Assembly: GCF_036971445.1 (NCBI RefSeq)
Contig: NC_091476.1
Coordinates: 97,960,001-98,024,000 of the forward strand
Reading direction: 5' to 3'
DNA: 64,000 nt
Source: Narcine bancroftii
Taxonomy: Eukaryota
Part shown: in pieces, positions 1 to 64,000 of the stretch
Layout: each line of letters opens with the position of its first letter
How positions within the stretch are numbered: position 1 is the stretch's first letter
Made by a program: the position numbers and the translations under genes
The notes under the pieces: generated by a model
Seen by the model: the letters and a program-made list of their open reading frames with translations, nothing else
Databases searched by the model: none
Told to the model about the DNA's origin: nothing

Positions 1-1125
1 ACAGATAAAAGGGTGAAGGATGTCTCATTGGCAATAGAGCTCATCAAATCATATAATTTGTGAACCTCTTGGGAAATACGAATAACGCCATAACCTGGGA
101 TCAAGGTGCCAAAGAAAATCTCGGCACCTGAGAGGGCACATCTATGCCGAAGGACAGGGGACATACGCATAAGTGAGGGATGATCCTGTAAATGGGAAAT
201 ATGATGCAGGTAGGGGACGGTGTTTGCCAAATAGCAGCAATCACCCCAGGTAAGGGGTAGCCATGCAAAGGCATGAAACCCACAAACCCAATAGGTCCCG
301 TTGATAGGATGCTTGGAAATAAAAGGGGAATATGCCAGACAGTCACTGTATCCCAATGCATCAGCAGGACTTTCGGGGTACTTACAAAAGCAGACAGAGC
401 CCTTAACATGTTGAGGAACAATAAAATAGGGGGGTGTTATATTATAAGGGGGGTTAAAAATATGCCATCCTCGAATAATAGCAAAATGTTACAGACTAAA
501 GAACTGGGCCTCCTCAGGCATAGGCTTATTAACATCAATGTAAACCCTGCTTTTGGAGGGATCAAAATATTTCCAGGCAGCAACCTCCTTTCGGGTGAAA
601 GGAATGGGGATCATGGGAATGCCTGTACCGGTATGCAAAGGGCCTCTAGTACAAATCCAATAATCAGATATATTCAATCGGTGAGCGTACGCAAAGGAAA
701 CATGGAGAAAGGAATTGTCGGACAAATCTGAAAGAATGTTAGATGGTGAAGTAGACAACCAACCCTCCACAGAATCAGAATCCTCCCACCACTTAGCGAC
801 AGGTGGTGCAGAGTTATCACAAGATAAAAAGCAGGTACAAAAATGACCACCACAGAAGTAGGGGACGACTCCTTCAGTTGGTCCATCCACAAACAGAATA
901 AAGGAACCATGACCAGCAATAACATTTATATAAGCTGCACTTGAGGCGGGTGACCGAGGACCTCATTGGTGTAATGCATCGGGCCATGTCCCCCACGGGC
1001 AACTCCCTCGGAACGTCCTTAACATTACAAATCCAATTGCTGGCACCAAAGCAGCTGTTAAGCCAGATCAGCAGGAGCGCAAGACGGAAGATCTGGAACA
1101 AAGAAGCCTGACATATGTCACTCAC
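1..1125 (-). pseudogene. env: env-like region of the ERV (frameshifted, incomplete in window)
   Basis: Lies directly after integrase. Begins with a signal-peptide-like hydrophobic stretch (FRLALLLIWLNSCFGA), followed by Cys/Trp-rich fragments in ORFs 874-1125, 489-890 and 101-421. Confidence 0.65.
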
Positions 1126-1149
1126 GATGCCGTAAGCGTTCAGTATTTA

Positions 1150-4100
1150 AACAAACTAAACCATCCTGTCCCTCAATAGCTACCTACCGAGTGTTACCCT
1201 GGGCAGGTGTCACTATTTCCCCTTTTACAGGAGGGCCACTACCTGGTGGTGCCACCTATACCTTTTGTCCATCATTCTCTAGTTTGGGAATGGGGGGCAA
1301 TGACTGTTTTCCCTCTGGAATAGGCTGTAGTTCAGAAGCGTGAAGAAGTCAGTGGAAAGGTGTACCTCCCTTTAAAGGGCGATGATTCAGATTGTCGACT
1401 GCCTGCTGCAGCACATGGCACCACCCCTTCAGGGTCCCCAATGGTGTTAACAAACGAATTTGTTGCTTCACTAAGCCGTTCATTCGTTCAACTAACCCAG
1501 CAGCCTGTGGGTAATAAGGAATATGGTGGACCCATAAAATACTGTTGTCAGCTGCCCAATCACAGTTGCCTTCCCGGAGAAGTGCGAGCCATTATCAGAC
1601 TGATTCGCCTCTGGTACATCATAACGAGAAATTAAATGGTTTAGTCCTTGGGTAGTGCTAGCTTGGTCAGCCGTCTTGGTGGGAAAAGCAAAAACCAGGC
1701 CTGAAAAGGTGTCAACCATTACTAGGACATAACGTTTACCCATACAGTCTGGCATAGGGCCTATGTAATCAATTTGCCAGACTGCAGCTGAGCGAGCTCC
1801 CCGTCTTATTCGGCCATGCGGACCAGGAGGAATGGTACGGGACTTTACAAGCTGGCATGCTGGGCATGTACGCATGACCATGCGGACATCGTCCTGATGG
1901 ATGGGTAAGGCATGTGTATGTCCACATAGCTGATCCCTTCTCCCCCAAATGGCCACTCTGTTCGTGTGCCCATTGAGCCAGGGGGACAGTATCGGTGCGG
2001 TTGATAGTGGCAAGCTGATCTGCTACTCCATTATGTTGTGCCATGTTCGTCGTCGCATTGGTATGGGCGTCAACATGATATACAGTTATCTCACGATGAT
2101 AGGAACAGCTGCCACAACTGTTTGCCCCATACTGGGCGGTCATGTACCAGCCAGTCATTCTTTTGCCAATCAGTCAATCATACCACTAGTCCATTAGCCA
2201 CAGCCCAGGAATCAGTAAATAGCCAAAGAGGGTGATTGTGGGAGCCTAGTGGTAAAGTGACCGTCTTCAACTCAGCATACATACTGGAGCCACCATCCCC
2301 CTCCTCCAATAAGTGAGTTCCTGATTTGGGATGGCAAGCCACCGCCTTCCACTTCTGCTTTCCTTGCACCCACCGGCTGCTACCATCAGTAAACCAGGTA
2401 TCCTCTTGTTCTGCTGGAGTGAGTGAATCATATGGTTTACCCACTGAACTGGTGAAGGGAGTAGGGGAGGGGGAAAGGCAGGTTCAATGTCCTCATGATG
2501 AGATGGAAGATCAGCCACCTGTTCGTGTATGCGGCCCACCCCTTCAGGCCCTCTGGTCGCACGACTCTGAATATACCACTTCCATGTAACAATAGAAGTC
2601 TGCTGAGCCCGCCCGATCTTTAGATTAGCGTCATTAGCCAAGACCCAGTTCATTATTGGAAGTGCAGGTCTCAACTGGACATCTGCATCACCTGTCATTC
2701 TTTCCATCTCCACAAGGGCTCAGTAACAGGGCAGTAACTGTTGTTCAAAAGCAGAATAACGAGTGGCAGCCTCGTGACCAGAATCCCAGCAGGACTCGGC
2801 GGCCCTCTTGTTTCTGCCAGAGGCTCCATGAGGCCACATGATCAGTAACGGAGGCCTATAGTTCGTAGGGGGTATTTGGGATGCGGGGAGAAATGGGCAG
2901 GGCCTGAAGAATAGCCTGCTTGGCAGACTGGAACGCCCTTTCCTGATCGACACCCCATAAAAAGTCTGTTTTCTTTTGGGTAACCTTATAGGGTAACCTT
3001 ATATAGAGAACGTAAAAGCAACACTAAATGTGGAAAATGGCGTCGCCAGTATCCCAATAACCCTAGGAAACGCTGGGTCTCCTTTTTACTAGTAGGAGTG
3101 GCCAAGACTGCGATCTTATTGTGGACTTTATCGGGGACCACCTTTTCTCCAGAATGCCACTGAATCCCATGGAAAATAACCATCTGGGACGGGTCCTGTA
3201 CCTTAGCGGGGTTAATGGCCCACTCTCTTTGTATCAGGGTATCTTGGAAACTCTCCATACCTTCCGGTACCATTTCTTCCGTGGCCCCTTGGATCATCAC
3301 ATCATCAATATAATGGTGAATCGAGAGAGAAGGTGATACTGGCACTGCCTCCAAATCAAGGGCAATTAGGCTGTGGCAAATAGTGGGAGAGCGTACATAG
3401 CCCTGAGCGAGGCGGGTGAAGGTATACTGACGCCCCTTCCAAGTAAAGGCGAACTGATCCTGTGAGACTTCATCTATAAGAATACTGAAGAAGGCATTAG
3501 CGAGATCAATGACAGCATATCATGTTCCTGAGTTCCCAGTAGCAATGTTTTCAATAAGGGTAACAATGTCCGGAACTGCTGAAGCAAGTGGTGGGGCATG
3601 TTTGTTCAAAAAACGATAGTCAACTGTCATTCTCCAGGAGCCGTCTGGCTTCTGGACTGGCCAACCAGGGCTATTAAAGGGCGACGTTGCAGGCCTCACT
3701 ACCCCTTCTTCTTGCAAAGCATCGACGGTGGCAGTAATCTCTTCCTGCCCTCCAGGGAGGCAGTACTGTGGAATGCATACTGGTTTCGGGGGGAGGGGGA
3801 AGGCACCATCACAGGATCCCACTTAGCCCGACCCACCATTAATCTTTTAGTAATAGTCCGCATTCCAAATGCAAATCCCCCTTGGCTAGTATTAAGGGCC
3901 GTACCGGCCAACATATTAATACCCAGGATACACTCATCAGTGGCAGACACCAGGGCATGTAACCATATAGGGCACACATGTCAAACTCTGGCCCGCGGGC
4001 CAAATTGATATAATTATATTTGGCCCGCAAGAACATATTAAATATATATTAGAGTTGGCCCGCTGGCCGCCGCACCAGTATAGCGCATGCACACTGAAGG

Positions 4101-5765
4101 TGAAAATGAAGACGCCGGAGGTGTGGAGGGATCTCAGAGTCCCGAATCCCGGGGATCGGAGCGCCGCACTCAGCCCGCCCGGCTCCCGGACACACAGACA
4201 CGGCTGGAGTTGGGGACCATCCTCGCTGGGTTTGCGCTTCAGCGGCGACACCGGACCGAAAGTCTCGTTGGTGATGCCTTCCCCCTCGCTCCGTGCGCGG
4301 CGGACCCTGCCTCCAGCTTCTTTTGTTGGAGACGAGCCTGGCGCCGTGAGATCGCAGTTTAATCCCTCTCCAACCATGGGAGGGGAGTGGGAGCAACGCG
4401 CTCTTCTCAGCCAATATTTCAGTAACAATTGGGTCTAGAGCAGTGATTCTCACCCTTTCCTTCCCATTCACATCCCACCTTAAGCAATCCCTTACTAATT
4501 ACAAAGTTCCGATGGCATAGGGCACACATGTCAAATTCTGGCCTGCGGGCCAAATTTGGCCCGCGATATAATTATATTTGGCCCGCAAGATCATTTCAAA
4601 AATGTATTAGAGGTGGCCCACTGGCCACCGCGCCAGTATAGCGCATGCACACTAATACAACAAATCCCAGAATGCATTGGCGTCAGCCTACTAATCGCCC
4701 CCACCTCCTCTGTTTACATTGCAGGGTCTCACCGTGGACTCTGGTTTTGGGGCCTGGCCGGTGTCAGGGGAAGCCAAGGACGCTTCCCAGCGCCCGGAAG
4801 CGGAGGCCTCGGGCCTGTCCTCGCCAGGACCATTGCCCACTCCCCCTCCCTGCCGTAGGCCGATCCGCGACTCACGGTGACGGGGCCGCTGATCCGCCGA
4901 GATGCCGCCCTGCAGCGAGAGCCGATGCCCCCGCACTGTCATTGTCCAACCCGATCGCCCGCAAACCCCGCCCTCCCGCACACAGGCCTGAGTAAGTATT
5001 ATGAACTTTAAACTCAGGATAAAACGATCTTCCAATAGTTTCATGTCACAGTGATAAATATATTCCTGGTTAAAAATGGTCCTGCACCTGGATACAAGCT
5101 CATTAGGCATAAAACTTGAAAAGTGTGTAAATCAAAGGATATCTGTACCAATGGAAAAAGGGCATGGCAAATAACCCTGCTAGAGTTCATGCCCACAATC
5201 AGTCACCCATTTGATTGTTTCAGGAATCATGTTATTCTCCCACATTCTCAATAGCCCTCAGATTTTACTATTCGACAGCGCACTAGCAACATTTGACAAA
5301 TCCTCTATAGAGAAATATTATTTATTGAATATTTTATTTCTCATTTGTTAATGCTTCTGGAAAGAGTTTATCCAAAACTATTATTAAACATTTATTTTAA
5401 TAAGAAAAAGTTTAACATTACATATGTTGAAAGAAGAGAAAACATGCAGATGTTGTTGAAAATTTTCAATAAATATTTAGTTCGGCCCTCGACTTAGTCC
5501 AAGTTTTTAATTTTGGCCCTCCGTGAATTTGAGTTTGACACCCCTGATATAGGGGAGGGCCATCACCCACTGTGGTCTGGACTTTTATTTCCTTCGCCAG
5601 GGTGATTGCTCCTCCCATCCCCTCTATTCAAAATATTGGTCCAGTCCAGAGGTCGGGGTTTCCAGGAATCACTGAGTGCTTTGCACCGGAATCGACCAAG
5701 GCCAAATATTGGCGGTCATTACCCCCAACCCAATGGATTGTTAACGGTATGTAGGGTCGTGTATC
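1150..5765 (-). pseudogene. pol: ERV pro-pol (protease, RT, RNase H, integrase), frameshifted and interrupted by a hAT insertion at 3973-5546
   Basis: RPYIPLTIHW..YLALVDSGA (about 5680-5760); SPFNSPGWPVQKPDGSWRMTVDYR; HHYIDDVMI; QRFLGLLGYWRRH; WFTDGSS; WQIDYIGPMP. Confidence 0.9.
3973..5546. mobile_element. Non-autonomous composite hAT (Charlie-like) DNA transposon
   Basis: 8-bp TSD ATATAGGG (3965-3972 and 5547-5554). Termini CACACATGTCAAACTC ... GAGTTTGACACCCCTG. A second internal 5' end at 4523. It splits the ERV protease. Confidence 0.85.
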
Positions 5766-5816
5766 CTCCGTATCTCAATGGAGTAGACACGGGAACCCCA
5801 CCCGCACACTCATGCC

Positions 5817-7590
5817 TTAGTAGAGTTCGGGGGTCTTCCAAGACCACATGCTACTATTATCCATAAGAGCCTTTTTAACCAATTGTATCTCATCACAGGT
5901 AACTGGAGCAAGAGAAACTGGCTCGATAGGAGCAGCAGTGGGAGCAGAAGGCACAGTTGGGCCAGGAAGACTCAAGAGCTGGGGATGATGTTCCCATGCT
6001 TTTCTCTTATAAAGGGCATAAATGACTGCAGTAGGTTTCCCATCAATATCACTTTTAGGTACGCCTAACTTTAACAAGGTTAGAAAAAGGTCCCTTCTTG
6101 TCGGTCCGTTATTAGCAGCAGGCCCTCTCTTTTCATCCTGCTTGTCTGATTTAACCTGGGTTGTACGTGAGTGGATTTTACCTCCCAACTCTAATTCTCG
6201 AGGCCCAGATAAGGCATGCACCACCTCAGACACAGGGTGCCCAATTAACGGACTAGTTACGGACAGAACCAGTCCCCATACAGTGGGTTGGGCGGAACGA
6301 ACCAATCGGGTATGCATCCGGACGTGAATATCTCTTCATCAGGGCTCCCCCATGTACCCACAGCCTCAAACGCTCTGCATACAAGGCAGAGGCCAGGGCC
6401 TGTTGACGAATTACTGCCATACCCTCCTCTGGGGTGCCCCAATTGTTCTGCAAATGTAAATCCCAATCTACTGGTGATGGGTATACTCGTAGCAGGGCAT
6501 CCCCTAGAGTGGCAAGTAAGTAATCCACCTCTCTTCCTCTACCCCGCAGCTCAGCAGTGACCCGGATATCAGTAGTCAATGTTCCTAATCCCAACAATCC
6601 CTCAGGGGTTAAATATACATTACCCCCTCTTTGCTCCCAAACATGCAGGAGCCAAGCCGCAAGAGTTTCTCCTGCCTTTTGCCTAAATCGATCTCCAATG
6701 GCAGCCAGCTCTTTTATAGAGAAGTCACACATCATTGACTGCTCTTGACCTCTGCTCCCACTTTGGCCCACAGGGTCCTTTGCCCAGTGGACGGGACGAG
6801 GCCTAGGCCATCCCATAGAGGGGGTGGACCATTGAGCATAAGCAAGGGTTTGGGTACCTTCTCCTGGGTCCTCTAGTGAGATCAGGGGATCATCTACCTC
6901 TTCAATCTCATCAGTTACATTCCGCCCCTCTCCCTCTCTGTCTGTTTGGAAAATCTGCTGCCTTATAGGGCGGGTATGAACAGTGGGTGGAGAGGGTAGT
7001 ATGTTAGGCACATGCTGAGGAGTATCTGCATTATTACCATTGTCATCATTCCAGATATTCTCGTCCCAATCATCAATTACATCAGGATCGTCGCCATTCC
7101 TTATCATGGCACGAATACGATGTGGATCGGGTTCTACCCCTTGCTTTTCCTTATCTGCACAGAGCTGCTGCCAGAGTTTAAAATTATGGCAAATCATTTG
7201 GACATGCTTATCCGCCCATTCTTTGGCTCGGTCCTCACTGGTGCAAACAATCTCGCTCATCATGGAACAGTGTTGTCGCATGGCTTCTATCTCCTCCTCT
7301 AGTTGCTCTCTCTTGTGCTGGGATTCTACTTCTTGCTGTACAGATTCTGCTTCACGCTGAACGATGTGGTGCAAGGCTGTGGCCAGCAGCCAAAAACCAT
7401 CCATCAGTGTCCCCTTCTTAACAGGAAATTGACTTTCTCGAAGGAGATTGGCAACCCGAGGTGCACTTGATGGATCTAACCTCTCATCCCAACTAATGGG
7501 TGGTCCCAACAAAGACAGAGTATTGGCCAACATGCCAAACCCATCATCTTTGGAAGTCCATCCCGGAATCAAGAACTGCTCAGGGCTCAC
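5817..7590 (-). pseudogene. gag: ERV gag (ERV-L/Fv1-like capsid), split by a frameshift near 6253-6317
   Basis: 445-aa ORF with a coiled-coil and FSIKELAAIGDRFRQKAGETLAAWLLHVWEQRGG, which resembles ERV-L gag; continues in ORF 5817-6317 (TRRDLFLTLLKLGVPKSDIDGKPT). Confidence 0.85.
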
Positions 7591-7621
7591 CTCTTTCTTT
7601 CAATGAAGCATCTTGAGACCA

Positions 7622-7639
7622 ATCCTGTTCGCAATGCCA
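7622..7639 (-). promoter_or_regulatory. Primer-binding site, probably tRNA-Ser
   Basis: Minus strand TGGCATTGCGAACAGGAT, 2 nt after the LTR end (..ACA). About 15/18 match to the complement of the vertebrate tRNA-Ser(CGA) 3' end as I recall it (TGGCGTCACGAACAGGAT). Confidence 0.7.
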
Positions 7640-7641
7640 AT

Positions 7642-8280
7642 TGTCTTGGGTAAACTTATTCCTCTCATTTTGATCGTTTTAGATTGGTCACAGTGTTTGA
7701 GCTACCGAAAGAAAATAGACACACACACCGAGAGCAGTTCAGTTTATACAAGGCTTTATTACTAAAGCTAAAGCTGAATTCACTCTACAATATGCAAACC
7801 CTTCCCAATTATACTTATCAACGCCTGGACTGGTCCCAACTGCCGAAGCGAGGCAATGATTGCACACTTGCAGTAGGTTGTCTGGGCGCCGGTAGCAACT
7901 TCTCCACCTCTCCCGACCGGGATGTTGGTTGGAGTCTAGAAGTTCTTCTTGCTGAGAGATGTTGCCACCTCTTAGAGAGTCTCAAACTTCAGCAGTGGGA
8001 CCATGGCTTATATTACCCAAAAATTGTTTACTCATAGCTTATCTCTTTGAATAAATGATTTAATTATCTTCAAGGTCTCCTGACAGTCAGAGACACTGGA
8101 TCTCTGGGCCTCATGGTGGAAATTAGATTATGTCTTTCTATTCAACTGCATCCCTGAGCCCCATGGTGGAATTTAGATTATGTCTTCTGATGCAATTGCA
8201 TCCCTTGTTGCATAAGCTGGTCTAAATCCTCCATTACATAGCTGTATAAGGATTACTGTGTTTCTTCCATTTATTCCTTG
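7642..8280 (-). repeat. 5' LTR of the ERV (U3 boundary uncertain)
   Basis: Ends in CA next to the PBS. Minus-strand AATAAA at about 7755-7760, TATA-like ATATAAG at about 8007-8013, and a roughly 49-bp tandem repeat at 8112-8207 (U3 enhancer-like). Confidence 0.6.
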
Positions 8281-8288
8281 GATATAAT

Positions 8289-11200
8289 TGTGGTGATATG
8301 TAATTACACCACTAGGTCACCAAGGTTCATCCCGGTGACCTTGTATATAAAGCAGTCCAGAGCTAAAGTCTAGCCTTCTAGGTTCATCTTACAGAGAAAC
8401 AAGATATCTTAGTGTGCATATTAGTTTATTAAAGCTGCCTTATACTTGCACTGCTGGTGTGGTTATTGTCAGTAAAATTTAATAAATTAATATGATAGCT
8501 ACTAGGATAGAAGCTGCTTCTGCTCCAATGCACATTCCTGACCACCTGGAGACTCTTCCTGAGGAATGAAATCCGGAGACAATCAGCACGCACATGCATC
8601 GGAGGTCAGAGACAGCAAGGGACCGCTGTACTAGAATCGTGGTGAAATGTGGGGAAGACCACAGAAGTACGATAGGGCAGGTAAGAAATGGCCAAGAGCC
8701 CTGCCTGCCCATGGGCTCACCAAAACAGGTGCTGCCAACCCTAAACCTCGGTCTGATCAGAAAGGGGCCACTACAAGCGCGGGTGGAAAGATCTCCACAA
8801 GTCGTCCTCCCGATCACCACGTATGTGCAGAATTCCTGACCACTCCAAGTCAAGGAAAGCAGACGTCGCTACCGTCACTCCCCCAGCAGTAGTTTCCCCA
8901 GTACCAATGCTACCACTGTGTTCTGCCTAAGCCACTGCAAATGTCCCAATGCCAGAGACCCAGCCAACAGCCCCATGCTCCCAGGTTACTCCTCCAGCAG
9001 ACACAAGCCCCACAGAGGCTTTACCAGCATCTCCCAGTATCCCAGGGTCCGCCCTTGCTACACCTAGATCCAGAGACCACATGGAGACCGGGAACAACCC
9101 CCAGGGTGCCCCCACGTTACCTAAGGGATCAGAGACTGCAACTTAGCCATGCACTGCGACCAGGCAGGCTGGAGCTTGACTTCAGAAATCCTGGAGCCGG
9201 CACGCACTTCAGCCTCTGGCGGAGATGCTTTCTGAATTACGTGGAGGGTGCTGAGGCATCGGATAAAGAGTTATTAATGCTGCTGTTAGCGCAGCTGGGA
9301 GACCACCCTTACTCCCTTATACAGGATGTCAGGTCCTACCAAGAGGCAATGAGCATTTTACAGAGGCATTACAGTAAGGGGCATAATGAACTCCACTCCC
9401 AGTACAGACTCATGACCAGGTCACAACAAGTGACCAGAGACTTTATACTCTCTCTGAAAGACCTGGCGAGAGGCTGCAACTTTAAAGCAGTATCAGCTCA
9501 GGAGTATGCGGAGGACTTTATTACAACAGAATTGTTGCGGGCATACGGTCCACTGAGACGAGATATCGATTGCTGGAGAAAGGAATGGTGGGGCTAGATG
9601 AGGCAGAGACTATCGCAGAAGCTTTAGAAAACACCAGGAAAGAATTGGAGGAGTACTCACAGGACCCTGGGGCTGGGACAAACGTCACACTGCTGGACTC
9701 TCTAGCCCCAGGAAAAGTATGCTGCCTCACAGGAATTCACAGCAGCAGCAGCACCTTGAGGGTCCCAAGTGCTTTTTCTGTGGACAAAGAAAGCACCCCA
9801 GAGCCCTCTGCCCTGCCAGAGAAAATGCCTGTTCCAACTGTGGAAAACGTGGGCATAATGCAAAAGTCTGCAGAAGCCCCAAGGCCACAGCCAAAATCCA
9901 TTCTCATGCCAATGAGAGGCAGGAAAGCTCTTCTTTCTCCACAGAAACAGAAGAAGAAGAATGCCATGTGCAACCAGCCATCTTGGACAAATGCTACAGA
10001 GCAGAGTAGTCTTCAGGAGATGAATATGATGCTGAGTACTATCGGATGGAAGGACACGAAGGACATGCCAGACTTGCTTCCCTATGCATGAATCAGGCGA
10101 GTCCACACAATTTATCTGATGCCACTGTGTGCAACAAAATTAATGATGTGAGGGTAAATTGCTTAATAGATAGTGGAAGCACTGAAAGTTTCATTGACCA
10201 GGGGTTAGTCAACTGCCTTGCCCTCCCCACACGCCCGAGTGAGCACTGGATCCTGTTAGCAGCCAGCACCCTTGCGGCTGAGGTAAAACAGTTTTGCAGG
10301 ATTACTCTAGAAATCCAGGGCACAAAATACAAAGGGTACAAATTACGAGTACTCCCTCACATCTGTGCCCTGGTACTATTGGGGTTAGATTTTCAGTGTC
10401 AGTTAGAAAACATTACAATAGTGCACAACGGGCCTCACCCCCCACTACGCCTTACGAAGAAACAACACTGCAGCCTGTCTGTCCTGAACATAGAACCCCT
10501 TCCACTGTTCACACACCTGACCCCAGAATGCACACCAATAGCCACAAAGAGCAGGAGGTGCAGTCTTCATTAGGACAGAGGTCCGCATGCTACTACAGGA
10601 GAACATCATAGAGCAGAGCACCAGCCCCTGTAGAGCCCAGGTGGTTGTAGTCAAGTCAGGAGAAAAACTGCGCATGGTAGTGGATTACAGCCAGACAATC
10701 AACAAATTTACACGACTAGATGCCTACCCCCTGTCATGCATAGCAGACATGGTCAACAACATTGCGCAGTATAAGGTGTTCTCCACCATAGACCTGCAGG
10801 CAGCATACCACCAACCGCCCATTAGAAACAGCGATCGCATTTACACGGCATTTGAGGCAGATGGCAGGCTGCATCAATTTATGTGACTCCCCTTCCGTGT
10901 TACCAGTGGAGTGTCCCTGTTTCAGAGAGAAATGGACTGAATAGTAGATGAGCTCCAACTGAAAACGGTGTTCCCCTACTTCGACAACGTGACAATCTGT
11001 GGCCACATTCAGGAGGATCATGACACGAATTTAAAACGCTTCTTCCAGGCAGCCGAGGAAAGGAACCTAACATACAACAGGGATAAATGCGTCTTTAGCG
11101 CCAGGAAGTTGCCAATCCTGGTCTACATAGTGCAGAACGTGGAAATCAGCCCAGACCCAGCCCATATGCGCCCTCTCCTAGACCTCCCAGTGCCACACAC

Positions 11201-12366
11201 GCTGAAAGCACAAAAAAGGTGTTTGGGACTGTTCGCTTACTATGCCCAATGGATCCCCAACTACACCGACAGGGACGGCCCACTTATAAAAGCCTCAGTT
11301 TTCCCACTATGCCCAGCAGCCACCAGAGCATTCAGGGACATTAGGGACCATATCGCTAAAGCTACCATGTGGTCCATAGATGAATCGATCCTGTTTCAAG
11401 TAGAAACAAATGCATCGATGTGGCTCTGGCAGCCCCCCTGAACCAAGATGGACGACCGGTGGCCTTTTCCTTGCGAACCCTACAGGGGTCAGAGGTAAGA
11501 CACTCAGCAGTAGAGAAGGAGGCCCTAGCCATTGTGGAAGCCGTAAGGCACTGGCGACATTTTCTGGCATGCAAACACTTCACCCTCGTCACGGACCAAG
11601 GGGCCAACTAATGTTCGATAACCACAACAGGGGGAGAATTGAAGAACGACAAAACCCTGCACTGGCAGATAGAATTGTCTACATTTAACGACGACATTCT
11701 ATACCGCCCCGGGAGCCCCCGGACGCGCTGTCCAGAGGCCATCTTTAACCACACGTCCCAGTTGCAGAGCTTGCACTATGAGCTGGACTGTTTCACTTTA
11801 TTAAAACCCCAGTCCTCCCATTTTCGGTAGAGGACGTGAGGTTAGTGAACAAGAGCTGTGCGAAATACAAACCACAATTTTACCAGCCAGACAAAGCTAC
11901 CCTGATCAAAGCTACCAAACCTTTTGAGTGCCCCAGCCTCGATTTTAAAGGATCGCTCCCATCCAATAATAGAAATGCCTATTTCCTGAACGTAATAGAT
12001 GAATATTGTTTCCCCTTCGCAATCCCATGTTCTGATGTATCAGTAGCCACTGTTCTCAAGTGCCTCCAACCCATCTTCAGCATATTTGGGTACCCGAACT
12101 ACATACACACAGACAGGGGTGCTGCATTCATGAGCGCAGAAGGACAGCAGTACCTGCACGAGAGAGGGATTGCAATTCCTAGTGCAGCCAATGCACGTTT
12201 TGAGGAATGCCCCCAGTGCCCCCCACCCCGATGACAGTGCGACCACACCAGAGTGGTGGGTGCACCAAGTCACAGCAGTCCAGTCCGCAGACAGAGCCTC
12301 AGGCAAAGCTGGCCCCAACACTGTAACTTGACAACTCGGGAGACCTTGAGCAAGGGAAGGGGGAAA
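8289..12366 (+). mobile_element. Degenerate Ty3/Gypsy LTR retrotransposon (element G1): 5' LTR 8289-8476, gag-PR-RT-RH-IN, PPT; 3' LTR absent
   Basis: LTR starts TG, with TATATAA at about 8344 and ATTAAA at 8428. Gag LRPGRLELD.. with zinc knuckles CFFCGQRKH..C and CSNCGKRGH..C; protease LIDSGS; RT LRMVVDYS and PYFDN; RH EKEALAIVEAVRHWRH; IN LDFKG and HTDRG, C-terminally deleted. PPT-like AAGGGAAGGGGGAAA at about 12352-12366. Confidence 0.9.
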
Positions 12367-12369
12367 GCG

Positions 12370-12775
12370 GAGCGATTGCAGGAAAGGAGAGGAACTTTTA
12401 TGAAAGTATTTCGATTGTCGCAAAGAAAAAGAGGCAAGAGGAATCCACGTCCCTGGGAGAATCCCGCCGGCGTATTCGGTGGAGCACCATTGTTTTGTTG
12501 TTGGCTGCTATCTGTGTCGGATTCCTTCTGATCCGCACAGAGGCTCAAACTCTGGTCGAAGGAGGCAGAAATAGTCACCGGGAGTTGGGAAGGGGTGGGG
12601 GTTTAGTGAAAACCTCCTTCAGCCCGGACGCAACTTCCTCCGTTCAGAACAGAACTTTGCTGCTTTCTGCCGGGTGGACCGTGAATCAGTGAACGTTTCC
12701 AATTGTCTCCGCCGCTGGCGGCCACCGACCGAGGACGGGTCCAGGGACCGGCGACGGCCAGCAAGCAGGGCAAAG
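12370..12775 (+). promoter_or_regulatory. GC/CpG-rich putative promoter and 5' UTR of the Ig receptor with ETS/PU.1-like sites
   Basis: CpG-rich segment before the ATG; GAGGAACT at about 12389 and ACTTCCTC at about 12633. Motif match only. Confidence 0.35.
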
Positions 12776-12818
12776 ATGCGACTCCTGCTGCTGTCCCTGC
12801 TACACACAGGAATCCAAG
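12776..12818 (+). CDS. Exon 1: signal peptide [14 protein letters not shown](G)
   Basis: ATG in AAAGATG context, hydrophobic core, phase-1 donor CAAG|GTCAGT. Confidence 0.8.
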
Positions 12819-15800
12819 GTCAGTTGTGCACCGACCAAGAGCTGGGGGGGGGGGGGGGGGGGAGAATATTTGGGGGGGGGGGAGAATTCCGACTTTTAAT
12901 TGCAATTAGTCAGGGGGTGAGTCTGATTAAAACGTCCGGACAAAAGCCCAGTAAACTTCCTTAAGGGGAAGTCGTGAATCTTTGTGGATTGAAAAAAGGT
13001 TTTAGACTGTAAAACACAGCCCTGGGATAAAGCCTTTGGCCATCCTCGCGATCAAATGCATCTCATCATTTGATGCTCCTCTCTCAGGTCACCCCTCAAC
13101 CTCATTTTTGTGAATTAATCGACTGCAAATCCCTGCAACCCTTTGATTCCTTCAACATTGGAAGTAAGCTGAGAACTTCATGGAACCTGAAGCAGAATAC
13201 AAAAATTATTATAGTATCATTCTAATTTTTCTGTGACAGTCTGTGCAGATTAACATTTAAAACAGAATATCAAGTCTCCAACCAGACCATAGTTTAAAAT
13301 TACACTTGAAAAAGACAAATATTTTGAGGTTTCTTTGAAATATGAAAATCATTGGAGCAGCTTTTTTAAATTTGTTCAGCAGTGTTTAAAAAGAGTAAAT
13401 TAAACTATTAACTGTACCCAGACTGAAAATGATTTTTTTTTCTCTCCCTCCATCAGGATTTCTGAGGATCAAAGACATGAACCAGCCACGACTTGTCAGT
13501 GTCCGGAGAGGGGAGTCCGTCAAGTTAAACTGTTCATTTTCTTATAACGGAAGTTTGGATCCCTGGGTACACATTTCCTGGCAAATAAGAGACTCAGGGA
13601 CTTATGCTTCTCAGAATTCAAGTCGCTTATCATGCATTCCTGATGTCCTTCCAGATGGTTTCAAACTCTGTACAGAATCACTGAAGGTTGAATCTGTTTC
13701 ATTTGGTCACTCCGATTATAACTACACCTGTGAAGTGAAAATACCATCTGATTACCCACCAGTACATGTGAAAGGTCAAGGAACACAAATGCAGATTTAT
13801 GGTAAAGTATTTGCTAAACTGCTGATCTAGTTTCTGCCTGACATGATTATTGAATAAAGTTAACATTAAATAGCCAGCAAAACTAACTAGAAATCATGCA
13901 AAATGAGTAAATAATGTTTGAATAATAAGAGGTATGTCTGTACTCATGATCTGAGCAATTTTTGCCAGACATCGTTTGGGATTATTTGATTCATTGAGGA
14001 TCATGAATCAAGTAGGAAAACTGTCCCTGAAATTATTTCTATTTTACTATGTTTTGTGATCATGCCAAAGTTTTAGTTGGTTTTACAATAGTTCAAGCAT
14101 AACTCTTTGAAAGAATTTCATTGGTTATACCTCTCCTCTCAATTTGATGACGTTTATAGTTCTTTATCTTTTATTTTTATTGGTTTTTATGTATGTGTAT
14201 GTATATCTATATATATATATATATATATCTATAGTACATTTATGGAATAAACAATAAAAATAGTAAGTTACATAGCTCAGCAAATATAAAGTCATATAAA
14301 GCGCATCCAAATATATAGAACATAGACACATCTAATAATTTTAACATGGCTAATCGGGTCTCTAAACCCCCATTCCCTTATATCATTGCATGGCGCGAGA
14401 AGGAAAAAAAATGTAATTCATTCCTGGAATTTAATAACAAAGTACTAAAGTTTAGGATTTCTGTTACGTCTAAAGGTTGTGGAAAAAAAAACATTCAAGA
14501 GTGGTTCCCACAACATTTGAAACCTTATATTTGTTATTAATTGATGAATGAACCTTTTCCAGATTTAAACAGGACGACGTCCCTTAACCACTGAGCATGG
14601 ATAGGTGGGGCAGCATCCTTGAATCTAAACAATATCGCACAGCTGGCTAAAAGAGGGGCAAAAGACAGAACTAGACATTTGATTAAAGTTAAAAGAACCT
14701 CATCCTCTCCAGTTGTGCTGAAAAGAGCAAGCAAAGGATTTGGCTCTAGATTTAAATTAAGGATTAAGGACAGAGTTTGAACAATATCCTTCAAGACTAG
14801 GATACGTCCGAATCATATGCATTAGAGAAGTATTTGTATTAAAGAAAAAAAATGATTTGCTGTTCCATGAATTTCACAAAGTCAATATCTGATAGTAAAG
14901 TTAAAATAAAATGTCAATTACTCTTTAATTTGAGGGAGGCCATGAAGGGTCCAGGATTATACCGCAGGGGCATGATCTGATATGACAATGATAATTACAA
15001 AAACGAGACAGTGGATCAATTGATTATCAATAAGAAAATAGTCAATTCAAGAAAGTGTGATGAACTATTGAAAAGTTCTTGGATGAAGAAGATGCCAAAC
15101 AGCAGAGATACCATAACCTCATAAGAAAGAAAGAATTAATGAGGCAGATTTATTCATTGTAACAGGGTTAGGAGATGAAAAATCTTAAGCAGGATCTAAC
15201 AAAAAATTAAAATCCTGTGCAGGGAGTATAAACTCAAATCTGTTAGAGAAAAAAAATATTCAAGAATCCCACATTATAAACATCAGCAAAACCCTCTATT
15301 TTATTATATAATTTCCCTGAAACAATAACATAGCAACCACTTGTGTCAGATAAAACACTATGATGGACAAAAGGAATATTTTAATGAATAAGAATCGACA
15401 CCCCTCTGGCTTTAACCTGAAATGAAGATGCTACCCCCCACCTTGTCATGAGGATTATTGCAATTGTGATTGTGTGTTGCTTGTAAAAAAATATAATTGT
15501 GTCTTAAGTTGATTAATATATGAAAACACTTACTTCCTTTTAACCATATGGTTCAAGCCTTTTATGTTCCAAATAAGTAAATTAATAGAATTATCCATAA
15601 TTTTTAAAATTAAAACTGCAATTTGATCAACACAGGTATTAGACTTGCTGCTAAAAATTAACACTAATAACAAAATTAACACCATAACAACCTTAAGAAA
15701 ATAACCTCCCTCCCTTCCCCTCTCCATAAAACCCAAAAGTCAGACAGCTGATGAAGATACCAACAACATGCTCAACAAAACAACAGTTCAAGCATAACTC

Positions 15801-18800
15801 TCTGAAAGAATTTCATTGGCTATACCTCTCCTCTCAATTTGGTGACTTTCATTATAGTTGATAGTTGTTCCATTTCCATTAGTAAATAATTCAAAGAAAT
15901 AGAAATAAATAATTAACATTAAAAATGTACACTAGGTCAATCAGGATCTGGGAGGAAAGTTAATGTTTTGATATGAACAATTAATCAACATCAATCCACA
16001 CAATTAACAAATTACAATAACATTCCTGATATCCCAACCAACCAATTTTCCCTTGCAACCGTGTCTGCCTGTCCCGCATCGGACTTGTCAGCCACAAACG
16101 AGCCTGCAGCTGACGTGGACATTACCCCTCCATAAATCTTCGTCCGCGAAGCCAAGCCAAAGTTTGGTATCCAGTACCTACAGGGATGGCAGATTTTCCA
16201 GTTGAGTGAGACTCACTCTTACAATGCCTAACTAATACATCTGCATTAAGAAAACACAGTTTAAAAGACAAAAGACAGTGCAAAATGTAAAGAAATTAGA
16301 AAAAAATTATGTTGTACTTGTTAATTATGTAACATTAATTATGTAGAGTGATGAGAGACCACTCTGACTGACCCACGAAAAGGGTTGTAATTGCAGAAGG
16401 AGGTATTTGTCTAAAAAGGACATTTCTCTGAAGCCCCTCAATAAGAATTTCATGAGTAATTAACATTCTGTCACCCACAGTCTCTGTCACCCACTTCAGA
16501 CACTGAAAACTTCATCGTAAAGCCTGTATGTCTGACCCATCTTAAATACTGCATCTCTGACCCATCCAAGGCCTGTGAATCACATTCATCTAAAGCCTAC
16601 GGGTCACTTCAATTTCAATTCAGTGTCATCACTGAATTTCTGAAACTGAACTTTGAACTTTGGAGAATTGAGCCTTGAGCTGTAGTGGCTTGTGTATTCT
16701 ACATACACCATTATATTCACGCATAGTTGGAGTATAAATTAGATAATTGTATATAAATTTGGTTAAGTTTAGATAAGTTAGTTAAATTAGAGTAGGTGTC
16801 ATATAATTGCTGATTAATAATTAGAAATATTATTTTAATTATAACACCACTTGGTTTAATTTTTATCACTGCAGTTGTGTTTGTAACACCATGTTAAGCA
16901 ATCTCTATGCCATAGGTGCTCTGTGATTAGTAAGGGATTGCTTAACGTGGTATATAGGTGGAAAGAAAAAGGCTTGAAAACTACTGTTTTAATCGTACCT
17001 AATTGACTTGTTATGTGCATGGTTTCATAACTCCAAAGGAAATGGGCCAGAGACAATTTTTCTCAAGCAAAATATTTCAGTAACAATTGGGTCCAGAGCA
17101 GTGATTCTCAACCTTCACTTCCCACTCACCAACCACCTTTCCTTCCCTTACTAATCACAGAGCACCGATGGCATAGGGATTGCTAAGGTGGAATGTGAGT
17201 TTAGGGGGGCAGTTTGAAAACCACTGCTCTAAAATATACAGGTTTGTTGGCTCATTGAGTGGCACAGATTTCAATTTTCAATCGCTGGAATTGGCTGCTA
17301 CCAGGTTGTAAAATAATAAAAATAAATTAAAAACTCAACGCAAGTTCATTCTTGTAAATGTCAAGAAGACATTTGTCAATAAGGCAGCTGCTCCATAATT
17401 CTCTCTAATTTTCGCATCCAACAATCCATGAACATGATCTTTAACTTAACATTTTCCATCAACATTACAGCCAAGCTTAGATCAAACCCAAGATTCCTTT
17501 TATTGTCATGTAATAATACAAAAAAATGTAACATACATGAAATTTCCATTTGCTTCCTTAAGGCAAAGAGTCATTTTTAGTATTGCCCGGCACCCCTAAT
17601 AATAAGAGAAAGAGAATCAAAAAAGTGTCCCTTCAGAGACACTGAAACTACTAAATTTACTTTAAGTTGGAAGAATAAGTAATACATCAATCTTTGATTA
17701 TCCTTCTCAAATACAAAAGAAAATATTTACAAATCATTTTGACCTAAAGGGCACTCGGTACATTGCATACCTCCACCACGAGAAACACAACATTCAAAAT
17801 CTTTTACTTCACACACCTTAAAGTCTATATACCTTCCAGTGTCCATTTTTTTTTACACAAGAATGATGCAGTATGAAAATGGCCTCATCAAGTTTGTTCT
17901 GATTTTCCTGTAGCTATTTTTACAAATTTAATGCTATTCCTTTTTTTAAAAGGAATTGCACCATAGTGAGACAACATCAACTATAGCAATAATAAAGTTG
18001 ATTACATGCTTCTTTAAGAACAACTGTGAGAAGTTACAATACATTGAAAGAGAACCCTGAGCAAAATTATATAATTTCAGCGTGGCTTTACACACGTAAA
18101 TTCAAGAATGCTTTTTTTGTTAGTCTGCCTTTTGAAGTTCTCATGTTTTATGAAACTGACAACTATGATAAACAAAATAATTAACATAATGACAAAAAAT
18201 AGCTTGGAGTAATTGTTCAGTTGATTTCTCTTAAGAATTTACATATTTTTATTTCTCATCTATGAATATTGAATCTATTAGAAACCAGCTATTCTGCTAT
18301 TAGAAACCAGCTAGAAACCTGACCTGAGCTCCTGACACCCAACTCCAAAGACTGAATCCACCCCTCAGTAGTCGGCCTACAGGTGCACACCAGAGCTCCT
18401 GACGCCGACTCCAAACTTCCCCTTGGCAGTCAGCCTACAGGTACATACCAAACTCCTGATGCCCGACTCCGAAGGCCGAACCCTCCCCTAGCCAGTTGGC
18501 CTACAAGTGCACAATGGAGCTTCCAATGCCAACTCTGTCTATCTGAACTGTGGGGCACAATTTGCTCTCCAAGGTGGGTAGAGTTTTAAGTAAGTTCAAT
18601 TCTTGTCCTGAAGGCCAATGGGAAAGAACATAAATACCTTATCTTTGTTATGTTGATTTATTCTATGTAAGACTGGGTGATGAAATATCCAACCAATGCT
18701 TTCGTCTTCCATGAATTGCAATAGTTAGCAATGCCAAAATGCAATTTGCCAAGCAATTATCTAAGAATACTAAATGGTACTGTAACATATTAATGAAAAT

Positions 18801-19482
18801 ACGGTTAGCAAAGCAGTTAGCCCAACGCTGTTACAGTGCCGGTGATCAGGATCTGGATTCGAATCCCACGCTGTCTGTGAGTAGCAAAAATTCCCATGTC
18901 TGCATGGATTTTTTCCACTGTTTGAAATATATTCGGGGTACAGCTCGTGGGCTGAAAGGGCCTCTTTCTATGCAGTATGTCTAAATAAATAAATAAAGAA
19001 AGAGATAGATAAATAAATAAATAGAAAAGATCTGTAAATGGCTGAATTTCCAGTGAGGTCATGAAAAAATCAAAATTTGTCAGAACATGAAGAGCAGGAT
19101 TGCAGAGGGAAGGCTTCGATGATCTAGGATTTTTATTGGAAAGTTATAGTTGCACCAATATAAATGAATGCAAACCAATGGCAGAATGTAGCCCTGCCTT
19201 TTGCTCAAGGTTTTGGAAATGACTGTGCATATGCATATTATTGGGGTCATTGAAGCAGAACCCACAGGTTTCACAAAAGGTGGACAGGAAACAAAATCGC
19301 CCATCTCTGAGAAACCATAGAGCCACATAACTTAGTGCAGATATATTAGCTGCAGTTGATTGCACCTGTAATAGTTAAGTGCCTTATACGGTCAACTTAT
19401 GTAGTTAGTCATAGTTTCCAATCAATTCTAATGAATTATATATTATTATATTGTGTCATAGCAGACAATTCTGATCATAACA

Positions 19483-19541
<59 letters not shown>

Positions 19542-22500
19542 GTGATAGCATTAGGGACAAGGCAAAGAAATATTGTAAGGGCTGGAAATAGTTGGCATGA
19601 GGCTTTAGATGGGCTTGTTTGTAGCCAGGATGGAGTACCTGGCTGAGTATTAAAAATCTGTGCTGATCAACTTACCAATGTATTCACAGATATATTCAAC
19701 ATCTCACTCCAGAAGGCCATGATATCAACCTGTTTCAAACAGGTGTCAATCATACCAGTAACCTGCCTTAAGACTATTGGGTAGTAGCACTTACATCAAA
19801 TGCAATGAAGTGTTTTGAAAGGCTCATGTGAAGCATAACAGTTCCTGTCGAAGCGGTGACATGGCTACGTTCCCATTCACCTGTCGTAGCAACAGGTCTA
19901 CGGTGGGTGCCATCTCATTGGCTCTACTCAAACCCCTGGAACATTTGGAGAGTAAAGATGCATTTATCAAGATGCTCTGCATTGACTATATTTCAGCATT
20001 TAACGCCATTATTCCCCTCTAAACTGATCAGTAAACTCCAAGACCTGGGATTCAATGCCCCATTGTGTAATTGGACCATGGATTTCCACACAATTAGTGA
20101 GGATTGGTAAGAACATCTCCACAATCCCCATCAATACCGGAGCACCACAGGACTACATTCTTATCCCCCAGCTCTACTCACTTTACACCTATGATTGTGT
20201 GGCTCGGTTAAGCAATAATACCATCTACAAATTTGCCAACAGGTAGTGATTTGTATAAAGGAAGGGAATGAGTCAGCATAAAGGAGGGAGATTGAAAACT
20301 TGACTGAATGGTGCACCAACAACAATCTTCCACTCAATGTCACCAAAACTAAGGAGCTGATGGTTAACCACTGGAAGGGAAAGCCAAAGGTATTCAATCC
20401 AGTCATAATTGGGGGTTCCGAGGTGGAGAGGGTGAGCAAATTTAAGTTCCTTGGAGTTACTATCTTTGAGGTTCTTTCCTCCCATCATGAAAAAAGCATG
20501 TCAGTGCCTCTACTTCCTCAGGTTTGGTATGACACCAGAATCCCTGGCAAATATCTACAGATGTGTGGTGGAAAATGTGCTGACCGGTCTGGTATGTGGA
20601 CACCAATACCCCTGAGTGTAAATCCCTCCAAAGGTAGTGGACACAACCCAGGATATCACAGCCAAAACCCTCCCAAATTTTGAGAACATCATCAGGGAAC
20701 GCTGCCATCAGAGAGTGGCAGCAATCATCACTGATCCATACCACCCAACACACACTCTGTTCTTGCTGCTGCCATAATGAAAAAGGTACAGCTGCCACAA
20801 GTCTCACACAACCAGCCTCAGGTACAGCTGCTATCCCTCCTCTCTCAGACACCTCAATGACAAACTCAATTAGGGACTCATATAAGGACGTGCACTTTAT
20901 TGATTTTCTTTATTCTCTCAGTTTGTTTACATTTGTTATCTGTTTACAGTTCTTTATTCTTTTATTTACAGTTTAAAAAAAATTCTTATAAACTGTGCAC
21001 ATTTTTTTTGCACATCCAAAAAGAGGCAATTTTGCCTGGCCTGCAGAAAAAAGAATCTCAGGGTTGTATGTGATATTATGTACTCTGACAATAAATCTCA
21101 AATCAGAAATCTGACATTAAATCTGGGAAGTAAACTTAAAGTTCAATTTTGGTCAGCATGCACAGTGGGGACATCCTATTTGGTTTTAAAATCCATCTCT
21201 GCATTTTATCAGTGCCCTCCAGGCCTGCTCTAACTCCCTCTGCTCATTCCGTGCAGTGACAGGATGTGGCTCTGCCGACTTTGGCTGCCACGTTTCCAAA
21301 AGTAGAGCAGCGGGAATGCATCCCCAAGCACCCCACCCCCAAGTTGCAAAGTGTTTCTGACCTGTTGCAATGACATGCCGTTTGCTCCCTTGTGTTTTAT
21401 TCATATCTCAAAACTCCGTGTGAAGAAACAATTGGAAAAGACTAGTTGCTTTTAAGGCTAGCTGAATGAAAACTCAGAGTAATCGATGAACATTAGTGCA
21501 AAGAAATGGTTACATATTGGGCAGGGTTGCTGCCTGGTGATTGAGGACAGATTGGGCAGAGGTGGTGCCTGGGCATTGGGTGCAGGGTAGTTAGTAACTA
21601 CTTGGGAATTGGATGCAAGTTGGGCAAAGGGCACTGCTTGGCATGCTGGGTGCTAGTTATGGGCAAGTACTGCTTGGGGTCAGGAGAACCGGACAGTCAG
21701 GTATGAGCATAAGTCAAGCAGGTACTGCCTGGTTATATGGAATGGGCTTGGAGTCTGTGTACAGATGGTAGTGTCTGTCTGATATACTGTGCTTACTGTT
21801 AAGATAAATTGTTATTTTTTTTAATTACTAGTTTTTAATGGCTTGAAGCTGGTAATTTTGTGTGTACATTTTCAAAAGTTATCCAAATAGTGGGGGGGGT
21901 GGGTGTGCGCTTTGCCTCTTTGACCCCCACTGTACACTTCACTCAAGCACTCAGCATTTTTCTCTTTTTTGTTGACCTCATTCATGTTCCAATGGAATTA
22001 TATGATTGCATTAAGATTTAGAATGATTTTGGCTGCATTATTTTTTTCACTGAGTTGACTTGCATTGAGATTTTCCTGCAGTAAATGCAGACCACATTGG
22101 ATGTGCCTGATCCTACATTCTTCATGATATTCCACTATATAATCCAAAAGAAGAGGAAACTTGGAGTGATAGTATAATTCAACAGCATATTTTTTGTTCC
22201 TTCATGCTCCTAAATTAAAGGATAGAGTACCTTAATAATTGATATGAATCTTATTCATTATACAGGTACACGATCCTTTACCCGGACATCGAAAATCCGG
22301 AAAGCTCCAAATTCCGGCAAATGGGGACCAGTGGTTGGGGGAAAGGGAGACTGCTGGGCGGCCGAGGGACCACGGTTGGGGGAGACTGCCGGGTGGCTTA
22401 GGGACCGGCAGTCAGGGAGACGTCCGGGCAGCCGAAGGACTGCGGTCAGGGGAGAAGTCTGGGCGGCCAAGGGACCGGTGGTCTAGGGAGGCGGCTGAGG

Positions 22501-25500
22501 GACCAGCTTTGGGGAGGCAGACGAGGGACCAGCGTTTGGGGGAGTCAGCCAAGGGACCAGGTGTTGGGGGAGGCGGGCCGGGCGACTGGAAGTGGGTGGG
22601 GGTGGATACTGCAGCACAATTCGGGTGGGCTTTCCGAAATCCAGAAAAATCCGAAATTCGGAACACACTGTCTCCCAAGGGTTCCGGATAAAGGATCGTG
22701 TCCCTGTATTAATATATTCTGTATGAAAGTAGAGCAAAGTTAATTTATTCTAATAACTCTAGTCCCTAACATAAAAATACATGATATCAGTGAAGCATAT
22801 TGATGGAGTAAGATATGTAGTCCTTATAGTTTAATAAATGTTGCTTTATCCTCCCTTCAGATCCTCCTGAAATTTCTATTCTGGGTGGTGCTTTGATTGC
22901 CGATCGTAAATCCATCCTAACTTGTTCAAGCAAGGGATTGTATGCCAAGAATATAACCTTTATATGGTCATGCCCAGAAACAAACAACTTTTCAAATGTC
23001 ACTACGGCAACCTTGAAAACATGCAGTGATCGTACACCTGTCGCAACTAGTCAGCTGGAGATTGTCCCCACAATGCACGACCATGGGGCTGTTTGCAGTT
23101 GTCAGATTAATCATGCCTCTTTCACACAACCAGCTGTGACAATGATCAATCTAAACATTATGTGTAGGTATAATGTTTGATTTTTATTGTGATATCATAC
23201 TTTGTAGTGCTAATCTGTATACTTTTATTGTGTTCACATTATTCTTGGTTCTGAGTGAGATGTGTATCACTTTCTATGCCACTGTAACTGAACTTAATGT
23301 GTCTGCTATCGTTAATCATGGACCAATTCAATCAGTTTCATTACATTTTTTCTATTTTATACTTCTCATGGTCTCATCTAATCTCTCTCTCTCTCCCATC
23401 TCTTAATCTCTCTCCCCATTTCTCTTTGCACATCTTTCTCTCTCATTCCCTCTCTGACTCCTCTCTTCTCTCTGTCCCCATCTCTCTCCCTCTCTCTTTT
23501 TGCTACTCAGTCCTTTTTTTTTAAATTTTATTTATTCGTTCAAAAAAGAAATAATATATGACATATGCAGCAATTAAACATAAACATGAACGTTTTTTTT
23601 ATATATAGATAAAAAAGAAAAGGAACCCCCCCCTTCAGCCAACTCTCCTATGGAGAGCCATAAAAAAGAAAAAAGAAAGAATATTAAAGAAAAAGTGAAA
23701 TATACATATTAAAATCTAATCAATATAAATTGAAATGTAAATATTCCGAGTATAACAGCCACTTATTAATAAAAAATTATAATTATCACGTGAAACATAC
23801 GTAATTTTTCCATTATTAAACAATATTTCATCTCATTATGCCATCTATTAATATCAATCATATTTGTATCTTTCCATATACTAGCAATACATTTTTTCGC
23901 TACAGTTAAAGCTAAATATACAAAAGCAAGCTGGAACTTATCTAACCCCAAACCTTTCAAAGGTTGCAAACTACCCAATAAAAATACTGTTGGATCTAAA
24001 ACTATTTTAATCTTATACAGGTATTCTAAAAACGATTGAATTTTCTTCCAAAAAGATTGTATACGTGACCAAACAGCATGAAAAAAAGTTCCAACCGTAT
24101 CACCACATCTAAAACACAAATCTGATTCATGAAAACCATATTTTTAAAATTTTTTCAGGTGTCAAATATAATTGATGTAAAAAAATTGTAATTAATCATT
24201 GCAAAATGTGCATTTATCAATCTAGTTACACTATCATAACAGATATCTAACCAATCATCTTCAGTAAAAATAAAACCAATATCCACTTCCCATTTAATTT
24301 TAGATCTATCCCAACCTTTTTTATCCATACCATCCTGTAATATTTGATACATAGATGAAATATAACCCTTCTCTGGTACCTTCATAAGAATAGTCTCAAA
24401 TTTAGTCATTTTAGGTAAAATCATATCTCTACCAAACATATATTTTACCAAAGATCAAATTTGATAATAAAGAAATAAAGAGTTCTTATCAATACCAAAA
24501 CCTTCCCTCATCTGATTAAAATATAAAAACTTACCCTCTTTTAAACAATCTCCCAAATTTTTCACACCTTTAAATCTCCAATGCAATAAACTTTGATTAT
24601 GTATTGAAAAATAAATAAGTTGATTATTATACAACGGAGTCAAAGCCAATAATTTACCCCTAGAGCCTGTCATTTTATTTTTCTTTATCCATAACTTCAT
24701 TAAATGTTTTAGTATAGGCACATTATATTGTTGTAACAAATTTATATTCCATTTAAACAAAAATTGATGTATTTCAAATTCAGAAATACTTGCCATCTCA
24801 ATTTTAGCCCAACTAGGAGGCCGTACCAAATCCATCAATGAACTAATAAATTTAAGTTGGGCTGCTTCATAATAATTTTGAAAATGTGGTAAACGTAGTC
24901 CCCCTAACTCATATTTCCAAGTTAATTTATTCAAAGCTACTCTCGAAAATGTATATTTTGAAAATTTTATTTATCATTGTATCAATACAAAAAAATTAAT
25001 TAAATAACATTAATTATTTAATCATACACAATGATACAATAAAAAGGACTTTTAAATTTTTCTCCCCAACCCCCCTCCATTCCAAAAGAAAGAAAATAAA
25101 GAAGGTAAAAGAAAGAGCATCTATTGCTACATATTGTTAGCATTTGCATTTTTAATGATTATTATTATAGTCTCTAATTGAGAGGGGAGGGTAAGGTGGA
25201 AGAGGTGGATGGAAATTTATTCATAAAATCAATATATGGTTTCCAAATATTATAAAAATTTTAAACTCAATTCTTTAGTCGATATTATTTTTTCTAAAGG
25301 GATACAATTTTACATTTCACTATGCCATCTACTTAATGATACTACATTTTCAGATTTCCACGTATTTCTTTGCATTTGCTATCACTTATACTTAAACATT
25401 TCTCTTGACATTTATCCAATTTCAACTTTGCATCCCTTTCATTCCCAAGTAAAAATATTTTATCTTTATCTTCATAATTTGTCCTAGTAAAACACTCAAA

Positions 25501-28500
25501 TTGTTCCAAAACCTTTCCACTTTTTTACAGGACCATATCACGTTTAAAAAAAATCCCTATTTCTTTTGTACATCGAAAACACTTATTGGAAAATTAGAAT
25601 TAAGTCCATTTAATTTTTGTGGAGTATAATATAATTGATGGAGAAAATTAAATTGGACCATTTGGTATCTGGCATTAACTGTATTCCTAACACTTTCTTG
25701 ACACAGTTTTGACCACATTTCCTCTTGAATTTGCATGTTCAAATATTTCTCCCATTGCACTTTTGATCTTTTTTCCTCATAGTTACAAATTTATTTGTAA
25801 TAAATTTCTTGACCAGACCTTAGCTACAAACCCTGTTCTTTCAAATTTTGCTTCATTATTAACCTGACCTATAACTCTGAGGTCCCTTGGGAATACTTAC
25901 TACTGAGAAGTGCATAATATGATTGTAATTTGCTTCTCTGTTAATTATCTAAAATTGCTTTAATTTTCAATATTTTTATTGTTAGATGGACCACGAGACC
26001 CTTTCTTAATGTATAGGTTGAATACCAGAGATAATTATCATCCTATCAATGTTGGCAACATCGCTGTTGCTGCAAATTCGTTCCTTGAACTTGCATGTTG
26101 TGTGAAGAGTAACCCAACCCCCACAATGAATTGGATAAAAGCCCATGAGGATCATAATGTAATGATTTCAACTGAAGTTGGATCAAACAGTTCAAAAGTA
26201 TGGATACAATTCCAGTCTGAAGATGAAGGAACCTATTGGTGCATGGCTAACAACACCCATGGCTGGGGAAACATAAGTATTTCCATAAAAATAAAACAGG
26301 CAGGTAAATATAAATGTAATTTTGCATGTATGTAGATTGCAATATTTATTTGGGGATTGTTACTCTAAGGCAATGAGAGCAGAAATTAATTAGTTTAGCA
26401 TCTTATTTCTTGGTTTCAGTGGTTGAAGGATTACCGTATTTGTTTATACATTAAAATGCACATATAGTAAAGATCATTTGGTGCCATAAATGTCAAGTGT
26501 TTTGCTGTTACACAGAGATTGCAGGGTGAAGGAAGTCTATAGAGTTCTGCTATTTTACTTAGTAACACCTGTGTGTATCCTTTGGAATTGAAGGAAATAC
26601 CAACTCTGCTGTCAAATAAAATAAAGTGATTTTAAAAATTAAAAAAAAATCCTCAGAATTATCTCCAAATATTTCATTAAGGAAATATTTTGATATTTTA
26701 AATTTTGATTTCATTATTTATTGTCTCTTTCACAGATTATTATTTTCTTTATGCTCTGGTCCCCTCAATTGCTGTCATCATCGCGGTAATAATATGTTTT
26801 TGCTTGATCTGCAAGAGGCAATGGAAAGGTAAAACTTAAAATAAATCATTGGTCGTAGGTGTTAACCTTTACCACTGAATCAATAACAAGGTGATAAATT
26901 ATGTGGTTTTCAATGTACAGTGTGATCATATAATTATCTTCAACATAGAGCATATTGGTTTAGTTTAGTGTTACAGAACTTTAACAGCCCCTTCCAGCCC
27001 ACAAGCCAGTGACACTCAAAATATTTAGTTTTTGAAGGGTTGAAGGAAGCCAGAGCATCTGGCGAAAACCTACACAAGTCGCAAGGAAATCATACAAATT
27101 CCTTACAGACGGTTCCAGATTCGAGCTGGTGTTGCTGGCACTTTAATAGTATTGAGCTAACTGCTATACAAACTGCGCTGCCCTGATTTTGATCCATTTT
27201 CATTGCCAAACCTCTGTTTGAGAAATCAATTATTTATTTTAAGTTAGAGGACCATAGAATATCTGGTTTAACATTCAACGTTTTATTGCTTGTGCTGTAC
27301 ATGTCATTGGAACCTCTGATACAAAATTTCTTCCATCGTATCGCATTCAAAGAGTAAATGTACAATCGAGCAGTATTTGAAGCTCTTGTGCTCTACATGC
27401 AAGCTTGTTCTTGTCAAGGAACAATGGAAATAAAATGTGCACAGTAGAAAAGCAGCCTTCATGTATTCAATCAGATTTGTGCTCATTTCTATTGAACTGT
27501 AACAAGAACCTATAGAAAATAAAAAAAGAACTTTGCAAAGATTGGAAACATGCTTTGTTCTTGCATGTCTAATGCCTGCCATGGTTTGCAGACACAGTTC
27601 TTTTTACCAATGTGGTTAACTGCAGCTCTTGTAAGTGAGAGCATTGTGTGTGGAACACAATGGGATGCACCTTGAGCAGAGGCTTTAATGACTGCTAAAA
27701 ATAATTTGGAGAGCATCATCGATCAATTATCAAACCGTCAACTTTAAATTTTAATCAATTTTATTTTGTCTACAAATAAACATCATTAAAATTTCACCAA
27801 ACTTGCAAATGTGAAAATTAGAAAACTGGTGTTAAATTTGTGATTAGAGAAATCCATTACATGCTATTTTTAAATAAATTAGGTTCAGTGAATTTTTTTC
27901 ATTCCTAAAAAAATATACGTGCCTCTCTGTATATGAATGTGGCTCCCTAGCCTTGATCAGTAATGTGTAAGAAATCCTTTTGTGATTTAAAAAAATGGTT
28001 TAAAACTAATCTAACAATAATAATTAAGACTTTTTAACTGTGTAACAATGAGGATACCACTTTTCCTAATCTTTGCAAAGATCTCTTTCAATTAGTTCTT
28101 GTTAGTCCTTTACAAGAGCTGACAAATAGGATTGAATATATGAAAGGTACCCATCCTGTGCACTGTTTGAAAACAAGATCAATATACGAATGCACAGCCA
28201 TGATTTTTCAAATTGTTAACTAATGCAAATGGTCAATTTATAATCGTAGCAATTGCAGCCAATAATTATGAAGATATGAATAATTTCCCACTTGTCAATG
28301 TTGAATTGAATAAATCCACCATGTCAATAAATAAAAGTTTCTGGTGGATTGCCAAGAGTCAGTCCATCCCTCCTCTTTCAAAACCTTGACATAAATAAAG
28401 ACCCTTTTGGACAGTGGATGATTTTTGTAGAAATGTGGAATGTAAATGTTTACAAATTGTTTGAGCATGACAACTTTCGCAGATAAAAGTCAGTTACTTC

Positions 28501-31500
28501 TCTCCACGATTTATTGTGTGAATCCAACCAGGATCTATTCTTGGAAAATAATTAGAAATAGTCCCAGACAGCTTTTACCCTCTATTTCAATTGAATTATG
28601 ACTTGGTAAAGCCATATTTATTTAGATCCATTAGCTCAGTAAAGAGGAAAATTTGATTTGAGAGCTTTGCAGTAGATTCAGTTAAATACCATGCCATCTT
28701 AATGAGCCAAACTATTCAAGAGAATAACTGCAAAATAAAACTTTTTGTAAAGATCAAAAGAAACATAGAGACATGTCATGAAGAAAACATTAAAAAATAT
28801 TCATCTGAACTGTATTATGAACAAATTATCATTGAAATTCTTTCAAACTGTAAATTCTTGCCTGCATCATTCCAAGGCATGCTGCCTCTTAACTGAAGGA
28901 ACAGGTTTCATAGATCTACCATTCCACCTGTACCTACCTATAACCTCTTTTCTGTTAGCTTGTGCTAACCCTTGTGACATTTTTACTCAGGTGTCTGTTT
29001 GATTTTTTGAAACTCTTGATGAAGGGTTCAAGTCCTGAAATGTCATCGGCCTGTTCCTTCCTATGGATGTTGTTTGACCTGCTGAGTTTCTCCAGCACTT
29101 TTATATACTGTCAGGAGATCTTAATGATCTTTAATCAAAATGCTCCATATTTACCACTTACAAGCATGAACTCTGCGTATTAATTTGTATTAATATGTTT
29201 CCCCCATAATGAGATTGATCGATTCTTGTTTAGCCAGGGGATCAAATGTTATGTGAAAAAGGCAAGGTCTAAGTGGGAAAATGGATCAGCTCATGGTTAA
29301 ATGTCAGAGCAGACTCAATGGGCTGAATAGCCTATTTCTGCTCCTTTTCCTCTTGGCCTTATGGTCTTTTTTCTTGTTATTGAAATAATGAAATTTCTGA
29401 GGAGGTGTCAGAAATGCAGTCTTTAAATTCTGAGGCTGGACCTCCGTGCCCACAGATTTTCATGTAAATTGAGAAGTCCCACTTTACACACAAAGGACAT
29501 TGTTTATAAAAATTGCTAAAGTTACCTTCCACTATGCTATTATGATAAAGCAAGCTTGACTATATATAGCTAGTTAATACTATCATGTGGCAAGAATGAA
29601 AAGAAATTGTTAGAGAAATTGTACTAAACCTTTTTTGCCATTTCTGTAAATACCCTTAGTAATCTTAAAACAACATTTATTGCTCATGACCAATAATATG
29701 CAAACTACATCCTTGGAGAAAATGACATGAAAATTTAACAGAATGGCAGCGGACTCCTAGGTTAAACTTATGCAAAGAGGTTAAACAAACTAGTATTAAT
29801 TCATTCAAATTGCAAACGTTTATGGGTTGACTTTGGTTTTGAAGATATTGAGGGGAATTCAAAATAGAGTTTACAAAGAACATTGCAATCGATCAGTGAG
29901 TTGAACAGGAAGTATGTGGTCTTAAATTTTGACACAATGTCATTTGATTTATTAATTGCAATTTGATTTTGTTTTAGAAGTCCCCATATTTGAAGTTTTT
30001 CAACATTGTTTATAAAACTGTTTCAACATAAATTAGCTTTTTGAGAATCCCCGTAATACTTTGAATCTCTCATTATGATGGAATTACCTTCATGTGCATC
30101 ATGTAGGGTTAAGCATCTAAAATAGCACAAGTTACCTCCATTTAAATTTAGCACCATGGCACATTGAGGCAGATGTTGGACAAAAGTGGATCTTATGAAA
30201 TATCTCAAAAAAGTAGAGAGAAATAAGTCTAGCAGAAGTGCTTTCAAAATTCAGGTGACTAAAGTCGAGATTGTCATTGATGGAATAATTAAAATATTCT
30301 GCCCTATTCAGATTTCATGTATGTCAGTGTAAATACATGACATCACATACAACCCTGAGATTCCTTTTTCCCGTGGGCATGGCAGAATTACTTCTCATTG
30401 GTAGTGCAGAAAATAAACTGTTCACAGCATGAACATGTAAACAAATAAAAGAACTGTAAACACATAACGAATGTAAAGAAAATGTGCAATACAGAGAGAA
30501 CAAAAGAAAATCAATAAAGTGCAGAAGTAAGAGTCCTTAATTGAGTCTTTGATTGAGTTTGTTGTTGAGGAGTATGATGGAGGAGGGGGAGCAGCTGTTC
30601 CTGAACCTGGTGTTGCGAGTCTTGTGGCACCTATACCTCTTTCCCGATGGCGCCAACAAGAACAGAGCGTGTGTTGGGTGGTGTAGGTCTTTGATGATTG
30701 CTGTTGTCCTCTGACAGCAGTGTTTCCTGTGGATATACTCAAAAGTAGGGAGGATTTTGCCTTTAATGTTCAGGGTTGTGTCCACTACCTTTTGGGGGGG
30801 CTTTATGCTCAGGGGTATTGATGTTCCCGTACCTGTCCTTGATGCAGGCGGTCAGCACACTTTCCACCACATATCTGTAGAAATTTGCCAGGGTTTTTGG
30901 TGTCGTACCAAACCTCCACAAACTCCTGAGGAAGTAAAGGCGCTGATGTGCTTTCTTCATGATGCCATTGGTGTGTTGGGTCCAGTAAAAATCTTCTGAG
31001 ATAGTGACTCCCAAGAACCTAAATGGGCTCACCCTGTCCCCCTCTGATCCCCCAATGATCACTGGATTTTATACTTTTGGCTTTCCTTTCCTGAAGTTAA
31101 CAATCAGCTCCTTAGTTTTGGTGACATTGAATGCAATGTTGTTGTTGGTGCATTTTTCAGTCAAGTTTTCAATCTCCCTCCTGTATGCTAACTCATTCCC
31201 TTCCTTTATACAACTCACTACCGTGGTGTGATCGGCAAATTTGTAGATGTACCGAGCCACGCAGAGTAGGTGTAAAGTGAGTACAGAGCAGTGGGCTAAG
31301 AACAAAGCCCTGAGGTGCTCAGGTACTGATGGAGATGGTGGAGGAGCTGTTCTCACCAATCTTCACTGATTGTGGTGTGGAGGTGAGGAAATCCATGATC
31401 CAATTACGCAGTGGGGTGTTAACTCCCGGGTCTTGGAGTTTGATGATCAGTTTTGAGGGGATGAAGGTGTTAAATGTCAAACTGTAGTCGATAAAGTGCA

Positions 31501-34500
31501 TCCTGATGTATGCATCTTTGCTGCTCAGGTGTTCCAGGGCTTTGTGTAGAGCCAGTGAGAAGACATCTGCTGTAAACTTGTGTGATAGTACAGATCTATC
31601 ACCAATGTACATAGTGTATATAGTTACTGTATCTAGACTGTGCTTACAGCGATTGGCTGAGAGCTAAGCCACACCTATTGTTTGGGCCTTAAAGGGTTGT
31701 GTCCCTAGCCAGGTCGGATCATTCCGGACTGGTCGGCCACCTGTGAAGAGCTCCGGTCTTTTGCTAATAAAAGCCTTGGTTTGGATCAACAAGTCTTTGG
31801 TTCTTTCGACGAGCTCTACAATTTTATTAGCAAAAAGAATTTTTTTTGAAAGGGATGGAGCGTTTAACTCGGCCAGAAAAACTTGATATCGACCCACAGT
31901 CAGCTACAGCCTTCAAAGCCTTTAAGTTCTGGCTGCTGAACTTTGAAAACTTCCTGAGATTCATTCAGGTAGAGGAGGATAACCAGCGTCTAACAGCATT
32001 GCTGTCTATGGTGTCCTTGAGAGTCTACGAGAACATCCAGGATGAGACCACTTACACCGCAGCCATAAAGGTACAGAAGGAACTGTATGATCAACCGGTG
32101 AACAGAGTTCATGCCCGGCTCATGCTTGCGTCGAGGAAGCAACAGCCCGGCGAGTCCAGCAGGGCATATTTACAAGTATTAAAGGCATTGGGCAAGGACT
32201 GTAACTGTGTGGACAAAACTGCTGCCGAGATCACTAGCGACCTCGTCCGGGATGCCTATGTGGCCGGGCTCCGGTCGAACGAAGTGAGGCTGCGTTTGCT
32301 CGAGCAAGGGGTAGAAAAACTAGAGGACGTGGCCCGGATTGCAATCACAATGGAGGATGCAGCCTTAAAGTCCACCGAGCTCTCTAGGGACTGGACCCCT
32401 CGTTCTGATGTGAGTAGAGTGCCCTTCTACCCTACCCCTGACGGCCTTTCGGCTGCTGCTACCCTGCCCCGTGCGAACCCGAAATGTTATTTCTGCGGGA
32501 GGGACAAGCACAGCAGATCCCAGTGCCCAGCAAGAAAAGCCAGGTGCCAGAAGTGCCTTAAAAAGGGCCACTTTGCTGCAGTCTGTAGGTCTAAAATGGC
32601 CGCCAGCAAACACAGTGCCTCGTGTGAAGCTCAACCGCCACTATCCCATTCAAACTCTTCTTCCCCAGAGCTCTCGTCCAATGAGAGCGAGGGCTCCCCT
32701 GCACGGCAACGCCTGACGTCACGGAGACGCCGAACCCGGAAGGGGCAACCCACCGTCGCAACCATGGTGATGGCCTGCCTCTCGCCCCCGTGCGGAACAC
32801 TTGACACTACCGCCGCTGCTGCCGCTGCTGCCGCCGCCACAGCCACCCCCGGGGCCGACGCTGCCGCCGCTGCTGCCGCCGCCACGGACACCCCCGGGTC
32901 CGACGCTGCCGCCGCTGCTGCCGCCGCCACAGCCACCCCCGGGGCCGACGCTACCGCCGCTGCTGCCGCCGCCGCCACGGACACCCCCGGGGCCGACGCT
33001 ACAGCCGCTGCTGCCGCCGCCACGGACACCTCCGGGGCCGACGCTACAGCCGCTGCTGCCACGCATCACGGATGTGGTGAACCAGATCGCCCAGTACCGC
33101 ATTTTCTCCACTATTGACCTACGTTCGGCCTACCACCAGCTCCCGATCCGCTGCGAAGACCGACCATTCACGGCCTTTGAAGCGAATGGGCGGCTATATC
33201 AATTTCTCAGGGTACCATTCGGGGTCACAAATGGTGTCGCGGTCTTCCAGCGGGAAATGGACAGGATGGTGGACCAGAACGGGCTAACCGCTACCTTCCC
33301 GTATCTGGACAATATCACCATCTGCCGCCACGACATGCAGGACCATGAACCAACCTAGACAAATTTCTTCAACTGCCCGTCAGCTAAACCTGACTTACAA
33401 TTTGGACAAGTGTGTTTTCCGGACCACACGACTCGCTATTCTAGGTTGTGTGGTGGAAAACGGGATAGTCATGCCAGATCCTGACCGCATGCGTCCCTTA
33501 ATGGACTTACCCCCCCCACATACCCAGAAAGCTCTCAAACGCTGCCTGGGCCTTTTCTCGTATTATGCCCAATGGGTTCCAAACTACGCCGACAAGGCAC
33601 GTCCTCTTATCAAGACCACCTCTTTTCCCCTCTCGACCGAAGCCACAGCGGCTTTCGATCGAATCAAATCTGACATCGCTGCTGCGACGCTGCACGCGAT
33701 CGATGAGTCTGTCCCGTTTCAAGTCGAGAGCGATGCATCCGACTTCGCCCTGGCAGCCACCTTGAACCAGGCCGGTCGGCCTGTAGCCTTCTTCTCCAGA
33801 ACCCTCCAGGGTCCGGAGAGTAGACACTCCTCGATCGAGAAGGAGGCCCAGGCCATAGTTGAAGCGGTACGTCGTTGGAGACATTACCTTGCTGGGAGGC
33901 GCTTTACACTGTTGACTGATCAACGCGCGGTCTCCTTCATGTTCAGCAACACCCAGCGTGGTAAGATAAAAAACGACAAAATTGCCAGATGGAGAATCGA
34001 ACTCTCCACCTTTAACTATGACATCCTGTACCGGCCTGGTAAGCTCAACGACCCGCCTGACGCGCTCTCCAGGGGGACGTGCGCCAGCATACAGATGGAC
34101 AGACTACGGAAACTCCATGAGGCGCTCTGTCATCCAGGGGTCACTAGGTTTGCTCACTTTGTCAAGGCGCGCAACTTACCCTACACAGTTGAGGAGATCC
34201 GCTCCATGACCCGAGCCTGTTCGGTGTGCGCCGAATGCAAGCCCCACTTCTTCCGTCCGGATAACTCCCACATCATCAAAGCCACCCGCCCCTTCGAGCG
34301 TCTTAGCGTAGACTTTAAGGGACCCCTACCGTCGACCAACTGTAATACCTACATCCTTACGGCCATCGACGAATACTCCCGCTTCCCATTCGCTGTGGCC
34401 TGCCCAGACACCACTGCCACCTCAGTGATACAGGCCCTTCACAGTATTTTCACCATCTTCGGGTACCCCAATTCCATCCACAGTGATAGGGGGTCCTCAT

Positions 34501-37500
34501 TCATGAGTGCAGAGCTGCAACAGTACCTTCTGGAGTGTGGTATTGCTTCAAGCAGGACCACGAGCTATAACCCACGCGGTAATGGCCAGGTCGAGAGGGA
34601 GAATGCCACCATATGGAGAGCGGTTACACTGGCTCTCCGGTCTAAAGGTCTCCCCACCTCTCACTGGCAGGAGGTTCTCACTAGTGCCTTACACTCCATC
34701 CGCTCCCTCCTATGTACTGCAACAAATGCCACCCCCCACGAAAGGATGTTCCTTTTCCCGAGGAAATCCGAATCGGGAACCACTGTACCGGCATGGCTCA
34801 CCGTCCCTGGCCCTGTCCTTTTGCGACGCCACGTCCGGCACTCAAAGAACGACCCCTTGGTCGACCGAGTGACTCTACTCCACGCGAACCCACATTACGC
34901 ATACGTGGAGTTCCCAGACGGGCGGGAGGACACTGTTTCGGTGCGGGACCTAGTTCAGGACGCGGTAGACCCAGCAAACCCCCCAACTCCTTATGCTCCA
35001 GGCCCCGTGCCGCAACAGAAGGACCAACAGCACCCCAATGACTCGGGCCACCCTGCCGACAAAACGACTGGGGAATTGAGCGACGGAGCAGTCGCACCCG
35101 ATGAGCCCGCTGGCGACACCACTCCAGCGACCCCAATCCCGGCACCACGGCGGTCACGCCGGATGGTCAGACCCCCTGACCGCTACAGTCCTTGACCTAC
35201 CCCTTCCTTTTCATTCTCTCCCTCGTTTTTGTTTTTTTTTCCAGGGTCAATTCTCCAAGAAGGGGTGAATGTGATAGTACAGATCTATCACCAATGTACA
35301 TAGTGTATATAGTTACTGTATCTAGACTGTGCTTACAGCGATTGGCTGAGAGCTAAGCCACACCTATTGTTTGGGCCTTAAAGGGTTGTGTCCCTAGCCA
35401 GGTCGGATCATTCCGGACTGGTCGGCCACCTGTGAAGAGCTCCGGTCTTTTGCTAATAAAAGCCTTGGTTTGGATCAACAAGTCTTTGGTTCTTTCGACG
35501 AGCTCTACAACTTGTTACTATGATGGGTACCACTCAGTCAGGAGCTGATCTGCTCCATCACCAGCCTTTCAAAACACTTCATCACAGTTGATGTAAGTGC
35601 TACTGTTCGATGGTCATTAAAGCAGATTTCTACACTCTTCTTGGGCACTGGTATGATTGATGCCTATTTGAAACAGGTGTTCAAAGGCCAGAACTGAAGA
35701 GATGTTCAAAGCAAACTTACTTTCAGCACTGTTTAATATTGAAAGAAGCAACATTTTTTAAACATCTATTATCGGTTTCATTAAAGATAATCACAGCTTT
35801 TAAACCTTTGGGTATGATTGAAGCAGTCTGCATCCAAAGTATTTGATGACCATATTCTAATTGGAATACTGAGTCAGAATGTAAAGTGAATTGATAGGTT
35901 GGCTTTTAGCAGAAGTGGAATCTTTCAACAAACAGTTAAGTGCCTTAAGGCAGAGCTAAAATGTGAGTAATAAAGTCTGATTAGTGAAGCAGAAGAAGAG
36001 TTACCCAATCTCAAACTGGTTTAGAAATAGGAGATACCTGTGAATGTCGTTACAATTGCAGCACAGAAGGCATGGCAGCCGTTTTATAATGCAGCAGGGT
36101 CCCACAAAGAGAAATATGATATAAAAACATACAATGCTGGGAAAAGTCTACAGGTTCAGGCAGCATCTTTGAGGAGTGAAAAGGAGTTAACAGCTCAGAA
36201 AGAAGCAATGTGGTAATGGCCATATATATTGTATTTGTTTGTGGTGAATGAAGAACAAATATCGTCGTGACCAAAGCAAAGTCATGGTAAATCCATTTTG
36301 GGGCCAAAAAAAAGTTGAAATGTAAAACTTTGTCTGAAGGATAGCATATCATAAAATTATGCATTTTCTTGATATTGCACTGAAGTGTCAGCCGAGCCTT
36401 TGGGCGTGAAGTTTCTGGGCATCCGTCTGACTCAGTGTGCCCAATCAATCCATGGTGATGGTTTCATTCGAGAAAGCAAAGGACAACCAGTGATAATTGT
36501 CTAATAATTACAATTTATAATGAAGGATTGAAATTTGAGATTGTTGGATTTTAAGTTATGTTTTTTTTCCAGATCCAGTTAATGTAACCACTGAGATGAG
36601 GTAAGAACTCTATTTTACTTTGGCCATTATAATTTTATGCAAATATTTTCATACTGACATTTAACGTGTACATTTTACTAATGTGTTTATAATATGCTGT
36701 ATGTTGAATTATATTTGTTGAATTTGATTAGTATATTTCACATTCCATCTGATCATTCAAATGCTAATTTCTATAATTTTGAGGACCCAAAATTCAACTG
36801 AAGTGCTGTGACTATATATGAAAATGACTGCAAAGAATCCTGAGAATCTTATGAAGATAATCTAGGGTGTCAGCAGTGAAGGAGGTGTTGGCAGTCTTAG
36901 ATGGTGTCAATGTGGATAAATCTCTAGATCCAGGCAGGAACTCCCAGGAAATTGGGGGAAGACAAGAAGGACACTTTTAAAAATATTTTCATAGATTCGC
37001 AAAATTCAAACAAACAGTATAATCTTTCAACATTTGTACAATATACAGAGTCGATGTTTATTTCCCCCTCACCTCCCACCCCAACCCCACCCTCAACCTA
37101 CTGAAAAAACGGTCAATTAAATTGTACAAGTATAAATTCTGTGGGGTCATAGACCCTTACAGAAACCTAGGAAAAAACATCCACAATGGCTAAATAACAA
37201 AGACTAAAAAAAAATTAAAAGGGGAAAAAAAACAAAACTAAACTAAAAAAACCATGTTGTCTGCGCTATCTTCAACTTTCTTGGTCACTTTTGTTTCCCT
37301 GCTAGGACGGATTGCTATCGTACCCCTATTTCAAAGTGGAGGTGGGGGGGCTAATCAATCTGTGTGCCAATATATTTCAAATAAGGTTGCCACACCTTAA
37401 CAAATGTGTCGTGTTTCTTGCTTAGATTGTATGTGATTTTCTCCAGGGGAATGCAATTCTGCATTGCCATATTCCATCATATGGTCTATAGTTGGGAGTC

Positions 37501-40500
37501 AGACTTTCACGAAACCTCCATACACTTCCGCCAATGCAATCTTCAAGAGCGGAAATTGTTCTTTGCTCAATCTAAAACTCACATCCCCAGTATCTCCTGC
37601 AAGGTACAACACCAGATCCTGTGGACAATCCACTTTTGTAATTTTTTTCAGGATATCCTCCAGGTCTTCCCAGACATAGCCAGGTGGAGTGGACAAAAGT
37701 TCCAACCTCCACTTGACATCTAAAGAATCTTTCTAAAATTGCAGGCTTTGATTTGTGTATTTTTTGTGGTGTGAGGTACAACTGGTGTAATAAATTGTAC
37801 TGCACCAACCTGTTTCTGGCATTGACGACCTTGAGGTGCCCAAGTCCGACTCAAATCTCTCCCTCAACCTGACACTGTTAAAACCTTGACAAACATTTTT
37901 AATTCTTCACTGAACTCGCGAGACATTTCAGAAGAATGCAAATATGATGCCATTAATGAAAAAGTCTGTAAAGATAATTCGAGTAGCTATACTCCTTTTA
38001 GTCTGACATCAGTGGTGTGGAGTGGATTCTAAAAGATAGAGTCTATGAGCATTTGGATGGCTAGGAGAAAATTAAGGTGAGGCAGCATGAATTTATGTGG
38101 GAATGTCTCACAAACTTGATAGAACATTTTGAAAATGTGTCAAGCAGGATAAGTAGATGAGGGCAAGGCAATTGATGTTATTTAGTTGGATTTTAGAAAT
38201 GCATTTCATAAGTTGGTGAAGAAGGTGAGAGCACATGGGATAAGAGGCCAACTAGTCACCTTGACAAACAATTGGCTTAGTAATAGGAGTTAGAGAGAGG
38301 ATCTAGATAGCAGCTTTTCAGACTGAAGGGCCTTGACTAGTGGAGTACCTCAGGGTTTGGTTTGAGGACTCTTGCTTTTGATTTTATATATGTATATATA
38401 ACATGTACTTATCACAGCCGGTGCAGACGGCCGTGCCCAAGCGCCAGGGCCGGCTGCCAAAGCGACAAGACATGTAGCCGGTTCTGGGGGGGGGGGGGAG
38501 GTTGTATGGTGGCGCACATCGTCATGGCATACCGGCCCACTTGTATCGCCGCGTGGTGGGGCAGCCATGGGGAAATGGGGTTGTCAGAGGTTTCTCTCTG
38601 ACTCCAGTATCCCTTCTAGCAGGCGCCCTGGGCAGTGTTATGATGTCACAATGCACCAGGTGCCCTTAAAGGGGCGCACTGAATTGGAATAAAAACAGTC
38701 ATTAACAACCATCGGTGTGGTAGCAGTGATTTCCTTCAGCTCCTGCAATCGCCACAGTGGTGACCCTGATGGGCCCAGACGTCTATCTGGACCCAGTGAA
38801 CGATGGACGCAGCCGAGGTGAGCACAGTAGCCATCAAACATCCCCCTTCTGGCCCCACTGCACACAGACATGGTTCGGGCAGGCGGAGGCACAATTCTAC
38901 CTCCGCAACATCTCAGCCGACGCCACAAAATTTTACCTCGTCGTGGACGCGCTGGACCAGGACACGGTGGCGATGGTGAATGACATCATTCACAGGCCAC
39001 CAGGAGTTGGCAAGTATACCGCCATCAAAAATCTACTCCTGGGGAAGTTTGGCCTCATGCCACAGCAGCATCCTTCCAGGCTCTTACGCCTGGATGGGTT
39101 GGGAGATTGCAGCCCCTCAGCCCTATGGACAAAATGTTGGCCCTGACGGAGGATCATGAACCGTGTTTCCTCTTCCTCCAGATATTTCTTGAACAGATGC
39201 CAAAAGATACCCGGCTTAATCTGTCCGAAGAGGCCTTTCCCGACCCCCGCAAGGCCGCAGCCTCTGTCACACAAAACAGTAGAATGAGGCAGCCCTACGC
39301 CAAGTCTCCAAGCCGGGGCCCCGCCATCCACAGGATACCACCAAGCACAAGCTGGAGGAAACTCAGTCAACACAGTGCTTTTATCACCAGCACTGGGGAG
39401 TGAAAGCCTGCATCATGCCCCCTCTTTTCACGCTGATTGCGATGAAAGAGAAGATTCTGGCTTGGTCGGAGGAGGCAGACGAGGCCTTCCCTCCAATGAA
39501 ACAGGCCCTCACAGAGGCAACTTTGTTGGTGCACCCTCTCCCGGCAGTGCACACGGCACTCTCGGTCGATGCTTCCGCCACAGCGGTCGGGGGAATACTG
39601 GAACAGTGGCTGGACAGGCAGTGGTGCCCGCTAGCCTTTTTCAGTAGGCATTTGCGGCCGCTGGTGCTTAAATACAGTGCGTTCGATGGGGAGCTCCTGG
39701 CGCTGTACCTGGCCATCCGCCACTTACGATACTTCTTGGAGGGCAGAACTTACACCGTTTTTACCGATCATAAGCCCCTCACCCAAGCACTGGCTATGGC
39801 CAAGGACCCGTGGTGGCCCAGGCAACAGCGCCATCTGTCCTACCTGTCCGAATTCATGGCAGACATCCGGCAGAGGGAGGGCAAGGACAATGTGGTCGTG
39901 GATGCTCTCTCTCGTCCGGCCTCAGCACGCTAGCTCCCGGCCTCGACTATGGACAACTAGCGCAGGTCCAGCAGCACGATGCCGAAACTCAGGTCTCCAG
40001 CTCGAGGATATCCATCTTCTTGACTCCACCCAGCCTCTACTCTGCGACACTTCCACCGGCTCACCATGCCTGGTAGTCCCACAAGAGTGGAGTGCGAGGG
40101 TCGTCAGCTCTATCCACAATCTCGCCCACCCCTCAGTAAAAACTATCATGCATATGGTGGCACATCGATTCGTCTGGCATGTCCTCAAGAAGGAGATGGC
40201 AGCGCTAACCCACAACTGCATCAGGTACCAGATGTCTAAAGTCCACAGGCACATGCCAGCCCCTGTTCAACATTTCAACTTGGCAACACAGAGGTTCCAC
40301 CATATCCACGTGGATGTTGTGGGCCCCTTGCAGGTGTCCAGGGAGTTGCGGTACCTGTTTACCATAGTGGATGGAGCAACCAGGTGGCCGGAAGCCATCC
40401 CGGTCCGTGAGGCGTCAGCGGAGATGTGTGCTAGAGCCTTGGTCAGCTAGTGGATCTCTTGTTTCAGCGTGTCGGTGCACATCACGAGTGACAGATGCGC

Positions 40501-43500
40501 CTAATTTCCCACTATGGTCGCAGCTGGCAAAGCTTTTTGGGGTAACACTGCACCACACGATGGCCTACCACCCACAGTCCAATGAGTGAGTAGAGAGGTT
40601 CCACCGACTCCTAAAGTCTGCTCTGATAGCAAGACTTTCCGGCCCCGACTGGGTGGACGAGTTGCCTTAGGTTCTCCTTGGAATTAGGATGGCGCACAAG
40701 GAGGACCTGCAAGCCTCATCAACAGAAATGGTTTACGGCGTGCCACTCTCCCTGCCAGGTGAATTCTTCACACCGGAGGCCGAAACGACACACAGCGAAG
40801 GTGATCAGCTCGCGGACCTCCGTAAACGACTGGGCAACCTCACCCTGCTGCCCCCATCACACTACGGCACCCCACCATCCCATCAACGGAAAGATCTGGC
40901 TGAGGCGCAATTTGTGTTCGTCCGGAGAGGACCACAGAGAGCCCTGCTGCGGCAGTTTCTTCAATCTGAGGCGCCTGCAAGCTCACACCAAGACACAAGA
41001 GCAACTTGTCCGTGAACTACTCTTTGCAGACGATGCCGCTTTAGTTGCCCATTCAGAGCTAGCTCTTCAGCGCTTGACGTCCTGTTTTGCGGAAACTGGC
41101 AAAATGTTTGGCTTGGAAGTCAGCCTGAAGAAAACTGAGGTCCTCCATCAGCCAGCTCCCCACCATGACTACCAGCCCCCCCCACATCTCCATCGGGCAC
41201 ACAAAACTCAAAACGGTCAACCAGTTTACCTATCTCGGCTGCACTATTTCATCGGATGCAAGGATTGACAATGAGATAGGCAACAGACTCGCCAAGGCAA
41301 ATAGCGCCTTTGGAAGACTACACAAAAGAGTCTGGAAAAACAACCAACTGAAAAACCTCACAAAGATTAGCGTATACAGAGCCGTTGTCATACCCACACT
41401 CCTGTTCGGCTCCGAATCATGGGTCCTCTACCGGCATCACCTACAGCTCCTAGAACGCTTCCATCAGCGTTGTCTCCGCTCCATCTTCAACATTCATTGG
41501 AGCGACTTCATCTCCAACATCGAAGTACTCGAGATGGCAGAGGCCGACAGCATCAAATCCACACTGCTGAAGATCCAACTGTGCTGGGTAGGTCACGTCT
41601 CCAGAATGGAGGACCATTGCCTTACCAAGATCGTGTTATATGGCGAGCTCTCCACTGGCCACCGAGACAGAGGTGCACCAAAGAAGAGGTACAAGGACTG
41701 CCTAAAGAAAGCTCTTGGTGCCTGCCCCATTGACCACCGCCAGTGGGCTGATCTCGCCTCCAACCGTGCATCTTGGCGCCTCACAGTTCGCCGGGCAGCA
41801 ACCTCCTTTGAAGAAGACCACAGAGCCCGCCTCACTGACAAAGGACAAAGGAGGAAAAACCCAGCACCCAACCTCAACCAACCAATTTTCCCCTGCAACC
41901 ATTGCAACTGTGTCTGCCTGTCCCGCTTCGGACTTGTCAGCTACAAACGAGCTTGCAGCTGACGTGGACATTTACCCCTCCATAAATCTTCGTCCGCGAA
42001 GCCAAGCCAAAGAAAAGAGAAGGGGGGCAGGGAAGAATTGTTTACTGTGGACCACTTAAACGCTGCTTATTTACTTATCACAGCCAGTGCAGATGGCCGT
42101 GCCCAAGCACCGGGGCCAGCAGCCAAAGCAATAGGATGCGTAGCTGGTTCTGGGGGGCGGGGTTGTGTGGCGGCACACATCCTCATGGCAAACCGACCCC
42201 GCTTGTATTGCCACGTGGCGGGGCAGCCATGGGGAAATGGCATCGTCAGAGTTTTCTCTCTGACTCCAACATCCCTTCCAGCGCCTGCCCTGGGCAGCAA
42301 TTACGATGTCACAATGCACCAGGTGACTGAGCTCATGCTGCCCTTAAAGGGGCGCGCTGAATTTGAATAGAAACAGTCGTCAATGACCTTCGGTGTGGCA
42401 GCAGTGATTTCCTTCAGCTTCTGCAAGCACCACAGTATATTAATTTGTGGAAATGTAAGTTTGATTATGACATGAAAAGATATGCAGCAGTGGACAGAGA
42501 AGAAGGTTACCTGGTTTGCAACATTCCAAATCAATCAGTGAATGTAAGTGTTCAATGTTTGACAGGACAATTTAAAAGTAATAAAATTATATTTAAAATA
42601 AATATATACTGAAATTAATGGGCTCTTTGACTTAAATTGCCAGAGATTTCATTTTGAGTAAAGTAGTCAGTGAAATCTGGACCATTAGTTTCTAAAAATA
42701 ATTTTAAATTAATTAAGATTATAGATGAAATAATTATGGTTAAAAGGTTTGCTTTGTTGTATGATGACCACACAAGACGACAGAATTAATTTTTCATTGT
42801 GACAATGAATAAGAAGACCTGCAAAACTATATGGATCTTGAAACACTAAAGTATGTTCATGAACTAAAACATCATCCTTTTTTTAAAAAACTTGGATTCA
42901 GGATTCCACACTGAAGGACATTTGAGCAGATCAGGAGGTGCTGGTATATTAATCCCTGGCTCTTTATAATCTAGCTCAACGCAGGAAACTGTTAACAAAA
43001 CTATATAAATCATAGACATTAATCTTCGTCCGCGAAGCCAAGCCAAAGAAAAAGATAAATCATAGGAGTAAAGCCAACTGTTTAATTAAAATCACTTTCA
43101 AATTAAAATTTCTGATGTGTAATGATTGTATTAACAAGTACAAATGGGGCAGCTTAAAAATAGCTGTGGTCATGATAACAATGTGGTTATACCCATTGAT
43201 GTTAAACATAAGTCTCATCAACAACCCTGCAAAAGTTTCAGTCGCTTCTTGTCTGCAGAAAGTTCCTCAGTGAATCCCACAATTTTGCTTTCTGTTGATA
43301 AATTTTCTCCAGATTGATTAGATTAAGAGTGAACCTCTGGTTTGGTAAATATCAGTTTATCTAATTTCTTAACTCGTATTTTGTAAAATTGGCATAAAAT
43401 AATGTTTGCAATTACCTACAGCATCAACTTAGTGGATGCCATCACAGGGAAATTACCACCCAAGATACTGGAAATACTCAGCAGGCAGCATCTGTGAATT

Positions 43501-46500
43501 TACCATTTCAGGTTCATGATCTTTTACTATTTCTGCTGATCTTTTCTCATACCTTGTTTTTCTTTCACATTTACAGAAAATGCAGTTTTTTTTTATTTTC
43601 GGACTTTTCTGTGATAGGAATCCTTCCTTTGGCACATAGGAAGCTTAGTTGGTGAGCATTGCCATCAAGCAGAGATAATCTTCTTGGCTTTAGTAAATAT
43701 GTACGATATTCAGAGGGACACGTTATTGCTACTTGCATGGTTGATGTTGCAGCTAGAGCAACACCTTTACAGGGCCAGCGATTGGGACCAGACCTGGGTT
43801 CAAATCCCGTGCTGTGTGTAAGGAGTTTGTATGCTCTTCCCCTGTTTAAGTGGGTTTTCTCTGGGGGCTCCGGTTTCCTCCCACTGTTCAAAATGTAGCA
43901 GGGAGTAGGTTAATGAGGTGTAATTTGGACAGTGTTGGGTTGTGGCAGTGCTGGATATCTAATATTTTTAAAAATCCTAAGAATGCTGGGAAATTTAAAT
44001 CACATCCAGGAGGATTTCTGGGCTCCAGAATGAGCCTCAATATGTTTGGAAACTTAAGCCTTCAGTTATCCAAAGATGCCTGTGTTTCCAGCAAGAAAGA
44101 CCCAACAAAGCAACAAAGCATTGGTGTAGTGAGTTTTAAGCCACCTTCATAGTTTCTATTATACAGCTTAAAGAATGTATTTGTGGCTTGGACCATAAAG
44201 AATGATGCTGCTATGCATTTCTGGCAAGGGGACAGATGCAACAACAACATACTTTAGCATTCTTAATGGACACTTAGAAGCTAACAAGGGATGCAGAATA
44301 GTATCTCAAGGAGGAGACAGCCATCTGGCATCAGGACTGTGAGGGAGCAGGAAAAATTGTTAGTTCTTATCAGTGCAAAGTGGAGTGGGGTAGAGGCTGG
44401 TCCATGATGTGGAGTCTGTTGGGGAGGGGATGATGGGTTGATGGATCCAAATGGGGAAGGGGGTGATGGGTTGATGGGAGGAATTAACGGGGAAACCAAA
44501 AATGAGATGACAAGCTGAGAGTATGTGGAGTGGGAGTGGTGGGGAAGCACCAGAGATGTGGGTGACCTAAAATTGTTAAATTCAAAGTTCATAACTTCAT
44601 GTTGTAAACTCATTGTATAACGCCTTAATCCAATTTGTAAAAATTTGACCGAGTCCAAATCTTTCCAGCACTTTAAATAAAATATCCCTCTCCACTCTAT
44701 CAAACACTTTCTGCATCCAAGGCTACAGCAACACTCAGATCACCTCTCTTTGGTGCCAAATGAATTATACTAAGTAACCTGCTTACATTATCAGCAGATT
44801 GTCTCTTTTTCTCAAAGCCTGTTTGGTCCATATTTATCAATTCTGGCAAAAATTTCACCAGTCTGTTTGGCAAGGCTTTAGAAATAATCTTGTAATCTGA
44901 GAAAATGTACAGCAATTACTTAGAAGTCTAATTCGGATCTAGGTATGGCATGTTGGAATGCTAAAAATGCATAGCTGTATTCCCCGTGAGAAGATTACCT
45001 ATAACTAAAGAAGTAAGTAGGACATAGTTTTACGTTTGGGTCCATATTTATAATTTTCAAGTGTAAATCTTTCGTTGTGTTCTTCCTAATCCTCGAGACT
45101 AGGAATAACACAAAGAAAATTAAAGAGAATATGACTTTATGATCTGTGGGTTGTGCGCCACTTTTTCAGCTGTCCGTTTTGCTTTTTCTTTCTTTCTATC
45201 TCTTTATATTTTTCTTGCTTATTTTTTATTGTGGCCATAGGCAACTAGAAAGAAGACAAACACATGAGGTGTAGTCAGTTAAAGCTCTGAGTTTTATTAG
45301 GGCTCAAGCCCCACTTTTATACTTGCACTTTTCCTACTGTGCCCCCCCCCCCCTTGGCTGACGTCACCACATGCATAACAAAAGCAGGTTTCCCGTGCAC
45401 GGGTACTTTCCTGCAAACAATGCCCTTCTTCCCCGCGCACTGTCCTTGTCTGTTAGCTGCTCAGCAAGATCAGTGCCATTTTGGGGTCACTGGGCTTTAA
45501 GCTGCCCTCGCTAGCTTGTTGGGGCCAGTGCCACTGCACGGGCTGCTGGCCATTGGTTGCGCTCACTGTCTGGAGTGCTGGCTCAGTCGCCTCTGCGGTG
45601 GGCCGCCACTCTATATCTATATCTTTTCTTTTGAGGTCTCTTCTAAGGTTAGTGGGGCTTGGGGTGGGTTTTGGGTATTACCATCATGGAGTAAATATTA
45701 GACTACTTTTGTACTTGTACACTTTAACTTTGCAATTAACTGCATGTATGGTCAAAATTTAAATTAAAAAAAAAAGCATTACCTTGTAAATTACCCAGGG
45801 AGAAGATTAAACGAGATGAGAGACCTCTTGACTAACAAAAAAACAGGTTTGAAATGGATTTGCAATATGACCTCTGCAAAAGGAGCATAGTAGAATCACA
45901 CCTCCAATACAGTTTCCTTTGGCCCCGCCTCTGGTAACAGAGTGCCAGGGAACCATGACCACAATGGGAGCAAACTCTTCACAGTAAAGCCTTTTGTTGG
46001 ATCAAAAGTACTCATCCCTCCTCCAAAAGCTCACCAGTAACTTGTTGTTTCAATAGTTCTGATTTGTTGTACGACCCTTTTGCTGAAGGAAAATCTGTTG
46101 TTTCAATTCCATAAGATAAAATGTTATTGTTCAGTAGCTTTTAGTCTAACATCATTTATAAATTCAGAAAATGATTAAAACATGACAAATATTACAGGCT
46201 TAATTGAATACTTATTTATAAAGATGACTGTTTGAATTGAGGGTCACAAGACAATCTGCACAAAGGGCATTGACTGCCTTTTGTTTTCTATGGATACTCC
46301 GTGGCCTGTTGAATTTCTCCAGTATTTTTGTGATTTGCATGATATTTGAATTAGTCTGTATGGAAAAGAAATATGAACAAAGGTATTCATCCTGACATTC
46401 ATAGATAAGATAGCACAAGCTATGAAGCTTCTGACATTATGGTATACTGTCACGAAAGTCCTTAAAATGCTGAAGATGGTGACAGTTTCAGACCATTCTC

Positions 46501-49500
46501 AGAGACAGTCAGAGCTGCAAGTGCTGCCAGAACTCACCGGAGCCCTGCTCCATCACCTCATGGGGCCGCTCCAGGCATCTCCTGGGGCGGCTCCGACACT
46601 TCCTTATCGACGTTTCTGGTGAGTTCCGCCACTGCACCCCTGGAGACAGTGTAAAGAGAATGAAATGAAGTTGACTGTGTTTTCTTCTGAAATATTTTCC
46701 ACTTTGTATTGATTTATTTTTTTATTTCTGTCTCTTCAAGTCCAGAAAGCATGTATTCAAGTGCAAATGACCACATAGGTACGTACATTGTATACAAATA
46801 AATAATAATGCCTGTTAAAGTTTATCTGCAGAAATATGGAAATGTCACATGGCAGCCCTCCAATCTCCATGTCCTCAAGGATGGACAAAATTTGTGCTCG
46901 GTGGACTAGTTTTAGTTCAAAGCTGGAGACTGTCATTCAAGGTTATTAATGGCACTTCGTGAGAGGAAGTGCCAGGTAATGTTAGGCATGCAGCGGTATC
47001 AGCCAGAGTATGTCACCTATTTCATGTCAATTGTGAAAAGACCCACGAGCACTGAAATTGGTATTAATCAGTGGGTTAAGGCCTTCTTTAACAGCAGTTA
47101 AGGATGCAACTTTATCTGGGCCATAACATGAGAGACAAGGCATTCAGTGCCCTCCTGTTCCATCATTATAATTGCTCCCCCTGTTCCTGCTGATGTAATC
47201 AAAACCATCACATCCCACTACTGGGTATCAGCCCAGAGCCTTGCCCCCAACTTCTCCCATCCACTACTCATCTAATTCAACAGACACTGGGATATAATAT
47301 GTACTGTGCAGGAACAGTAGGAATGGAACAAAATGAGGTTCGTGTAGTATGCCTAAGAGAAACTGGGTGACTTCGGACACATAAATTATCTTACTTTCCA
47401 ATTCAGTACTCAGTATGGGAGTGGAGGATGGAGAAGGGGTGAAGGATGATGGGCAGATGGGGCCAGTTGGGGGAAGGGTAAACTTCAAGTTGAGAGACAG
47501 GGGGAGGTGAGTGATGAACGGAAGCAGATAGACAAAATATAGAAGAAAAAAAAGCCAGATGGTCAGGTGGGGAGAAGGGAGACTGAAGGTTGAGACAGCA
47601 AGGAGGGTGATGCTGGAATCTGATCAGGAAGGAAGGTGATGAGGGGAACCACTAGGAGAGAGGCAGTGGGCAGATAGCACCAGATGGAAGAGGGCACCCA
47701 GAGCGTGTACTATTTGGGAAGTAAGTTGATAGAACCAACAGGGGAAGCTAAACAAAACTGCTGATGGAGGGCTGTTGATGAGTAGTGGGAAAGGGGACAA
47801 TAATGCAAGGACATCAGGTGGATGGGATAAAGAAAGAAACAGCTGCAGAACACAAGAGGTAGGGAATTAGCTGAAACTGGATTATTCGCTGTTCACACCA
47901 ATGTGCCGTGGACTACTTAGAGAGAGAGAGAGAGAGTATGAATAGTTGTTCCTCCATGTGCCTTTGTGCCTCATGCAGGCAATGGAGCAACCTCATCAGA
48001 TTGCATTTAAACTAGTGGTTCTCAACCATTTTCTTTCCACTCACATCCCACTTTGTAATCCCTATACCACTGGTGCTCTGTGATTAGTAAGGGATGGCTT
48101 AAAGTGGTATGTGGTATGAAGGGAAAGTTGAGAACCACTGCTCTAGACCCAATTGTTACTGATATATTTTGCTTGAGAAAAATTGTCATTGGTCCATTTC
48201 CTGTGGAGTTATGAAACCGTGCACTTAATCAGTCAATTAGGTACAGTTAAAACAGTGGTTTTCAAACTTTTTCTTTCCACCCACATATTACCTTAAGCCA
48301 TCCCTTACTAATCACAGAGCACCTATGGTATAGGGATTACTTAAAGTGGTATGTGAGTGGAAAGAAAAAGGTTGAGCACCACTGATTTAAATTCACTTTG
48401 AATTTGCATGCAATCCTCTCAGTGCAACGTGAGGGCAGTCAAAGGCAACTTCAGGAAGCTCAAATCATCCGAAAGAGGTAAACACAGTGCTTTCTGTCTT
48501 GTTAGAAAGATGATGAATGTAGTCAAGTGTGTGATCACCTAAGATCAATAAAATTCAAAGCAAATATGTTCTTCACCTACCCCAACCTGTAAAGATACTT
48601 GAATCTCAAAAGTTGATGAAGATCCACCTCCCCTCTACTCGCCCTGCCCCCATGTACCTTTGATGTCCTCCACCTCATTTACATACCCTTTTGACCTTCC
48701 TTACAAGGCTCACCCAATTTTTCCATTAACCATACAATTACAAAGTAAAGCCTTTCAACACAAAGGGTTTTTGAGACAGATTCTATCTGCACCAGAGACA
48801 TCAGTAGTAGAATATTCCCTCCATAAAACAGGCATAGGTCCATTGGGCATTGCAAGTTTTCTGTTTGTTTTGGGGCTCAGAAGATTCCTAGCATTTTTCA
48901 CAGCTTTCTTGTGTTACGAGTCCAGAAGACCCCAAAACCCAGCAGCAATAGATATACACCAATACAAAGGGTTATTTAAACAAAAGTTGTTTTTAATTAT
49001 CTTTGAACATGGAAACAGAATCAAACTTTAACATCTCTATTGACTTACTTAACCTACTTAACCCCCTTCTAATTCTAAGCGCACGTGTGTGTAATGCATA
49101 TACAGGTACATAATCCTTTATCCGTACATCTAAAATCCGGAAAGCTCCAAAATCCGTTGAGGGGAGAGAGACGGCAGGGCGAGTCAGGTGGGTGAAGGGG
49201 GTGGGGGGGGGGAGACCGGCAGTGCGAGTCAGGTGGGCAAGAGGGGGAGAATGGCAGTGCGAGTTGAGCGGGTGACGTGGAGAGACTGGCAGCGCGAGCC
49301 GGGAGGGCGAGGGGGGGAAGACCGGCAGCACGAGTCGGGTGAGTGAGGGGGGTGGAGAAACGGTAGTGCGACTAGAAGAGGGTGGGGTGGATATGGCAGC
49401 ACAATGGGTTTAAATCTGGCTTTCCGAAATCCGGAAAAGTTCGAAATTCAGAACACACTGTCCCCCAAGGGTTCCGGATAAAGGATAAGTTTAGAAAAGT

Positions 49501-52500
49501 TCTTTGGTTCACAGTCCAATCTCACTGGTTGCAGGCAATTCTTGTACTCTGCACAGAAGTTAGCATTAATAAAGTTCACCAGGCTTTAGTGCTTAACAGG
49601 TAAATGGTTACCACTCAGGAGGGTTCTCGTTGGTTTTTAGAGAGAGAGTTTTCTCATTTCAGTACAGCCACTCCAGTGTCTTGTTGACAAAACTTATCCC
49701 CTTTCAGGATTCTCCAGATGGTAACCTCTTTCTTTCAGGTCATCACAGAATTCCTTTCTGTTTCTCCTATTCGAAGGGAAACACCAGACATCCAGTCCTC
49801 TCCTTTGACCAGGCTGTCTTCCAAAGTTTGCCAGCTTGTCCCTCTGGAACCGAAGTCTCTGTCTCTTCTCTTTCTCACTCCCTCCTACTGTAGACACTTT
49901 CAGGTGGCCAAATTCCCCGCTTGTAATGCCGCATTTCATGCCAATATGCGGCTGTCGGGAGGCCACTTGAAAGCGCAAGAGGTGCCTGTTAGATGAACTC
50001 TGTAACCCTCCTCCGGGAGGGATAATTGCCAGAGCAGTGAGGTCACCCCCTGCACATGAATGCAGCTGCCTGAAAGCGGCTGCTAAGGGGATGACAGTCA
50101 GCTGGCGAGTGCCTGACAGCTCCCCTCCCTGCTGACCCTGCACCCCTTATGCCGGATGTCAGGGCAAGGGCAGCCAGTATGGGATGTCAGCGCGGTGATG
50201 TCCCACAGGATGTCTCCACATTGATGCCAGTGCCCAGCTCTCCCAGCGGCCCGGCATGGGTCCCCGCACCAGCTCTCCCAATGGCCCGGTGTGGGTCCCC
50301 ACACCCGCTCTCCCACCAGCCCGACGAGTCCCCGCACTGTAGGACAGGCGATCAGTGTGGGGACGTCCCCATATCGCTGCCCAGCTCTCCCAGCAACCCA
50401 TCGTGGGTCCCCACGTGGGGCGGCCAATGCAGGTGATCAGTGTGGGTCATCCCCATACCGCTGCCCAGCTCTCCCGGTGGCCCGGCATGGGTCCCCACGG
50501 CTGCTCTCCCAGCAGCCCGACATGAGTCCCAACACTGTGGACTGGGCGGTTATTGTGGGGACATCCCCATACCGCTGTCCAGCTCTCCTGGCGGCCCAAC
50601 GTGGGTCCCTGCGCTGTGGGACGGCCGGCACAGGCTGTTGGTGTGGGGATTTCCCATGCGTGGTGTCTCTATGCTGGCCACGCCACGGTGTGGGGGATCG
50701 TGTTGGTGTGTTGGGGAGCAGATATAGGGTCTCGTGTCGGGCTGTTGGAGCGGGTGTGGGGGCTCGTGTCAGGTTGTTGGGGAAGTGGGTGTGGGGGCTT
50801 GTGTCGGGCTGTTGGGAGAGTGGGGCAGCAGTGTCAGTGTGGGGAAGTCCCCATTCTGATAGCCTGCGCTGGCTGTCCCAGCTCTGACAGCCAGCCATCC
50901 CAAACCTGACAGCTCGAAGGGACAGGAGCCGGAGTGTGCTCAGAGGCGCATCCAGTGCAGCTGTACCTTCAGGGATCTGTTTTGCAGTATTTGTATGTGA
51001 CTTACACTAACAAACCTGTCCCAATATATCTCCCAAAAACATATCTATTTAACATATAAACAACATAATCTGCCACAGTACTCTGACAATAAATCTAAAA
51101 TCTGAGTCTGTTATTGGTGCAAAACTTGGAGCCAAATTGTGGTCACCTCCTGGGGCCAGCAGGGTTCCTCCAGGAGAGAGTGTTTTGCTTCATATTACAG
51201 TGTCTGCAATTTCCTGTGTGCCTTGTATTCACTGCTTTGTCGTTTTGTGGAGATTCCTTGCTCATCTGATTTGAAAGACAAACGGAACTCAGATAGCAAC
51301 GCATTTAACTTTCCTCAGATGCGTGAGGTACTGAATATAGAATGATCACATGTAAAATGCTTGGCTTTTGTAACTGAAATATCAATATTCATTTGAATAG
51401 GGACACCAGCCCTGAATGGAAAGGAAATATCTAATATGTGATTTATATGTCTAAAATTTCAAAATACTTCTCATTTTATTTTTTCTTTAAGTAATAACTG
51501 TACATTTTAAAATATCTTAGAAACATTAATAAGAATTCAAAGTCCTACAATTAGAGTGAGCTGTCAAAGCACAATGAGGCCTCGAGATCTATTACATGAG
51601 GTCCAGCTACCACCTGTGGCCACCTTCACTCCACAGACCATGAAGATCAGCTGAAAAAGTGCTCCATATCCAGAGATTAGTGTGGGCAAGTGAGAATCTT
51701 GGGCAGCAAGTGCAGGCTCCAGGCCCAAAATGGAACAACAGTGGGCAATATCCAAGATGGACTGTTTGACTCGTGCTCAGTGAATGTTCCAGATGCTGAA
51801 AAGTGGAAAAAAAAAATGCCTGTTAATTTAGTAAGGTTTCTCAAGCTAAAAGAAGATTTTCAGACACCAGTTTGTCATATCCTGTTTCTGAAATTCAATT
51901 TCATTGACATCAACAGAATATTTGAAAAACAGTCGTTACTATGTAGAGAGTTCAGTGCTACTGACTAGAAACAAATTTTAAGACTGTCTATAAATCTTAT
52001 GAATGAATGTGTAAAGCCTCAAGCATGGAAACAGCCCAACTGATATTTGTTGGTATTTATTTTAATGTGGGGCTCATCCCATCCCTTGTCTTCTGATCTA
52101 TCAGAATGTTTGATAAGTTTATTATGAATACCTCCAATATTCACGTGTTCCCATTCATTTGGCAGATACAGTTTATGCAGTGGTCAGGAAGAAGAGCCCG
52201 TCAATCAGCAGGCAAAGTCCAACAGGTAAGATAAGATTTAGGGACTTAAATTCCTTCCGTATAAAATTATCACAATAAATGTTGACTGTTTTCTCTGCAG
52301 AAAGTAAGAGTGATGAAGAGGTCTCCTATGCAGATATTGTAATTCATACTCCAAAACAACTCTGCAACAAAACACTCAAGGTATTAATATTAATATTGTA
52401 TTTATCTGTCCCTTAAACACATCAGCAATTACAGGACATTTATGACAATTACCCCTTAGAAGAATTATATCCAACAAAATAGTTTGCCTGGAGTAAAATA

Positions 52501-53747
52501 TGAAAGTCTGCAGCACTGTGATTGAAGTAAAAACACAATGCTGGAGAAAGAAGATCAAACAGTGTACTTTATATTAGCAAAGATAAAGATACAACCAACA
52601 TTTCGGGGTTCAGCCCTTCATCAGGGTATGAGCAAAATGTTGGCAGATGTCCGAACAAATGGAAAGGGAAAGGGGGCAGGGGGGAGGAGCACAGTCCAAC
52701 ACGCAGGAGATAATAGGTGGAAAAGTGAGGGAGGGAACACCAGCAAGCGGGGGGGTGTGTGGTATGGCTCCTTGAATAGAGAGGGGAGAGTTGGAGAGCT
52801 GAAGGAGAGAAGACGGAGGGATAAAGAAGAGAGGGCGAATGGGGAGTGGGTTACCAGATACCAGAGAAATCAGTGATAATGGCATCTGGTTGGAAATTGC
52901 CCAAATAGAATATTAGGTGTTGGTCCTCCATTTTCCAGGTAGTATTAGGTGTTGCTCTAGACATTAAATAGTTTGCCTTTATTCACCAAATAATCCTTAA
53001 GGAAATCCTAGCATGCCCTAAACCCTTTGTTACTCCCATATCTTCATTATCCATTCACTTGTGCAAACATTTTCAGGGAACTAGAGACTTGCACTCTGAG
53101 CTCCCTCTGCACATCAGCAGTTCTGCAATTTATTTTCATTGTTCTGTTAATATTTGATATAACAAAATGTAACATTTCACACTTGTCTGGATTAAATTGC
53201 ATTGGCCATTGCTCTGCCCATCTTAATAAGTGAACTGTATCACTTTTTTTTTCCAACTTTCATTGTTTACTACTCCACCAATCTTTGTGTCATCAGCAAA
53301 TTTAGTATCAGTCCACCTACATCTCATGCGTCAAACAATTTACTTAAGATGGAAAGATATTTGCTTATGTCTCAACCATACTGTGTGTTTTGCAGGATAG
53401 TTGAACTGATTTGATTTAAGTCACCGATTACCAGTGGATGATTTAATTTGTGAGCTGAAATTGAAAATAATCTTATTCACCTGGTTTTTCATGTTTCTCT
53501 ATGCACAGTTGCCTAATTTGTTTTTCCAGTAATTTTATTTTTATTGAAAAAAATTGTTTTAAGTATATGTAAATAATTATTGTTTTCTGATCTTTCTTCT
53601 CAGGACATTTCTGATATAACAGAGAAATCTGATAAAAGACAGTTAAAAGGTGCTTGTGGCCCTTCTCCTTATCACGTTGTTGAAGATACCTCTGTATATT
53701 CTGCAGTGTGGGTTTCTCGCCAGGATGTGAGAATTGCGGAACCCTGA
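12776..53747 (+). CDS. Type I Ig-superfamily inhibitory receptor, 483 aa (SP-V-C1/C2-I-TM-ITSM/ITIM). Exons: 12776-12818, 13457-13801, 22861-23163, 25986-26303, 26736-26828, 36573-36600, 46741-46778, 52166-52225, 52301-52380, 53604-53747
   Basis: All introns GT-AG with matching phases (1,1,1,1,1,2,1,1,0). Summed CDS is 1452 nt = 484 codons with no internal stop, ending in TGA at 53745-53747, with AATAAA at about 53779. Further small cytoplasmic exons cannot be excluded. Confidence 0.8.
13457..13801 (+). CDS. Exon 2: V-set Ig domain with J-like GxGT motif
   Basis: [39 protein letters not shown]. Polypyrimidine-CAG acceptor; G|GTAAAG donor. Confidence 0.9.
14162..15779 (-). mobile_element. Internally deleted L1/Tx1-like LINE flanked by a roughly 75-bp direct repeat
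   Basis: Endonuclease start ([18 protein letters not shown]) and ORF2 C-terminus (WLRDV..); T-rich tail at 14162; direct repeat 14085-14161 / 15780-15859. Confidence 0.7.
16035..16161 (+). mobile_element. RTE LINE 3' end fragment
   Basis: Nearly identical to 41870-42011 (..ATAAATCTTCGTCCGCGAAGCCAAGCCAAAG). A further 35-bp tail is at about 43021-43055. Confidence 0.8.
16895..17226. mobile_element. hAT-like MITE (family B), one end truncated
   Basis: Similar, in opposite orientation, to 48013-48384; CAGTGATTCTCAACC..TTGAAAACCACTG subunit. Confidence 0.7.
19483..19537. repeat. (AG)n microsatellite
   Basis: Uninterrupted AG dinucleotide run. Confidence 0.95.
19545..21113 (+). mobile_element. 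Rex1/Babar-like LINE, 5'-truncated and degenerate
   Basis: RT fragments [32 protein letters not shown] and [26 protein letters not shown]; 3' tail ..ACTCTGACAATAAATCT. Confidence 0.85.
22263..22706. mobile_element. Tc1/mariner (Tigger/pogo-like) MITE
   Basis: TA TSD; TIRs CAGGTACACGATCCTTTA / TAAAGGATCGTGTCCCTG; GC-rich repetitive core. Confidence 0.85.
22861..23163 (+). CDS. Exon 3: C1/CD80-like C2-set Ig domain
   Basis: [50 protein letters not shown]; phase 1/1. Confidence 0.9.
23515..25780 (-). mobile_element. Two adjacent L1/Tx1-like LINE 3' fragments
   Basis: [46 protein letters not shown]; poly-T tail at about 23515. Confidence 0.85.
25986..26303 (+). CDS. Exon 4: I/C2-set Ig domain
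   Basis: [37 protein letters not shown]; phase 1/1. Confidence 0.9.
26736..26828 (+). CDS. Exon 5: transmembrane segment [31 protein letters not shown]
   Basis: Uncharged hydrophobic helix followed by a basic stop-transfer segment; CACAG acceptor and AAG|GT donor. Confidence 0.85.
31855..33117 (+). CDS. gag: G2 gag with two zinc knuckles and an Ala-rich tandem-repeat tail
   Basis: [14 protein letters not shown].., [32 protein letters not shown]. Confidence 0.85.
   Translation: MERLTRPEKLDIDPQSATAFKAFKFWLLNFENFLRFIQVEEDNQRLTALLSMVSLRVYENIQDETTYTAAIKVQKELYDQPVNRVHARLMLASRKQQPGESSRAYLQVLKALGKDCNCVDKTAAEITSDLVRDAYVAGLRSNEVRLRLLEQGVEKLEDVARIAITMEDAALKSTELSRDWTPRSDVSRVPFYPTPDGLSAAATLPRANPKCYFCGRDKHSRSQCPARKARCQKCLKKGHFAAVCRSKMAASKHSASCEAQPPLSHSNSSSPELSSNESEGSPARQRLTSRRRRTRKGQPTVATMVMACLSPPCGTLDTTAAAAAAAAATATPGADAAAAAAAATDTPGSDAAAAAAAATATPGADATAAAAAAATDTPGADATAAAAAATDTSGADATAAAATHHGCGEPDRPVPHFLHY
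32806..33062 (+). repeat. GC-rich 45-bp minisatellite (about 5.5 copies) inside G2
   Basis: Unit GCCGCTGCTGCCGCCGCCAC(A/G)G(C/A)CACCCCCGGGGCCGACGCTGCC, encoding [15 protein letters not shown] in the gag frame. Confidence 0.9.
33060..35195 (+). pseudogene. pol: G2 pol remnant: N-terminally deleted RT, RNase H, integrase; frameshifts at about 33345-33372
   Basis: [61 protein letters not shown]. Confidence 0.9.
36573..36600 (+). CDS. Exon 6: 28-bp cytoplasmic micro-exon (DPVNVTTEM)
   Basis: TTTTTTTTCCAG acceptor, GAG|GTAAGA donor; phase 1 to 2, matching the next exon. Confidence 0.65.
36870..38370. mobile_element. Old CR1-like LINE fragment (+) with a nested L1-like fragment (-, about 36990-37860)
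   Basis: Degenerate CR1 RT-like text (GATGAGGGCAAGGCAATTGATGTT.., AGTGGAGTACCTCAGGG); L1 C-terminus [15 protein letters not shown]. Confidence 0.55.
38405..42434 (+). mobile_element. CsRN1-like Ty3/Gypsy element, degenerate; LTRs about 38505-38756 and 42166-42434; interrupted by an RTE LINE
   Basis: PBS TGGTGACCCTGA (tRNA-Trp-like) at 38758. Gag [21 protein letters not shown]; [23 protein letters not shown]; [21 protein letters not shown]-rich PPT. Protease and most of RT deleted near 39400. Confidence 0.85.
40951..42018 (+). mobile_element. RTE (BovB/RTE-1-like) LINE, 5'-truncated
   Basis: [44 protein letters not shown]-terminal CxxC; short-repeat 3' tail. Confidence 0.9.
43735..43930 (+). 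mobile_element. V-SINE/HE1-like SINE (similar copies near 18810-18990, 26990-27180, 56680-56910, 62940-63110)
   Basis: tRNA-like head (GGGTTCAAATCCC) followed by a V-domain-like TGGGTTTTCTCTGGGGGCTCCGGTTTCCTCCCAC. Confidence 0.65.
45230..45610 (-). repeat. Possible solo LTR
   Basis: Starts TGTGGC and ends GCCAC(T); minus-strand TATAAAA and AATAAAA in LTR-like order; inserted in an L1 remnant. No partner LTR. Confidence 0.35.
46741..46778 (+). CDS. Exon 7: 38-bp cytoplasmic micro-exon ([13 protein letters not shown])
   Basis: Long polypyrimidine tract plus AAG acceptor, TAG|GTACGT donor; phase 2 to 1. Confidence 0.65.
48013..48384. mobile_element. hAT-like MITE (family B), full-length dimeric form
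   Basis: Termini TAGTGGTTCTCAACC / GGTTGAGCACCACTG; 8-bp TSD ATTTAAAC/ATTTAAAT; two roughly 130-bp TIR-bounded subunits around a spacer. Confidence 0.8.
49103..49486. mobile_element. Second copy of the Tigger-like MITE
   Basis: Same ends as 22263-22706 (right TIR truncated), with a different GC-rich tandem core. Confidence 0.8.
50150..50910. repeat. GC-rich degenerate tandem repeat block
   Basis: Recurrent TGCCCAGCTCTCCC..GGGTCCCC..TGTGGGGAC units. Confidence 0.7.
52166..52225 (+). CDS. Exon 8: cytoplasmic, ITSM TVYAVV
   Basis: [20 protein letters not shown]; CAG|GTAAGA donor. Confidence 0.8.
52301..52380 (+). CDS. Exon 9: cytoplasmic, ITIM VSYADI
   Basis: [27 protein letters not shown]; TTTTCTCTGCAG acceptor, phase-0 donor AAG|GTATTA. 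Confidence 0.8.
53604..53747 (+). CDS. Exon 10 (terminal): ITIM-like SPYHVV and SVYSAV, stop codon
   Basis: [47 protein letters not shown]; TCTTTCTTCTCAG acceptor; AATAAA about 30 nt after the stop. Confidence 0.8.
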   Translation, partial: DISDITEKSDKRQLKGACGPSPYHVVEDTSVYSAVWVSRQDVRIAEP

Positions 53748-54944
53748 GAGTAGCTTCCAGATATTTTGGAGGATTATGAATAAACTCAAGCTTCAAGGTT
53801 CTTTTATTCTCATGTAATAATTACAAGTATAATACACACAATATATTTCAACCTTTGCCTGTTGAAAAGACGAACAGTGTCCGGCAACCCCAATAATAAG
53901 AGAAAGAGAAGCAAAAGGAAGTGCCTTCAGAGACACTGAATGTCCACCTCTGCAGCCCCACAGACTCCAGTTCAATCCATTGGTCACTCAGATCCAAACC
54001 TCCAATACGATCAGGAAGCCTTCACACCTGAGGCCCTTTGGGAGGACCTGATGCCCTCGGCCCCCTCTCGAATCCCGGTCCCCACAGCAGCTCCTAGTCT
54101 GTGTGGGTCATTCATCCACTGGACCCTCACTGGTTCGATGCTGTGATCACCTGACTGTAGGGTCATCTCCCATGCTTTTCCTACTCAACATTGGGGTGGG
54201 GAGGTGGTGTTAACCCATTTCTGGTGCCCTGCCCTGGTCCATTGCTCTCCCAGAGCCCACAACCTGTGTGGTTTGAGTTACCAAGCAGGGGTGTTGCCAC
54301 CTTAGGCATTTCCCTGCATACATGTCCGATGCAAAAGGAACTCCACCAGCCCTGACTTACAGGTGGCTTAAACATGAATGTGGCCGTGGGCTAATGACCA
54401 AGTGGTATGACCCAATGGAGGAGTGCTGGAAGACCTCTGTTCTCTCCTCCTCCCATGGCAGCGTTGCCATTATTGCACCAGCAGTAATGCCACCATTTCA
54501 AGTCAAACATTTTATCAAGTATTTTATAGCCCAACCTTGTGTTTCACTTGCAAAAGATTAAATGAATTGGAAACGGAACTTCCTCAGGTACTAGATTCCT
54601 CAAGCAGATTGTGTCTAGGTTAAGATTTTTAGTGTTCATTAAAATTATTTTCAATAATTTTAGTTCTTCTCGTGTTAAACCTCAATATTTCAATTTGTTA
54701 AATAATTTTCTATCCTTATTGACATGTGAAGTTTCTCCTTCACTCAATGACTCATCCTAACACTAGTCCCTGGCTTTAGATTCAACACTTGGAAAGAGAT
54801 GCCTCTACCCTTTGTAGAATATCATATTTTCCATGTAGATGCCTCTTGTTTCTTTAAAATCTGGGAATTCAAATCAACTGCAATGTGTTTGCAATTGGAA
54901 GACCACATTGCCTTGGACAAATGCACTCCAGTTAGTATGTTTTT

Positions 54945-55440
54945 TTTTCAAATCTTTTTTTTTTTTTAATTTTTATTTTTCACACCATAAATCACATTAG
55001 CCATGATGTATACTTTTTCTTTTTCACACATATACAGTGACTTTTTCTCCCCCCCCTCCCTCCTCCCAAGCCACCCCCCACCCCCCCCTCTCATCCATTT
55101 TAGGTATACAATCTAGGTTGCATTAAACCCGTCAGACAATGTTGTCATTCAACAAAAATACACCAGAAAATCTACTAAGTCCATTCTTTTCTTTCCTTCT
55201 CCTTCCATCAACTTAGGTAATGTTTGTCCCCGGTAGGTTTTCACTATTGTATTTAATGTAAGGCTCCCATACTTGTTCGAATATTTCAATATTATTTCTT
55301 AAACTATATGTTATTTTTTCTAATGGAATACATTTATTCATTTCTATATACCATTGTTGTATTTTCAAATTATCTTCCAATTTCCAGGTTGACATAATAC
55401 ATTTTTTTGCTACGGCTAGGGCTATCTTAACAAATCTTTT
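54945..55440 (-). mobile_element. L1-like LINE 3' end with poly-A tail
   Basis: [38 protein letters not shown]; poly-T at about 54955-54967. Confidence 0.8.
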
Positions 55441-57610
55441 TGTTTTGATGGCACTTTTGCTATAAACTTCAAGCTATTGATTAATTCTTCTTGTGAACTA
55501 ATTGGATGAAATGTTACAGAGTTTTGAAATGGAGAAACACATCCACCAGGAAAACTTCTAATGAGAGCTTCAAAAGACTGAAAATGGGAATTGATTCATC
55601 AAATTAATTATAATTTTCACATATTGTTTGAATTTTGGACTCTGCCCAATTTACAAATAACATGACGATTCTCATCTGTACAACAAAAACCCTTGAGTAG
55701 GATTATATGAGCATGCCATATCCATGGGATTGAGTTTCAATGGAGTTTATGGGCAGAAAGGGGGAAATGATTCAAGCCTGAGGCAAACAGCAATAAAATA
55801 GAACTAAGTATGAAGGTTGAATTGTCATGAGAAATAGAAACTGTTGCATGAGTTTTTTCTCAAAATATGATTTAAAAATGTAAACTTTAAGTGGGAAAAA
55901 AAGAAATGATTGCCCAGAACTCCATACCCAGAAGCGGTGAATATGTCATTTAATAGATGTTGTAACTGCCTCCAAAATTTATTTCATTGATGTCCCTCCA
56001 TTGAACACTCAGCTCAACCAACCCAGGTGGAATTTGTAGAAAATAGTTTCTGCTTTATATATAATTGCTTGTTATTGTTTTTTTTCTACGCTCTTCTGAT
56101 GGGCCTACACGAGAAGATTGTACTTGCTTTGTATCTGTTATCAGGGCTAATATTTTGACCTAAGTGGCACTTCTCTGTATGAGATCTTCTTGAATATACT
56201 CATCAACTGGGCCACTTGGGATGGTTCCAAAAATCCACCACTCTCTGGATGAAGATGTTTCTTTTAATCTCTGATGTTAATAACTGACTCTTTAATTTTA
56301 AGACTGTGACACCTGTGTCTTGGCACATCACCCGAGGGAAACATCATTCTTATATATATACGCTGTGAAGAATTTTAATATCTTTCAATTACCCCTCCTT
56401 CTCTACAAAGAGCTCAAGTCTTGTCTGATAATGTTTTCTTAGACAATGCCTCTATCCTGAAAATGAGTCTGTGAACCTATGCTTCATTGTTTCTAACATT
56501 TCTATTATTCTATCCGTCAATAGATGGGAAGGCAAGTTTTCCAGATACAGTTTCACCAAGATCCTATATAATTGCATTGATACATTTTTCCTCTGGTACT
56601 CGAATCCTATTGAAAATTTGCCATCAAATGATTAACATGCCATTTGCCTCACTAATTAAAAAAAACATAAATGTAGACATACGGCATGGTTCCAAGCCCT
56701 TTCGGCCCACAAGCCTATGCTGTCCAATTACACTGAATTGGCCTAAAACCCCCGGAATGTTTTTAGAGGTTGGGAGGAAACCAGAGCACCTGAAGGAAAT
56801 CCATGCAGATACAGGAGAATGTTCAAGCTCCTTCCAGACAGATTTGAACCCCAGTCCTGGTCACTGACTCTGTAACAATATTGCACTAATCACAATGTTA
56901 ACTGTGGTGCCCACGGTTTACCTGCATGCTTTACCTGCATTTTGACTTTCACTGGCCTGGATAGAAGGAAAACTGAGTGCCAAAACCTTTCAGTTTCAGC
57001 ATTAAACAAAACTCTTCTATTTTCTTCAAGGAGTGGATGATCTCACATCTTTCCACATCCGCCAAGATGTTGACCATTCTGTCATTGTTCCATTGAAGTT
57101 TCTCTGCCTCTTGTAATGCACAGCTTTGTGGATCTCTTGCACTTTCTTTCCTCATCCAACACTATGGTACAGCTGGCTCCCAGCATCAAACTTTGTTTCA
57201 CTGCCCCCACCTCCCCCACCACCGGCATAGCTTCCCCACCTGAAAATAACAAATCTTTTCCCACTTACTATGAAACCAGTTAATTTGCAACTACTGTAGT
57301 TAATTGAAGAATTATACTTGAAGACTTTATATATGGCAAATAAAATTTTTATGTTAAAATATAGTACACATCAGATATACTGAGCATTTTTAAAGAGCAT
57401 AAAAAGTGTATTTACTTCCTGTTCCAGCCATAGGGTGAAGTTCTCAAATGTAAAATGTCAACAGATCGTAAACTCAGAAGCATATATTTGCATTCAGGTG
57501 AAAATTCTGTCTTTTATTCTGTTAGGATGAATTTGTACAAACCAATGAAGTCAGTCCAGATATAAATTTAGTTGCAGCTTTAGAAAATCAGTAAAATAGC
57601 ATGTTCAAAG

Positions 57611-60600
57611 TGTTACAAGATCAAACCAGCAACCACAAAGAAGGCATATCACACAGGGGTAAAGATTAACAATTACTTAATTAACAAAAATTCACCTTCA
57701 AACTTTAATTCAAAATACTCCCTTTTATAACAATGCCCTTTGGTTACTATGCAAATTTCTATAACAGTGTAAAACTAATAAATTGCCAGCCTAAATATAA
57801 CATATGTAATTAAAGTCTAAGTTATATTTCCAACCAGCCCACAGAAAAACTTAGACACAAAACAAACACAAGACTCACAAAACTTCGATCTTAACTGAAG
57901 CCCAAAGATCTTTGAAAGAGAGAGAGTACAAAATTCGAAGTTGTCTTGTGTTGCTTGCAGAGAGAGACCATGGCTTGGTCCCGATCTTTCTGGCTGCCTT
58001 TGGAATGTTCATCCCTTTTAAAATACTCAACATTCTAAACTGTCTTCCAGACAATGACTCATGTTTTGGGCCTCCTTCCACTTCATAAGATACACAGTGG
58101 AGGTTTGTCATCCAAGTCCAGAATTTTTTAGATCATTTTCTGCACAGGCCCAGTCTGTCTCCCACTCTCTTAGCAGCCCACCTTCACCTTGGCTCTCTAA
58201 GGCAACTGTCAAAACCACACAACACATAGGCCAATACACTACACAGAACTCTGTAACGCCTCCCCTGCTAAAAAAAATTGGTCCACAAGAACAATTTTTT
58301 TTAACAATTAATGGAAGTATTACATAAATAAAATAAACATTCCATTTTTTTTACAGTATGTGATTAGATTCATATCTATAACTTGCATCTTGGTTGGAAT
58401 CCTAGTCTACTCCTCGGTCATTTTCTCAAAGTAAGGTTTAAGCATGGTCACGTGACAGACCTGTTTCTTCGATGATCAGGTGTCTCAATGACATAGGTGA
58501 CCTGGTTAATTTTTGATTTCACCTTATATGGTCCTGAAAACTGAACACTCAAAGGGTTTGACTGCATTGGAAACAGAACCAATACTTTGTCGTCAGGTTT
58601 AATGTCCCTAATATTTGCTTTTAGATCATACCGAATTTTCATTTTTCCCTGAGCAGCTTTTAAATATTTCCTTGCCATCTTGCAAGCCTGATGTAATCTG
58701 TTTTTAAAATTGAAAACATAATCCAACAGATTTGATTGTATATCATTATGTATCCACTGTTCCTTCAACAATAGTAATGGACCCCTGACTTCATGACCAA
58801 ACACCAAATACCAACTCAAATGAACTAAACCCAAGAGACTCCTGAGTTGCCTCTCTAAAGCAAACAATAACAAATGGATTCCTTCAACCCAATCCCTTTT
58901 ATTTTCCACGCAATAAGCCCTCATCATATTTTTCACAGTTAAATGGAACCTTTCCAAGGCCCCTTGACTTTCTGGATGATAAGCAGATGACGCAATTTGA
59001 TGGGCTCCCAATTCATACACCACCTATTGAAATATTCCATACATAAAATTACTCCCTTGGTCTGATTGAATTTCCCTTGGTAGGCCAAAGAGTGAAAAAT
59101 TTTAGCATAGCCTTCACAATCATCTTTGCTTTAATGTTTCTCAGGGGAATAGCCTCTGGAAACCTTGAAGCTGTGGACACGAGTGTTAACAAATATTCAT
59201 TTCCTGCTTTGGTTTTTGGCAATGGGTCAACACAATCCACTATCACTTTTGAGAAGGGCTTCCCGAAAGCAGGGATGGGTTGTAAAGGTGCCAGTGGTGG
59301 TCCTTGATTAGGCTTGCCCACCAGTTGACAAGTGTGACAGGTCCTACAAAAGTTCACAACATCATGCTTTCGCCTAGCTATTGATTCTTCTCTTAACAAC
59401 AGCAAAGTTAGATCCTTAGGTTTGTCCTCAATGCTTGCCTGCACTAAGGATCATCACAGACTTTCTCTCCCTCTACTTTTTTTCTAGACATGGCTCTAGT
59501 AATGGCACATGCAGGGTAGATTTCCAAATCCTTTTCAGACCCAAAAACCAATGGCTTACTTGTGAGTTTCACAGCAGGTATGACTTTACCTTCTGCTAAA
59601 TCATTCCCTAACAAAAGAGAAACTCCATCCACCGGCAGACTTGATCTTATCCCTATCGTAACCGGGCCATTAACTAAGTCTGATTTCATCACTATTCTCT
59701 GCTTCATCACCAATGCCTTTAATTAAATTCACATCTCCAAAATTTTGGTCTCCTCACCAAAATTCAAAACGTTGCTTAATACAAGCGATTGGGCTGCTCC
59801 AGTATCCCAGAGGATTTTAACTGTCACTTGATTGGATCCTTCTTTAACCGAAATGAAACCTTCAGTCATGAATGGTTTAAAACTATCCCTAACTTTCTCA
59901 CTCTGAACACAGGCAATTGTTCCTTTTCAGTACAGGACAATTTGCTATTATGTGCCCTGGCTTCTTACAATAGTGGCAAATAACACTCAAAAATTTTTCC
60001 TTCACCCATTTCTCTTTCTCTCTTCCTTTAACCTCACTTCTAGATTTTCTTTCTACTCTACTTGGATTATCAGCAGTATTCCTTTGAAAGGCTTTCCCTG
60101 ATGTCCACTTAGACTTGTGGGTTAAAGCCTATTTCTCTGTGAATTTAGCCAATTCTTACCAAGTTTTTATATTTTTCTCTGCCAAGTACACTTGAATAAC
60201 ATCAGGAACACAATTTTTAATCCCCTCATTCAGAAGGATTTCCCTCAATAAATCAGTTATTTTCTACTTTCATTGCGGCGCATCACCGATCAAAACACAC
60301 AACCTTCCTATAAGCAAAATCCAGGTAAGATTGGGTTGCTGCTTTTTTTAAACTCCTGAACTTTTGTCTATAAGCATCTGGGACTAGTTCATAAGATCGG
60401 AGTATAGCCTGCTTTACAAATTCATAATCAGCTGCTTGTTGTACCATGAGACACGAATATACCTGTTGGGCTTTCCCTTTAAGAACACTTTGTAGCAGGA
60501 GTGACCACTGATCTGGTGACCATTTTAAATTTGCACCTACTTTCTCAAAATGCTGAAAATATGGTTTAACTCTAGTTTTCTCAAAGCCAACTTTACTTCC

Positions 60601-61632
60601 TCTGAAGTTTCCTCCTTTGGAAACTGTTCTAATGCAGCTTCTTCCCTTTCCTACATAGTGCTTAATAATCTTTTGGGCAATTTCCTTTTTTTTCATCCCA
60701 GTTTTTACTGTAAGAAGTTTTAACTTGTCAACTATAACCATCAGTTCTGACTTTTTAGCATTTTTAAATTAACCACTGAAGAGTTCACTATGAACTGGTC
60801 AATATTCATATTTGCTGGTTTTTCTGCTAGTGATTTATACACTCACCGTTTATTTTTAATTTCAAGTTGGAGGTTGAGTCAAACTCAGACAACTGATAAC
60901 TAAGCACAAGTCAATTGCCCCTACAGCTTCCAAATTATGCTACAAGATCAAACCAGCAACCACAAAGAAGGCATATCATACAGAGCTAAAGATGAACAAT
61001 GACTTTATTAACAAAAATTCACCTTCAAACTTTAATTCAAATCCCCCCTTTTATAACAATGCCCACTGGTTACTATGCAAATTTCTATAACAGCGTAAAA
61101 CTAATAAATTCCCCAGCCTAAATATAACATATGTAATTAAAGTCTAAGTTTTTTTTTTCCAACCAGCCCACAGAAAAACTTAGACACAAAACACACAAGA
61201 CTCTCAAAACTTTGATCTCAATCGAAGCAAAGATCATAAATAAAATTCAGTTTGTTTGGTAAACTGAAGCCAAAAGGTCTTTGAGAGAGAGCACAAAATT
61301 TGAAGTTCTCTTTTGTTGCTGGCAGACCAATGGCTTGGTCTGGATCCTTCTGGCTGCCTTCAGAATGTTCATCCATTTTAAAATGCCCAACATTCTAAAC
61401 TGTCTTCCAGGCAATGACTCATGTTTTGAGCCTCTTTACACTTCACAGCCACACCCAGTGGTGGTTTGTCCTCCATGTCCAGAAATTTTTAGATCATTTT
61501 CTGCACAGGCCCAGTCTGTCTCTCACTCTCTCAGCAGTCCACCTTCACCTTGGCTCGCTAAGGCAAACTGTCACTTTCCAACACAAAACCGCACAACACA
61601 TAGGCCAATACACAACACAGAACTCTGTAACA
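57611..61632 (-). mobile_element. Gmr1-like Ty3/Gypsy element (gag/SCAN-PR-IN order; RT/RH deleted), degenerate
   Basis: Diverged LTRs 57611-58258 and 60938-61632; 4-bp TSD AAAG; PPT AGGGGAGG. Gag YFQHFEKV..W..LKGKAQ..YELVPDAYRQKFR; protease ILWDTGA; IN CRTCHTCQ, VDCV, SAYHPESQGALERFH. Confidence 0.9.
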
Positions 61633-63419
61633 AAAGAAATAAAATTAAAGAGGATTAAAGTAGAATTATAACAGTGACTATGTTTCAACTATGAATACGA
61701 TACCAGCAAAACAGTAATTTGGGATTTAACAAGGTAAAATGTGCTAAAATCTTTCACAGGAGAGTAACCAACATAGGGTATCAGCAGCAGTTTTAAGGAG
61801 GTAACAGAGATAGAGAGGCTTAGGGTCTTGCTTGATGAAAGCAATGAGCAATTAGAATCAGAAATGCAGAAGAAGCCAGAATTGGAAAAATGATAGAATC
61901 ATAGAAAATATCTGACTCAGAAGAAGGTCACAGTCCTTTCTGCTAGATGAAAAAGCTCACTGCCTGCAGCCATTTCCTAGAACTCGATCCAGATACTTGA
62001 AGGTCACTGCTCTCCAAGTGCATATCCATGCTTTGAAGTTCCTGCCTCTGCTATCCTTTGAAGGAGTGAATTCCTAACTCCCACTGCTCTCTGGTTGAAA
62101 TAAATAATTTTTACTATTTATTCCTTTCAGATCCCTTTCAGAGACCTTACTTAAATCTCCCACAGACTTCTAAAATCACAAATCTAGCCTATCTTATCCT
62201 TGGTTGAAGCTAAAAATATTTCCAATCCTGGCAATAAATTTCTTTTGAATGCTCTGTAATCGCATCTTTCCTGCTCTGTGGTGAACAGAACACTGAGCAG
62301 TTGTGTACACTTATAGCATAACCTATCTGTTCATTAATTCTATGCCTTAGCCAATGAAGAAGAGTATCCCACACGCCTTATTAATCATGTAATCTTTGCT
62401 CCTATTTATATAACAAAAGATTGCTGACCCCTGTGGAGCCTCACTGAAAATGGCTTTCCATTTGAAAAAAAAACATTTGTCCTTTAGGTACATAATTGTC
62501 TTGAATCCAATCTGCAGTTCTCCCACTGTTCCCTTATGCTTTTATTGGCATACCTGCCAAATACAGACATAAATCTATTTAGCCGATATTCATATCTTGA
62601 TTGACTTTCCCAATTGCCGACTAAAATACTTCACATATGACCTTCCTTTAACAAATCCGTGAGAACCTTTCTAAATGAAGATTTATATCATCTCTCTAAA
62701 CTAATTCCAATCATTTTTCCACTGTTTTAATTGTGAATAAGCCCCTAGAGACTGAAGCTGGTCAATGTAGAAGGTCTTTCTTTAGCAGGACAAAGAAGCA
62801 TTCAGATGGCGACCTATTGGATGATTGTCTTTTGAGAGAAACACAGTGGAATCTCTCTAAACTCAAAGAACATCCATGCCTTTATATTTATCTGTTATCA
62901 AAATGCTAAACATAATTTTATTTTATTTAATTCAGTGATACAGGTCCTACTGGCCTATAAACCCATGCCACCTAAATGCACCCATGTGACCAATTAACCC
63001 ATGTGACCATGTGGGAGAAAACTGGAGCATGCAGGCATGGTGAGAACATATAAACTCCTTACAGACAGTGTTCCTGCCATAATGGTGATCCACTAATCAT
63101 GCTACCTCACAACTGTGAGCAAATCTTTTCTTGTGATGTCTGTCCTGTCCAAAATTTCTCATTATCCCTCTTTAACTCAATATCAGCATTGTTTGCTAAC
63201 CCCAAAATATTACTCAAGAATTCACTCGCAGGCCTCTGCCTCTTCATATAGACTAACTTTTGATATTCTTTCCTTCATTACACTGGACAACCTTTTTTTT
63301 CAAAAGAATTGCTTCCTGGAAAAAAAAGGGAATTGTGATAGGACAACTTCAAGCTGAACACAAAGATAATTTCAGATTTGCTTTATCCAGGAAGCTGGAG
63401 AGACATTAAATTTACTTTT

Positions 63420-63810
63420 ATTGAATTTAGCATGTTTAATCACATAATGATGCTGACACTTTGCATTAGTTTAATTGATCTAAAAATGTTCTGTCATTGG
63501 TTTTTGATCGTACTCCACATCTGATGTCAGTGTCCAACAATAGTCGGCCAGCATTAATGGATTCCAGTTGCCCTGATGTTGCTTTTCCATGGTCATGATG
63601 TCCTGGTGAAACCTTTCACCATGTTCATCACTGACTGCAGGGAAAAAGTCCAAATGCAGAAAATGAATTTTCAATGACATGTTGCACAGGAAAACGGAAA
63701 ACAAAAAGGTTATTTTTGAAAGAAACAAGGCCATAGGAAACATTTAAGGTGGTTTTCATTTTCAGCTGGCCAAAATCTATAAAATACACCTATAAGTGTT
63801 TCAGAAGCAA
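63420..63810 (-). mobile_element. DNA-transposase C-terminal remnant (superfamily not assigned)
   Basis: MSLKIHFLHLDFFPAVSDEHGERFHQDI..QGNWNPLMLADYCWTL resembles a widespread transposase-derived motif (recognised from memory). Confidence 0.55.
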
Positions 63811-64000
63811 AAGCATCCAGTGTTATCCCTGTGCCCTTTATCTAATTGTAAAACATTTCTGGATTCTGTTTCCATTTATATGCCAGCATTTTTAATGTTC
63901 TTTTTCCGATTCCATAATTTCTCTTTTAATCTCACCCCTACCTTTTTCGGTACTTCTTTGATAATATTGTGCTCTTGGTGTTTGACATAATTTACCATTT

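Follow-up and report, generated by a model that had tools for sequence, protein, structure and literature searches.

A conserved helix between the LTR and the primer-binding slot of an animal Ty3/gypsy lineage, a probable self-primer for reverse transcription

An LTR retrotransposon requires a primer at the slot that follows its 5′ LTR. To our knowledge, gypsy elements of animals, the sushi group apart, have been assumed to depend on a host tRNA for this step. [quoted passage not shown] In the available descriptions of Tf1, this stretch of the 5′ LTR anneals to the PBS and is then cleaved off by the reverse transcriptase as a primer (PMC4600332, PMC5341516, 10.1101/2022.12.06.519325), and this primer is the very 5′ end of the RNA (10.1101/2022.12.06.519325). 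Self-priming has also been predicted, in the available text of PMC6317226, for TAR (Houba/Osr-1), plant Ty1/copia elements in which at least 10 LTR bases are matched 0–5 bp after the LTR. TAR belongs to the copia superfamily, is found in plants and has a separate origin.

The window considered here is a stretch of 64,000 nucleotides of Narcine bancroftii DNA (assembly GCF_036971445.1, contig NC_091476.1, positions 97,960,001 to 98,024,000 of the forward strand). It is repeat-rich and contains two short-LTR Ty3/gypsy elements, G1 and G2, together with G3, a gypsy element from a different clade (Table 1). The assignment of G2 is based on its LTR pair, polypurine tract, 5-bp duplication and RNase H domain followed by rve. 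G1 shows the same domain order in broken frames, with one LTR inside the window, and its relatives carry all domains. The G1 LTR segment CATATTAGTTTATTAAA pairs with TTTAATAAATTAATATG, located just behind the LTR, through 16 Watson–Crick pairs and one G–U pair (8424/8487), with mismatches flanking the helix at both ends. The G2 helix is exact and encloses a loop of 49 nt. The pairing check thus bears out the original prediction, which had described these pairs and both loop lengths.

Table 1. Features of G1, G2 and G3 (positions within the window).
Feature	Positions	Strand	Remarks	Basis
G1 5′ LTR	8289..8476	+	188 bp; terminal dinucleotide one base off canonical in window copy	contig loose ends, 4 runs
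TATA-like box TATATAAA, G1	8344..8351	+	90 nt before inner end of arm	
G1 5′ arm, predicted self-primer	8417..8433	+	ends in ATTAAA (8428–8433), sole A(A/T)TAAA of G1 LTR	
G1 loop, 44 nt	8434..8477	+	remaining R/U5 with G/T-rich stretch, LTR end, one spacer base	
G1 3′ arm	8478..8494	+	primer-binding slot (+2), no tRNA-type TGG	
G1 gag-pro-RT-RNaseH-integrase, decayed, several frames	8492..12234	+	3′ end and 3′ LTR absent from window	
G2 5′ LTR	31581..31820	+	240 bp; ATTGG 31652–31656; TTAAAGG 31689–31695	
G2 5′ arm	31759..31772	+	includes AATAAA 31766–31771	
G2 3′ arm	31822..31835	+	primer slot, 14 Watson–Crick pairs	
G2 polypurine tract and 3′ LTR	35257..35509	+	3′ LTR 35270–35509 identical to 5′ LTR; 5-bp target duplication ACTTG	
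G3 primer site, internal control	38758..38770	+	other gypsy clade; ordinary TGG type, no helix	

The limits of the G1 LTR were set from contigs of other copies in four public runs, using their heterogeneous loose ends. Unrelated sequences pile up before 8289 (203 contigs in run X1, 48 in X5 and 20 in X7), and behind 8474 the loose ends start with CA (127 contigs, X1). These limits agree with the predicted LTR of about 188 bp and with an arm starting one nucleotide past its end; a PBS with a tRNA-type TGG or another LTR boundary, either of which would have spoken against the proposed structure, was not found in G1. At the wobble position, the other copies are Watson–Crick paired at nearly all depth in all four runs (47, 18, 2 and 5 contigs). 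In run X5, which bears another organism label, a loose end reproduces the 5′ arm letter for letter while the preceding stretch differs, among the variants listed; the part of U3 with the TATA-like box is deeply covered in this run, and 8360–8411 much less so. A high-copy 50-nt tandem unit adjoins the G1 LTR on its left (8095–8250) and is absent from X5.

Several other elements and internal features of the window can be described. In G1, some 600–700 nt separate the PBS from gag-like sequence (8492–9170), the distance being 15–36 nt in most relatives. In G2, a GC-rich repeat based on a 9-nt unit (32766–33105) replaces the protease and the first part of RT without closing the gag frame, which reads on as an Ala/Thr-rich tail; with its identical LTRs and intact cis signals, G2 is a young copy that is non-autonomous. 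G3 (38403–42436) has a TGG-type primer site and LTRs that are 80% alike; it contains about 1 kb of sequence (40960–42010) which we take to be LINE-like and whose 3′ part recurs at 16050. On the minus strand, a decayed LTR element (57611–61566) has repeats about 90% alike and gag-like and integrase-like frames with no RT frame between them, and frames of 448 and 172 aa with a coiled-coil-like, gag-like look lie at 5817–7599. The inverted-repeat elements at 16888–16951 and 48013–48370, with helices of 14–19 bp, are likely MITE-like.

Could the G1 pairing be fortuitous? Anchored dinucleotide shuffles never reached the G1 helix (0/400), and unanchored shuffles never reached 16 pairs, either over 8289–8560 (0/400) or over the AT-rich core 8400–8510 (0/1000, best 14). 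Stems of this length are thus not common in shuffled controls, a point on which the original prediction could have failed. The G3 primer site forms 6 Watson–Crick pairs, and 254 of 400 shuffles are equally good. Chance complementarity, or the relic of an old inverted duplication, would be in keeping with the A/T-rich arms, with a folding energy of the whole region (201 nt) that is not unusual (z of −1.36 for G1 and 0.03 for G2), and with the other long helices of the 64-kb window, where seven of the nine listed helices of at least 13 Watson–Crick pairs (loops up to 100 nt) lie outside the G1/G2 junctions, one of them being longer than the G1 helix. The proposed folding of the 5′ region has therefore a mixed outcome, the energy being ordinary and the stem itself beyond shuffles. 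An Rfam search over 8250–8600 gave no match at E up to 1. The case is carried by position and covariation rather than by folding energy.

Relatives were searched with a 52-protein alignment as query, which yielded 80 metagenome loci and 8 genome-bin loci; a search of viral contigs returned none. Five bacterial genome bins (G001–G005) each contain 3–151 matches to eukaryotic retrotransposon pol, and thus carry much host DNA. A match to the gag N-terminus or an LTR pair was present in 35 loci, of which three at contig edges (L009, L010 and L088) were excluded. An uninterrupted helix of at least 10 Watson–Crick pairs is found at the LTR–PBS junction in 29 of the 32 others, duplicates and sister copies included; the helix is interrupted in L031 and L058 and absent from L078. 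A stricter set comprises 19 elements, from about 10 families, with an LTR end fixed by the LTR pair or by reads. In this set, 16 elements have 10–19 Watson–Crick pairs, with 0–2 of 400 shuffles as good, the misses being L031, L058 and L127. The helix starts at +2 in 13 of the 19 and at +3 or +4 in three more. As a control, the same LTRs paired with their own 3′ flank reach only 3–7 pairs (16/16). For 12 families without a second LTR, shuffles as good were 0/60 in ten, 1/60 in one and 4/60 in one. TGG occurs in none of 21 helix-bearing families. Other gypsy clades show the opposite picture: TGG lies within six bases in 22/22, pairing is limited to 4–6 Watson–Crick pairs, and the helix is found in 0/22.

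Among 12 further in-clade regions, L123 has no helix, L119 has 10 Watson–Crick pairs, L124 and L127 are doubtful, and eight had no gag N-terminus match and were left out. L127, a weak, decayed copy with an interrupted helix, still forms 8 of 9 pairs at +2, and AATAAA comes directly after them. L124 and L127 are a long-branch sister pair; a compensatory change between them (9 Watson–Crick pairs, 3/1000 shuffles) was considered and dropped, since the L124 junction resembles a deletion that seems to join the LTR's own end to the leader. Counting L078 and L123 (no helix) and L031, L058 and L127 (interrupted) as counter-examples, the helix is a trait of the lineage and is not confined to G1 and G2.

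Covariation was analysed in 21 families, all helix-bearing, with one representative each and the register set by eye; the set excludes L078, L124 and L127 as well as sister copies and the three loci at contig edges, and pairs were counted without a MAFFT alignment of eight junctions, in which L082 was misplaced. Counting from the inner end, each of positions 1–13 is paired in 20–21 of the 21 families, with up to four pair types per position. The PBS forms on average 12.6 of 13 Watson–Crick pairs with the arm of its own family and 8.3 with a foreign arm, 12 being reached by 10 of 420 foreign combinations. The excess over this cross-family baseline extends to position 16, with none from 17. Between G1 and G2, pairs 4, 7, 9, 11 and 14 have changed on both sides, and either arm placed opposite the PBS of the other element forms merely 8–9 of 14 pairs; the earlier observation that pairing is kept while the two LTRs differ in length and sequence is thus substantiated, with both sides changed at 5/14 pairs. 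Within one family, L021 differs from L022 and L023 by one pair changed on both sides. In L070 the arm ends in GAAGA opposite TCTTC, so that the hexamer is lost and the helix kept. Throughout a deep clade the register is the same and changes are compensated; added to the shuffles, this refutes chance or an inverted-duplication relic, whose probability we regard as negligible.

The helix is therefore selected or maintained by replication, lineage-wide. Selection rather than chance had been proposed from two copies; the rejection of chance now stands on far broader evidence, and the copying mechanism discussed below may share in the upkeep. G1 and G2 had also been presented as independent replicates, which goes too far: both fall within one shark/ray subclade in a quick tree (SH-aLRT 97), so the helix was inherited and not re-invented in G1.

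The junction has further near-fixed features. CA and one more base precede the 3′ arm in 20/21 families, the exception being the window copy of G1. The inner end of the 5′ arm reads ..AAA followed by R-C-C-T in most families, matched by GCT at the start of the G1 loop, and a small second hairpin starting at +1/+2 is present in 14/21 families, against 2.4 expected from base shuffles. A G lies ten bases before the predicted cut in 20/21 arms, in the context T-T-(A/T)-G-(T/C)-T, which presumably resembles an initiator; this G could be a register mark for RNase H or an initiator-like start. The arm start TCATTT of L005 was considered as a perfect initiator and dropped, another base being found in its 3′ LTR and in L016. 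The first ATG lies 15–22 nt into the PBS side in 10/21 families (a count without chance expectation), and the helix might additionally gate translation. In the window copy of G1, the first ATG after the LTR is formed by the last three bases of the 3′ arm, and its frame stops after 25 codons.

The slot lacks TGG, it varies with each family's own LTR, and the 3′ end of the arm faces U5 at a distance of one base. By analogy with Tf1, these properties point to a self-primer for reverse transcription, which is probably the main function of the pairing. The TAR rule (at least 10 LTR bases, 0–5 bp after the LTR, no TGG) describes G1 (17 bp) and G2 (14 bp) as well as 16 of the 19 relatives. As in Tf1, the RNA would fold back and bring the 5′ arm onto the primer slot, the element's RNase H would cut directly after the arm, and extension from the new 3′-OH, first over the spacer base and then through U5, would yield a short DNA that is transferred to the 3′ repeat. 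The primer would be copied into the plus strand, so that changes in the arm would be carried into the PBS; the perfect match may thus be kept in part mechanically, and not by selection on each pair alone. In L018 the same arm mismatch is present in both LTRs and the PBS is unchanged; in the group of L018, L019, L038, L055, L058 and L062, a mismatch at pair 14 is common to four of the six copies. Few as these copies are, their mismatches are consistent with a zone of roughly 13 nt that is corrected by copying.

The primer might also be a fragment from inside a tRNA or a different host RNA, the LTR match being then a regulatory decoy. Half-tRNA primers without TGG are indeed described for some plant copia lineages in the accessible part of PMC6317226. 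However, the PBS changes family by family in step with the LTR arm, which makes a host-RNA primer very improbable.

A comparison of the self-primer with Tf1 also reveals differences. Pairing in Tf1 involves 11 nt; here it extends over 13–16 nt or more. An inner R-C-C-T hairpin would be stacked at the predicted cut, and the arm ends in a likely poly(A) hexamer, both unlike Tf1. The pretzel flanking duplexes of the Tf1 type were not found as ungapped Watson–Crick pairing in the 21 families (4.1 versus 3.8 in shuffles, and 4.0 versus 4.2). TATA-like boxes lie 84–90 nt before the predicted cut in G1 and G2, and the remaining 19 families have none upstream of the arm. From the usual TATA spacing, the G1 RNA is expected to start near 8375–8380, which suggests that the RNA of both elements begins about 40 nt upstream of the arm, and not at the arm as in Tf1. 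Such a start would leave a long unpaired primer tail, which is a difficulty for the Tf1 scheme.

Those ~40 nt could alternatively supply the homology for the strand jump if the primer were the arm copy of the 3′ LTR, the RNA circularising and its 3′ repeat being cut after the hexamer. This would agree with the presence of the arm in both LTR copies and with a TATA spacing that leaves R upstream of the arm in G1 and G2. In a 1-kb G1 RNA, however, the local 5′ helix is predicted at 0.93–1.0, and a partner 4 kb away would lose to it; no precedent was found in the literature as far as it is accessible. We therefore regard priming by the 3′ LTR as improbable, and the local 5′ arm remains the preferred candidate.

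The hexamer at the inner end of the arm raises the question of poly(A) masking. A hexamer lies in a stem near the RNA 5′ end in the polyA hairpin of HIV-1 too, as described in the available text of PMC12789967. HIV-1 primes by tRNA, whereas here the partner strand of the hexamer is the PBS, present only behind the 5′ LTR. In HIV the hairpin lies inside R and forms at either end of the RNA. In the present lineage, the arm ends in a likely hexamer and its complement follows the 5′ LTR only; the signal would thus be hidden at the 5′ end and free at the 3′ end. Neither the G1 nor the G2 LTR contains a second hexamer, and G/T-rich sequence lies behind the one in the arm. Computed pairing of the G1 hexamer is 0.96–1.0 with the PBS and 0.14–0.31 in the LTR alone; the asymmetry is weaker in G2, since the last hexamer bases of its 3′ LTR are still 0.5–0.8 paired (computed).

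Masking, the role proposed for the HIV-1 polyA hairpin, might even be the true function, another RNA acting as primer. A(A/T)TAAA ends the arm in 12/21 families and TAAA is found in most, the computed masking is specific to the 5′ end in G1, and retroviruses with a signal in R require its suppression, according to the available part of PMC12789967. On the other hand, in nine families the helix persists although the arm has no A(A/T)TAAA (and in seven of these the scanned stretch has none at all), and L003, L004 and L084 have a canonical hexamer unmasked in the loop. A fixed +2 register is unnecessary for masking, the PBS letters track each family's own LTR so that no common host primer fits, and the pairs retained in the decayed copy L127 stop short of its hexamer. 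A purely HIV-1-like role is thus quite unlikely. With 9/21 families devoid of the hexamer, its replacement in L070 and three families where it is unmasked, masking is not the general reason for the helix; next to self-priming, it would be a second role at most, and we give this slightly less than an even chance. The hairpin had originally been described as a poly(A)-signal structure: the hexamer is indeed in the G1 arm, and the main job of the helix is more likely in the primer slot.

In a tree of RT/RNase H obtained by quick maximum likelihood (55 rows, none of them from a chromovirus), the helix-bearing elements and named animal proteins fall into one clade of 36 rows, apart from 19 gypsy rows (SH-aLRT 100). 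Neither PBS nor RT placement makes the lineage a member of the tRNA-primed gypsy clades Mag, CsRN1 and Gmr1-like, to which we presume the 19 rows to belong from their PBS and layout. The pol of G2 shares 76–78% identity with proteins assigned to Hypanus, Scyliorhinus and Mobula, and the wider protein relatives, known here from proteins alone, are named from sharks/rays, molluscs, cnidarians, a nematode, a rotifer relative, a crinoid and an insect. No Chromo match was obtained in four pol-bearing proteins, the full C-terminus of G2 included; a chromovirus control was also sought, and its two Chromo matches had no pol nearby. RT/RNase H scores 186 bits against Ty3, compared with 212, 294 and 320 for three tRNA-primed elements, a rough comparison that speaks against a grouping with chromoviruses. 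Because of the missing chromodomain and the low Ty3 score, together with the lack of pretzel flanks and the 13–16-nt pairing, self-priming in this lineage likely originated separately from that of Tf1/sushi, as judged from sequence and from a tree without chromoviruses.

Cigr-1 or a MolGy clade of the metazoan Ty3/gypsy elements, compared by description, provides a naming lead only; we take the short element and short LTR to be in keeping with Cigr-1. Cigr-1 is reported from Biomphalaria and cephalopods in the accessible text of PMC6238403, and these hosts recur among those of our protein matches. The available parts of two Cigr-1 accounts (PMC6238403, PMC8556966) do not mention a PBS or primer. 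The accessible full-text literature, which also included parts of PMC3601003, PMC8220671, PMC5006619, PMC13524379, PMC6934838 and PMC12471100, covers self-priming for Tf1/sushi, Tcn1 and TAR copia and contains none for this animal clade; this absence carries little weight, since the search did not extend to most subscription papers, to entries in Repbase and GyDB, or to the original publications on Tf1, sushi and Cigr-1.

A joint reading of all these data can be proposed tentatively, although as a whole it is rather doubtful. An animal-wide gypsy lineage outside the chromoviruses would have made its own invention of self-priming, with the poly(A) signal as primer; the helix would conceal the 5′ poly(A) site during transcription, cover or abut the gag start codon, and then be cut after the hexamer. 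In shark/ray members, priming would rely on an inner part of a capped leader of about 55 nt instead of the first RNA bases, a form not described for Tf1.

If the lineage is self-primed, it would represent a further independent origin of self-priming, in a widespread group of animal elements, and it would offer no tRNA-complementary site for tRNA fragments to target, as far as the accessible accounts of such targeting go. It would also be a compact natural case in which one RNA helix couples the choice of poly(A) site with priming. The slot of this lineage explains why PBS scans overlook such elements, and it provides a simple rule for their annotation.

Follow-up and report, generated by a model that had tools for sequence, protein, structure and literature searches.

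Results

Two Ty3/Gypsy-type elements in the window carry YxDN

The window, the whole stretch of 64,000 nucleotides that was analysed, holds two Ty3/Gypsy-type elements of the same clade, G1 and G2 (Table 1). G2 is young but non-autonomous. Its closest intact relative was P0155, a single ORF of 1457 aa with YLDN, which carries the database name Narcine bancroftii. A GC-rich 9/27-45-nt tandem repeat at 32766-33105 gives the Ala/Thr-rich runs in G2 gag and is also found in intact P0155, and the deletion in G2 starts at or near this repeat. The flanks of G2 (31450-31580 and 35510-35650) lie inside another high-copy repeat, and many contigs join them without G2; approximately 184-197 contigs of run X3 continue beyond the LTR ends into different sequence, as many copies or solo LTRs would produce. 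Since G2 is without protease and RT N-terminus and is frameshifted just past the motif, it cannot demonstrate YxDN activity and likely moved in trans, probably mobilised by an intact YLDN element from the same family. G1 likewise cannot demonstrate that YxDN works. Its stop codons stand just ahead of motif C, and when an LTR pair and a self-complementary primer stem were looked for in G1, neither was found.

Table 1. Features of G1 and G2 in the window.
Feature	Position	Strand	Basis
G1, decayed, same clade; gag, PR, RT, RH and IN pieces; stops at 10884 and 10938	9140..12174	+	
G1 RT motif C, YFDN; Asn codon AAC 10986-10988	10977..10988	+	sequence and translation
G2 target-site duplication ACTTG, 5 bp; second copy 35510-35514	31576..31580	.	
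G2, non-autonomous Ty3/Gypsy-type LTR element, 3929 bp	31581..35509	+	
G2 5' LTR, 240 nt, TG..CA, 100% match to 3' LTR	31581..31820	+	
G2 LTR stretch pairing with primer site, includes AATAAA 31766-31771; putative self-primer	31759..31772	+	
G2 self-complementary primer-binding site, 14 nt, begins 1 nt past LTR, no TGG	31822..31835	+	
G2 gag, CCHC-type knuckles and Ala/Thr-rich GC repeat; protease and RT N-terminus deleted downstream	31855..33055	+	tblastn vs P0155
G2 RT core fragment, frame broken near 33350-33370	33056..33370	+	
G2 RT motif A catalytic Asp (STIDL), kept	33116..33118	+	
G2 RT motif C, YLDN; Asn codon AAT 33311-33313	33302..33313	+	sequence and translation
G2 RT C-terminus, RNase H and integrase, 99.2% identical to intact P0155	33372..35192	+	
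G2 polypurine tract	35257..35269	+	
G2 3' LTR	35270..35509	+	

An earlier note on this DNA had reported Asn in place of the last Asp of RT motif C in both elements, divergent as they are and with different codons (AAC and AAT), and this was confirmed from the sequence. In G2, positions 33296-33325 read TTC CCG TAT CTG GAC AAT ATC ACC ATC TGC, translated as [10 protein letters not shown]; the span quoted earlier, 33296-33322, stops one codon short of the Cys. The context in G1 is FPYFDNVTIC. The motif A Asp is present in both elements, and Pfam RVT_1 covers both motifs (E=1e-13 for the G2 piece; E=3e-4, below Pfam's cut-off, for the G1 piece), with each Asn aligned opposite the last Asp of Ty3 YLDD. 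G1 and G2 represent separate families, because only 58/94 residues and 175/282 bases are common to their RT cores. The usual motif is found in two unrelated RTs of the window, as YIDD near 3312 (minus strand) and as FADD in a LINE-like piece (ORF 40630-41268).

Several other repeats lie in the window. A decayed retrovirus-like element occupies ~1490-7600 on the minus strand, with the YIDD RT at 2986-3519, an integrase at 1492-2022, and a 448-aa ORF (6253-7599) that has no Pfam match and is possibly gag. A third Gypsy-type LTR element at 38403-42436 has LTRs 80% alike, a TGG-type primer site, and RNase H and integrase pieces, and contains the LINE-like RT fragment with FADD. In addition, there is an inverted repeat pair (19892-21082 and 30334-31581, ~1.2 kb, 74% alike) and a direct repeat pair (57611-58257 and 60938-61631, ~0.7 kb, 83% alike) that encloses integrase-like remnants at 58448-59261 on the minus strand.

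YxDN is shared by otherwise intact relatives

The fourth motif position was tabulated in three sets of relatives. Among the best 150 of 24,334 HMMER matches, 78 had N, 63 had D and the remaining 9 another residue or no readable one, which makes the shared Asn of G1 and G2 more than a coincidence; the D rows include distant elements at 33-40% identity. For full-length Gag-Pol, the tabulation over intact members that the earlier note had called for, the query region excluded the motif itself, and the best 120 of 708 long matches gave 89 N, 30 D and 1 gap. In the best 120 of 2740 shorter matches, N stood in 77 and D in 29, and the motif of 14 was unread. Because these sets were ranked by likeness to a YxDN query, the N share describes the neighbourhood of G2, not the whole clade. 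Of the 89 N rows, 88 kept every one of the 14 further catalytic or zinc residues checked in PR, RT, RNase H and integrase, as did 29 of 30 D rows, which supports the earlier proposal that YxDN is a lineage trait and not decay. Eight multi-member clusters, with 15 members listed for each, were uniform wherever the motif was readable (6 YxDN, 2 YxDD). Nine full-length YIDN proteins were 96.6-99.8% identical to one another, five of them being named Pocillopora loci. YxDN proteins carried the host names Narcine, Hypanus, Mobula, Oculina, Actinostola, Pocillopora, Porites, Plakobranchus, Clonorchis, Spirometra and a Trichinella; YxDD proteins carried Trichuris, another Trichinella, Caligus, Trichonephila and Achroia.

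At the DNA level, 88 loci were collected, consisting of the best 80 of 567 metagenome matches and 8 from bacterial genome bins. The motif was covered in 71 of them, which fell into 43 families (27 N, 15 D, 1 decayed). The loci from bacterial bins (L081-L088) are eukaryote-type retrotransposons in bacterial metagenome-assembled genomes and are probably host contamination. At L039:1822-6236 the LTR pair is opposite in orientation to the matched pol stretch, through either an internal inversion or an assembly artefact. In viral contigs, 34 pattern matches were obtained, and none was confirmed as a relative.

Intact YxDN elements have inserted recently

Two loci are young and intact. L006 has a single ORF of 1217 aa, identical 184-nt LTRs and a 5-bp target-site duplication (TSD), and L024 has a single ORF of 1253 aa, identical 220-nt LTRs and a TSD; both carry YxDN together with all catalytic residues. 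Where the earlier note had left it to young autonomous copies to decide between YxDD and YxDN, these copies came out as YxDN. An LTR-like pair was found in 26 loci and a 5-bp TSD in 13 of the 26, all 13 of N type; L026 and L028 are one and the same insertion. An AlphaFold model of P0178 had a mean pLDDT of 76.7, with 93-95 across the motif, and its RT-RNase H part matched Ty3 RT (4ol8_A) at a TM-score of 0.80 by target length, a model of this kind being unable to separate an active from an inactive enzyme.

Ty3 RT is an asymmetric dimer. We regard it as unlikely that the YxDN enzymes have little or no polymerase activity and depend on complementation in trans by YxDD relatives, for instance by supplying RNase H as one subunit of a Ty3-like dimer. 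YxDD members do coexist in the clade (30/120 full-length proteins, 15/43 DNA families), G2 itself is a case of trans-mobilisation, Ty1 with the equivalent D211N change is unable to transpose (available part of PMC2148107), and YxDD helpers may lie elsewhere in the Narcine bancroftii genome, of which the 64-kb window was the host sequence analysed. However, residues needed for polymerisation only were invariant in 89/89 YxDN proteins, namely both catalytic Asp, the R72-equivalent, the PFG of motif B and the motif Tyr. RT dN/dS was 0.033, 0.057 and 0.029 in pairwise comparisons of L003, L004 and L005 (dS 0.8-0.9), on a par with the low values for RNase H and integrase, these three non-independent pairs from three loci being the only ones in the usable dS range among 22 long-ORF loci. 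The same three loci showed a synonymous AAT/AAC change at the motif Asn codon itself. Moreover, in the assembly that holds L006 and L024, 14 of the 14 clade loci recovered among the best 80 of 567 matches were YxDN. The earlier note had argued for an active YxDN RT from the recent insertion of G2. The conclusion stands, as the intact relatives (L006, L024, the 88 proteins and the dN/dS values) make an active RT very likely; the insertion of G2, a truncated and frameshifted copy, does not serve as evidence for it.

A self-complementary primer site marks the clade, and D and N switch within it

In G2, the 14 nt at the primer site pair with 14 nt in the 5' LTR. Throughout the clade the primer site was 11-20 nt long and began ~1 nt past the CA of the LTR, and the partner stretch lay 24-70 nt upstream and usually ended in an AATAAA-like word; the sequences varied between families while the pairing held. 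A stem of at least 11 bp upstream of gag was found in 29/31 N loci (G2 included), 6/7 D loci and 2/3 rows without a motif call, the miss being G1; two further D loci were too short for the stem test. Among the loci with known motif, 35/38 had the stem, and shuffled sequences matched its length in 0-2 of 40 cases. Both arms changed together across at least 20 families. Folding z-scores of the G2 LTR-primer region were modest (-1.15 and -1.76); what argues for the stem is that it recurs from family to family, not its folding energy. No tRNA was predicted by ARAGORN within the 64-kb window. These sequence comparisons point to Tf1-like self-priming in the clade.

A FastTree phylogeny was built from RT-RNase H-integrase with the two motif columns dropped; it included 118 ingroup rows and 7 of 10 candidate outgroups, and P0156 and P0158 were left out as aberrant. 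The ingroup required 15 D/N changes, whereas 200 shuffles required 26 on average and never fewer than 21, and 11 independent D/N pairs lay on well-supported branches. IQ-TREE with 28 rows gave 10 D/N changes and rejected N monophyly (p-AU 2e-50), a test that confirms the topology and is not blind, because the rows were picked after the FastTree result was seen. By the FastTree phylogeny, D and N have switched at least 15 times among 118 proteins. Asp may still be favoured at times, as about a quarter of the full-length relatives carry it, often nested among N rows. Across 1314 column-residue tests on the 11 independent pairs, no residue co-varied convincingly with D/N; the best candidate went in the same direction in 5.8 pairs and in the opposite direction in 0.9. 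The D/N-associated residues from an initial co-variation search were kin-driven and were not upheld on the independent pairs. WRAQ, DYSQ and GVTNGV are clade-invariant, differ from the outgroups and are at most leads.

Slightly less probable still than complementation in trans is that Asn was selected jointly with self-priming, a co-adaptation that the earlier note had suggested. By family, 16/18 N families have the self-complementary site, and a clade-wide priming mode could belong to a background that permits Asn. However, the stem was also present in 5/6 YxDD families (4/6 if L076, whose stem is off the usual place, is dropped), the 15 D/N changes fall inside the clade, and YVDN also occurs in nematode BEL elements. 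Since the primer site occurs in N and D families alike, co-adaptation is unsupported. On the sequence comparisons, the primer site appears to mark the clade, not the Asn.

The Asn codon is probably read as Asn

Recoding to Asp, either in the transcript through A-to-I editing of AAY or in the protein through deamidation, would make the working enzyme YxDD, but it seems very improbable. A single A-to-G change turns AAY into GAY, and D and N were the sole residues at this position in 118 full-length proteins. Against this, 29 N-type sequences showed no local hairpin around the codon, with z averaging 0.01 and never falling below -2. The family was present in many contigs of public runs, and the deepest motif contig of run X1 (depth 230) keeps the motif codons among the variants listed, where X1, guessed to be RNA, may be DNA, and contigs lose rare variants. 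A Gly following Asn favours deamidation; the residue after the motif Asn is mostly Ile, Val or Leu. Least credible is that YxDN arose by repeated CpG deamination (GAC GAY to GAC AAY) in dead copies, a reading that the intact young YxDN elements refute. In its favour, neither G1 nor G2 is intact, GAC precedes the Asn codon in each, and CpG mutation may supply part of the D-to-N changes. Against it, N is shared by whole multi-copy families, 88 N proteins are otherwise intact, and 16/27 N families have no CpG at the motif because GAT precedes the Asn codon.

Discussion

To our knowledge, RTs are regarded as needing all three aspartates, and elements with YxDN are often annotated as dead copies. 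A GDN motif occurs in the RNA polymerases of mononegaviruses. The best explanation of the elements described here, which we consider probable from their sequences, is a putative Ty3/Gypsy RT that is active with two essential aspartates and has a third position relaxed between D and N. G1 and G2 would be members of a Ty3/Gypsy clade, widespread in animals, whose YxDD motif ends in either Asn or Asp. The two invariant aspartates would hold the catalytic metals, and the third position would need only an Asx-shaped side chain, no other residue being present there in the full-length proteins. A clade-wide active-site background probably tolerates the loss of charge that cripples Ty1 D211N; candidates for it are the clade-invariant WRAQ and GVTNGV, which replace WxSP and GLxNAP. 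The 5' end of the transcript would fold back onto the primer site, as in Tf1.

An argument against this reading comes from Ty1. According to the available part of PMC2148107, in vitro polymerisation by Ty1 D211N goes on at a kpol reduced 223-fold and with a preference for Mn2+. The mutant fails to transpose; with RNase H suppressors, 5-10% of transposition returns. Comparable flexibility is stated for the equivalent Ty3 mutant. Whereas the engineered Ty1 mutant, altered at the same position, needs such suppressors to transpose, the natural clade elements insert with their RNase H acidic residues intact. Asn at this position also has natural precedent. According to those parts of the sources that were available, Cer7-Cer12 of C. 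elegans have YVDN, with activity left open in a 2005 paper (PMC554778, citing Bowen and McDonald), and an intact Atlas belpaovirus with identical LTRs has YVDN as well (PMC9094657). The premise of the earlier note, that YxDD is nearly invariant in RTs and that Asn generally cripples retroviral and Ty1 replication, was too strong, given polymerisation by Ty1 D211N in vitro and natural YVDN in nematode BEL/Pao.

These nematode BEL/Pao elements (Belpaoviridae) thus share with the clade an identical Asp-to-Asn change, in intact elements too. In the sources as far as available, YVDN is described as a lineage mark in BEL/Pao, whereas D and N alternate at least 15 times here. Because BEL/Pao is a different superfamily, the two origins are likely independent. 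For Sinbad, of BEL/Pao, PMC554778 (available part) gives a gag with a triple Cys-His motif and an integrase spaced DD(49)E; in the present clade the integrase is DD(35)E (D964-E1000), and gag has two Cys-His-type knuckles.

The clade has the PR-RT-RH-IN pol order of Ty3/Gypsy (Metaviridae) together with TG..CA LTRs, a PPT, and a TSD of 5 bp, in G2 and the 13/26 LTR-pair loci, within the 4-6 bp of that group. Its RT is closest to the Ty3 type, with Ty3 as the best PDB sequence match (E=2.7e-71) and 4ol8_A as the fold match. Compared to Ty3 (RT in PDB 4OL8 and 7Q5B; Metaviridae), it is alike in Gag-PR-RT-RH-IN, LTR termini and PPT, and unlike in YxDN (89/120), in one gag-pol ORF of ~1.2 kaa, in WRAQ and GVTNGV, and in having no tRNA-type primer site. 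Cigr-1 of Ciona has LTRs of ~245 bp and one ORF of ~1210 codons, dimensions close to those of the clade elements. As far as the sources were available, the Cigr-1 clade is named in PMC6238403 and a class label Gypsy-Cigr is used in the supplement of PMC8556966; the present clade may already stand under Cigr-1 or a MolGy name. The clade motifs had no match in the supplement files of PMC6238403, PMC8556966 and PMC12471100 that were available.

Self-priming is described for Tf1/Tj1, whose primer sites pair with a stretch of their own LTR and not with a tRNA (PMC4600332, in the part available). The clade resembles Tf1/Tf2/Tj1 and the Tf1/sushi group of that source in its own-LTR primer and in the absence of TGG; unlike them, its pairing stretch is 11-20 nt and usually includes an AATAAA-like signal, and the likeness comes from pairing alone. 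Elements of the Tf1 type are further characterised by a transcript that begins at the primer stretch and by RNase H cleavage that releases the primer. No chromodomain was found among the Pfam annotations of clade proteins. Two further groups were compared from partly available sources. Troyka has CG..CG termini and a 3-bp TSD (PMC12440569), where the clade has TG..CA and 5 bp. Saci2/lennie has a 4-bp TSD and a tRNA-matched primer site (PMC12471100), and the clade, with a 5-bp TSD and a self-complementary site, is set apart from it by description only; three Spirometra accessions found here were absent from the main text of that paper in its available form. In the literature covered, a scope outside Repbase, GyDB, Dfam and most subscription papers, we found no report of YxDN in a Gypsy clade or of a self-complementary priming site. 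The substitution itself has BEL/Pao precedent; the apparent novelty is a Gypsy clade of broad range in which D and N switch repeatedly and self-complementary priming is clade-wide.

On balance, we lean towards the view that sharks-and-rays, corals, jellyfish, molluscs, flatworms, nematodes and arthropods harbour a Ty3/Gypsy lineage, unnamed or unexamined so far, that primes itself and is replicated by an RT with two aspartates, the third position flipping freely between D and N. A rule that takes YxDN for a dead copy would misclassify elements of this clade, because intact, recently inserted YxDN elements are under purifying selection. Close natural N/D sister pairs (for example P0228/P0245 and P0165/P0173) make the question of Asn for Asp addressable with unaltered enzymes, down to their metal preference and processivity, and the clade-wide self-complementary primer site is a second lead. 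If the view is true, the lineage supplies natural sister enzymes that solve the defect of Ty1 D211N.

What the first reader, a model, noticed from the sequence alone, without database searches (positions are those of the whole stretch)
31757..31838. Gypsy lineage with no tRNA PBS: the PBS position is complementary to the element's own LTR poly(A) signal (candidate self-priming system)
Seen: after the 5' LTR end (CA, 31820) and one spacer A, 31822-31835 reads TTTTATTAGCAAAA. This is the perfect reverse complement of 31759-31772 (TTTTGCTAATAAAA), which contains the AATAAA signal. There is no TGG-initiated tRNA PBS. Element G1 shows the same geometry with a dissimilar LTR (next finding). Established: fission-yeast Tf1 self-primes using the extreme 5' end of its RNA. 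Inference: here the pairing arm lies about 40 nt downstream of the TATA-predicted start and coincides with the poly(A) signal, so the mechanism may differ. The R region (5' or 3' copy), cleaved just after AAUAAA, could act as the minus-strand primer. The hairpin could also mask the 5' LTR poly(A) site.
Basis: partly seen in the sequence, partly recalled or inferred. Interest (0 to 1): 0.85.

Follow-up and report, generated by a model that had tools for sequence, protein, structure and literature searches.

The report
Self-priming site in a shark retrotransposon
A jumping gene in this cartilaginous-fish genome lacks the usual tRNA primer site and instead has a site that pairs with its own terminal repeat; relatives from sharks to marine invertebrates keep this pairing through matching changes on both sides, so the whole lineage probably primes its own copying as yeast Tf1 does.

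Summary
Element G2 has identical 240-nt LTRs (31581-31820 and 35270-35509) and a 5-bp target duplication, ACTTG. One base after the 5' LTR, 31822-31835 is a perfect 14-nt complement of 31759-31772, which contains AATAAA.

The pairing is not chance. G1 in this window and about ten invertebrate-associated relatives from metagenomes show the same anatomy with different arm sequences. Of 17 pairs, 13 change on both sides. Cells paired are 88.6% against 71.6% in shuffles (0 of 500 reach it).

Best reading: Tf1-type self-priming in a Ty3/gypsy clade without a chromodomain. The clade is probably Mag-like and carries the RT motif YLDNxTICG. It lies outside the Tf1/sushi group, where self-priming is known.

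The overlap with the poly(A) signal holds in about half of the lineages, not all. What is constant is an arm ending in UAAA followed by RCCU.

The transcription start is unresolved. No RNA data could be used, so an arm lying inside the transcript or a primer made by poly(A) cleavage is not supported.

First readers noted the same signature on four other pieces of this genome.

Novelty: new member of a known kind. Interest is moderate.

The parts
31576..31580 (+). Left copy of the 5-bp target-site duplication ACTTG
   Evidence: same pentamer at 35510-35514
31581..31820 (+). 5' LTR of G2 (240 nt, TG..CA)
   Evidence: identical to 35270-35509; many different flanks begin at 31581 in public contigs
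31689..31725 (+). TATA-like TTAAAGG (31689-31695) and Inr-like TCATTCC (31719-31725); predicted, not shown, transcription start near 31721
   Evidence: read; inference only
31759..31772 (+). Arm A, the proposed self-primer TTTTGCTAATAAAA; AATAAA at 31766-31771; followed by the conserved GCCT at 31773-31776
31773..31821 (+). 49-nt loop: rest of R, U5 and the single spacer A (31821). This would be the template of the predicted minus-strand strong-stop DNA
   Evidence: the model is inferred
31822..31835 (+). Arm B, the primer-binding site TTTTATTAGCAAAA, one base after the LTR
31855..32765 (+). gag (ATG at 31855; two CCHC knuckles)
   Evidence: gag start is conserved in relatives
32766..33105 (+). 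Ala-rich tandem repeat in place of protease and the N-terminal half of RT. G2 is an internally deleted, non-autonomous copy
   Evidence: a loose end at 33056 shows other copies carry RT sequence there
33060..35195 (+). RT remnant (motif C is YLDN), RNase H and integrase; no chromodomain
35257..35269 (+). Polypurine tract AAGAAGGGGTGAA abutting the 3' LTR
   Evidence: conserved GGGG(T)GAA in relatives
35270..35509 (+). 3' LTR of G2; copy of arm A at 35448-35461
35510..35514 (+). Right copy of the target-site duplication ACTTG
8417..8433 (+). G1 arm A, CATATTAGTTTATTAAA, ending in ATTAAA
8478..8494 (+). G1 arm B, the PBS slot TTTAATAAATTAATATG. G1 is an old, frameshifted copy with no detectable 3' LTR

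Best explanation
G2 is a young, internally deleted copy of a Ty3/gypsy retrotransposon. Its clade starts minus-strand DNA synthesis with a piece of its own RNA instead of a tRNA.

Proposed steps in the genomic RNA (inferred, not shown):
1. Arm A in R of the 5' LTR (31759-31772) folds back onto the site one base past the LTR (31822-31835).
2. By analogy with Tf1, the element's RNase H cuts at the 3' end of arm A, at the conserved UAAA|RCCU junction.
3. The freed 3'-OH is extended through the spacer, U5 and the rest of R. In G2 this gives about 49 nt of strong-stop DNA.
4. That DNA transfers to the 3' R.
5. Plus-strand strong-stop synthesis then copies the primer and rewrites the PBS from arm A in each cycle. 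This would explain why young copies pair perfectly although the arm sequences differ between lineages.

Where arm A ends in AAUAAA or AUUAAA, the same duplex exists only at the 5' end of the RNA. It may therefore also mask the 5' poly(A) signal.

Shown: the anatomy, its conservation and the covariation. Inferred: the cleavage, the priming and the masking.
For: - The 14/14 complement sits exactly at the PBS slot, and the element otherwise has a normal LTR, target duplication and polypurine tract.
- The same anatomy appears in G1 and in about ten metagenome lineages sharing 42-62% identity with the G2 RNase H-integrase ORF. Their arm sequences differ: for example L004 has 17/17, L002 14/14, L003 13/13, L025 13/13 and L040 13/13.
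- Covariation: 13 of 17 pairs change on both sides. 88.6% of cells are paired against 71.6% in shuffles (0 of 500 reach it). Slid registers give 29-50%.
- RNAalifold independently predicts the 13-bp helix.
- Copies with 100% or 99% identical LTRs pair perfectly. Older copies carry mismatches (L030, L010, L059, G1).
- No Rfam family matches the region and the window holds no tRNA gene.
- Self-priming with this layout is established for Tf1 and predicted for its relatives.
Against: - There is no RNA or cDNA evidence. The start site, the poly(A) site, the cut and the primer are all unobserved. The only public runs holding the element are contigs of unknown kind.
- TATA/Inr-like motifs in G1 and G2 would put the start about 40 nt upstream of arm A, unlike Tf1.
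- The clade lacks the chromodomain of the Tf1/sushi group, so the mechanism cannot be carried over by homology.
- No significant Tf1-like three-duplex 'pretzel' fold was found.
Confidence: 0.75

Rival explanations
1. The duplex serves only to hide the 5' LTR poly(A) signal, in the way the HIV-1 poly(A) hairpin does, and some other RNA primes reverse transcription.
For: Arm A ends in AAUAAA or AUUAAA in G2, G1, the L004 group, L040, L058 and L059. Arm B exists only downstream of the 5' LTR, so only the 5' copy of the signal would be masked.
Against: In every lineage arm B sits exactly one base after the LTR's CA, which is the primer slot. No alternative PBS is visible. In L001, L002, L003, L025 and L010 the arm is not a canonical signal, and L002, L025 and L003 carry their canonical hexamer unpaired in the loop.
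Confidence: 0.1
2. The duplex is a packaging, dimerisation or translation-control structure in the 5' leader and has nothing to do with priming.
For: Conserved leader helices with covariation are common in retroelements. gag starts only 8-30 nt after arm B.
Against: This does not explain the fixed register at the U5 boundary, the missing tRNA PBS, or the perfect arms in young copies that fit re-copying of the PBS from the primer.
Confidence: 0.08
3. A cellular RNA, such as a tRNA fragment or small RNA, is the primer and the match to the LTR is incidental.
For: Some copia elements use internal tRNA fragments. Host small RNAs could not be searched here.
Against: The PBS sequence differs between lineages and tracks each lineage's own LTR. 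No site starts with TGG. There was no Rfam hit.
Confidence: 0.03
4. The match is a chance product of A/T-rich, low-complexity sequence.
For: The arms are A/T-rich. One of 20,000 shuffles reached 14 nt.
Against: The pattern is replicated in about 11 lineages with G/C-containing variable cores and compensatory changes.
Confidence: 0.01

Closest known systems
Tf1/Tf2 of Schizosaccharomyces pombe (self-priming shown by experiment) and other fission-yeast relatives (Tj1, Tosmo1-3, Tcry1)
   Same: No tRNA PBS. The site just after the 5' LTR's CA pairs with a stretch of the same LTR upstream. The model is an RNase H cut at the end of the duplex followed by extension through U5.
   Different: In Tf1 the primer is the first 11 nt of the mRNA, a three-duplex 'pretzel' is required, and the integrase has a chromodomain. 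Here the arms are 13-17 nt and always end in UAAA followed by RCCU. They often contain the poly(A) hexamer. The start site is unknown, no pretzel was found, and there is no chromodomain.
Vertebrate Tf1/sushi-group elements such as sushi-ichi (Butler et al. 2001, as cited)
   Same: Vertebrate Ty3/gypsy elements predicted to self-prime.
   Different: Those are chromoviruses. G1, G2 and their 120 best relatives carry no chromodomain. They have RT motif C YLDNxTICG and short LTRs of 150-240 nt.
Mag lineage of Ty3/gypsy (A, B and C clades; SURL, Jule, Mag)
   Same: Metazoan-wide and including vertebrates. Compact elements of 4-5 kb with short LTRs. The LTR termini resemble the published Mag C motifs, TGTNATRT...AYANAACA.
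   Different: Mag-lineage elements described in mosquitoes have tRNA-Leu or tRNA-Ser primer sites. Placement of G1 and G2 in this lineage was not tested by a tree, because no reference sequences were available.
Predicted self-priming in plant Tcn1-like chromoviruses and TAR Ty1/copia elements (Neumann et al. 2019)
   Same: Self-priming inferred from complementarity between the LTR and the PBS slot in lineages without a tRNA PBS.
   Different: Different superfamily or clade and different hosts. No link to a poly(A) hexamer is reported in the passages read.
HIV-1 5' poly(A) hairpin (own knowledge)
   Same: RNA structure over the AAUAAA in the 5' R can suppress premature polyadenylation.
   Different: The HIV hairpin is local and is present at both ends. 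Here the partner strand is the PBS, which exists only at the 5' end.

Membership tests
Ty3/gypsy (Metaviridae) LTR retrotransposon | LTRs with TG..CA ends, 4-6 bp target duplication, polypurine tract, pol order PR-RT-RH-IN | tested here: met
   PR is deleted in G2 but present in G1 and in relatives.
Self-primed LTR retrotransposon (functional class, Tf1 type) | No tRNA-complementary PBS; the site abutting the 5' LTR is complementary to the element's own LTR | tested here: met
Self-primed LTR retrotransposon (functional class, Tf1 type) | Complementarity maintained among diverged relatives by compensatory change | tested here: met
Self-primed LTR retrotransposon (functional class, Tf1 type) | The primer arm is the extreme 5' end of the mRNA | not testable with these tools
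   No RNA reads: the runs are contigs of unknown kind. Promoter-like motifs suggest an offset of about 40 nt in G1 and G2, which is inference only.
Self-primed LTR retrotransposon (functional class, Tf1 type) | RNase H-dependent cut at the 3' end of the duplex, and the primer found on strong-stop DNA | not testable with these tools
   Needs experiment
Self-primed LTR retrotransposon (functional class, Tf1 type) | Three-duplex 'pretzel' around the primer/PBS helix | tested here: inconclusive
   There is only a short ACCU..AGGU hairpin next to the arm in invertebrate members, and fold energies do not differ from shuffles.
Tf1/sushi group (chromoviruses) | Chromodomain at the integrase C-terminus | tested here: not met
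   One search found no chromo domain in G2. None of the 120 relatives lists one.
Tf1/sushi group (chromoviruses) | Placement within the group on an RT/RH/IN tree with reference elements | not tested
Mag lineage, C clade (SURL-like) | LTR of about 170 nt with termini TGTNATRT...AYANAACA (Benachenhou et al. 2013) | tested here: inconclusive
   G2 has TGTGATAG...GCTCTACA. L001-L003, L025 and L010 end in ..ACAACA or ..TAACA. LTRs are 150-240 nt. This is a resemblance only.
Mag lineage, C clade (SURL-like) | Placement on an RT/RH tree with SURL, Jule and Mag | not tested
   No reference sequences available

The most novel reading that the evidence does not exclude
The primer arm lies inside R, about 40 nt from the cap. 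One 13-17-nt element ending in the poly(A) hexamer then does two jobs. Paired with the PBS at the 5' end, it hides the poly(A) signal and is cut out, by two cuts or by a processing step different from Tf1's, to prime reverse transcription. Unpaired at the 3' end, it directs polyadenylation. This would go with an RT whose catalytic motif is YLDN instead of YxDD.
Probability: 0.2. Interest if true: 0.75.

Novelty: new member of a known kind. Interest (0 to 1): 0.58.

Why it matters
Self-priming has been treated as a peculiarity of the Tf1/sushi chromoviruses and of a few plant lineages. Here the same signature, backed by covariation, marks a large metazoan clade without a chromodomain that reaches from invertebrate-associated metagenome contigs to elasmobranchs. 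Three things follow:
- tRNA-based PBS finders will fail to find a primer site for, or will mis-annotate, these abundant elements.
- Host defences that target tRNA-type primer sites would not see them.
- The clade's constant UAAA|RCCU junction, its frequent overlap with the poly(A) hexamer and its YLDN RT motif give concrete handles for testing how self-priming works outside yeast.

Tried and rejected
Full-length copies from Hypanus, Scyliorhinus and Mobula genomes could therefore not be fetched for close-range covariation.
- RNA evidence: the look-up of sequencing runs found no run on record as RNA. Read laying on X1-X4 gave only short contigs. They show no starts or ends, apart from one weak A-rich loose end after 35472.
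- No metagenome contig ends in a poly(A) run. The 127-nt '3' LTRs' of L001 and L003 look like assembly overlaps (my inference), not transcript ends.
- Folding 31720-31860 alone is not more stable than shuffles, z = -0.82. The loops alone are not significant either. The support comes from comparison, not from energy.
- MAFFT cannot align the G1 and G2 LTRs. They are different families with 57% protein identity.
- Rfam and the tRNA scan of the window found nothing.
- A 21-nt perfect inverted repeat in L041, L045, L054 and L056 has a different position and anatomy, so it was set aside.
- Literature: eight full-text searches found self-priming only for Tf1/sushi, plant Tcn1 and TAR, and Tj1. 'YLDN' gave no paper. 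Springer 1991 (SURL) and Lin & Levin 1997 (RNA) are not held. A prior description in old papers, GyDB or Repbase cannot be excluded.
- Clade assignment by a tree was not possible without reference sequences.

Full report
**Observation.** The window holds a 3.9-kb LTR element, G2.
- Its LTRs are identical and 240 nt long, at 31581-31820 and 35270-35509 (TG..CA).
- It has a 5-bp target duplication, ACTTG, and a polypurine tract at 35257-35269.
- One base after the 5' LTR, 31822-31835 is the exact reverse complement of 31759-31772, and that stretch holds AATAAA.
- The 14-mer occurs nowhere else in the 64 kb except in the 3' LTR copy.
- Shuffling gave a complement this long at the PBS slot once in 20,000 trials; the analytic expectation is about 7e-6.
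- Public contigs laid on the region show many different flanks starting at 31581 and after 35506-35510. The LTR bins are 10-30 times deeper than the interior. The boundaries are therefore right and the family is multi-copy.

**What G2 is.**
- gag starts at 31855 and has two CCHC knuckles.
- An Ala-rich tandem repeat (32766-33105) replaces protease and the N-terminal half of RT.
- An RT remnant, RNase H and integrase follow.
- A loose end at 33056 shows that other copies carry RT sequence there.
- G2 is thus a recently inserted, non-autonomous deletion derivative. It sits inside a LINE-like RT fragment on the minus strand (the LINE reading is mine and had no Pfam support).
- Its best protein relatives are from elasmobranchs (Hypanus, Scyliorhinus, Mobula; 64-78% identity), followed by crinoid, cnidarian and mollusc proteins at about 50-58%.
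- None of the 120 best relatives lists a chromodomain, and G2 has none.

**Replication in the window.** G1 shares 57% protein identity with G2 and its LTR cannot be aligned to G2's. It has 17-nt arms at 8417-8433 and 8478-8494, with 16 Watson-Crick pairs and one G:U. The upstream arm ends in ATTAAA. G1 is old: it is frameshifted and has no detectable 3' LTR.

**Replication outside the window.** A metagenome scan returned 66 related loci. Wherever the 5' LTR region was present and not badly decayed, the anatomy was the same:
- The LTR ends in ..ACA and is followed by a spacer A.
- An arm beginning UUUA follows. It is complementary to an LTR stretch ending in ..UAAA, which is itself followed by RCCU.
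- The loop between the arms is 33-66 nt, and gag starts 8-30 nt further on.
- The variable cores differ between lineages. Examples are L004 ATTTCTAGTCGAATAAA (17/17), L002 TTTAGCTAGTTAAA, L001 TTTAGTTAGTTAAA, L003 TGAGTCGTTTAAA, L025 TTAGTTGGTTAAA, L040 CTGCTTGAATAAA and L058 CCTTAGTGAATTAAA.

**Covariation.** This was measured on a 15-row alignment.
- 13 of 17 pairs change on both sides.
- 88.6% of cells pair, against 71.6% in shuffles (0 of 500 reach it).
- Sliding the register drops pairing to 29-50%.
- RNAalifold finds the same 13-bp helix on its own.
- Copies whose LTRs are 99-100% identical pair perfectly. Copies with 92-96% identical LTRs, and G1, carry one or two mismatches.

**Mechanism.** The helix is locked to the primer slot and no tRNA-type site exists. 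The slot's sequence tracks each lineage's own LTR rather than any conserved cellular RNA. Rfam and tRNA scans found nothing. The best explanation is self-priming as shown for Tf1: the arm folds onto the PBS, RNase H cuts at the end of the duplex, and the 3'-OH is extended through U5.
- For G2 this predicts a 49-nt strong-stop DNA (31821 to 31773), with transfer through the part of R that lies after the arm.
- Plus-strand strong-stop synthesis copies the primer, so the PBS is rewritten from arm A in every cycle. This would explain perfect pairing in young copies despite divergence between lineages.
- These steps are inferred.

**The poly(A) overlap.**
- The arm ends in AAUAAA or AUUAAA in G2, G1, the L004 group, L040, L058 and L059.
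- It ends in GUUAAA, UUUAAA or AUGAAA in L001, L002, L025, L003 and L010. L002 and L025 (AAUAAA) and L003 (AUUAAA) carry a canonical hexamer in the loop.
- The constant feature is therefore UAAA|RCCU, not the signal itself.
- Masking of the 5' signal by the PBS arm is a plausible secondary role in some lineages. It is not the common denominator.

**The start site.** TATA-like and Inr-like motifs would place the start about 40 nt upstream of the arm in G2 (near 31721) and G1. In invertebrate members the distance from TATA-like motifs to the arm varies between 45 and 80 nt (read), so motif reading is not reliable here. An internal arm would leave a 5' tail on the primer. Plus-strand synthesis would copy that tail and so hinder the second transfer. 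That favours a start at or near the arm, but no RNA data could settle it.

**Comparison with what is known.**
- Self-priming is established for Tf1/Tf2. It is predicted for the Tf1/sushi chromoviruses (including vertebrate sushi elements), for plant Tcn1-like elements and for TAR copia elements.
- G1, G2 and their relatives fail the chromodomain test.
- They share an RT motif C of YLDN(I/V)TICG: 55 of 65 relatives carrying the motif have YxDN, as do all the loci with the hairpin.
- LTR size and termini resemble the published Mag C (SURL-like) profile. Described Mag-lineage elements from mosquitoes use tRNA-Leu or tRNA-Ser.
- I found no paper describing self-priming in this clade. The key older papers and the curated TE databases were out of reach.
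- First readers noted the same signature on four other pieces of this genome. Those are leads, not independent evidence.

**Verdict.** The feature is real, conserved and very probably functional. It is a new lineage using a known kind of mechanism. The more exotic reading, an internal arm with priming coupled to the poly(A) signal, remains open but unsupported.

Noticed in passing
window 33296-33322; relatives P0001-P0120; loci L001-L059: RT motif C reads YLDN(I/V)TICG instead of YxDD. 55 of 65 relatives carrying the motif have YxDN and 10 have YxDD. Every locus with the self-priming hairpin has YLDN. This is unusual for an active RT, because the second Asp is a catalytic residue in other RTs.
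   Followed up: partly
window 31773-31776 and loci (alignment A1 columns 34-37): RCCU directly after the primer arm is nearly invariant across phyla. In L001-L004 it opens a small ACCU..AGGU hairpin. It may be part of what the cutting enzyme recognises.
   Followed up: partly
window 32766-33105: An in-frame Ala-rich tandem repeat with a roughly 45-nt unit sits at the deletion junction of G2, where protease and the N-terminal half of RT are missing.
   Followed up: partly
window 31069-31580 and 35515-35650, minus strand: G2 is nested in what reads as a LINE-like reverse-transcriptase fragment. The host ORF is split by the insertion. Pfam gave no hit for the 97-aa ORF, so the reading rests on the sequence alone.
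   Followed up: no
window 38403-42436: Direct repeats of about 360 nt, 84-88% identical and 3.67 kb apart, flank ORFs that include an integrase (H2C2 and rve domains at 39677-40450). This is probably another, older LTR element.
   Followed up: no
window 8095-8194: Two tandem 50-nt units (82% identical) lie just upstream of the G1 LTR/PBS region.
   Followed up: no
window 6253-7590, minus strand: A 445-aa ORF with no Pfam match lies next to G1.
   Followed up: no
L041:8568-8684, L045:1241-1357, L054:2494-2610, L056:8568-8684: An identical 21-nt perfect inverted repeat with a 75-nt loop lies about 1.3 kb upstream of the RNase H-integrase match in a more distant subfamily. Its anatomy differs from the PBS hairpin.
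   Followed up: no
window 35454 (run X3): Five contigs diverge just upstream of 35454, inside arm A. This suggests a subfamily in the same genome with a different arm core. Whether its PBS changes to match could not be checked.
   Followed up: no
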